Below, piece by piece: positions 1 through 33,276 of a stretch of DNA of 33,276 nt; position 1 is the first letter of the stretch, and each line of letters starts with the position of its first letter. A program made the position numbers and the translations under genes. A model generated the notes under the pieces. It ran no database searches and was not told the DNA's origin. It worked only from the letters and a program-made list of their open reading frames with translations. This DNA comes from Lentisphaerota bacterium (lineage in GTDB: Bacteria > Verrucomicrobiota > Lentisphaeria > Victivallales > Victivallaceae). Where the stretch lies: assembly GCA_012519765.1 (NCBI GenBank), contig JAAYPP010000043.1, positions 1-33,276 on the forward strand. The letters are read 5' to 3'.

Positions 1-947
1 AGGCAAGTGTTGATATGTTTGCCGAACCATTTAATTTTCATGCCGCGTTCGATAATGTCTTTCAGCGGTTCATTGAAGATGTTACCGAGAGATACATGTA
101 TATATGGACACGGCATGACGTCGCCGTATTGTGTGACAGAAATCATCCGTTTTACTGCGATGCATCCGAGATCCATTCCGTAAGACGGGGTAAGGTGGGT
201 AAAGACATTATATTTTTTTTCAAGCTCGCGCATATAATCCATATCCGCCTTGTCAACCAGCGCATCGAAGTTGCCTTCCCATGCTCCGACCGGTTTGGCG
301 TAAGTTACAAAAGTACCGATCCCCTTGGATTTCGCGAATTCAAGATATTCAATAAATTCGCTGGAGCGGATACGCTGATGGGTAACCACTGTAGAAAGAA
401 TGATATTCAATCCGGCGTTCAACGCTGCATCAATGGCTTTGAGTGCGCGTTGGTGGGAACCGGGAGCATGGCGAAAAGAGTCATGTTCTTGCGGATCCAG
501 ACTGTCTAGACTGAGCTGTATTTTATCAACCCCGATATTTTTCAAATGTTTTGCTTTCTCATCGTCAAGCAGCCAGCCGTTGGTATCGGAAGTTATGTAA
601 AACTTTTGTGGATCAATTGCTTCGACCAATGCGTCAAAGTCCTTGAACACCAATGGTTCTCCGCCGGTAATGACAATATTGGCAAGTCCCATCTCGTCGG
701 CCTGCCGGGAGAGTTCTCGGACATCATTCAACGTGAAAGAGCGCTTGTCGTTTTTACCTTGAAATTGTTTGACCGAACAGTGTTCGCAGCGAAAATTGCA
801 TTTGTAATTATATTGGAACTGAATAATGGCGATACTTTCGCCTCGTTCAACCTTTTCCGCATATTTAAGTATTTTTTCATAGACATAAGGTTTTTCTGTT
901 TTCAACAGGTTACGTTTGCATATTTCAGCGCTGCTTAACTCTTTCAT
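1..947 (-). CDS. radical SAM enzyme (SPASM/twitch-like C-terminal region), 3' end cut by window edge
   Basis: Absent from the ORF track because it runs off the left edge. Reverse-strand translation from ATG 947-945 (GGAG about 8 nt upstream) gives MKELSSAEICKRNLL...IIQFQYNYKCNFRCEHCSV (CX3CX2C radical SAM cluster motif), then ITGGEPLV, then a Cys-containing distal part (GCIAVKR...GDVMPCPY). The frame stays open to position 1. Confidence 0.8.
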   Translation of the reverse strand, partial: MKELSSAEICKRNLLKTEKPYVYEKILKYAEKVERGESIAIIQFQYNYKCNFRCEHCSVKQFQGKNDKRSFTLNDVRELSRQADEMGLANIVITGGEPLVFKDFDALVEAIDPQKFYITSDTNGWLLDDEKAKHLKNIGVDKIQLSLDSLDPQEHDSFRHAPGSHQRALKAIDAALNAGLNIILSTVVTHQRIRSSEFIEYLEFAKSKGIGTFVTYAKPVGAWEGNFDALVDKADMDYMRELEKKYNVFTHLTPSYGMDLGCIAVKRMISVTQYGDVMPCPYIHVSLGNIFNEPLKDIIERGMKIKWFGKHINTC

Positions 948-1007
948 TTTGCTCTCCTGAGGTTTATTAGGTCAAACATTAAAACTATACACTGCCGGCG
1001 CAAAGAT

Positions 1008-1505
1008 TCATATAAAACTGCGGTAAATTTCATGTATGGGCAGCAGGTTTTCAGGACATTGTTTGTGCCACAGCCATTGTCCGGGAAGAATTCTGCCTTC
1101 CCGGTAGCGGATATTTTCATTGATATTGTCAATAATTCTACATTTAAAAAGCATGGAGATAAAGTGGCTTCGGTTACGTTGTTTGGGGAGAATGAATTCT
1201 TTGATGACAAGTGGAGTCGGTTTGAATTTAACTGCGGTTCCAAGCTCCAGGCGGGCAACCTCGTGTATTCTTGTGGCAATAGTTTCCTGCCATCGGATAA
1301 TGCCGCCGGGGACGTGCCAGCCAGACTGTCCATCATGCTCTTCGCGCCAGGTCAGGAGCGTCCCCAATCCTGGTTTTTTAATCAGGAGATCGACATTAAT
1401 CATTGGAACGATACGGCTGGCAAGGAGAAATATTTCATCGGATAGACCTTGGCGAGGGTCATCAATTGTTGTTTCCAGTTCTAAAATATGCTTCGAAACG
1501 GTCAT
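1008..1505 (-). CDS. Nudix hydrolase, GDP-mannose mannosyl hydrolase (NudD/WbdQ)-like
   Basis: 165 aa. The degenerate Nudix box PGGIIRWQETIATRIHEVARLELG resembles the modified box of GDP-mannose mannosyl hydrolases. ATGA start/stop overlap with the upstream methyltransferase at 1502-1505. Confidence 0.65.
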   Translation of the reverse strand: MTVSKHILELETTIDDPRQGLSDEIFLLASRIVPMINVDLLIKKPGLGTLLTWREEHDGQSGWHVPGGIIRWQETIATRIHEVARLELGTAVKFKPTPLVIKEFILPKQRNRSHFISMLFKCRIIDNINENIRYREGRILPGQWLWHKQCPENLLPIHEIYRSFI

Positions 1506-2638
1506 TGCTTTGTCTCCAGTCCGTAATCTCGGACGATAGCGATGCTGATACTATCGCCGAATTTATTATTTAAGGTTTGGTAAACTTCGTCAGAATATGC
1601 CGCCGCCATTACGATAACTGCTTCTACGGGTTCGGATTCCAGCTTTTTCGGCGCAACTATGGGCAAATGGGAAGCAGGAGTGAATTTTCCCTGTTTAAAT
1701 GGCGCTGAATCAATTACATAGGCAATTTTATCAGCCAGTGCAGTCATTGATATTACCGCCAAGGCTTGATGTCCTGCGCCCCAGATTGCCACTTTTTGTG
1801 GAGCAAATTTCGCGATAAATGTTGTTAACTCATGTTTGAGTTTTTCTCGGGTTGCGTGAAAATCAGACAAATTAAGTTGCCGCTTTTTGCGGACAACTGC
1901 CGAAATGATATATTCATGCCAGACATTGTTCTGCTCAATGACTTCAAAGCCGTTGTTGTTGAGCGTTGTTTTCAACGTTTCACCAGTAAAATATAAAAGG
2001 TGGTCGGAAATAAATTCGGAAAACAGTTTATTGCGGATAATCATATCAAAATTAGGAACTTCAACAATGCCGACTCCGTCTGTGGTGAGATTGGCGCAAA
2101 TACCCCGAAGCGCGGAATTGGGATTGGGCATGTGTTCCAGGAAATTCAGAATGAAAAATGCATCGAACGGGGCATTTTTAAGCTTGGTTCTACTTTGTAT
2201 ATACTGTTTTGAAACGTCCAGTTGTTCACTGCGGCAGTATTTTACGGATTCCGCTCCGTATTCAATGCCGGAAACCTTGACGCCGCATTGAGCCATAAGA
2301 GATAAATATTCGCCGCGACCGCAACCGATCTCAATGATTTTTCTGTTTTTCAGTCTGTATTTTCTGACAAAGTCCTGGAATTGTCTGATGCGGAACTCTT
2401 TCATTTCCGGCGAATATGCGGCAGCTCTGATTACTTCTCTGTAATAGGGTACCGGATCGCAGTTCAGCTGTACCAACCCGCAACCTGCGCATTGGCATAC
2501 TTCCAGATCTACTCCGTCTTCTTGAGCCAGAGAATCTGAGTCTGGAAAGAACTGCGCGGATTTCGGCATATTTTTGTAACTGATCAATGGTTCCGGCCAG
2601 AAGTGGTGACCGCAAACCCGGCATTTTTTAATCGGCAT
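1502..2638 (-). CDS. SAM-dependent NDP-hexose C-methyltransferase-like protein (TylCIII-type architecture)
   Basis: 378 aa. N-terminal 4-Cys zinc ribbon (CRVCGHH...CQCAGCG), class I SAM-binding motif IIEIGCGRGEY, and a C-terminal Rossmann-like extension (VAIWGAGHQA) typical of sugar C-methyltransferases. Confidence 0.7.
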   Translation of the reverse strand: MPIKKCRVCGHHFWPEPLISYKNMPKSAQFFPDSDSLAQEDGVDLEVCQCAGCGLVQLNCDPVPYYREVIRAAAYSPEMKEFRIRQFQDFVRKYRLKNRKIIEIGCGRGEYLSLMAQCGVKVSGIEYGAESVKYCRSEQLDVSKQYIQSRTKLKNAPFDAFFILNFLEHMPNPNSALRGICANLTTDGVGIVEVPNFDMIIRNKLFSEFISDHLLYFTGETLKTTLNNNGFEVIEQNNVWHEYIISAVVRKKRQLNLSDFHATREKLKHELTTFIAKFAPQKVAIWGAGHQALAVISMTALADKIAYVIDSAPFKQGKFTPASHLPIVAPKKLESEPVEAVIVMAAAYSDEVYQTLNNKFGDSISIAIVRDYGLETKQ

Positions 2639-2661
2639 AAGAACAATTCCTTGGGTACGGA

Positions 2662-4455
2662 TTAAGTTGTCGATTTCACTGATTCCATGATCCGGTTGAA
2701 TTCATTCCGGTCCAGAAATGGCCATAAATCCTCCATTGGTTTGGAAACAATTCTTCCGTCTGGCAGCACTTCTGATGAGAGGCGTGGTGCGGTTGGAATT
2801 TCCGGATCAACCTTAACATTGCAGATTACCGGACCAGGCATGTTGAGGACTTCCAGCACTTTCGATTTCAGGTTACATGGAGTTTCGATTTCATAATGGG
2901 CGATTGCATAGGCGGCGGCAAGCCTGGATATGTCCGGAAGTTTCAGTCCGCTGTCGGCATTGCATGCCACCAGGTTTCCGTTGAATCGGGCTTTCTGCAT
3001 ATTGCAAATAGATCCGTATCCGCTGTTGTCAAGTACAAAAATTTTGATTGGAAGTTCAAGTGTCTTCAGGGTCTGAAGTTCCTGAATGTTATGTTGCATA
3101 CCACCGTCACCGATAATGCTGACCACTTTTTTGTCCGAGGCTACTGCCGCGCCGATGCTGGCGGGTAGCCCGAAACCCATTGAACCCAGTCCTGGAGTAT
3201 TCAGGATGCGCTGACCTTTTTTTATTTTTATGGCTTGCATCGTTATTTCGGCACATGCGCCGGAACTGCCGGGAACCACAACGAAACTGTCGTCAAGCAA
3301 CTCCGAAAGCACATCAACAAGATGATAAGTGTTGACTCTGGAAGCGGTTTCGTCAAGATATTCCGGCGCGACAACCGGATAGCGTGTTTGCCATTCTTTG
3401 CATAAACGCAACCAAGCAGAATAATCAAAATTCATCCCGTCGGTTTCCTTGAGCAGTTCTTCAATCAGCAATCCGGCGTCTGCGTTTAGCGAGTATTCGA
3501 ATTCCATGTTGAGTTTTTTGATTTCGGCCTCATCAATGTCAACTATTATTTTTTTTGCTCTAGGCGCAAAATTGGGATGGTTGAAACCGGTCTGACAAAG
3601 ATCCAGCCGGGCACCGATAATCAACAGCATATCGGAGAACTGTTGAACAAAATTTGCGCCGCGCTGTCCGACAATTCCCGGTCTACCTGTAAATAACCGG
3701 TGGGTTTCCGGCAGAAAATCCGCCGCTTTCCAGGTTGTCAGTACCGGGATGTTGAGTCGGTTAATCAGTTTGAGGAAGTTTTCCAGCGCGCCGGAAAGCC
3801 GGATACCATTACCGACCAGGATTGCCGGATGCCTGGAGGATGCCAACGCTTTTACAATAGTTTTCGCTACGGAGTTCAGGTCTGAACATTTTTCCTCCGG
3901 CGGAACAAATTCCAGGAGGTTGTTTTCGTCTACCATTGCGCCTTGGGTGTCGAGCGGTATATCGAGCCAGACCGGTCCTTTTCTACCATGCCGTGCCAGA
4001 TAAATTGCTTTCTGAAGTTCAAATTTAATCATTGCCGGATTTTTCACGCAGCATGCATATTTAGTTACCGGTGAAACGATGGAAACAATGTCTACTTCTT
4101 GGATACCCATCTGTCGGACTCCGCGTTCTTCCAGCAGGTCTTCTGTTTTCGCCTGTCCTGACAGCACGAGCATCGGAGTGGAATCAATCCATGCTCCGGC
4201 GACTCCGGTAATAGCGTTGGTGGAACCGGGGCCGGCAGTAACCAGCGTGACTCCGAGATTGTTGGTATATTGGCCATAAGCTTCAGCTCCGATTGCGGAA
4301 GCTTGCTCATGCAGATTGCAGACAAATTTCAGTTTGCGGTTTTTTCCAAGTGAATCGACCAAGTGCATACAGCCGCCACCGGGCAGCATGAAAACATGTT
4401 TGACGCCGACAACATCGGCGAGATAATCAAAAACCAAATCAGAAACTTTTTTCAT
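2662..4455 (-). CDS. thiamine-pyrophosphate enzyme of the acetolactate synthase large-subunit family (YerE-like candidate)
   Basis: 597 aa. N-terminal TPP pyrimidine-binding region (VKHVFMLPGGGCMHL, TAGPGSTNA). C-terminal TPP-binding motif GDGGMQHNIQELQT...FVLDNSGYG. No ilvN/ilvC neighbours; the gene sits among sugar-tailoring genes. Confidence 0.8.
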   Translation of the reverse strand: MKKVSDLVFDYLADVVGVKHVFMLPGGGCMHLVDSLGKNRKLKFVCNLHEQASAIGAEAYGQYTNNLGVTLVTAGPGSTNAITGVAGAWIDSTPMLVLSGQAKTEDLLEERGVRQMGIQEVDIVSIVSPVTKYACCVKNPAMIKFELQKAIYLARHGRKGPVWLDIPLDTQGAMVDENNLLEFVPPEEKCSDLNSVAKTIVKALASSRHPAILVGNGIRLSGALENFLKLINRLNIPVLTTWKAADFLPETHRLFTGRPGIVGQRGANFVQQFSDMLLIIGARLDLCQTGFNHPNFAPRAKKIIVDIDEAEIKKLNMEFEYSLNADAGLLIEELLKETDGMNFDYSAWLRLCKEWQTRYPVVAPEYLDETASRVNTYHLVDVLSELLDDSFVVVPGSSGACAEITMQAIKIKKGQRILNTPGLGSMGFGLPASIGAAVASDKKVVSIIGDGGMQHNIQELQTLKTLELPIKIFVLDNSGYGSICNMQKARFNGNLVACNADSGLKLPDISRLAAAYAIAHYEIETPCNLKSKVLEVLNMPGPVICNVKVDPEIPTAPRLSSEVLPDGRIVSKPMEDLWPFLDRNEFNRIMESVKSTT

Positions 4456-4474
4456 CAGTATTATTCCTCATATA

Positions 4475-5113
4475 TCAGGGTTGAGCCCGGTGTTCTGCGG
4501 GATTTTTTGCGAAGTTGTTCAATGTTATTTTTTCGAGATATTCAAATAGGTTCAAATCGCGGTTTCGGTTCCATGGGCGGGGAAATGCCAGGCTGTTTAT
4601 TCCGGCAGATTCCGCCAGGATCAGATTGGTTTCGCTGTCATCGATAAACAGGCTGACTTCGGCGATTTCAGACAACAGTTCCAGTTTGTTTTCATGATAA
4701 CGCACAATCTGGTCATCTTTGCGTGGAGACGGGACAAAATGAAATGTTCTGATCCAGTTGCCGTAATGTTTGATTACCCATTGTGCTGATGCCGGCGCAC
4801 AGCGGAAAGGCGTGGCCGTGAGTGCGGCGTGTCTGAATTTGTTGCCGTGTCGTATAAACCACTGCATCGTCTCTTCCACAGGCTTAAGCGAGGTTATGCG
4901 GCGCATTCTAAAATCGTCCAGCGATTCAAGATATGATTCACGCGAAATTCCCAACAGTCGGTCCGGCGGATTCTCCGATAGTTTTTCATATGTAATTCCG
5001 GTGCGGTTGAGTGTTTCGAACTCATCAAACCATTCATAAGTCAGATTGTTCAATACATCATCGACGTCCCAGACGATGAGCGGTTTCAACTGCGTATCTT
5101 CACGTCTGATCAT
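4475..5113 (-). CDS. HAD-superfamily phosphatase (NT5C-like)
   Basis: 212 aa. N-terminal DxDxV nucleophile motif (IVWDVDDVL). Its start lies 1 nt from the stop of the NeuB-like gene, implying co-translation. Confidence 0.6.
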   Translation of the reverse strand: MIRREDTQLKPLIVWDVDDVLNNLTYEWFDEFETLNRTGITYEKLSENPPDRLLGISRESYLESLDDFRMRRITSLKPVEETMQWFIRHGNKFRHAALTATPFRCAPASAQWVIKHYGNWIRTFHFVPSPRKDDQIVRYHENKLELLSEIAEVSLFIDDSETNLILAESAGINSLAFPRPWNRNRDLNLFEYLEKITLNNFAKNPAEHRAQP

Positions 5114-5114
5114 T

Positions 5115-6641
5115 TTATTGAATCGTTTTGCTTAGCCAGTCGGCATGGAAAGTCATATAGGTTTTCCTCTCTGAGGCCTCGGCAATATTGTCATCTTCAT
5201 AATAAGAATCGTCTTTGATATGTGTGGTCGATATTTCTTCGAGCACCGCACCGGTTTCACTGGCGAAGCGGTGTTTTTTATTGCGTTCGACGACAATAAT
5301 ATCCCCGGCATTGTAGGTGTTTTCGTCATCGTCAAGGCTGAGTGTCAGTTCGCCGTAAAGAACATGGAATGTTTCTTCTTTGACTTTGTGCGAGTGGTCA
5401 GGATTGGTCTGACCGGGTAGCAGTAGAATAATTTTTTTACAGTATTCGCGGTTTACGCAGGTGATGATGGTACATCCGTGGCGGTAAAAGTTATCAATTC
5501 CATAATGGTGGGATAATTCCAGTTCCAGTTTATCCTGCAGTTTGAGGTTGCTTTTTTTTATCAATGCACAGACTGCTTTAATTATTTCAAGAACTTTGTC
5601 TCTGATATTTGCGGTTACGGTTTGCGCCGCCAATACCGGTGAATTTGCCGGCAAAGCATTTTTCAAAGAGTATATCATATATTTGGACATGTCGTTGGCC
5701 TGCAGCTGTCCGTCAACACAGGGGATAGCATAAAAAACATCATCATCGGAAAGTTTTGTACCGGCCGGGAGCGCTTGTCTGCAAAAGACGCCACGACGCA
5801 ATCCGCTGATATCGGTATGTTCTTTTTCTGAAATGTCACGACGTTTTCCTGATACTCCGCACATGGAATATGCTTTTTCGGCGGCTTTGAGCCATTCCGC
5901 AATCTGCGCCGGAGATGAGGAGTAGTCATTGAGTTTATATTTTTCGTTAGCCACTCCGACATGGCGTTCAAAGGCGACTGCTCCTTTGGCGATGGCAATT
6001 TTGATCGGGTCGAGATCACCCGGAGCTTCGTGAGTGGAAAAACCTATCGGCAGCGGTTTGTAACGGGCTTTGAATAAATCTATCTGGTTCATTTCAAGTT
6101 CATGTTCAGGTGTTGGGTATGAACCGACACAATGCATCAGGCACAGGGTTTTTCGGCGGTGCTCAAAAAATGTTACTACCCGGTCGATTTCTTCAATGGT
6201 TGCACCGGCGGTTGAGGCTATCAATGGCAGACCGGTTGCCGCGATACGTTCAAGCAGCGGCCAGTCGGTGAGCGAACAACTGGCGATTTTGATAATTTCA
6301 AAACCGTGTTTTTCCACCATATCCACCGATTTTTCGTCAAAAGGGGTGCAGATGCTCAAAAATCCCAGTTTATGGAGTTCATCTTTCATTTGTAGAAAAT
6401 CAACTTCGGCCAGTCGGGTTTCGGAAAATCGTTTAATGTATTTGATGTCCTGCCGGTTGCGGTAATCCTGATGGATGAAAGTGTCCAGATCGCGGTACTG
6501 GAATTTGACCGCGAACTTGAAGTTGAAACTTGCGGTTGCCGCCCGAAGTTCACGGATTATTTTCAGGCCGTGCTCGACGTCGCCCATGTGATTATTCGCC
6601 ATTTCAAATATAAAAAGCCGTGAAAAAATATCTTCTGTCAT
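5115..6641 (-). CDS. NeuB-family (sialic/nonulosonic acid synthase-like) PEP-condensing enzyme with SAF domain and C-terminal cupin domain
   Basis: NeuB TIM-barrel motifs (FIFEMANNHMGD, KIASCSLTDWPLL, LCLMHCVGSYP, GFSTHE, AFERHVG). SAF-like segment (RRGVFCRQALPAGTKLSDDDV). C-terminal cupin motifs (GQTNPDHSHKVKEETFHVLYG; GDIIVVERNKKH). Start reassigned to ATG 6641 (AGGAG 8 nt upstream) in place of the track's TTG at 6671. Confidence 0.75.
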   Translation of the reverse strand: MTEDIFSRLFIFEMANNHMGDVEHGLKIIRELRAATASFNFKFAVKFQYRDLDTFIHQDYRNRQDIKYIKRFSETRLAEVDFLQMKDELHKLGFLSICTPFDEKSVDMVEKHGFEIIKIASCSLTDWPLLERIAATGLPLIASTAGATIEEIDRVVTFFEHRRKTLCLMHCVGSYPTPEHELEMNQIDLFKARYKPLPIGFSTHEAPGDLDPIKIAIAKGAVAFERHVGVANEKYKLNDYSSSPAQIAEWLKAAEKAYSMCGVSGKRRDISEKEHTDISGLRRGVFCRQALPAGTKLSDDDVFYAIPCVDGQLQANDMSKYMIYSLKNALPANSPVLAAQTVTANIRDKVLEIIKAVCALIKKSNLKLQDKLELELSHHYGIDNFYRHGCTIITCVNREYCKKIILLLPGQTNPDHSHKVKEETFHVLYGELTLSLDDDENTYNAGDIIVVERNKKHRFASETGAVLEEISTTHIKDDSYYEDDNIAEASERKTYMTFHADWLSKTIQ

Positions 6642-6724
6642 CTTTATTTGCTCCTGGTTACCGTTTGACAAATTAATATCCGGACATAAAACTTATGATA
6701 ATTGCCGTGTTCCTGACTGTGCTG

Positions 6725-6757
6725 AAATTTGCGCGCGCATTATGCGCGCGCGAATTT
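6725..6757. repeat. GC-core palindromic repeat, copy 1 (AAATTTGCGCGCGCA-TTA-TGCGCGCGCGAATTT)
   Basis: 15-nt arms (one T:G position) around a 3-nt loop. Lies in the 125-bp gap between the rfbH stop (6767) and the neuB-like start (6641). Confidence 0.9.
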
Positions 6758-6766
6758 TAAGCCGAT

Positions 6767-8086
6767 TTATTTAATAAATTTTTTAATTGTTTTCACCATA
6801 TAATCCAACTTTGCTTCAGACATGCCGGGATAAACTCCGATCCACAAGCTGTCATTCATGATTTTGTCGGTATTGGTTAACGTCCCGGCAATCCGATAGT
6901 CGCATCCTTCGACTAATGATTCAAAGCACGGGTGTCGCGTCAGATTGCCGGCAAACAAATTTCTGGTTTGAATCCGGTTGGCTTCCAGATGCTGCGCCAA
7001 TTCATTGCGGGAAAAAGGCGTGTTGTCGCGACGAGTCAGCATGAAGCCGAACCAGGAAGGTTCACTGTTTTCAGTTGTTTCCGGCAGGATGAAAATATCG
7101 CGGCAGTCGCGAAGCGAACTGCGCAGAAATGCGAAGTTTTCACGGCGTTTCCGGATGAACTCCGGTAATTTTTCAAGTTGAGCGCAGCCGATTGCCGCCT
7201 GTAAATCGGTGGCTTTCAGGTTGTAACCGAAATGGCTGTAAACATATTTATGATCATAGCCTTCCGGAAGTGTGCCGAATTTGCCTGAAAAGCGGCATCC
7301 GCAGGTATTGTCAAATCCGGTTTCGCACCAGCAGTCGCGTCCCCAGTCACGCATGGACAGCAGGATTTTTTTCAAGGTCGGATTGTCGGTATAAACGGCA
7401 CCGCCTTCGCCCATGGTCATATGGTGGGGCGGATAAAAACTGGAAGTCCCGACATCGCCGAAGGTTCCGGTGTAACAGTTTTGGTATTGTGCTCCGAGCG
7501 CATCACAATTGTCTTCGATTAACCATAAGTTGTGGTGGCGGCAGAAATCTTTAACTTCTTTGAGTGCGAATGGATTGCCTAGCGTATGTGCGGCGAAAAC
7601 CGCTTTGGTTTTCACGCTTAAAGCGGCATTGAGCAAGTCTGGCCGGATATTGCCATTGAGGTCGACGTCGACAAATACGGGAACCGCGCCATATTGAATA
7701 ATCGGCGCAACAGTGGTCGGGAAACCGGCGGCAACGGTAATTACTTCGTCACCGCGTTTTATAGTGCGCTCCCCCAGCAACGGTGAAGTCAACGCCATAA
7801 ACGCCAGCAGGTTTGCTGATGAGCCGGAGTTTACCAGCAAAACATGTTTGATGCCCAGAAAGTCAGCCAGCCCTGATTCGAATTGTTTGGTCCACTTGCC
7901 GGCGGTCAGCCAAAACTCCAAGGCGGCATCGGTAAGATTGAGAAGTTCATTCTCGTCAAAAATTCTTCCCGCATAGTTGATGCGGGAATGGGTTGCGTCG
8001 AAAACTCCGTCATCACGGTGAGCCAGCCGATAATATTCGGCGATTTGCGACATGATTGAATTTTTCAGCTCATCGATCTTGTTCAT
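6767..8086 (-). CDS. rfbH: CDP-6-deoxy-D-xylo-4-hexulose 3-dehydrase (E1; RfbH/DdhC), DegT/DnrJ/EryC1 family
   Basis: 439 aa with long collinear blocks matching RfbH as I recall it: GDEVITVAAGFPTTV, HTLGN, NLWLIEDNCDALG, FYPPHHMTMGEGGAV, RDWGRDCWCETGFDNTCGCRF (Fe-S Cys cluster region), GYDHKYVYSHFGYNLKATDLQAA, SEPSWFGF, TNTDKIMNDSLWIGVYPG. Confidence 0.85.
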   Translation of the reverse strand: MNKIDELKNSIMSQIAEYYRLAHRDDGVFDATHSRINYAGRIFDENELLNLTDAALEFWLTAGKWTKQFESGLADFLGIKHVLLVNSGSSANLLAFMALTSPLLGERTIKRGDEVITVAAGFPTTVAPIIQYGAVPVFVDVDLNGNIRPDLLNAALSVKTKAVFAAHTLGNPFALKEVKDFCRHHNLWLIEDNCDALGAQYQNCYTGTFGDVGTSSFYPPHHMTMGEGGAVYTDNPTLKKILLSMRDWGRDCWCETGFDNTCGCRFSGKFGTLPEGYDHKYVYSHFGYNLKATDLQAAIGCAQLEKLPEFIRKRRENFAFLRSSLRDCRDIFILPETTENSEPSWFGFMLTRRDNTPFSRNELAQHLEANRIQTRNLFAGNLTRHPCFESLVEGCDYRIAGTLTNTDKIMNDSLWIGVYPGMSEAKLDYMVKTIKKFIK

Positions 8087-8160
8087 AAGTGTGCCGGAGT
8101 GGTAAAAAGTGATATTTTAAAACTAATTAATATTTTATACTCTCAATCGGGAAATGCCAA

Positions 8161-8853
8161 TCATTTGCGGCGGGATTGCATCAGGATTTGGAAATAACTT
8201 TCCAGCGCGACTTGTGCCGGTAATGGCTGATGTGCGACAATTGCGTCGCATAATTCGCTGTGGATTTTTAACATTTGTTTATGGTAGCGGTAAGTGCTGA
8301 AAATGTTGTTGCCTTCAGCTTTTTTGATGGTGTTCGTCATCAGCACGATTTTGTTGTAATGCGACAGCAGCAGACGGTTTCCTGAGAATTCGACAATCTG
8401 GCGGTGAAAGCCGTCTTCAATAGCCATGGCTACCGCTTCGCAGTTGGCAATCTGCATTTCCCCAATAAAACATTGCAGGATTTTGCCTTGTTTAATGTTT
8501 ATTTTTTCCGCTGCCAGCCGGACTGACTCGAATTCCAGCGCGCGGCGGGTTTCAAGGATTTCCATGATTTCATTATCCGCCGGTTGTTCGGACAGTCCAT
8601 ACGGCGTTGTCATGATATCTGCCGGACGACACATGACGATATTCCCGGAACCGCGGCGGCTCTCCAGCAGTCCGATAATTTCAAGAGTTCTGATGGCTTC
8701 GCGAATCGAGCTGCGCCCGACTTTGAGCAATTGCGACAATTTGCGTTCCGGCGGCAGTCGCTGACCGGGTTTGAAGTTGCCTTCGGTAATCATTTTATTA
8801 AGCAATTGTGCTACGTTAAGGCGGATACTGGATTTATTTTGAGAATCCATCAT
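8161..8853 (-). CDS. GntR-family transcriptional regulator with FadR/FCD-type C-terminal domain
   Basis: 230 aa. Winged-HTH signature LPPERKLSQLLKVGRSSIREAIRTLEIIGLLESRRGSGNIV followed by a helical ligand-binding region. Its ATG overlaps the stop of the upstream GT-C gene (ATGA at 8850-8853). Confidence 0.8.
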   Translation of the reverse strand: MMDSQNKSSIRLNVAQLLNKMITEGNFKPGQRLPPERKLSQLLKVGRSSIREAIRTLEIIGLLESRRGSGNIVMCRPADIMTTPYGLSEQPADNEIMEILETRRALEFESVRLAAEKINIKQGKILQCFIGEMQIANCEAVAMAIEDGFHRQIVEFSGNRLLLSHYNKIVLMTNTIKKAEGNNIFSTYRYHKQMLKIHSELCDAIVAHQPLPAQVALESYFQILMQSRRK

Positions 8854-10247
8854 TGCGATCCTTGTTTAGACGATAATCTTTTAAGTTGTTCATTTATTTT
8901 TCGTACTGCCGGAACCAGCGCCAATGCGGCCATTGCCGAGAGCATCGGCAATGCCGGCAAGTGATAACGCGGCACGGTTATCGGCCCGGGAAGAAACAGG
9001 TAATATTCGACAAAAGCGAGAAACAGAAAAAACATGAAAAATTGTTTCTCAGCCAGCCATTTGATCAGTTGCCATAATGCTCCGGCATAGCAGAGCGCCG
9101 GAATCAACAGCAATGGTATTATGAGGGCGATAACGCCGGTTCGCCCGTTGAAATAATGTTTTATCGCGGCAACGATACCTTGGGACTTGAGGACATTCAG
9201 AGTTCCCCGGTCACTGGAGGTTATGCCGAGCAGTTCACTGAATGTCGCCGCATCCGGGATCAGCACATGCGGTGAAAAATGCATGGAGAAATACGTCAAA
9301 GGATACTTGAAGATCAATCGGCGAAACAGAGCAATCCGATAATTTACCTGTGACGCGCCGTCCGGATATTTCGCTTTATCCTCAAATTCGGCATCAATCT
9401 CTTTTATCAAACGCTGTTTTTCGTCCTCATAATCGGTACCGTTTACTTTTGCCAGCAGCATTGCGCCGTTTTGATGGTACATTGCTCCGGTGTTGGTGTC
9501 GATGCAGAAACCTGCGCCATTACGGTAGTTGCGGAACATCCACGGGGTCAGGATCATGTAAAAGATAATCAATGAACCCATGGCCGTTATTAGTTTTCGT
9601 TTTATATTCAGTCCAGGCATTATCGCAATCAGAAACAGCGCCGGAAAAATCCAGACCGCCGCGATCGGACGAATCAACGCGGAAAGCGCCGCGGTCGCAA
9701 TCGCGGCAAAACACCAGACGATTTTTTTGTTACGACAGAATAATATGAAGAAGAAAAACTGCCATGCGGCAAAAAAAGTAAAGAAACTATCGGTCAAAAG
9801 CATCGGACTTAAGGCAATTGCGGTGATATTGAAGCCGAATAATGCTGCCGCCGCCGCACCGGTAGCGATTCCTCCCCAGAGCCGCCCGCTCAGATATACC
9901 GGAATCAAGGTCAGCGCAGCAATCAGCGACAAAATGGTGATCAGGGCGGCATACGATTCGCCGAAAAGTTTGAAGACGGTTGCAATCAACAATGAAAAAC
10001 CGGGCGGTCGCCCCGACATTTTTTCTCCGGAACCGGGCGCCGAGTCAAAATTCCCGTCTCTTGCCAGTGCCAGCGCCGGCAAAAGATAGCCCTGGGTGTC
10101 CGGTCGAGAAAAATGCTCCGGCATATCGGCAAACCCGGGAACTGCTACCACCATGCGTACGGTAAAAGCAGTCAGCGTCAGCAGTGCAACCCAGAAGATT
10201 TCACGGCGGCGTTCACGGATGAATGATGTTATTATACGGAAGTTCAT
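8850..10247 (-). CDS. polytopic membrane glycosyltransferase, GT-C fold (ArnT/PMT, GT39/GT83-like)
   Basis: 465 aa, with many predicted TM helices throughout. The first periplasmic loop carries an acidic/aromatic segment (FSRPDTQGYLLPALALARDGNF...GRPPGFSLL), as in ArnT/PMT_2-type transferases. First gene of the minus-strand cluster. Confidence 0.55.
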   Translation of the reverse strand: MNFRIITSFIRERRREIFWVALLTLTAFTVRMVVAVPGFADMPEHFSRPDTQGYLLPALALARDGNFDSAPGSGEKMSGRPPGFSLLIATVFKLFGESYAALITILSLIAALTLIPVYLSGRLWGGIATGAAAAALFGFNITAIALSPMLLTDSFFTFFAAWQFFFFILFCRNKKIVWCFAAIATAALSALIRPIAAVWIFPALFLIAIMPGLNIKRKLITAMGSLIIFYMILTPWMFRNYRNGAGFCIDTNTGAMYHQNGAMLLAKVNGTDYEDEKQRLIKEIDAEFEDKAKYPDGASQVNYRIALFRRLIFKYPLTYFSMHFSPHVLIPDAATFSELLGITSSDRGTLNVLKSQGIVAAIKHYFNGRTGVIALIIPLLLIPALCYAGALWQLIKWLAEKQFFMFFLFLAFVEYYLFLPGPITVPRYHLPALPMLSAMAALALVPAVRKINEQLKRLSSKQGSQ

Positions 10248-10458
10248 AGCTGGGAAATTATCATAAATTCGTACAGTTTCAACCTGACCGGTGAACTTCC
10301 TGATTCCGAATACAGAATGTCCTGTTTGTTTTCAGAACGACTTTGTTCATCAACCTTAAAAAATCAGCTCAAGACTTCGTTGGAGATGTTCTTTTTCTCT
10401 CAAAGATGTTATATTAACCTTTTTAATCAACCCAACTACAAACTATGGAGTTTCAGGC
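10248..10458. promoter_or_regulatory. divergent promoter region (GT-C cluster leftward, oxidoreductase rightward)
   Basis: 211-bp AT-rich gap between two divergently oriented start codons. Promoters are inferred from the arrangement only; I did not assign -35/-10 elements. Confidence 0.35.
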
Positions 10459-11862
10459 GTGGCAAGAAAAACTAAAGATATTGACGGTGAATTTGATGTA
10501 GTGATTGCTGGAAGCGGGCTCGGCGGTTTGACCGCGGCCAATATTCTGGCGCGCAACGGTTGGCGGGTTCTCCTGGCGGAACAGCATTTTCAGCTTGGCG
10601 GTTTGGCAACCTGTTTCCGTCGCAAGCAGCATATATTTGATGTCGCGCTTCACGGATTTCCCATCGGTATGCAGAAAACTTTGCGAAAATATTGGTCCCG
10701 CGAAATGGCTGAACATATAATTCAGGTCAAAAGCATCCGTTTTGACAATCCGCAATTTTCTCTTGAAACGACTTTCACTTCTGAAGATTTTACCAATATT
10801 CTGGTTGACAAATTCGGCATTGAGCGGAGCGTAGTTGACGCTTTCTACCACGAACTCAGCGAGATGAATTTCTACGATGCCGACAATCGGGTTAACCGTG
10901 AACTTTTCGATAAATATTTTCCAGGACGCAATGATGTGGTTCGCCTTCTGATGGAACCTATCACTTATGCCAACGGTTCAACTCTGGACGAACCGGCCAT
11001 CACTTACGGCATTGTCTTTTCCAATTTCATGAGCAAGGGCTGCTATACTTTTTCCGGCGGAACCGACCTGATGCTGGAAATGATGCAGCAGGAACTCGAA
11101 AAAAATGGCGCCACTATCTTGACCAATGCCAAAATAGAAAAAATCAAGGTCAATAACGGACGTGTCGCTTCAGCCGTCATCAATGGACGAGAAATTAAAT
11201 GCCGCACCGTGATTTCTAACGGTAATCTGCTCAATACCATCAATAATTATGTCGGCAGTGAACATTTTTCCGACGGTTTCAGAGAAAAGGTCGCCGGAGT
11301 CAGGCTCAATACCAGCAGTTCACAGGTATATATCGGATTTCGCCCCGACGTAAAAGTCGATTTTATCGGCGATCTGCTTTTTACCTCCAAACATCCCGTA
11401 TATGATCCGGAAGCGCTGTTGGCAGCTGATTCCACCAGCCGAACATATTCAGTTTACTACCCGGAAATTCGCCCCGGTTCCAACGACTTTACCGTTGTCG
11501 CGTCAATGAATGCCCGTTATCAGGATTGGGCAGGTATGGGCGCGGCGGAATATCAGCACGCCAAAGACAAACTGGTCGAAAATACCCTGAACGCGCTGGA
11601 AGAATATATTCCGGATCTCCGGACCAAAATCGATTATACCGAGGCGGCAACGCCGCTTACCTTTGAACGCTACACCCTGCACGGCAGCGGCGCGTCGTTC
11701 GGTACAAAATTTGAAGGACTTCAAGTCAGCATGAAGCTGTCTGATGAGGTCGGCGGTTTGTTTCATACCGGTTCTGTCGGCATCATTATGTCCGGATGGC
11801 TCGGCGCCGCCAATTACGGGGTAATTACCGCCAATAATGCCGACAAATATCTGTCATCATAA
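10459..11862 (+). CDS. NAD(P)/FAD-dependent oxidoreductase, phytoene desaturase (CrtI)-like family
   Basis: 467 aa. N-terminal dinucleotide-binding motif DVVIAGSGLGGLTAANILARNG...LAEQHFQLGG. GTG start at 10459 with GGAG 8 nt upstream. Confidence 0.75.
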   Translation: MARKTKDIDGEFDVVIAGSGLGGLTAANILARNGWRVLLAEQHFQLGGLATCFRRKQHIFDVALHGFPIGMQKTLRKYWSREMAEHIIQVKSIRFDNPQFSLETTFTSEDFTNILVDKFGIERSVVDAFYHELSEMNFYDADNRVNRELFDKYFPGRNDVVRLLMEPITYANGSTLDEPAITYGIVFSNFMSKGCYTFSGGTDLMLEMMQQELEKNGATILTNAKIEKIKVNNGRVASAVINGREIKCRTVISNGNLLNTINNYVGSEHFSDGFREKVAGVRLNTSSSQVYIGFRPDVKVDFIGDLLFTSKHPVYDPEALLAADSTSRTYSVYYPEIRPGSNDFTVVASMNARYQDWAGMGAAEYQHAKDKLVENTLNALEEYIPDLRTKIDYTEAATPLTFERYTLHGSGASFGTKFEGLQVSMKLSDEVGGLFHTGSVGIIMSGWLGAANYGVITANNADKYLSS

Positions 11863-11998
11863 ATGACGCCGCCAGAGCATGACAGGACGTGAACAGGCGA
11901 TCTTCATTCTTGTTGATCCAGAATGCTTTTACAGATTTCCGGGCTGGAATCGGGACAAATGGAATTTTTCGCGCTGAATGACTGATTTTGTGTGTCTG

Positions 11999-12031
11999 AA
12001 ATTCGCGCGCGCATAATGCGCGCGCGAATTT
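11999..12031. repeat. GC-core palindromic repeat, copy 2, inverted loop (AAATTCGCGCGCGCA-TAA-TGCGCGCGCGAATTT)
   Basis: Perfect 15-nt arms. Lies in the convergent gap between the oxidoreductase stop (11862) and the 826-aa gene stop (12061), so it could act as a bidirectional terminator. Confidence 0.9.
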
Positions 12032-12060
12032 AAAAGATCTCAAAGGCTGTTTTTTTCAGG

Positions 12061-14541
12061 TTATTGGTAGATGGTTTCACTGAGCAGATAATTGCAGATT
12101 TCCGGAATCATTTTCAGTGGCAATATTTCCTGATATCCCTGATTTTCTGGGTCATGGCAGTAATTTTCATCATCAATTTGATGTTGCCGTAAATGGAAAT
12201 TCAAATTGATTATTTTTACTCCGAAATCACGAGTTAGCCGGCGTAGCTCGGTAATCATTTCATTTTCGATATCACCAATATTTTTCTGGGGAATAGGAGT
12301 AGCCATATATATTATTTTTATCTCCGGATTTTCCCGTAGTGCTTGGAGGATAGCGGACAAGGTCCGGATCTGGCTGCGTACCGGAATGCGATTGCGCAGG
12401 TCGAATGCCGATGGTATTATCAGTGCCGCATCGGCATCGGAATTTTTAACGGACGGTAAGATATAGATCAACGACTTTCGCATGGCAAACAAAATATGTT
12501 CTTGCGGCAATTGCAACAATTCGGTCTGGATATTTTTTTTATCGAAAGCATCGGCAAGTGTCTTGCTGAAACTGCCGAAGTCATCGGCTATAACCAGCAT
12601 CTTATGAGGTAAGGCTATCTGGTTGCGGAGCAAAATCGGCAGTTCCCATTTGCGCAGTTCGGATAACGTCGGCCGATGCAGAACCGGAATCACTTGTGCG
12701 CCGGTTTCATCATAAAAATTGCCGTCATCGCCATAGCTCAAGGGCGGCAGTTCTGACAATGGAATAAAACGAAGATTTTTTTCAGCGAAAACCAGCCCGG
12801 GCATTTTTAGTTTGAGGTTTACGTCGAGCTGACTGCGGAGTTCCTTTCCGGTAATACGTACCGGAAATTTGTAGAGTCCGTCCTGAGCGAAACGTTCTTC
12901 AGCAGCGGTTTTTTTGGCCGGAACGGTTATGGATTTGGTTTCTGAAGGGAATACCGGGTTTTCACGGCTGCTTGAAGTTTCAATTTGAACCATGTTTTCA
13001 AATGGCATGGCGGAAACAGCCTCAACAAACATATCCTGACTTTCATCATCAAAAATGAAATCCGGAGTATGAAGTTGCATGCGCAATGAAGCGGCATGCA
13101 GTGGCGAACTGTCAATTTTGCGGTTGCCGAGCCAGAAAAGCTGAGTTGGCGGATATTTCCCGCCGCCAGCCCCAAGTTTTGCACCAGGTTCGCAAACCAT
13201 GGTTACGCTAGGTCCGGTAGCCACTGGTTTGCCGTTCAGGAACCAGGTAAATTCGGTATCCGGCGCGACGGCTTGGGCATTAATCAAATTCATTTTGACC
13301 AATTTTTCGATAAAAATATCCGCAGTACGGGTGCGGCGTACCAAGGGCAGGGTTTCCCCTTTTCGGTTCTGAAGAGCAAATGGTTGATTCGGCCATCCCG
13401 GGGCAAAATTATCGTCAGAGAGCAGCTCAAATTGTTTGGTTCCAGGTTTTCGCCAGCGCAGAATCATGCTGGCAGGGTGCTGGTCGCGATGAAAATGAAG
13501 TTTCAGCCGATGAAGTCCCGCTTCAAGCTCTGTTTTAGCAGGAGTTTCGCTCCGGTGTTCGCGATAAATGGTAATCAGTTCTTTGTCGTCAAGATAAAGA
13601 ATAGCGCCGGCTTCTGTTTCAAGCTGGAAATCATATTCTCCGGTTTCCGGTACAATCAGCGAGGTCTCGAAAACGATGCCGAAGTGGCGACGTGAGTCAA
13701 AAGAGTCCGTAAGAATCTGAAATGAATTAAGGTTCCCTTCAAAAAATGGTTTCGGCTTCGATTTGGGATTGAATTTGAAAAGCGCTTTAAAACTATTAAG
13801 CGGTTCCTTTTGTGAGCGTTCCGCCAATTTGTCAACATTATTATAAATTCGCAAATAGTTCAGATGGATCATTTGCCATGCCCAGTTCAGTCGGCTGGAA
13901 TGCGGACGGTATGGATTAGCATAAGATGAAATCATTTTTTGAGTTGTGAACCAGTTCTGACGCCGCGAACGGTCACGATAACGCCAGCACAGAAAATCTT
14001 CATTATCAAAAGGTTTTTTCCAATCTGCCGGCAGTCCGCTTCTGGATTTGCCCAGTAAAATATTGAGCAGCACATAATTGAACATCCAGCGGGATTGTGC
14101 CTTGAAGCGGCGATCCAGGATGTCCATTTGATTCTTCTCCCATTCCTTGGCGGTCAGGTGGTTGTGCCAGCGTGCAAATGCCATCGCGTAGAGACGGCGG
14201 TCTTCTGGAACAGCTCCTGATTCAGCATTCCACTGGTCAACCGGAGAGGTTTCCGGTAGCCCGAAATAGATAAAACGTTCGGCATGTTCTGGGGCAGGAG
14301 CGATCACTAATCCGAGTGTCTGATGCAGATAGAATGGAATTTTTACACCGTCAGCAGATCTGATGTCAATGCCTTTGGCAAGCAGAATCGGCAATGGATA
14401 AGCGCTGAAATCCAGGTATCCGATAAGTTCCGGACGAGTACTGTTTATGGCGAGTCGGAATTCTGCTTCAGTGACATGCCATGGTATGGAAAAGCCAGAA
14501 GTTGCGGCAGTCAGGATCATTATGAAAAATATTTTTTTCAC
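12061..14541 (-). CDS. secreted PA14-domain protein with possible SGNH/GDSL-like C-terminal region
   Basis: 826 aa. N-terminal signal peptide (MKKIFFIMILTAATSG). PA14-like block (ETGEYDFQLETEAGAILYLDD...GLHRLKLHFHRDQHPASMILRWRKPG). The C-terminal roughly 190 aa resemble an SGNH-type hydrolase fold, but weakly. GTGA overlap with the upstream gene at 14538-14541. Confidence 0.6.
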   Translation of the reverse strand: MKKIFFIMILTAATSGFSIPWHVTEAEFRLAINSTRPELIGYLDFSAYPLPILLAKGIDIRSADGVKIPFYLHQTLGLVIAPAPEHAERFIYFGLPETSPVDQWNAESGAVPEDRRLYAMAFARWHNHLTAKEWEKNQMDILDRRFKAQSRWMFNYVLLNILLGKSRSGLPADWKKPFDNEDFLCWRYRDRSRRQNWFTTQKMISSYANPYRPHSSRLNWAWQMIHLNYLRIYNNVDKLAERSQKEPLNSFKALFKFNPKSKPKPFFEGNLNSFQILTDSFDSRRHFGIVFETSLIVPETGEYDFQLETEAGAILYLDDKELITIYREHRSETPAKTELEAGLHRLKLHFHRDQHPASMILRWRKPGTKQFELLSDDNFAPGWPNQPFALQNRKGETLPLVRRTRTADIFIEKLVKMNLINAQAVAPDTEFTWFLNGKPVATGPSVTMVCEPGAKLGAGGGKYPPTQLFWLGNRKIDSSPLHAASLRMQLHTPDFIFDDESQDMFVEAVSAMPFENMVQIETSSSRENPVFPSETKSITVPAKKTAAEERFAQDGLYKFPVRITGKELRSQLDVNLKLKMPGLVFAEKNLRFIPLSELPPLSYGDDGNFYDETGAQVIPVLHRPTLSELRKWELPILLRNQIALPHKMLVIADDFGSFSKTLADAFDKKNIQTELLQLPQEHILFAMRKSLIYILPSVKNSDADAALIIPSAFDLRNRIPVRSQIRTLSAILQALRENPEIKIIYMATPIPQKNIGDIENEMITELRRLTRDFGVKIINLNFHLRQHQIDDENYCHDPENQGYQEILPLKMIPEICNYLLSETIYQ

Positions 14542-16976
14542 GGGGTCAGCAACTCCATTTTGAACGCGATATCAATCTTGAAAGGCGGCACCGGCAGCAG
14601 CATGAACTGACCTTTGGTTTCGACATTTACCTCGCTTTGGCTGATTGTCCGGTTAGTAATCGTGTCATAAAAAGTCAAAATATATTGCCCTTTTTCGATT
14701 TCCGGATCAAGCTGAACGACATAATTCTGGAAAAAATCGAGCGGTCGTTGGTCTTCTGGATACGCGTTCATGAATTCGCGACAGAAAATCCAGCCGGCCC
14801 AGAAGTTTTTGCGGCTCATCGATAATCCTTGAACAACATAATTTAACCCGATCGGAAAGCCGGTGCTGTTGTAACCGACATTGAGATGGGCTCGGTTGGA
14901 AGCTCCGTTCAAAAGCAGATTGCGGACTGATCTGCCCGCTGTCGAAAACGGTTTGTCAATCCAGTCGGAACGCAGTCCGACTTGCAACGGGCGATATTCA
15001 TAATCAGCGCGCAAGTCCATGCCGTCAATAAAATCGACGAATCCGCGATAGTGCGGATAATAGTTGTTGATATGGACAAAGTCGTGCCACCAGGTAAACG
15101 GTACTGCGGTCTGACGTAGAAAAAGCGCCAGCCATGCGGCGCAGTGCAAATCTGCCAATCGGTAAGTATGCTGATCATCGCCGGAACTTCTTCCGCCGTA
15201 TTCAGTGATAATGACCGGGCGGTCAAAATATGCCGTCTCCGCGGCATGACTGATCATCAGATCGACAAAATGAATCCGACGAGCATCACGGTACGCATCG
15301 CCGACCACATAATCAAGTTCATCAATTTCCATCAGTCGGTGCCAGCGGAGCAGCCGTTGATAATCGCCGCAATAGTGAGTGGTCAAAAGATGTTTTCCCT
15401 GATTCATCGCGCGGTATTCCCGGGCGGCCTCCCGATGCCAGTCAAGCATTGTCCCATTATCGTACATTTCGATAAATTTGGGAACCAGATCGATTTCGCT
15501 CCACAATTCAACACCCATGATAGCGGTTTCAGCTCCCCATCTTGCGGCAATATAGCGGTTGCGCTGCCGGTTTATTTTGCGGGCGCGCTGGTCGGAAAAC
15601 ATCTCTTCCGAATTTTCAAGAAATGCACCGTTGGCGACTTTGAAAGAATTGGCGATATTAAACGGATTATCAAACCATTCCAGCGTGGTATTTTTGGTAT
15701 GGTTGTCCAAGGTCAGGCTGACATAGATATTTTTTTTGCGGGCGTTACTTAACACATGGTCGAGCCGCGCCGCATTGCATAGGTTATAACGCCCCAACCC
15801 ATGATAATTGGCGCGGTTGCTGTTCCATTCAATCGCAAAATTCCATGCGGCCATCCAGATTTCGACAGTATTAATGCCGGCCTTGCTCATGGCTTCAAAA
15901 TACGCGTCGTAATCATAAGTTCCCTGATCAGGGAGATGCCCGAATTTAAAATCAAATTCGCTACGTAGATCAACATTGCTATGAATATTTATTCCGACCG
16001 GGAAAAAGTGTTCCCCTGATTCAAACTGCAACCAGCGTGTGTCTTCAGGATCACGCCTGACGAATCCTTGATATTTCGATTCTCCGGCAATGAGTTGCCG
16101 CCACGGAGTGAATACGGTTTCGGGTTTGTTTTTGGAGAAGTCCTGCATGACAATACGGAAACGGTATGCGCCGGGCTTTTCCGGGGTAAAACGAAATGCC
16201 CAGTAAGGCCGTCCCATCGGGATGTTGATTTCTTTGGTGAAATGCCGTTCGCGCATGTAGTCAACCGTAAAAAAAGCGGGAAAACGTTCGACGCGACCAT
16301 CGGGATGATATACTTCATAATCAACCATGATTTCATCAGGATCGAACGGGTTGCAGTATTCGCGTGAAAGCTCAAATGTGCTCTGCATCATGGTGTTGCA
16401 CTGAGTTTTTGCGGGCAGCTTCCAGTTTAATGTTGCCAAGGGCGGTACTTTGCGTTCGCCATCTGCTCTGACCGGACGGCAATGCAACTTATATTTTCCG
16501 CTGATCTCGAAGAAAGAGAATCCGGCACACTTGCGTGAGGCGGCAAAGTAAGAATTCCACGCAGCCTGATGTCCGACCGGTATCAAAGTCGTTTCCGCCG
16601 CCGTTACATTCAGTTCAAGCAATTGCCAATCATCAGACGGTTTGAGCAGGAATTCGCGACTGTCCTGAAACCACCAGCCGTCTTTATCTTTGACGAACAG
16701 ACAACCGCGCAGTGGCTTTTCCGATTCTGACTCCAGCCGGTATTCAAAAATCAATTTGGTTTTGGCAAATTCTTCGCGATTAAAACGTATATCGGTTCGA
16801 TTTTTTGAAGAATAAAGCAATGCCGTGCCTGATTCAGGCAGAGTTACCGTAATTTCGTTATGTGCATCTGTATTAATTTTTTCCGGCGCACTTCCCGCAA
16901 ATTCGGTAAACCAGGAATCCGCGCTGCACAAGAGCGGGAGTAACAACGACAGGAGCAGTGCGGGAATATATTTCAT
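14538..16976 (-). CDS. secreted glycoside-hydrolase-like protein (DUF5060-type N-terminal domain plus clan GH-A/GH5-like TIM barrel)
   Basis: 812 aa. Signal peptide MKYIPALLLSLLLPLLCSADS. Ig-like segment YWAFRFTPEKPGAYRFRI. TIM-barrel-like blocks GINTVEIWMAAWNFAIEW, NIYVSLTLDNH, VELWSEID, VIITEYGG (candidate acid/base and nucleophile Glu). Confidence 0.6.
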   Translation of the reverse strand: MKYIPALLLSLLLPLLCSADSWFTEFAGSAPEKINTDAHNEITVTLPESGTALLYSSKNRTDIRFNREEFAKTKLIFEYRLESESEKPLRGCLFVKDKDGWWFQDSREFLLKPSDDWQLLELNVTAAETTLIPVGHQAAWNSYFAASRKCAGFSFFEISGKYKLHCRPVRADGERKVPPLATLNWKLPAKTQCNTMMQSTFELSREYCNPFDPDEIMVDYEVYHPDGRVERFPAFFTVDYMRERHFTKEINIPMGRPYWAFRFTPEKPGAYRFRIVMQDFSKNKPETVFTPWRQLIAGESKYQGFVRRDPEDTRWLQFESGEHFFPVGINIHSNVDLRSEFDFKFGHLPDQGTYDYDAYFEAMSKAGINTVEIWMAAWNFAIEWNSNRANYHGLGRYNLCNAARLDHVLSNARKKNIYVSLTLDNHTKNTTLEWFDNPFNIANSFKVANGAFLENSEEMFSDQRARKINRQRNRYIAARWGAETAIMGVELWSEIDLVPKFIEMYDNGTMLDWHREAAREYRAMNQGKHLLTTHYCGDYQRLLRWHRLMEIDELDYVVGDAYRDARRIHFVDLMISHAAETAYFDRPVIITEYGGRSSGDDQHTYRLADLHCAAWLALFLRQTAVPFTWWHDFVHINNYYPHYRGFVDFIDGMDLRADYEYRPLQVGLRSDWIDKPFSTAGRSVRNLLLNGASNRAHLNVGYNSTGFPIGLNYVVQGLSMSRKNFWAGWIFCREFMNAYPEDQRPLDFFQNYVVQLDPEIEKGQYILTFYDTITNRTISQSEVNVETKGQFMLLPVPPFKIDIAFKMELLTP

Positions 16977-17039
16977 TTTATTCAGAAAATGGAGTATCCA
17001 TGGGTGCTGCCGATTTGCGCCTCGATGTTTGCTTCATTA

Positions 17040-17486
17040 TCAGTCTTGACGCAATTTCGGTGGTTTGTATTGCAGTTCAGGACTGGGCAACCAAGGGGAT
17101 TCCCAGACGAATTCCGCAAAGCGCGGCTCAAAAATGTTGCCCGGTTCAAAACCTAAAAATAAGAGGTCGGTTACTCCGGTGAATGCTCGCACTGCGGTCA
17201 TTCCCGCGCCTTCAACCGTACCGGCAACAAATCCCCAGAACGGAGCTTGTGAATTACGGTAAATCATACACCGGAAAACTTCCATCCAGCAAGTAGCGAC
17301 ATTGGTTAAACCGCGTCCCATGTTATAGAAATTGTTATTGGACGATTTTTCATCGCCGGACGCTTCAACTGCGGCAGGCGGCTCTTGGAGCGGGCATCCG
17401 GTTTTCTGCTCTTGGGCGCTCAGGTTTGAGATCCCGGCAAAGGTAGCCAGCAAAGCGATTGATAAAATTACAGATATTTTTTTCAT
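17040..17486 (-). CDS. small secreted protein, exosortase-system-associated TIGR04073-like family
   Basis: 148 aa. Signal peptide MKKISVILSIALLATFAGISNLSA. Core NMGRGLTNVATCWMEVFR...WGFVAGTVEGAGMTAVRAFTGVTDLLF resembles the TIGR04073 consensus as I recall it. Confidence 0.55.
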   Translation of the reverse strand: MKKISVILSIALLATFAGISNLSAQEQKTGCPLQEPPAAVEASGDEKSSNNNFYNMGRGLTNVATCWMEVFRCMIYRNSQAPFWGFVAGTVEGAGMTAVRAFTGVTDLLFLGFEPGNIFEPRFAEFVWESPWLPSPELQYKPPKLRQD

Positions 17487-17650
17487 TGCATCCTCATTAA
17501 GTTTGGTGAGTTAAGTTCAAACAATCTATCACTGTGACTATGAATTTCAAACTTCTGTCGACGAAAATCGGCAATTTGCAGTTTTGTGGTTAAGGGTTAT
17601 AGTTTTCAGATGAAATTTCAACATCAACACTTAACGGTGGAGTTTTTATT
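17487..17650. promoter_or_regulatory. divergent promoter region (TIGR04073 operon leftward, HIT gene rightward)
   Basis: 164-bp gap between divergent start codons. Inferred from the arrangement only. Confidence 0.35.
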
Positions 17651-18079
17651 ATGTCTGAAGAAACTAATTGCATTTTCTGCAAAATTATTCGCGGTGAAAT
17701 TCCGTCCGCCAAAATTTATGAAGATGATCTGATTTATGCCTTTCTGGATATTTCTCCTATAAATTTGGGACATGTTCTGGTGATTCCCCGCCAGCATTGG
17801 GTCGGCAGTTCTGAAATTGCTGAGGACGTGGCCGGACGCATGTTCCGCGTCGGCAGCCGTATCGGTGTGGCGCTGAAACGTTCGCTCGATTATGACGGGT
17901 TCAACTTGCATCTGGCTGATGGAGCCTGTGCCGGTCAGGTGGTCATGCATGCGCATTTGCATGTGGTGCCGCGCGGAGCGGATGACGGATTTCGCTGGAA
18001 CTGGCGGCAGATGCAGTATTCTTCCGATTCCGTAAGAACCGAAATCCTCAATAAAATTGTTGAAAAACTGAAGTTCTAA
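17651..18079 (+). CDS. HIT (histidine triad) family nucleotide hydrolase/transferase
   Basis: 142 aa. CIFCKII N-terminal motif and the histidine triad HAHLHVVPR. GGTGGAG RBS upstream. Confidence 0.9.
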   Translation: MSEETNCIFCKIIRGEIPSAKIYEDDLIYAFLDISPINLGHVLVIPRQHWVGSSEIAEDVAGRMFRVGSRIGVALKRSLDYDGFNLHLADGACAGQVVMHAHLHVVPRGADDGFRWNWRQMQYSSDSVRTEILNKIVEKLKF

Positions 18080-18110
18080 TTCCAGTACACTGTAAAACTG
18101 AAAATTTCAG

Positions 18111-18150
18111 CCACGCTTCATCCGTATCTTGTGAAGCGTGGTTTTGATTT
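18111..18150 (+). terminator. rho-independent terminator downstream of the HIT gene
   Basis: Stem CCACGCTTCA (18111-18120) pairs with TGAAGCGTGG (18132-18141), followed by TTTTGATTT. Confidence 0.7.
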
Positions 18151-18218
18151 ATCCTTGTCAATGGGTATATTAACAGACTCATCCATAAACTTAACAATCT
18201 AAAATTAACGGAGTATTT

Positions 18219-19715
18219 ATGAAGATTTTCGGGAAAAGAGCCAGTGTCGATGAAACTGTATTGCATAAGGAACTTGGCGAGTTCAGAATATATCCGGAAT
18301 CTGTTTTTGATAAAGACGGTGCGGTTTTGGCAATGGCGAGAAACGACCGTGAAAAATTTTTGATCGTGGCTGCCCCTGCCGGCAATAAAGTCTTTGCAGC
18401 TTTTGAAGGCGAAGTTACACCGTCCGGACTTAAAAAAGCACCTCTGAATGCTGCCAACGCCGCGGCATTGGCATTACGACATTTTTTCCCGTGGACCGCG
18501 CCGGTATCGTTGCGCGAACGCAAAACCACCATCGGCTGTGGGGATCGTCTTGGGTTGGCCAGTGTCGGGCATATTGCCGCAATCCGTCATTTCAAAGCGA
18601 CACCAGTGCTGGCGCAGCAATCAATGCGTGAACTGGATATGACAGGGCGAACCTACCGGCAGGTGGTTGATGATACCGTTTTTCTGGTGTTTCAAACCGG
18701 ATTTCAGGATGGATACGGCGCGGACGGGGATCATCTCAAAAAAATCAGCGATATTGATGTCGCGTTGGCGGCAGATATGCCGATGATTACGCTGGATCTT
18801 TCGGAAGTAATGCTGGCTGCGGCCGGTGACTGGTCGCAAGCACAAATTGATGAAGCATTTTCGAAGCTTGATCAGGCTGAATGCAAGCGGGTTATGGATG
18901 CTTATCACGGCGTCAGCTTCGGCAGTGGCGCGGATGCCTTTGAAATGACTGACGACATTATCCGGCGCTGTACAGTGATGTATGGGAAAGCCCTGGATTT
19001 CGCGAAGGTGGTTTATGATCACTTAAAAGCGAAACGCGGCGATCACTTCGATCTGGAGATTTCGATTGACGAAACAACTTCTCCGACTTTGCCATCGCAT
19101 CATTATTTTATTGCGCGCGAACTGATTTCACGCGGTGTTCACTTCACGTCATTGGCACCACGTTTCATCGGAGAATTCCAAAAAGCGATCGACTACATCG
19201 GCGATCTGGCTGAATTCGACCGCCAGTTCAAAGTTCACGCCGATATTTCCAAAGCATACGGCGGCTATAAAATATCGGTTCATTCCGGCAGCGACAAATT
19301 TGCGGTTTATCCGACTGTCGGCACGATGACCGGAATGCGCCTGCACCTTAAAACTGCCGGTACCAGCTGGCTGGAGGCGGTTAGGGTGATTGCCCGCAAG
19401 GATCCGGGACTTTATCGGAAAATGCACAAAAAAGCGTTGGCCTCTTTTGATGATATGTTGCGGCTTTATCATATCACCGCCGACATATCCAAAATCGGCA
19501 ATGTTGATCAAATGAGTGATGCCGAGCTTCCGGCTCTGATGGAAATGGCTGAGGCGCGTCAGTTGTTGCACATTACTTACGGCCCGATTCTTAAAGATCC
19601 GGAGATTCGCCCGCTGTTTTTTGCCGCTATGTTCAAATTTGAAGATGACTATACGGAAACCGTTAAGCAACATTTTGAAAAACATTTGACGTTGCTTGGC
19701 GTCCCGGAAAAATAA
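18219..19715 (+). CDS. uxaE: tagaturonate/fructuronate epimerase (UxaE)-family protein
   Basis: 498 aa. Blocks GCGDRLGLASVGHI, AQQSMRELDMTGRTYRQVVDD, GYGADGDHLK, SIDETTSPT, LAPRFIGEFQKAIDYIGDL, YKISVHSGSDKF, LKTAGTSWLEA and LLHITYG are collinear with UxaE-type enzymes as I recall them. Confidence 0.65.
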   Translation: MKIFGKRASVDETVLHKELGEFRIYPESVFDKDGAVLAMARNDREKFLIVAAPAGNKVFAAFEGEVTPSGLKKAPLNAANAAALALRHFFPWTAPVSLRERKTTIGCGDRLGLASVGHIAAIRHFKATPVLAQQSMRELDMTGRTYRQVVDDTVFLVFQTGFQDGYGADGDHLKKISDIDVALAADMPMITLDLSEVMLAAAGDWSQAQIDEAFSKLDQAECKRVMDAYHGVSFGSGADAFEMTDDIIRRCTVMYGKALDFAKVVYDHLKAKRGDHFDLEISIDETTSPTLPSHHYFIARELISRGVHFTSLAPRFIGEFQKAIDYIGDLAEFDRQFKVHADISKAYGGYKISVHSGSDKFAVYPTVGTMTGMRLHLKTAGTSWLEAVRVIARKDPGLYRKMHKKALASFDDMLRLYHITADISKIGNVDQMSDAELPALMEMAEARQLLHITYGPILKDPEIRPLFFAAMFKFEDDYTETVKQHFEKHLTLLGVPEK

Positions 19716-19721
19716 GACTTG

Positions 19722-19754
19722 AAATTAGCGCGCGCATTATGCGCGCGTGAATTT
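19722..19754. repeat. GC-core palindromic repeat, copy 3 (AAATTAGCGCGCGCA-TTA-TGCGCGCGTGAATTT)
   Basis: Same core, with two imperfect arm positions. Occupies most of the 57-bp gap between the uxaE-like stop (19715) and the ymdB start (19773). Confidence 0.85.
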
Positions 19755-19772
19755 TAGAACGGATAAAAACAG

Positions 19773-20582
19773 ATGAATTTACTGGTTATAGGTGATGTAG
19801 TCGGACGCGACGGGCGAAAAGCCGTGGTTGCCATGATTCCGGAGTTGCGCCGCGAGTTTGAATGTGACTTTGTGATAGTCAATGCGGAGAACATTGCTGC
19901 CGGTTCAGGTATGACGGCAAAGTGTCTGCATGAATTCGACGGGTATGCCGATGCTGTAACCAGCGGTGATCATGTGTGGGATCAGAAAGGTTTCGAACAT
20001 GAAATTTCCAGCCTGGACAATGTTTTGCGTCCGGCCAATCTGCATCGAACTCAACCTGGTCATGGCTGGAAAGTTTTTACCAGTTCGAGCGGCGTTGATA
20101 TTGCCGTCATTAATCTGATGGGAAAAGTTTTCATGCGGGACAGTGCTTATTGTCCGTTTGAAACCGCCGAGGATATTTTGAGGCAGATTCCCGATACGGT
20201 AAAAAATATTGTGGTGGATTTTCACGCCGAAGCCAGCAGCGAAAAAATCGCGATGGGCTATTTTCTGGACGGTAAGGTTACGGTGGTTTTCGGCACTCAC
20301 ACGCATGTCCAGACTGCTGATGCAAAAATTTTACCGAATGGCACTGCATACATAACTGATGTCGGAATGGTCGGCTGCGCATATTCCGTGATCGGGCGTA
20401 CAGTCGAATCAGTGGTGGATAAGTTCCGTTCCGGGATGCCGCGGCGGTTGCCGGTGGCGGAAGGTCCGGTGCGTTTAGATGCGGCAGTGGTCAATTTTAA
20501 TCCGTCGGACGGGCGCGCTGTTGCGATACAGAATATATCACGAATGTTTGAAAATAACGCAAAGGAGTCTGCACAATCATGA
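19773..20582 (+). CDS. ymdB: YmdB-family metallophosphoesterase (2',3'-cyclic-nucleotide phosphodiesterase, TIGR00282)
   Basis: 269 aa. MNLLVIGDVVGRDGR...VIVNAENIAAGSGMT...SGDHVWD...DFHAEASSEK...GTHTHVQTAD are the characteristic metal-binding blocks. Confidence 0.85.
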   Translation: MNLLVIGDVVGRDGRKAVVAMIPELRREFECDFVIVNAENIAAGSGMTAKCLHEFDGYADAVTSGDHVWDQKGFEHEISSLDNVLRPANLHRTQPGHGWKVFTSSSGVDIAVINLMGKVFMRDSAYCPFETAEDILRQIPDTVKNIVVDFHAEASSEKIAMGYFLDGKVTVVFGTHTHVQTADAKILPNGTAYITDVGMVGCAYSVIGRTVESVVDKFRSGMPRRLPVAEGPVRLDAAVVNFNPSDGRAVAIQNISRMFENNAKESAQS

Positions 20583-21469
20583 ATACGACTGATATTCCGG
20601 AAATTAAATTTGATCGAGTTGATGTTTTGATCAACCTAGCCCTGGACGAAGACTTGGAAAACGTCGGCGATCCCACGACGAATTCAGTGATTCCCAAAGA
20701 TACTGTCGCTGATGCTATCTTTATCTGCAAAGAAGATTGTGTCTGTGCCGGTTTGCCGGTGGCGGAACGTGTCTTCAAAATCCTGGATCCGGGGCTGCGC
20801 TGGGAAGCGCTGGTCGAAGAGGGGCAGTTCTGCCCTGCCGGCACTGCAATGGCCAGGGTTTCAGGAAAAGCACGCTCACTGCTGACCGGCGAGCGTACTG
20901 CGCTGAATTTTCTCCAGCGGCTTTGCGGTATCGCAACTACAGCGCGGCGCTACTCGCAGGCGGTGGGCGGAACAAAATGCCGGATACTGGATACTCGTAA
21001 AACTACCCCGGGCTGGCGCAATCTTGAGAAATATGCGGTTGTGACAGGCGGCGGAACTAATCACCGGATCGGCTTGTATGACCGCATTATGATCAAAGAT
21101 AACCACTTGGAATTGGCCGGGCTGGAGGGTAAAAATGCCATCGCGTTGGCGGTAAAGCGTGCCCGGCGGCAATATCCGAATTTGGAAATTGAAGTCGAAG
21201 CCGATACGCTTGAGGAAGTGAAGGCCGCCTGTGATTGCGGTGTTGAATATGTTTTGCTGGACAATATGGATGACGCGACAATTGCGGAAGCGGTGAATAT
21301 CAATCAAGGTCGCTGTAAACTGGAAGCCAGCGGCGGTATAACGATTGAACGGTTACCACGGCTGGCCGCGCTCGGAGTGGATTTTATTTCGGTTGGCGCA
21401 TTGACTCACTCGGTCAAGTCCAGCGATATTTCACTGGATATTTCAGTTAATCAGGAAGGATGCAAATGA
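20579..21469 (+). CDS. nadC: nicotinate-nucleotide pyrophosphorylase (carboxylating)
   Basis: 296 aa. GERTALNFLQRLCGIAT, ILDTRKTTPGWR, EKYAVVTGGGTNHR, IMIKDNH, LEASGGI. ATGA overlap with ymdB. Confidence 0.9.
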   Translation: MNTTDIPEIKFDRVDVLINLALDEDLENVGDPTTNSVIPKDTVADAIFICKEDCVCAGLPVAERVFKILDPGLRWEALVEEGQFCPAGTAMARVSGKARSLLTGERTALNFLQRLCGIATTARRYSQAVGGTKCRILDTRKTTPGWRNLEKYAVVTGGGTNHRIGLYDRIMIKDNHLELAGLEGKNAIALAVKRARRQYPNLEIEVEADTLEEVKAACDCGVEYVLLDNMDDATIAEAVNINQGRCKLEASGGITIERLPRLAALGVDFISVGALTHSVKSSDISLDISVNQEGCK

Positions 21470-22086
21470 TTGCCCGCCTGAAAGGAATTTTGGTTGATTC
21501 CGATTTCAACCAGGTGATTATTGATGTCAACGGGGTCGGATATCTGGTTTTTATTCCGGTCAGTACATTTGACAAACTGCCGTTGCCCGGACATGAAGTT
21601 ACACTTCTGATTAACACTCAAGTCAGAGAAGACGCTATAAACCTTTACGGTTTTGCCACCAGTGGCGAAAAGGTGCTGTTTGAACAGTTGATGACGGTCA
21701 ACGGGGTCGGAGCAAAGTTGGCTCTGGCAATTCTCAGCTCAATGCCGACTGCGGCTTTCTGCAGTGCAATTATCAGCGGCAACATTGACGCAATGAAAAA
21801 AATCCCCGGCGTAGGTAAGAAAACCGCTGAACGTTTATTGCTCGAAATGCGCGATAAAATTGACAAACTGTCACTGGCCGCCGGACCTGTTTCCAACTCA
21901 GCCGCGGCAAACGTTCCCGATACTTTGCGCGAAACGGTCAATGACGCAATTCGCGCTCTGGAGGGACTTGGCTATAAGCGGGACCGTATCACCGGCGTTC
22001 TCAACGAATACATTGGCAGTGCCGATGAATCAGAGTGTACTTTGGAGAATCTGATTCGCAATGCTTTGCGTATCTTGAATTCCTGA
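21466..22086 (+). CDS. ruvA: Holliday junction branch-migration complex subunit RuvA
   Basis: MIARLKGILV...VIIDVNGVGYLVFIP...LYGF...LFEQLMTVNGVGAKLALAILS...IPGVGKKTAERL. The second ATG (21466) is preferred over the track's 21460 because of the canonical N-terminus and its spacing from AGGAAGGA. Confidence 0.9.
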   Translation: MIARLKGILVDSDFNQVIIDVNGVGYLVFIPVSTFDKLPLPGHEVTLLINTQVREDAINLYGFATSGEKVLFEQLMTVNGVGAKLALAILSSMPTAAFCSAIISGNIDAMKKIPGVGKKTAERLLLEMRDKIDKLSLAAGPVSNSAAANVPDTLRETVNDAIRALEGLGYKRDRITGVLNEYIGSADESECTLENLIRNALRILNS

Positions 22087-22164
22087 ATCCCGATATTGTA
22101 AAAAACATATTGCCGGTATATTTTATAAGTTTGTCTGAACAATATTAACAGATGGGATAATACT

Positions 22165-23241
22165 ATGGAACTTAAGCAATTACGCGATAAAATCGATCAG
22201 ATAGATCAGCAGATAGTTAAACTGCTTAATGAACGTTACCACTGCGCCAAAGCCATTGGCTCGGTAAAACAGCAGCAAAACCAGCCGGTTTATGTGCCGG
22301 AACGCGAAAAACGCGTGCTGGATATGGTCTGCTCATTGAATCAAGAATGTGGCGGGATTGTCAAACCTGAAACCTTGCGCGCGGTTTACCGGGAAATAAT
22401 GTCCGGCGCAATCAGTTTGGAATCGCCGATAAAAGTTTCTTTTCTGGGGCCGCGCGGAACCTTCTCGCATGAAGCGGCGATTCAGCGTTTCGGCAGAAGC
22501 GTGGAATTTGTCGAAGCGTTAAGCATCGGTGCGGCATTTCTGGATGTTGAAACCGGTCGAGCCGATTACGCTTGTGTACCGGTCGAAAACAGTACCGAGG
22601 GCGCTGTGAGCTACACGCTGGACACCTTGGTACATTCAAGATCGGAAATTTGTGCTGAAATGAATGTCGCGGTTCACCATAATCTGCTGGCGCGTTGTCC
22701 GAAAGAGAAGATTACCAAAATTTACAGTCACGAACAGATTTTCGGGCAATGCCGCAATTACCTGGCCGCAAATTTTCCGAAAGCCGAACAAGTTATTGTC
22801 AGCAGCTCGGCGCGTGCCGCTAAACTGGCCGCAGAAGAACCGAATACCGGTGTCGTCGCCGGACTGGTCGCGGCAGAAGTGTTTCAGCTCCATGTTCTCG
22901 AACGCAATATCGAAGATTTTGCGCATAATACGACTCGTTTTTTTGTTATTTCACGTCAGAAAACCGAGCCAACCGGCGATGATAAGACTTCGGTCTGTTT
23001 TTCAGTTAACGACCGGGTAGGCGCACTCCATGATGTGCTCAAGCCGTTTAAAGCGGGCAATATCATGATGACCATGATTGAGAGCCGTCCGATGAAAACT
23101 AATAACTGGGAATATTGTTTCTTTGTTGATGTGCTTGGGCATCAGCATGATCCGTCGATACAAAAATGTTTTGCAGAGGTTTCAGAAAACTGCCGTATGT
23201 TTAAAATTCTTGGCAGTTACCCGCGCAGTCCCAGTGAATAA
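22165..23241 (+). CDS. pheA: bifunctional chorismate mutase / prephenate dehydratase (P-protein)
   Basis: 358 aa. N-terminal CM_2 helix (LRDKIDQIDQQIVKLLNERY), a PDT domain (FLGPRGTFSHEAA...VPVENSTEGAV) and a C-terminal ACT domain (ESRP...WEYCFFVD). Confidence 0.85.
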   Translation: MELKQLRDKIDQIDQQIVKLLNERYHCAKAIGSVKQQQNQPVYVPEREKRVLDMVCSLNQECGGIVKPETLRAVYREIMSGAISLESPIKVSFLGPRGTFSHEAAIQRFGRSVEFVEALSIGAAFLDVETGRADYACVPVENSTEGAVSYTLDTLVHSRSEICAEMNVAVHHNLLARCPKEKITKIYSHEQIFGQCRNYLAANFPKAEQVIVSSSARAAKLAAEEPNTGVVAGLVAAEVFQLHVLERNIEDFAHNTTRFFVISRQKTEPTGDDKTSVCFSVNDRVGALHDVLKPFKAGNIMMTMIESRPMKTNNWEYCFFVDVLGHQHDPSIQKCFAEVSENCRMFKILGSYPRSPSE

Positions 23242-23262
23242 ATCTAAAAAATCAGGAAATTT

Positions 23263-24642
23263 ATGAACGAAAAGAGAATGTCGCTCAGCAAACTGGAGGC
23301 CCAGGCGCGGGCCTGCCGTGATGTTTTGCAGTTGACGATGAATACGGTATTTGTGGAAAAGCGCCCTGCCGACCGGGTATTGAATAGCTTTTTACGCGAA
23401 CACAAACAATTTGGCGCCCGGGATCGGCGTTTGCTGGGTGATGTAGTGTTCGCCGTATTTCGCTGGTGGGGTGCATTGCGGAAGCTATTTGATAAAACGG
23501 AACTGTACGCCATGGAAAATGAAGTTCCGGAAATCACTTATAACGGCGCGGCCGCCTTGATTCTTGGCGCAATGGTAATGGAAAAACGTGAGCTGCCGGA
23601 GGTTGCGGCTATCTGGATGAAAGAACTCGGCCTGCGTCAATCGGAGGTCAATGACTTGATTGTTACCGGCAAGGCATCGGATGGTCTTGACGGTTGGCGG
23701 GTTTTAAATCTTATCCGTGCGTCGTTACGTCGAACATCCACAAAATCGATGAAATTAGTTCCTCTGGATATGGTTCCGGAATGGTTTCCGAAATATTTGC
23801 CGCCAGGCATTAATCATGACAAACTGGCGCAGTGGATGCAACGCCGCCCGCCGATGTGGTTGCGGGTCCAAGTGGCTGATGCTACGGAATTAGCGAATAA
23901 ACTGCATATTCGTTACGGACTGAAAATCAAGACTCATCCGCTGATGAAGAATTCATTGTGTGTGGCTCCGACCAGGATTAACCTTTTCACTCTGGAAGAG
24001 TATCGCACCGGATTATTTGAAGTGCAGGATCTGGCGTCACAGGTTATCGGAATGGTCTGTTCGCCCAATGCCGGCGAACGCTGGTGGGATGCTTGTGCCG
24101 GAGCCGGCGGTAAAACCTTGCAACTGGCCGATTTGATGAAGCGCAAAGGGGTTCTGGTGGCAACCGATATTCGTAGCTATAAGCTGGATGATTTGCGGAA
24201 GCGCGCCAAACGTTCGGGCTTTCCGAATATTGAATGTCGCGAATGGAATGGAAAATCTTTGCGGAGTAAGCAACATAAAGCTTATGACGGTGTACTCGCC
24301 GATGCTCCTTGCAGTTGTTCAGGAACCTGGCGGCGCAATCCTGATGCCAGATGGAGCACCGCTGAAAATGAAATTACGGAGATGGCTGAACTGCAGCTTT
24401 CAATTTTGCAGAATGTTTCCAGCGGCGTGAAGGATGGTGGCATTCTGGTTTATGCCACCTGTTCAATTTGTGAACCGGAAAACCGGGGCGTTGTTGAAAA
24501 GTTTTTGGCCGCCAACCCTGATTTTGAATTGGAAAAATTCAATAATCCGCTGACCGGCGAAAGCTGTGACGGTATGCTCCAGGTGTTTCCCTGGGATGGC
24601 GATTGCGATGCTATGTTCGCTGCCAGAATGCGCCGTCGCTGA
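23263..24642 (+). CDS. rsmB: RsmB/NOP-family rRNA cytosine-C5 methyltransferase with NusB-like N-terminal domain
   Basis: 459 aa. SAM motif DACAGAGGKT, catalytic motifs DAPCSCSGTWRRNPD and LVYATCS. The N-terminal helical region is NusB-like. Confidence 0.7.
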   Translation: MNEKRMSLSKLEAQARACRDVLQLTMNTVFVEKRPADRVLNSFLREHKQFGARDRRLLGDVVFAVFRWWGALRKLFDKTELYAMENEVPEITYNGAAALILGAMVMEKRELPEVAAIWMKELGLRQSEVNDLIVTGKASDGLDGWRVLNLIRASLRRTSTKSMKLVPLDMVPEWFPKYLPPGINHDKLAQWMQRRPPMWLRVQVADATELANKLHIRYGLKIKTHPLMKNSLCVAPTRINLFTLEEYRTGLFEVQDLASQVIGMVCSPNAGERWWDACAGAGGKTLQLADLMKRKGVLVATDIRSYKLDDLRKRAKRSGFPNIECREWNGKSLRSKQHKAYDGVLADAPCSCSGTWRRNPDARWSTAENEITEMAELQLSILQNVSSGVKDGGILVYATCSICEPENRGVVEKFLAANPDFELEKFNNPLTGESCDGMLQVFPWDGDCDAMFAARMRRR

Positions 24643-24675
24643 TGCCGGATAAATAAGTTACGGAGAGCCGCACTG

Positions 24676-25737
24676 ATGGCAAGAGGAAAACCTGAAAAAT
24701 ATATCGGATTGGCGGCGGAAATCCGAAGAATGATTCAGGATGAGAAAATGAAGCCGCATACGTTGCTGCCTTCCGAGCGAAAAATGTCGGCGCAATTCGA
24801 CGTTAATCATTTGACCTTACGCAAAGCACTCAGGGTACTTGAACACGAAAAACTGCTCTATAAAGTGCCTAGCGTCGGCAACTTCACCGGGTTTCGCCCG
24901 AACTCAGGGAAGGGACGTCAGCTGATCGGCTTTATGTTTCCTGATCATGAAATATTTTTCTATAATATCCTGGCTGAATTGGAAAGCCGTTTGTCCAGCG
25001 CCGGTTTGCATCCGATTGTTCAGTTGACCGGCGGCATTAAGCGGAAAGAGGAAGACTTTATCGAATTTTGCCGTGATGAGGAAGTGGCGGCATTGATTGC
25101 CGTACCGAACCGGGAATGCAGCGAGTTTTATGAGGGATTGCCGTTTCCGGTGATTTTTTTCGATATATTTATTGCCAATCTGGAAATCCCATATGTAATT
25201 TCAGATGATTATGAAGGAAGTGCGAAAGCGACCCGGCATTTGCTGGATCAGGGACATCGCCGGATCGCCCATATCGGAAGTTTGCATGAACGCACCTCCG
25301 AACTGCGGGCTAAAGGGTATTCGGATACGATGATTGCTGCTGGAATTGAATTGCCTGCGGACTATGTCAAACGCAAAGAACCAACCCGTCAGTGGGGATT
25401 TTATGCCGCCCGAGAGTTGTTCGCCTTACCGGAACCGCCTACAGCAATAACCTGCGGCAATGATACAATTGCGGCAGGTGTTCTTCGCGCTTTGCCGGCA
25501 CGCGGCATCAAAATTCCACAGCAATGCGCGGTTACCGGATTCGGAAATACCTCCATTGCCGAAGATCTTGATCTGACCAGCGTCAGTCAACATACTCCGA
25601 AAATCGCGGCCGCTCTCTGGAATTTGTTTAATATGCAGATTCAAGGAAAAAGTATCCCGCTGGAAACCACGATTCACACGACTCTTCAGGTAAGAGGCAG
25701 TAGCTCCGGTGAATTCAAACCGATAAAAAGCAGTTGA
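24676..25737 (+). CDS. hybrid transcriptional regulator: GntR-type winged HTH fused to a LacI/PBP1-type sugar-binding domain
   Basis: 353 aa. N-terminus LPSERKMSAQFDVNHLTLRKALRVLEHEKLLYKVPSVGNF (GntR HTH). The remainder resembles a periplasmic-binding-protein type 1 fold (IGFMFPD..., ITCGNDTIAAGVLRAL, VTGFGN). Confidence 0.75.
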   Translation: MARGKPEKYIGLAAEIRRMIQDEKMKPHTLLPSERKMSAQFDVNHLTLRKALRVLEHEKLLYKVPSVGNFTGFRPNSGKGRQLIGFMFPDHEIFFYNILAELESRLSSAGLHPIVQLTGGIKRKEEDFIEFCRDEEVAALIAVPNRECSEFYEGLPFPVIFFDIFIANLEIPYVISDDYEGSAKATRHLLDQGHRRIAHIGSLHERTSELRAKGYSDTMIAAGIELPADYVKRKEPTRQWGFYAARELFALPEPPTAITCGNDTIAAGVLRALPARGIKIPQQCAVTGFGNTSIAEDLDLTSVSQHTPKIAAALWNLFNMQIQGKSIPLETTIHTTLQVRGSSSGEFKPIKSS

Positions 25738-25750
25738 TTTTTTAAGGGAT

Positions 25751-27052
25751 TCAGTTGGTGATGACGATATAACGGTATTTCCCTTTCGGGAAAACCGCCG
25801 GCACCATCAGAAGCATGAGACAGACAAACAGCAATGCGCATCCATTGAACAGAAAAATTGTCTGATAATTGGAGAATTGCCGGGCGCCAATGACCCAGTT
25901 TTCCGCGAGCATTCCAGAGCCGATAATGAGTGAAGACATCATTCTGGCACAACCGCTGCCCAACGAATAAAGACAGCCGCAGAATGCCATGCTCATGGCG
26001 CGGTTCCAGCCGCTGGACATCACGAACATCTCGCTGGTGGTGGTTACTGAAATTAAAGACAGCATCAGTGAGTTGATCAATAGCAGCAAGGTAATCAAAG
26101 CAATACTTAACCATGAATTGCCGCCGGTCAGAAACATTCCGAAATTGATCAGAATAAAGAGCAGATGTGAAACCACAATGACTCGGTAAGTGCTGACTTT
26201 GTTGATGATTTTTCCGGCGGCAAGAAACCCGATAATCGAACCGCTCAACGCAATCGCTGAAATGACGATAACAATATTGGCCGGAATATTCAAGGCGTTT
26301 TTCACGTACAGAAACGCTACCGGCTGGGTGGCAAAACAGAACAAATAAAGAAAACACAAATATACCGAGTAGCCGGTCAGTGCTTTGTTGCGGAGTACAT
26401 CGGTCAGCCCGATCAGAAACTTTACCGGCTCCGGTTTTTCAGCATATTGCGGGATCTGCATGACATGAATAATTCTACCGAGCAGACCGAAAGTTGCGAT
26501 AAGCACCACCAGTTGCAGACTCCACATCGCCGGGGACTTGCCCAGCATCATTCCGCAAATGAAGAAAAATAAAACACTGAAGCTTTGCCAGCAGAAACGC
26601 AAATTCCCGAAAAATTCCGGACGCTGGTTTTTGGGTAAAAAATTGTCAATGAATGGGAACCAGGCGGCATTGTAAGCGGCCATACAAACCCCGAATCCAG
26701 CGATGGAAAACATCATGACTGATTTACTGGCAATGCCGAATTGCGGTGAAAAACTGAGCAGTGTCATTAAAATAAAACCGGCCGCGGTGAAGCTGATAAT
26801 AGTTCTTCGGTAGCCAAGTCTGGCGGCAATCCAGCCCATTGGCAAAAGCATGACGAAATATGCCAAAGGAATCAGCGAGGTGGTCATGAGCGAAATCATC
26901 TGCCCGGCGTTCATTTTTTCCGCCATAATCATGATCACCGGACTGTCGCCAATCAAACCAGCAGACAGCGAACCAAAACACGCAGAGATAATCGCATGAT
27001 ATTTGGCACGGCTTATTTCCAATGCACTGTACGCATGAATTGAATTTGACAT
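25751..27052 (-). CDS. MFS-type transporter
   Basis: 433 aa, about 12 hydrophobic segments, and an MFS-like loop motif GWIAARLGYRRT between TM2 and TM3. Convergent with the regulator (13-bp gap). Confidence 0.65.
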   Translation of the reverse strand: MSNSIHAYSALEISRAKYHAIISACFGSLSAGLIGDSPVIMIMAEKMNAGQMISLMTTSLIPLAYFVMLLPMGWIAARLGYRRTIISFTAAGFILMTLLSFSPQFGIASKSVMMFSIAGFGVCMAAYNAAWFPFIDNFLPKNQRPEFFGNLRFCWQSFSVLFFFICGMMLGKSPAMWSLQLVVLIATFGLLGRIIHVMQIPQYAEKPEPVKFLIGLTDVLRNKALTGYSVYLCFLYLFCFATQPVAFLYVKNALNIPANIVIVISAIALSGSIIGFLAAGKIINKVSTYRVIVVSHLLFILINFGMFLTGGNSWLSIALITLLLLINSLMLSLISVTTTSEMFVMSSGWNRAMSMAFCGCLYSLGSGCARMMSSLIIGSGMLAENWVIGARQFSNYQTIFLFNGCALLFVCLMLLMVPAVFPKGKYRYIVITN

Positions 27053-27188
27053 TTAAAGGGTTCCCGGTAAAAAAGAGAAGATAATCTGTGCTATGACTTT
27101 TTCAATGTGAAACCGGTGGAAATTAATCAAATCTTGAATCCGTGATGAAGTGTATGTGTCTTATTCATTACATGGTTAAAATTTATTA

Positions 27189-27227
27189 TTAAACTTTGCG
27201 CGCGCATTATGCGCGCGCAAAGTTTAA
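27189..27227. repeat. GC-core palindromic repeat, copy 4 (TTAAACTTTGCGCGCGCA-TTA-TGCGCGCGCAAAGTTTAA)
   Basis: Perfect 18-nt arms. The core is identical to the other copies, but the outer arm sequence differs with compensating changes on both sides. Lies in the 425-bp divergent gap between the MFS and rnr starts. Confidence 0.9.
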
Positions 27228-27477
27228 AACATCAAGTTACGACTATTTCTCAGGCACAACATCAAATACAATATTCTTGTTTTGCAACACCCAATGCAGA
27301 TATCTCTTTTGGTAAGAGTGAATGCACAACTCCGGTTTTTCATGAGGCGTTTACTTTTTCGATGGATAGCTTGGTAGAACAAGCAATTTATAACTTTATA
27401 GCGGTTGAATTGAGGAAGCACAGGTTTAAATTAGCTATGTCGTCAAATTATTTATGGATATACGGAGCGAAAATAAA

Positions 27478-29487
27478 ATGAAGAAATCAAGGGTGAAACG
27501 TCGTCAGAGCAGAAGTTCACATCCCGTGAAACGTTCCCGGATCGGTCATGAGCCGCCGCGTCATTCTCACGCGATAACAATCGACGGGATTATCAAAATT
27601 ACTTCGCGCGGATTCGGATTTGTGGTGCCGGATACGGATGAAGCCGCTGACGCCGAAAAAGTTGCCGATATTTTCATTCCTCCTCAATATACGATGACCG
27701 CGATGAGCGGGGATAAAGTGCGGGTTGAACTTTTGCCGGAAGTTCCAGAATACAAAAATGATCGTGGTCCTGCCGGAAAAGTGGTGGAAATTCTTCAACG
27801 TTCACGTACTTCGTTGATTGGTGAAGTAGTCGGGCGTAATCGGGTTCGGCCGATTAATCCGGGATTTCCCGGAGAAATCGATATTTTCGGTAACGCCAAG
27901 GGCGCCAAGCCCGGCGAGTGGGTGGAAGTGAAACTTCTGGAAACCGGTGGTCGCGACGGTTTCAGGCAGGGAACAGTTTCGGCAAAACTGGGCCGGGCAG
28001 GGGAGATTATCAACGATCTGAATGCAATTTGCGCTGAATACGAAATTCCCGAACCTTATACCGAGGAAGAGGATGAGGCGGGCGCGGCGCTGGTTCCGCG
28101 CGAGATCAAACGCGAAGATTTTCGCAAGGATTTTTGTTTGACTATCGATCCGCATGATGCGAAAGATTTCGACGATGCGATCTCGCTGCGCCCCGCGGCA
28201 GACCCGAATGAGATTGAAATCGGCGTTCATATTGCTGATTTGGCCGCTTATATAGCGCCCGGCAGCCGTTTTGACCGCTCAGCCGCCAAGCGTGGTTTTA
28301 CCGCTTATCTGCCGGGACGTACTTTGCCGATGTTGCCGCCGAAATTGACGGCAATTCTGAGTCTTACGGAAAATGATGACTGTCTTACGCACACTGTGGT
28401 TTTGACGGTACACCGCAAAAGCGGGCGTATTATCAATGCGCGGCGGGTGCACGGCATTATCCGGGTTACCAAGCGTCTCGATTATGATCAGGTTCAGAAT
28501 TATATCGATACCGGAGAAACTCCGCACTGGAGCAAGAAATTTATCGAAAATCTTTCGACTCTGGTTGAGGTTACCCGGGCCATGCGCGCATACCGGCGTA
28601 AAGAAGAAAAATTTCTTTTGCTCGAAGTCCCTGAAATCAGGGTTCTCTGCGACGAAAAAAATAACAAAATACTGGGTGTTGAGCGTAAGCTTCAACGCGA
28701 AGCCAATCAGCTGATTGAAGAATTCATGCTCGCGGCCAATACTGCCGTCGCTTTGGAAATGAGCGGGAAGGGGGTTCCTGCCATCTACCGCATCCATCCG
28801 GAGCCGTTTCCTGAAAAGATCGAAGAATTTACCGATTTTGTCAGCAGTGCTTTCGGGGTTTTTCCCGGAAATATGGTTGACCGGATCGCATGCAACAAAT
28901 TTCTTGATTCGCTGCCGGACGGTCCCACGAAACCGATAATTCTGAGCGCGTTTCTCCGTTCGTTGCCACGCGCGTCATATTTCAATAAGCCGCAACTGCA
29001 TTTCGGTCTGGGCAAAACTCATTATCTCCACTTCACCAGTCCGATCCGGCGTTATACCGATTTGACTGTTCATCAGCAGCTTTGGGAACAGAGCAGCAAC
29101 GGACGTTTGAAATCCGATAAGGAAATGGAGCGCCTGGCGGAACGTTGTACCGAACTGGAACAAAACAACGACGATGCTTATTATGCCGCTTCCGACCGTA
29201 TGAAGTTGCGTTATCTGGAAGAACAGATGATGCGCGGCGACGAAATTCTTTACAACGGCGTAGTGGCCCGAATTGTTGCCGCCGGCATGATGGTGGATAT
29301 TGAGGATCTCGGTATTTACGGGTTTGTGCCTCTGGAAAATTTACGGGGCAACTTCAAGCGGCATGGCGACATTTTGAAGTCATTTAACGGCAAAAAAACG
29401 TTTCGTTGCGGCGATTTTGTTCAACTGCAACTTTCAGCCATCGATTTTGCAAAAGGTTCGGCGGTATTCCGGCCAGCTGAAAAATGA
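27478..29487 (+). CDS. rnr: ribonuclease R (RNase II/R family, RNB domain plus C-terminal S1 domain)
   Basis: Basic N-terminus, cold-shock-like region (GFGFVVPD), RNB motifs (IDPHDAKDFDDAISL, HIADL, YLPGRTLPMLP, HFGLG...YLHFTSPIRRYTDLTVH) and an S1-like C-terminus. ATG 27478 (GGAG 10 nt upstream) is preferred over the track's 27454; the start is uncertain by 8 codons. Confidence 0.85.
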   Translation: MKKSRVKRRQSRSSHPVKRSRIGHEPPRHSHAITIDGIIKITSRGFGFVVPDTDEAADAEKVADIFIPPQYTMTAMSGDKVRVELLPEVPEYKNDRGPAGKVVEILQRSRTSLIGEVVGRNRVRPINPGFPGEIDIFGNAKGAKPGEWVEVKLLETGGRDGFRQGTVSAKLGRAGEIINDLNAICAEYEIPEPYTEEEDEAGAALVPREIKREDFRKDFCLTIDPHDAKDFDDAISLRPAADPNEIEIGVHIADLAAYIAPGSRFDRSAAKRGFTAYLPGRTLPMLPPKLTAILSLTENDDCLTHTVVLTVHRKSGRIINARRVHGIIRVTKRLDYDQVQNYIDTGETPHWSKKFIENLSTLVEVTRAMRAYRRKEEKFLLLEVPEIRVLCDEKNNKILGVERKLQREANQLIEEFMLAANTAVALEMSGKGVPAIYRIHPEPFPEKIEEFTDFVSSAFGVFPGNMVDRIACNKFLDSLPDGPTKPIILSAFLRSLPRASYFNKPQLHFGLGKTHYLHFTSPIRRYTDLTVHQQLWEQSSNGRLKSDKEMERLAERCTELEQNNDDAYYAASDRMKLRYLEEQMMRGDEILYNGVVARIVAAGMMVDIEDLGIYGFVPLENLRGNFKRHGDILKSFNGKKTFRCGDFVQLQLSAIDFAKGSAVFRPAEK

Positions 29488-30230
29488 AATTACTGGAAGA
29501 TTTGCGATTTTCTTCATATCAGATATCCGAAGAACATGAGCCATTTTTGCGTCGCGGGTTTTATGCTCTGCTGATTATTTGGCCGCTGGCGTTTTTGGGG
29601 TTTCCCTTGATATTTCAGTGGGCAAATAAGTATTTGGACCACGAACAATACATGGGATTGGCAATCCTGGTGCCGCAACTGATTTTGGGCGTGGCGGTTT
29701 TGTGTGTAATAAAATCCAAGGGGCGAACTCTGGAAATCCTGAACCTTAAGCATTGGGAATGGCGTTTTCTCGGAATTGGGATTGCCCTGCCGTTTCCATT
29801 GCTGATTTTAATCGGACTGGTCAGCTGGGTATGGCGTTTAACCTTGGAATCTGTCGGAATCAGCTTGCCCGAAGAAACCGCGTTGGAGTTGATGATCAAA
29901 AATGCCGGGCCGTGGCTTTTCGTACACGCTGCTTTGTTGGCGATTATTGTCGCGCCGCTGGTCGAAGAAATTTTATTCCGGAGAATAATATTCGGCTTTA
30001 TTTCAATTCGTTTGGGAAATCTTTGCGGTTTATTACTGGCTTCGTCTCTGTTCGCTGTCATTCATCTGGACTGGAAAAATCTTCCCGGCTTGTTTATATT
30101 GGGGGCTGTTTTTCAGATTGTGACGATGTGCTGCAAATCGCTTTATCCGGCAATTATTATGCATTCCACTAATAATGCGATGGCGATTGGTTTATTATAC
30201 GCTTTGAGAAAAGGATGGATTGAACTGTAA
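29484..30230 (+). CDS. CPBP-family intramembrane glutamic endopeptidase (CAAX protease/Abi-like)
   Basis: 248 aa, multi-TM. Motifs PLVEEILFRR, FAVIHL and IIMHSTNN. ATGA overlap with the rnr stop. Confidence 0.8.
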   Translation: MKLLEDLRFSSYQISEEHEPFLRRGFYALLIIWPLAFLGFPLIFQWANKYLDHEQYMGLAILVPQLILGVAVLCVIKSKGRTLEILNLKHWEWRFLGIGIALPFPLLILIGLVSWVWRLTLESVGISLPEETALELMIKNAGPWLFVHAALLAIIVAPLVEEILFRRIIFGFISIRLGNLCGLLLASSLFAVIHLDWKNLPGLFILGAVFQIVTMCCKSLYPAIIMHSTNNAMAIGLLYALRKGWIEL

Positions 30231-30231
30231 A

Positions 30232-30675
30232 ATGAAAATTAAAAATTATATTATGAGCGCGGTATTGCTGTGTTTCTTCGGCGCCGGATTGGCGGCAAAA
30301 GAATACTGGAAACGCAATAAAAAAGAAGACCGGAGCTGGAATATCTTTGAAACCAGGACTGCCGCTGAAAAAGCTTTTTTGCCGTTAATCGGATTCATTA
30401 AACCCGGTGACGACGGTAAACTGCCCAACGGCAGACAGGTCAAGAATTTTTCCCGTAAATTACCGTATATCATGATTTTTTATTCGGTCAGCCCGGAAGG
30501 CTGGCAGGCGGCGTTCTGGGATTGTCAGGATAGCTGGCTTTATGATTCGAAATCCGGCGCAATTTACCGGATGGATGAAGATTTGACCGGTGTCGCCTGG
30601 TATGATCAACCGCATCAACGACTGATCGCACCGCCCGAGGCCGCCGAAAATAACATCATCTATACCCGGCTGTAA
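30232..30675 (+). CDS. hypothetical small membrane-anchored protein
   Basis: About 147 aa. ATG at 30232, one nt after the CPBP stop. N-terminal hydrophobic anchor (YIMSAVLLCFFGAGLAA). I recognise no family. Confidence 0.45.
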   Translation: MKIKNYIMSAVLLCFFGAGLAAKEYWKRNKKEDRSWNIFETRTAAEKAFLPLIGFIKPGDDGKLPNGRQVKNFSRKLPYIMIFYSVSPEGWQAAFWDCQDSWLYDSKSGAIYRMDEDLTGVAWYDQPHQRLIAPPEAAENNIIYTRL

Positions 30676-30686
30676 TTTGAATTGCT

Positions 30687-31855
30687 TTAGCGATTGCCTT
30701 TTGCTCGATTGTGAGTCTTGCATAACATCTGGCAATTTTTGATATTTGTCTCGCCACCTTTGCTCCATGCTGCTACATGGTCAGCGTCCATTTCCGCAAG
30801 CTTCCAGATTGTGCTTTTGTTGGCATCATGTCCAATAGCGCAAAGCGGGCAGTTTGATACACCTTTTGCTTCCGCCTTTTTGGTCTGGGAGGTATAGACA
30901 GATTTTTTTGTTGCTTCGTCAAAAACCCGGACATCCAACAATTTTGTATCTGTTAAACCGCCGAGGACGTACTCAAAAATGCCTCTCCGGTTTTTGATAT
31001 ACGGATCTGCGTAAAGTTTTTTAACTTCTGCGGAAACCTGTGCGGGACTATAGGACGTCTTGTGATACTTTTCGTACAACCGCCCCCACTCAAGCCCGCG
31101 CATCTCACTTTCGACATCATTAAATACTGCAGAAACCCAATCAATCACGGTGTTGAAATATCTTTTTAATTCATCGATATTATTGTCAAAGCGGTGACGG
31201 CTCATGTAGTCACCGATATTGCCATTGCTCACCCAATCTAATGCGCATTCCAGGAAATCCTGCCGGTTGGCGCTGCCTTTGATATAGGCGCTCCACTTCT
31301 GGATATTGGCGTTTTGTCCATTGCTGAATTCCTCTTTGCCGTGCGTCACAAACGGTCCAGAATATACGGCATTGAGCAATTCCTGATCATTCAGCGGAAC
31401 CCCGGCAATATTAATGGTCTTAAACCATTCTTTGATTTCGCTTTCCGTCCCTTCGCATTCATAGATAAGAAGTTTAGTTTCCAGAATTCGGGTTTTTTGT
31501 CTTTTGCCATTCCGCTAAAATACTGTTCCATCCCGTTAGCGTCTTTGATCGCAAATTTATCTGTCACAAAACGTCCGGCGCTGGTGATGCGCTGCTGCCC
31601 GTCCAAAACCTCCAAATTGTTTTCAGAAACCTTGTTAAAATATATCAAGCCAATCGGGTAACCCTTGAGTATTGATTCAATAACGGCAATTTCTCTTTTC
31701 CCGCCATCAGAGGCATAGATGTAGTTGCGCTGATATTCCGGTTGAATCGTAAGTTTGCCAGACAGACCAAAGAGCCCCTTGCCCTCCAGTTCGTTATAAA
31801 CAAATCCATCGCAAATATCTTTGACCGTGATGTCGGTTTTTAAACTTGTTTTCAT
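30687..31855 (-). pseudogene. DUF262 (ParB-like, DGQQR) - HNH nuclease gene interrupted by a -1 frameshift at a homopolymer
   Basis: Track ORFs 31391-31855 (DUF262 N-terminus: [17 protein letters not shown]) and 30687-31379 (C-terminal HNH: DADHVAAWSKGGETNIKNCQMLCKTHNRAKGN) are collinear parts of one protein. Adding one A to the A6 run (T6 on the plus strand, 31493-31498) restores ...[52 protein letters not shown]..., giving about 389 aa. Confidence 0.8.
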
Positions 31856-32976
31856 ATTGTTTCTCTTTTATGTTTGATAAAAATTCGCTTATAAACTCTT
31901 TGGCCTTTTACTAACGGTTGTGAAACTTTACTGCTTTCATCCCAAAGGCCATTTGAAAATCCTCGTCCCTCGCTCTCAGTTGCACCCAAAATCTCAAACT
32001 GCTCGGGACAGTATTTATCCAGAAAACTAATCGGCACGCCCATAACGCCGTCATAGTCGCTTGGAATGGCATCCGTAAAGGGAACCTCTATGGCGTCATA
32101 ATTATCGTATTTTTCATACGCCTTTTTGCCCTTGATTTCCTTGTGTTTGCTGTATTTTAAATTTTCTGCCATGGTCATGAGCGGCAACGGCTGGTGGCGG
32201 CGGCCGTGGTCGAGATTGGTGTACCAACAAACATTGCGGAATTTCACTAGACCTGTTTTGGCATCAAACACTCCCGAAGCGAAATCGCGCGTATTGGGCG
32301 TAAAAAAATATGCATTACCTGCGTGAAAACCATTTCCCAACCATAACTGATTATTTTTGATCTGCGGGAAAACTTCTTTATATGTAATTGCATTCATGTT
32401 GCCGATAATGACGAACTTTTTGTTGTAACCAACAAGCTGCCTAACATATTCGCGGAACAAGCTGAACGGCGGATTTGTAACAACGATGTCTGCTTGTTTG
32501 AGCAGGTCAATACATTCGGGGCTTCGGAAATCACCATCGCCTTTAAGCGGCATCCATTCGTTCTGTTTCCTGGCCTTTAACTGTTTGGCAACATCCTCCA
32601 GGTTGAATTCTCCGTCGCCGTCTATGTCATGCACTGTATTGATAATGAATTTATTGGCGGTTATCTTTGGACGTCCTTTTGACACAGAAGGAGTTTCGTC
32701 GCGTTCGAACAATTCAAGCTGTGTATAGGCTATCGGCGATGGCTTGTAGCTGGTGGTGATGAGTTGTCGCAATCCAAGTTTTTTGAAATTGAGCACAAAA
32801 TAGCGAAAGAAATTGCTCTCGAATGGATCGTCACAGTTGCAATACACCACCTTGCCGCGAAAAACATCGTAGTCGTATTCCAGGTACGCCGCGATTTCTT
32901 TCTGGATATCGGCGTATTGCGTATAAAACTCGTCGTTTTTTGCTCTTTTGGCACTTGTAAGATTTTTGTTTGCCAT
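31852..32976 (-). CDS. N6-adenine DNA methyltransferase (EcoRI-methylase-like family, NPPF motif)
   Basis: 374 aa. N-terminal [16 protein letters not shown] motif, CDDPFESNF, and catalytic motif [15 protein letters not shown]. Its TGA overlaps the ATG of the DUF262-HNH gene (ATGA at 31852-31855). Confidence 0.85.
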
Positions 32977-33276
32977 TTTGCTTCCTTAGCCCGTAATCAG
33001 TTTACTGTTCAACAATGCATTCAATATTCTTCGGTAGTTTTTATCTGAACTGAACGCGATGTTGTCAATATAAATCATTTCTGAACATTGGCAAATAAAG
33101 GTAATCGATATGCTTGGATGTTATCGCGGATGCTTGACACGCAACATCAACAGATTAAGAGCTTATCAACTAATAATTTTATAATTTGGGATAGATTGCC
33201 ATTACTTTATTCATGGTAATCATCGCAGCCGCCAAATAAAGCAACCCGTTGTATGCGCAGGCCGTTTTCTCGTAGC

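Follow-up and report, generated by a model that had tools for sequence, protein, structure and literature searches.

The closest described pathways to the gene cluster reported here are those for erwiniose (ErwE/F/I/J, Pectobacterium atrosepticum), caryophyllose (MMAR_2331/2332, Mycobacterium marinum), and gastriose (MygE). Like our cluster, these combine genes for CDP-4-keto-3,6-dideoxyglucose with those for a YerE-like ThDP-dependent carboligase and an NAD(P)H reductase, joined in some cases by a SAM methyltransferase. In each, the neighbor of the ThDP gene encodes the enzyme that makes the 4-hydroxy-2-oxo acid donor (PMC9306805). ErwE and MMAR_2332 are YerE-like enzymes whose donors are gamma-hydroxy-alpha-keto acids from the neighboring aldolase (PMC9306805; reviewed in PMC12247030); the proposed acceptor is CDP-4-keto-3,6-dideoxyglucose, for which a simplified ketone analogue was used in vitro (PMC9306805). 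The donor-forming enzyme of these pathways is a pyruvate aldolase, whereas in our cluster a NeuB-type synthase-cupin fusion, usually with a HAD-like protein, stands in its place. Our cluster further encodes a Nudix protein and a pair of radical SAM enzymes, and it has GT2, GtrA, and GT-C delivery genes where these pathways use a Leloir glycosyltransferase.

Three further systems are related in part. The yersiniose A pathway of Yersinia pseudotuberculosis (DdhA-D, YerE, and YerF) shares E1-type 3-deoxygenation, ThDP-dependent C4 branching of a CDP-4-keto-3,6-dideoxyhexose, and ketoreduction, but it has a dedicated E3 reductase, DdhD, that is absent here, and its clusters lack the NeuB, HAD, Nudix, and radical SAM genes present here. 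YerE uses pyruvate, adding a two-carbon branch (PMC12247030). The nonulosonic and octulosonic acid pathways (NeuB/NeuA, PseI/PseF, Kdn-9-P synthase and phosphatase, and KdsD/A/C/B) share the condensation of PEP with an aldose by a NeuB-fold enzyme and possibly a HAD phosphatase partner, and KdsD supplies the aldose for KdsA much as an isomerase would here. That isomerase is a SIS-domain protein in those pathways and a fused cupin in ours; moreover, our cluster has no CMP-activating enzyme, and we propose that its acid is consumed by the ThDP enzyme rather than transferred. Finally, the GtrA/B/C, ArnC/E/F/T, and PgfS systems likewise group the genes of a GT-C enzyme, a small membrane protein of the GtrA family, and a polyprenyl-phosphate sugar synthase of family GT2; their donors are UDP-glucose or UDP-Ara4FN, in contrast to the CDP-linked giant branched deoxysugar proposed here, and our lineage is the only one in which the GT-C gene is linked to the cassette. 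The searchable literature yielded no characterized pathway with this exact set of genes, in keeping with a first-pass annotation of the locus, which knew of none.

The window, a 33,276-nucleotide stretch of a contig from a member of the Victivallales (Lentisphaerota), holds the following features at positions 1 to 10247.

8850..10247, minus strand: GT-C fold membrane glycosyltransferase (PMT_2/ArnT-like), 465 aa; PF13231 PMT_2, 38.9 bits against a cutoff of 26.1
8161..8853, minus strand: GntR/FCD transcription regulator, 230 aa; PF00392, 68.3 bits; PF07729, 43.5 bits
8132..8160, minus strand: promoter-like site TTGGCA-17-TAAAAT, 10/12 consensus matches
6767..8086, minus strand: CDP-6-deoxy-4-hexulose 3-dehydrase (E1, RfbH/DdhC), 439 aa; NF011936 RfbH equivalog, 705 bits against a cutoff of 423
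6725..6757, minus strand: G+C-rich hairpin, a 16-nt inverted repeat, 94% complementary
5115..6641, minus strand: NeuB-type PEP-condensing synthase fused to a D-lyxose-isomerase-like metal cupin, 508 aa; PF03102, 136.9 bits; PF07883, 48.9 bits
4475..5113, minus strand: HAD-superfamily (NT5C-like) phosphatase candidate, 212 aa; motifs across homologues
2662..4455, minus strand: YerE-like ThDP-dependent carboligase, 597 aa; three TPP domains
1502..2638, minus strand: TylCIII/TcaB9-type NDP-hexose C-methyltransferase, 378 aa; matches to Methyltransf_23, Methyltransf_14, and, under the cutoff of 31.3, Methyltransf_13 (26.6 bits)
1008..1505, minus strand: divergent Nudix-fold protein, GDPMH-like, 165 aa; NF011963, 27.8 bits against a cutoff of 146
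1..947, minus strand: radical SAM/SPASM enzyme, partial at the window edge; PF04055, 98.2 bits; PF13186, 27.5 bits

The nine open reading frames, all on the minus strand, were recovered at the positions first assigned to them, with the same tight packing: ATGA overlaps at 8850-8853 (GT-C/GntR) and 1502-1505 (C-methyltransferase/Nudix) and gaps of 1, 19, and 23 nt. Other gaps measure 74 nt (GntR-RfbH, which contains the promoter-like site), 60 nt (Nudix-radical SAM), and 125 nt (RfbH to NeuB-cupin, from the ATG at 6641). The NeuB-cupin frame as listed reaches 6671 from a TTG start; this start is probably wrong, and we prefer the ATG at 6641, which gives the 508 aa of most homologues. Profile-HMM annotation left the gene identities essentially as predicted, with the HAD-like and Nudix proteins weaker and with PMT_2, GntR plus FCD, the RfbH equivalog, NeuB plus Cupin_2, the three TPP domains, the Methyltransf families, and Radical_SAM plus SPASM all found.

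Nine genes proved too few, however. On longer contigs carrying an identical Nudix protein, the cluster runs on past the left edge of the window through the rest of the radical SAM enzyme (352 aa at full length on L001-L006), a B12-binding radical SAM protein (551 aa), an SDR (312 aa), a GT2 (320 aa), and a GtrA protein (145 aa), ending at a convergent GH4 gene. These five, counting the rest of the radical SAM gene, bring the cluster to 14 genes, of which the window holds the first nine. The nucleotidyltransferase, 4,6-dehydratase, E3, or neuA genes that had been suggested as possibly lying past that edge are not among them.

By sequence matching, the cluster occurs in hundreds of species of bacteria and archaea: the NeuB-cupin family has 7689 matches, and a collection with one genome per species contains at least 568 matching stretches. 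The same gene set is syntenic in 80 loci spread over many phyla of both domains, so its arrangement is not a product of chance. These related loci usually begin with genes for CDP-glucose synthesis, and they encode a glucose-1-phosphate cytidylyltransferase (420 bits against a cutoff of 300), a CDP-glucose 4,6-dehydratase (492 against 278), and RfbH, the first two standing upstream of RfbH. In our lineage that position is taken by the GT-C and GntR genes, and the cytidylyltransferase and dehydratase are missing from the locus; acceptor supply in this organism is therefore unproven. One related locus, L015, presents a complete cassette of nucleotidyltransferase, 4,6-dehydratase, RfbH, NeuB-cupin, TPP enzyme, C-methyltransferase, radical SAM, SDR, and GT2.

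The RfbH homologue carries every E1 hallmark that we examined, as judged from its sequence: Cys194/252/254/262 form the pattern C-X57-C-X-C-X7-C, and His221 occupies the position of the aminotransferase PLP-lysine, both read against the E1 reference pattern of the literature. The hairpin in the gap that follows has an RNA fold of -24.3 kcal/mol (z = -3.7 against shuffles) and no clear U-tract.

The TPP enzyme scored below every acetolactate synthase cutoff (344 vs 538). Its best solved relatives are JanthE of Janthinobacterium sp. HH01 (8rph, 379 bits) and 5ahk (279 bits), the latter presumably a YerE homologue, with E. coli IlvB behind at 238 bits; a neighbor-joining tree, built without support values, placed it with JanthE and 5ahk and outside the AHAS sequences. 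The YerE-like assignment thus stands, with the enzyme falling among ketone-accepting carboligases and not acetolactate synthases. JanthE, the closest solved relative (35% identity in the multiple alignment), aligns across the C-terminal extension, which AHAS matches do not cover; it takes long and 4-hydroxy-2-oxo acid donors as well as pyruvate, together with ketone acceptors. Its ThDP motif is CDG, whereas the window enzyme has the canonical GDG.

The gene before it is the NeuB-cupin fusion. A NeuB domain was confirmed as first described, but the protein scores under both the NeuB and the PseI equivalog cutoffs. The domain is ~20% identical to NmNeuB and PseI, and its nearest solved counterpart is 3g8r (384 bits, 51% identity). 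The cupin matches the D-lyxose isomerases 2y0o and 7nzo (TM-score 0.66, rmsd 2.7 Å), with which its HxH..E..H residues align. NeuB-cupin, often followed by the HAD-like gene, directly precedes the TPP gene on the same strand; the TPP gene stands next to NeuB-cupin in 68-71 of the 80 loci. Loci without this adjacency are mostly contig ends or have the TPP gene elsewhere, and the gene is absent from the available sequence of L023 and L077 only.

We propose, at slightly better than even odds (about 55%), that the product of the cluster is a 3,6-dideoxyhexose, CDP-activated and carrying a long polyhydroxyalkyl branch at C4, which is delivered through a lipid carrier. The gene identities, family placement, and synteny are observed; all substrates, the sequence of the steps, and the product itself we infer. 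E1 would convert CDP-4-keto-6-deoxyglucose to CDP-4-keto-3,6-dideoxyglucose, following two enzymes whose genes lie just upstream in related genomes and are unlinked here. In parallel, the cupin domain would turn a ketose into an aldose (of the type D-xylulose to D-lyxose or D-fructose to D-mannose), and the NeuB domain would condense this with PEP. The resulting 3-deoxy-2-ulosonic acid belongs to the 4-hydroxy-2-oxo acids; the HAD-like phosphatase would probably remove a phosphate before or after condensation. The ThDP enzyme would then decarboxylate the acid and add the acyl-anion equivalent to the C4 ketone of CDP-4-keto-3,6-dideoxyhexose, the SDR would reduce the branch carbonyl as YerF does, and the C-methyltransferase and two radical SAM enzymes would tailor the product. 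Remaining CDP-bound throughout, the sugar would pass by the ArnC/GtrB-like GT2 to polyprenyl phosphate; GtrA would aid flipping, and GT-C would move it from this carrier to an envelope acceptor at the cell surface. The scheme amounts to the published acyl-branched-sugar route with the aldolase swapped for a PEP-dependent synthase. This would give a longer donor, a sugar acid of C8-C9 if the aldose is lyxose or mannose as guessed.

The predicted NeuB product is of the same chemical class as the ErwE and MMAR_2332 donors, which supports this reading, and the 4-hydroxy-2-oxo acid donor scheme (PMC9306805) matches the NeuB-TPP pairing better than the flow first suggested. Also in its favor are the placement of the TPP enzyme and its adjacency to NeuB, the CDP-hexose genes of the related loci, the minimal L015 cassette, the identity of the cupin, the GT2/GtrA/GT-C set, and, across the 80 loci, the lack of any recurrent aldolase, NeuA/KdsB-type CMP-activating enzyme, or E3 family. 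Against it, 3-deoxy-ulosonic acids are mostly cyclic in solution and hence could be poor ThDP donors, E1 has no E3 partner in related loci, the cytidylyltransferase and dehydratase genes are missing here, the HAD-like protein is weakly assigned, and the scheme finds no place for the Nudix protein.

Could the cluster instead make two separate products for the same glycan? The TPP enzyme would then use pyruvate for a yersiniose-like two-carbon branch, and NeuB-cupin and HAD would independently supply a Kdn- or Kdo-like acid. NeuB with a HAD phosphatase is the known logic of Kdn-9-P and Neu5Ac-9-P synthesis, which this reading fits. The pyruvate use of YerE (PMC12247030) and JanthE also suits it. 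Nevertheless, we regard it as unlikely, since NeuB-cupin almost never occurs without an adjoining TPP gene, which is unexpected of independent modules, and the related loci show neither a recurrent CMP-transferase to use such an acid nor a second recurrent transferase type.

The flow first suggested, in which Nudix (perhaps with HAD) frees the tailored deoxyhexose from CDP for NeuB and PEP to extend to a higher-carbon ulosonic acid that is activated and transferred, fares somewhat worse. It has precedent in the pseudaminic and legionaminic acid pathways, where a modified sugar is first cut from its nucleotide and then enters a NeuB-type condensation. The best solved match of the Nudix family profile is the nucleotide-sugar hydrolase GDPMH (GDP-mannose mannosyl hydrolase; E = 4.5e-8), whose Nudix box is degenerate in the same manner, and an NT5C-like HAD acting with it could yield free sugar. 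The HAD-like protein has no Pfam match of its own, and its family profile has no PDB match; across 16 homologues, WDVDDVLN (DxDxV) is invariant and a DD motif follows further on, with 8 matching NT5C weakly and 3 matching Hydrolase. The HAD-like gene lies between NeuB-cupin and the TPP gene in 44-47 of the 80 loci. However, Nudix occurs in only 32 (~40%), mostly beside the C-methyltransferase, and L015 is complete without either gene. Among these loci, no NeuA/KdsB-type enzyme recurs to activate the acid. The transferase that does recur, a GT2 of the ArnC/GtrB-like type with PgfS and ArnC as relatives, belongs to a kind whose characterized members take an NDP-sugar donor. The cupin's likeness to isomerases of free common sugars points to a central metabolite as substrate, and strict NeuB-TPP adjacency would be left without a reason.

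That the TPP enzyme is a mere 2-oxo-acid decarboxylase (acting on the NeuB product to yield a 2-deoxy-aldose, or the corresponding acid, with no connection to the CDP-sugar), or that the cluster makes a non-glycan small molecule, is very improbable: ALS-like ThDP enzymes do include plain decarboxylases, and a secondary-metabolite cluster could likewise hold a methyltransferase and two radical SAM enzymes, but the TPP clade is sister to ketone-accepting carboligases in the same neighbor-joining tree, and the consistent linkage to CDP-glucose genes, E1, GT2, and GtrA points to a glycan.

The broader first-pass view, of a glycan cluster around an NDP-4-keto-deoxyhexose with lipid-linked GT-C delivery, is supported, the GT2, GtrA, and GT-C genes sharing one cluster. 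None of the 80 related loci has a GT-C homologue near the cassette or a GntR/FCD regulator; GT-C linkage is therefore specific to this lineage, and the tie of both genes to the cassette is one of position. The promoter-like site at 8132..8160 is a lead only, because the scan gave 17 sites against 16.0 expected from shuffled sequence.

Among the putative tailoring enzymes, the C-methyltransferase (50/80 loci) matches the sugar 3-C-methyltransferases 5t6b, TcaB9, and 4rv9 (E 1e-21 to 1e-16). The radical SAM/SPASM enzyme, where present (40/80), is usually the most conserved cassette protein (mostly 60-80% identity, down to 46% in a few). Cassette hosts are mostly uncultured anaerobes and archaea; Methylophaga sulfidovorans DSM 11578 is one carrier.

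Nine consecutive genes on the minus strand had been described at 1-10247, and ORF listing and translation bear this out: ATGA overlaps do occur at 8850-8853 and 1502-1505, the gaps of 1, 19, and 23 nt are real, and the other intergenic spacers measure 74, 125, and 60 nt. Profile searches uphold most of the names given to these genes, namely PMT_2/GT-C (an ArnT-like membrane glycosyltransferase), GntR+FCD, RfbH, NeuB+Cupin_2, the TPP enzyme, the C-methyltransferase, and radical SAM/SPASM; those of the HAD and Nudix proteins are less secure. The Nudix protein of the window was found, identical in sequence, on longer metagenome contigs (L001-L006, two of them labeled biogas fermenter), on which the cluster runs on leftward of the window edge and ends at a convergent GH4 gene, with unrelated genes after it. 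The first-pass annotation had looked to this side for a nucleotidyltransferase, a 4,6-dehydratase, an E3 reductase, and neuA; none is there, and the following genes stand there instead.

Genes in the left extension of the cluster
radical SAM/SPASM enzyme, complete, 352 aa
B12-binding radical SAM enzyme, 551 aa
SDR, 312 aa
GT2, 320 aa
GtrA, 145 aa

The boldest reading is that this widespread cassette, carried by bacteria, candidate phyla radiation lineages, and archaea, makes a new class of sugars of about C13-C15. The NeuB-cupin fusion, as a bifunctional isomerase/PEP-synthase, would produce a 3-deoxy-ulosonic acid, the whole of which, less its carboxyl group, would be joined to C4 of a CDP-3,6-dideoxyhexose, and two radical SAM enzymes would reshape the product. 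We give this reading a probability of roughly 0.45, a little short of even odds.

The enzyme that would do the grafting is the TPP enzyme. Its TPP_N, TPP_M, and TPP_C domains are all present in profile searches, and among solved relatives it scores 379 bits with JanthE (8rph), 279 with 5ahk, which we take to be the YerE homologue of Pseudomonas protegens, 238 with E. coli IlvB, and ~215 with plant acetohydroxyacid synthase (AHAS); for every acetolactate synthase model in NCBIfam it falls below the cutoff. In a neighbor-joining tree without support values, the window enzyme falls in a single clade with all cassette homologues; JanthE joins this clade next, then 5ahk, and AHAS lies outside. The earlier YerE-like label is supported by scores and tree, on which a genuine acetolactate synthase is rejected; by those criteria of membership that can be tested on sequence, the enzyme is a YerE-like ThDP carboligase. 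JanthE, a characterized enzyme of this type, uses ketone acceptors and donors that include long and 4-hydroxy-2-oxo acids. A locus from an uncultured archaeon (L018) carries two TPP paralogues, at 3237-5045 and 10594-12378, one in the cassette clade and the other placed with 5ahk, a hint of two donors or of a second branching step.

The NeuB domain of the fusion (PF03102, 136.9 bits) matches the fold of NmNeuB, PseI, and SpsE, and its metal-binding histidines, H200 and H223, do not vary among 13 homologues. Kinship with the common NeuB and PseI synthases, which had been left open for this protein, did not hold up: its nearest solved relative is 3g8r, an uncharacterized Chromobacterium violaceum protein, at 51% identity over the NeuB domain. 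An ordinary Neu5Ac or Pse synthase is rejected, since the domain has only ~20% identity to NmNeuB and PseI and reaches neither equivalog cutoff (NeuB_NnaB, 127.7 versus 399.65 bits; PseI, 111.8 versus 340.25 bits). In an AlphaFold model of the fusion (mean pLDDT 83.7), the predicted C-terminal cupin superposes in Foldseek on the D-lyxose isomerases 2y0o and 7nzo (TM-score 0.66, rmsd 2.6-3.0 Å). Its alignment retains the HxH..E..H metal-site residues and the flanking signature VNxxYCxK..PGQTxPxHxH..K[EQ]ETF..KHxF, and its Lyx_isomer Pfam score is 18.8 bits, under the cutoff of 20.8. The structural matches of the cupin among the best 50 are D-lyxose and mannose isomerases; an NDP-sugar ketoisomerase or epimerase of the FdtA/RmlC type, absent from those 50, is not favored. 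The NeuB-cupin family is strongly conserved (7689 matches; 57-65% identity across phyla), with relatives on at least 568 stretches in a one-genome-per-species collection. As for its start, the listed TTG (5115-6671, minus strand) gives 518 aa. The ATG at 6641 has AGGAG in front of it and yields 508 aa, as in most homologues, and gene calls for other contigs range over 490-508 aa.

RfbH, which would provide the acceptor, scores 705.2 bits over residues 3-439 with the NF011936 equivalog (cutoff 423). Enzymes of the E1 type are marked by the [2Fe-2S] motif C-X57-C-X-C-X7-C and by a histidine in place of the PLP lysine; the motif is formed here by Cys194/252/254/262, and His221 (in PPHHMTMGEGG) replaces the PLP-binding lysine. 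No E3 (DdhD/AscD) partner was found in the window, on L001-L006, or among the recurrent families of the best 80 related loci. General cellular reductases can replace a dedicated E3, as reported for SpnQ, and by analogy they may do so for RfbH.

The remaining enzymes are assigned with varying firmness. In the HAD-like protein, a candidate NT5C-like phosphatase, the WDVDDVLN (DxDxV) and DD motifs vary little or not at all among 16 homologues. For the window protein there is no Pfam match, nor is there a sequence match in the PDB; 8 of the 16 homologues match NT5C weakly (best E = 2e-4). By score the Nudix protein is not a member of the GDP-mannose mannosyl hydrolase (GDPMH) family (27.8 bits against a family cutoff of 146), and the best solved match of its family profile is GDPMH, at E = 4.5e-8 over the Nudix-box half. 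The C-methyltransferase combines a Zn-finger N-domain (PF08421, 26.6 bits, under the cutoff of 31.3), a SAM domain (PF13489), and a C-methyltransferase C-terminal domain (PF08484, 61.6 bits), and its PDB matches, KijD1-type 5t6b, TcaB9, and MtmC, make it one of the TylCIII/TcaB9 type. For the GT2 of the cluster, the nearest named families are PgfS (185 bits) and ArnC (121 bits), with neither score reaching the family cutoff; with GT-C inside the window and GT2 and GtrA just past its left edge (L001-L003), a three-component set is encoded together.

In the biosynthesis of erwiniose, caryophyllose, and gastriose, the pyruvate aldolase encoded nearby makes a 4-hydroxy-2-oxo acid, which a YerE-like enzyme decarboxylates and transfers to CDP-4-keto-3,6-dideoxyglucose, and a reductase then acts on the branch (PMC9306805; PMC12247030). 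ErwE rejects pyruvate. Because the product of a NeuB enzyme, a 3-deoxy-2-ulosonic acid, is itself a 4-hydroxy-2-oxo acid, we infer that the NeuB-cupin protein would replace the aldolase as maker of the donor. In such a scheme, the cupin would convert a common ketose to an aldose, the NeuB domain would condense PEP with that aldose to a 3-deoxy-2-ulosonic acid, and the HAD-like enzyme would deal with a phosphate before or after the NeuB step. The TPP enzyme would join the C7-C8 chain so formed to the E1 product at its C4, and the SDR may be a YerF-like reductase. Tailoring would fall to the C-methyltransferase and radical SAM enzymes, and export and transfer to GT2, GtrA, and GT-C. Every substrate in this scheme, like its product, is putative.

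The first-pass annotation had proposed that the branched sugar is released from its nucleotide. We favor the donor scheme over this because the loci contain no activating enzyme (no CMP-ulosonate synthetase, NeuA, PseF, or KdsB, was found in the window, on L001-L006, or among the recurrent families of the best 80 loci), because the adjacency of NeuB and TPP genes is strict, and because a minimal cassette (L015) lacks both Nudix and HAD, which makes nucleotide release the less probable route.

The comparative set comprised the best 80 of at least 568 NeuB-cupin loci. These 80 come from bacteria (Lentisphaerota, Planctomycetota, Nitrospirota, Omnitrophota, Patescibacteria, Desulfobacterota, Bacteroidota, cyanobacteria, and Methylophaga) and archaea (Nanoarchaeia, Methanoperedens, and Altiarchaeota). 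Genes were counted per locus by tblastn with the cluster proteins, and further families were found by clustering all ORFs of the 80 loci, followed by Pfam and NCBIfam.

Gene content of the best 80 loci (tblastn unless stated)
TPP enzyme, 68/80; 71/80 by ORF clustering
RfbH, 52/80
C-methyltransferase, 50/80
HAD, 47/80
radical SAM/SPASM, 40/80, with 60-80% identity in most
Nudix, 32/80
GT2, 25/80
B12-radical SAM, 19/80
SDR-312, 11/80
GtrA, 7/80
GT-C, 0/80
GntR, 0/80
glucose-1-phosphate cytidylyltransferase (ORF clustering), 46/80; one representative at 420 bits versus a cutoff of 300
4,6-dehydratase-like family (ORF clustering), 53/80; one representative scores as a CDP-glucose 4,6-dehydratase, 492 bits versus a cutoff of 278

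Apparent absences of TPP are mostly due to truncated contigs, and only L023 and L077 are without it in the available sequence. Taken over the family, genes of the ddhA/ddhB/ddhC set accompany the cassette at the counts listed above, and the window itself carries only ddhC (RfbH). The usual order is cytidylyltransferase, 4,6-dehydratase, RfbH, NeuB-cupin, HAD, and TPP, followed by (SDR), Nudix, C-methyltransferase, (B12-radical SAM), radical SAM/SPASM, (SDR), and GT2. In four close relatives (L007, L010, L015, and L017), the cytidylyltransferase and dehydratase lie upstream of RfbH; in the window lineage, GT-C and GntR fill that site. Methyltransferases, radical SAM enzymes, GT2s, GtrA, a second type of HAD, a metallo-beta-lactamase-fold protein, and Wzy_C also recur; no aldolase, NeuA/KdsB, or E3 is among the recurrent families of the 80 loci, the annotation covering ORFs that fell into clusters.

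Several local arrangements stand out. Seven loci (L030, L032, L036, L040, L043, L045, and L052) have a 247-aa metallo-beta-lactamase-fold protein between the 4,6-dehydratase and NeuB-cupin, and most of them lack RfbH at this position; they may represent a variant in which the starting acceptor is not a 3-deoxy sugar. A pair made up of a GT2 (363 aa) and, after it, a radical SAM protein (406 aa) recurs beside the cassette in many phyla (L023, L024, L031, L033, L045, L055, L060, L066, L080, L081, and L083) and is absent from the window cluster. In Methylophaga (L059, L061, L079, and L084, ~1-8600 of each locus), genes for FlgI, FlgK, and a flagellin-like FlgL lie immediately upstream of the cassette, which has the position typical of flagellin glycosylation islands; the strain behind L079, Methylophaga sulfidovorans DSM 11578, is in culture.

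The cluster would work like the ErwE/MMAR_2332 pathways for acyl-branched sugars but differs in that its donor maker is a PEP-dependent NeuB-cupin fusion, in having two radical SAM enzymes and a Nudix protein, and in its delivery via a lipid carrier. Its GT2, GtrA, and GT-C have the same layout as three-component glycosylation of the Gtr/Arn type, although here the GT-C linkage is lineage-bound (none of the best 80 loci). Our literature search found no NeuB-type synthase linked to YerE-type clusters; a 2024 in silico survey of >200 YerE-like clusters may hold a partial notice of it.

If our reading is true, the ThDP scheme for acyl-branched sugars gains a second, PEP-dependent route to the donor acid, and NeuB-type synthases gain a new role as suppliers of ThDP-carboligase donors. 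The NeuB-cupin family, very large and unnamed, and the orphan structure 3g8r would also be assigned a role, and a physiological substrate type would be suggested for the clade closest to JanthE, which is YerE-like and of interest for making chiral tertiary alcohols. An unusually large surface sugar would be predicted across many uncultured phyla, possibly on the flagella of Methylophaga, of which M. sulfidovorans DSM 11578 is a cultured cassette carrier. The significance rests on phylogenetic breadth and on the predicted size of the sugar.

Two intergenic gaps of the cluster hold possible regulatory features. The 125-nt gap between RfbH and NeuB-cupin contains, at 6725-6757, an almost perfect G+C-rich inverted repeat of 16 nt (AAATTCGCGCGCGCAT / ATGCGCGCGCAAATTT, minus-strand transcript), predicted to form an RNA hairpin of -24.3 kcal/mol (z = -3.7) without a clear U-tract, which could be an attenuator, an RNA stabilizer, or a protein-binding site. 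A promoter-like TTGGCA-17-TAAAAT at 8132-8160 lies exactly within the GntR/RfbH gap, adjoined by an AT-rich palindrome at 8119-8134, and may serve as a separate promoter of the biosynthetic genes, perhaps under GntR control. A promoter and terminator scan found sites no more numerous than in shuffled sequence and is therefore uninformative on operon structure.

The remainder of the window consists of housekeeping genes (RuvA, PheA, NadC, RNase R, and others). Between these and the glycan cluster, at 12061-16976 on the minus strand, are two large overlapping genes of no evident function, encoding proteins of 826 aa (PA14 as sole domain) and 812 aa (without a Pfam match). Three adjoining genes at 30687-32976 look like a small restriction or defense island:

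31852-32976, minus strand, EcoRI-type adenine methyltransferase
31391-31855, minus strand, GmrSD_N/DUF262 protein
30687-31379, minus strand, HNH nuclease
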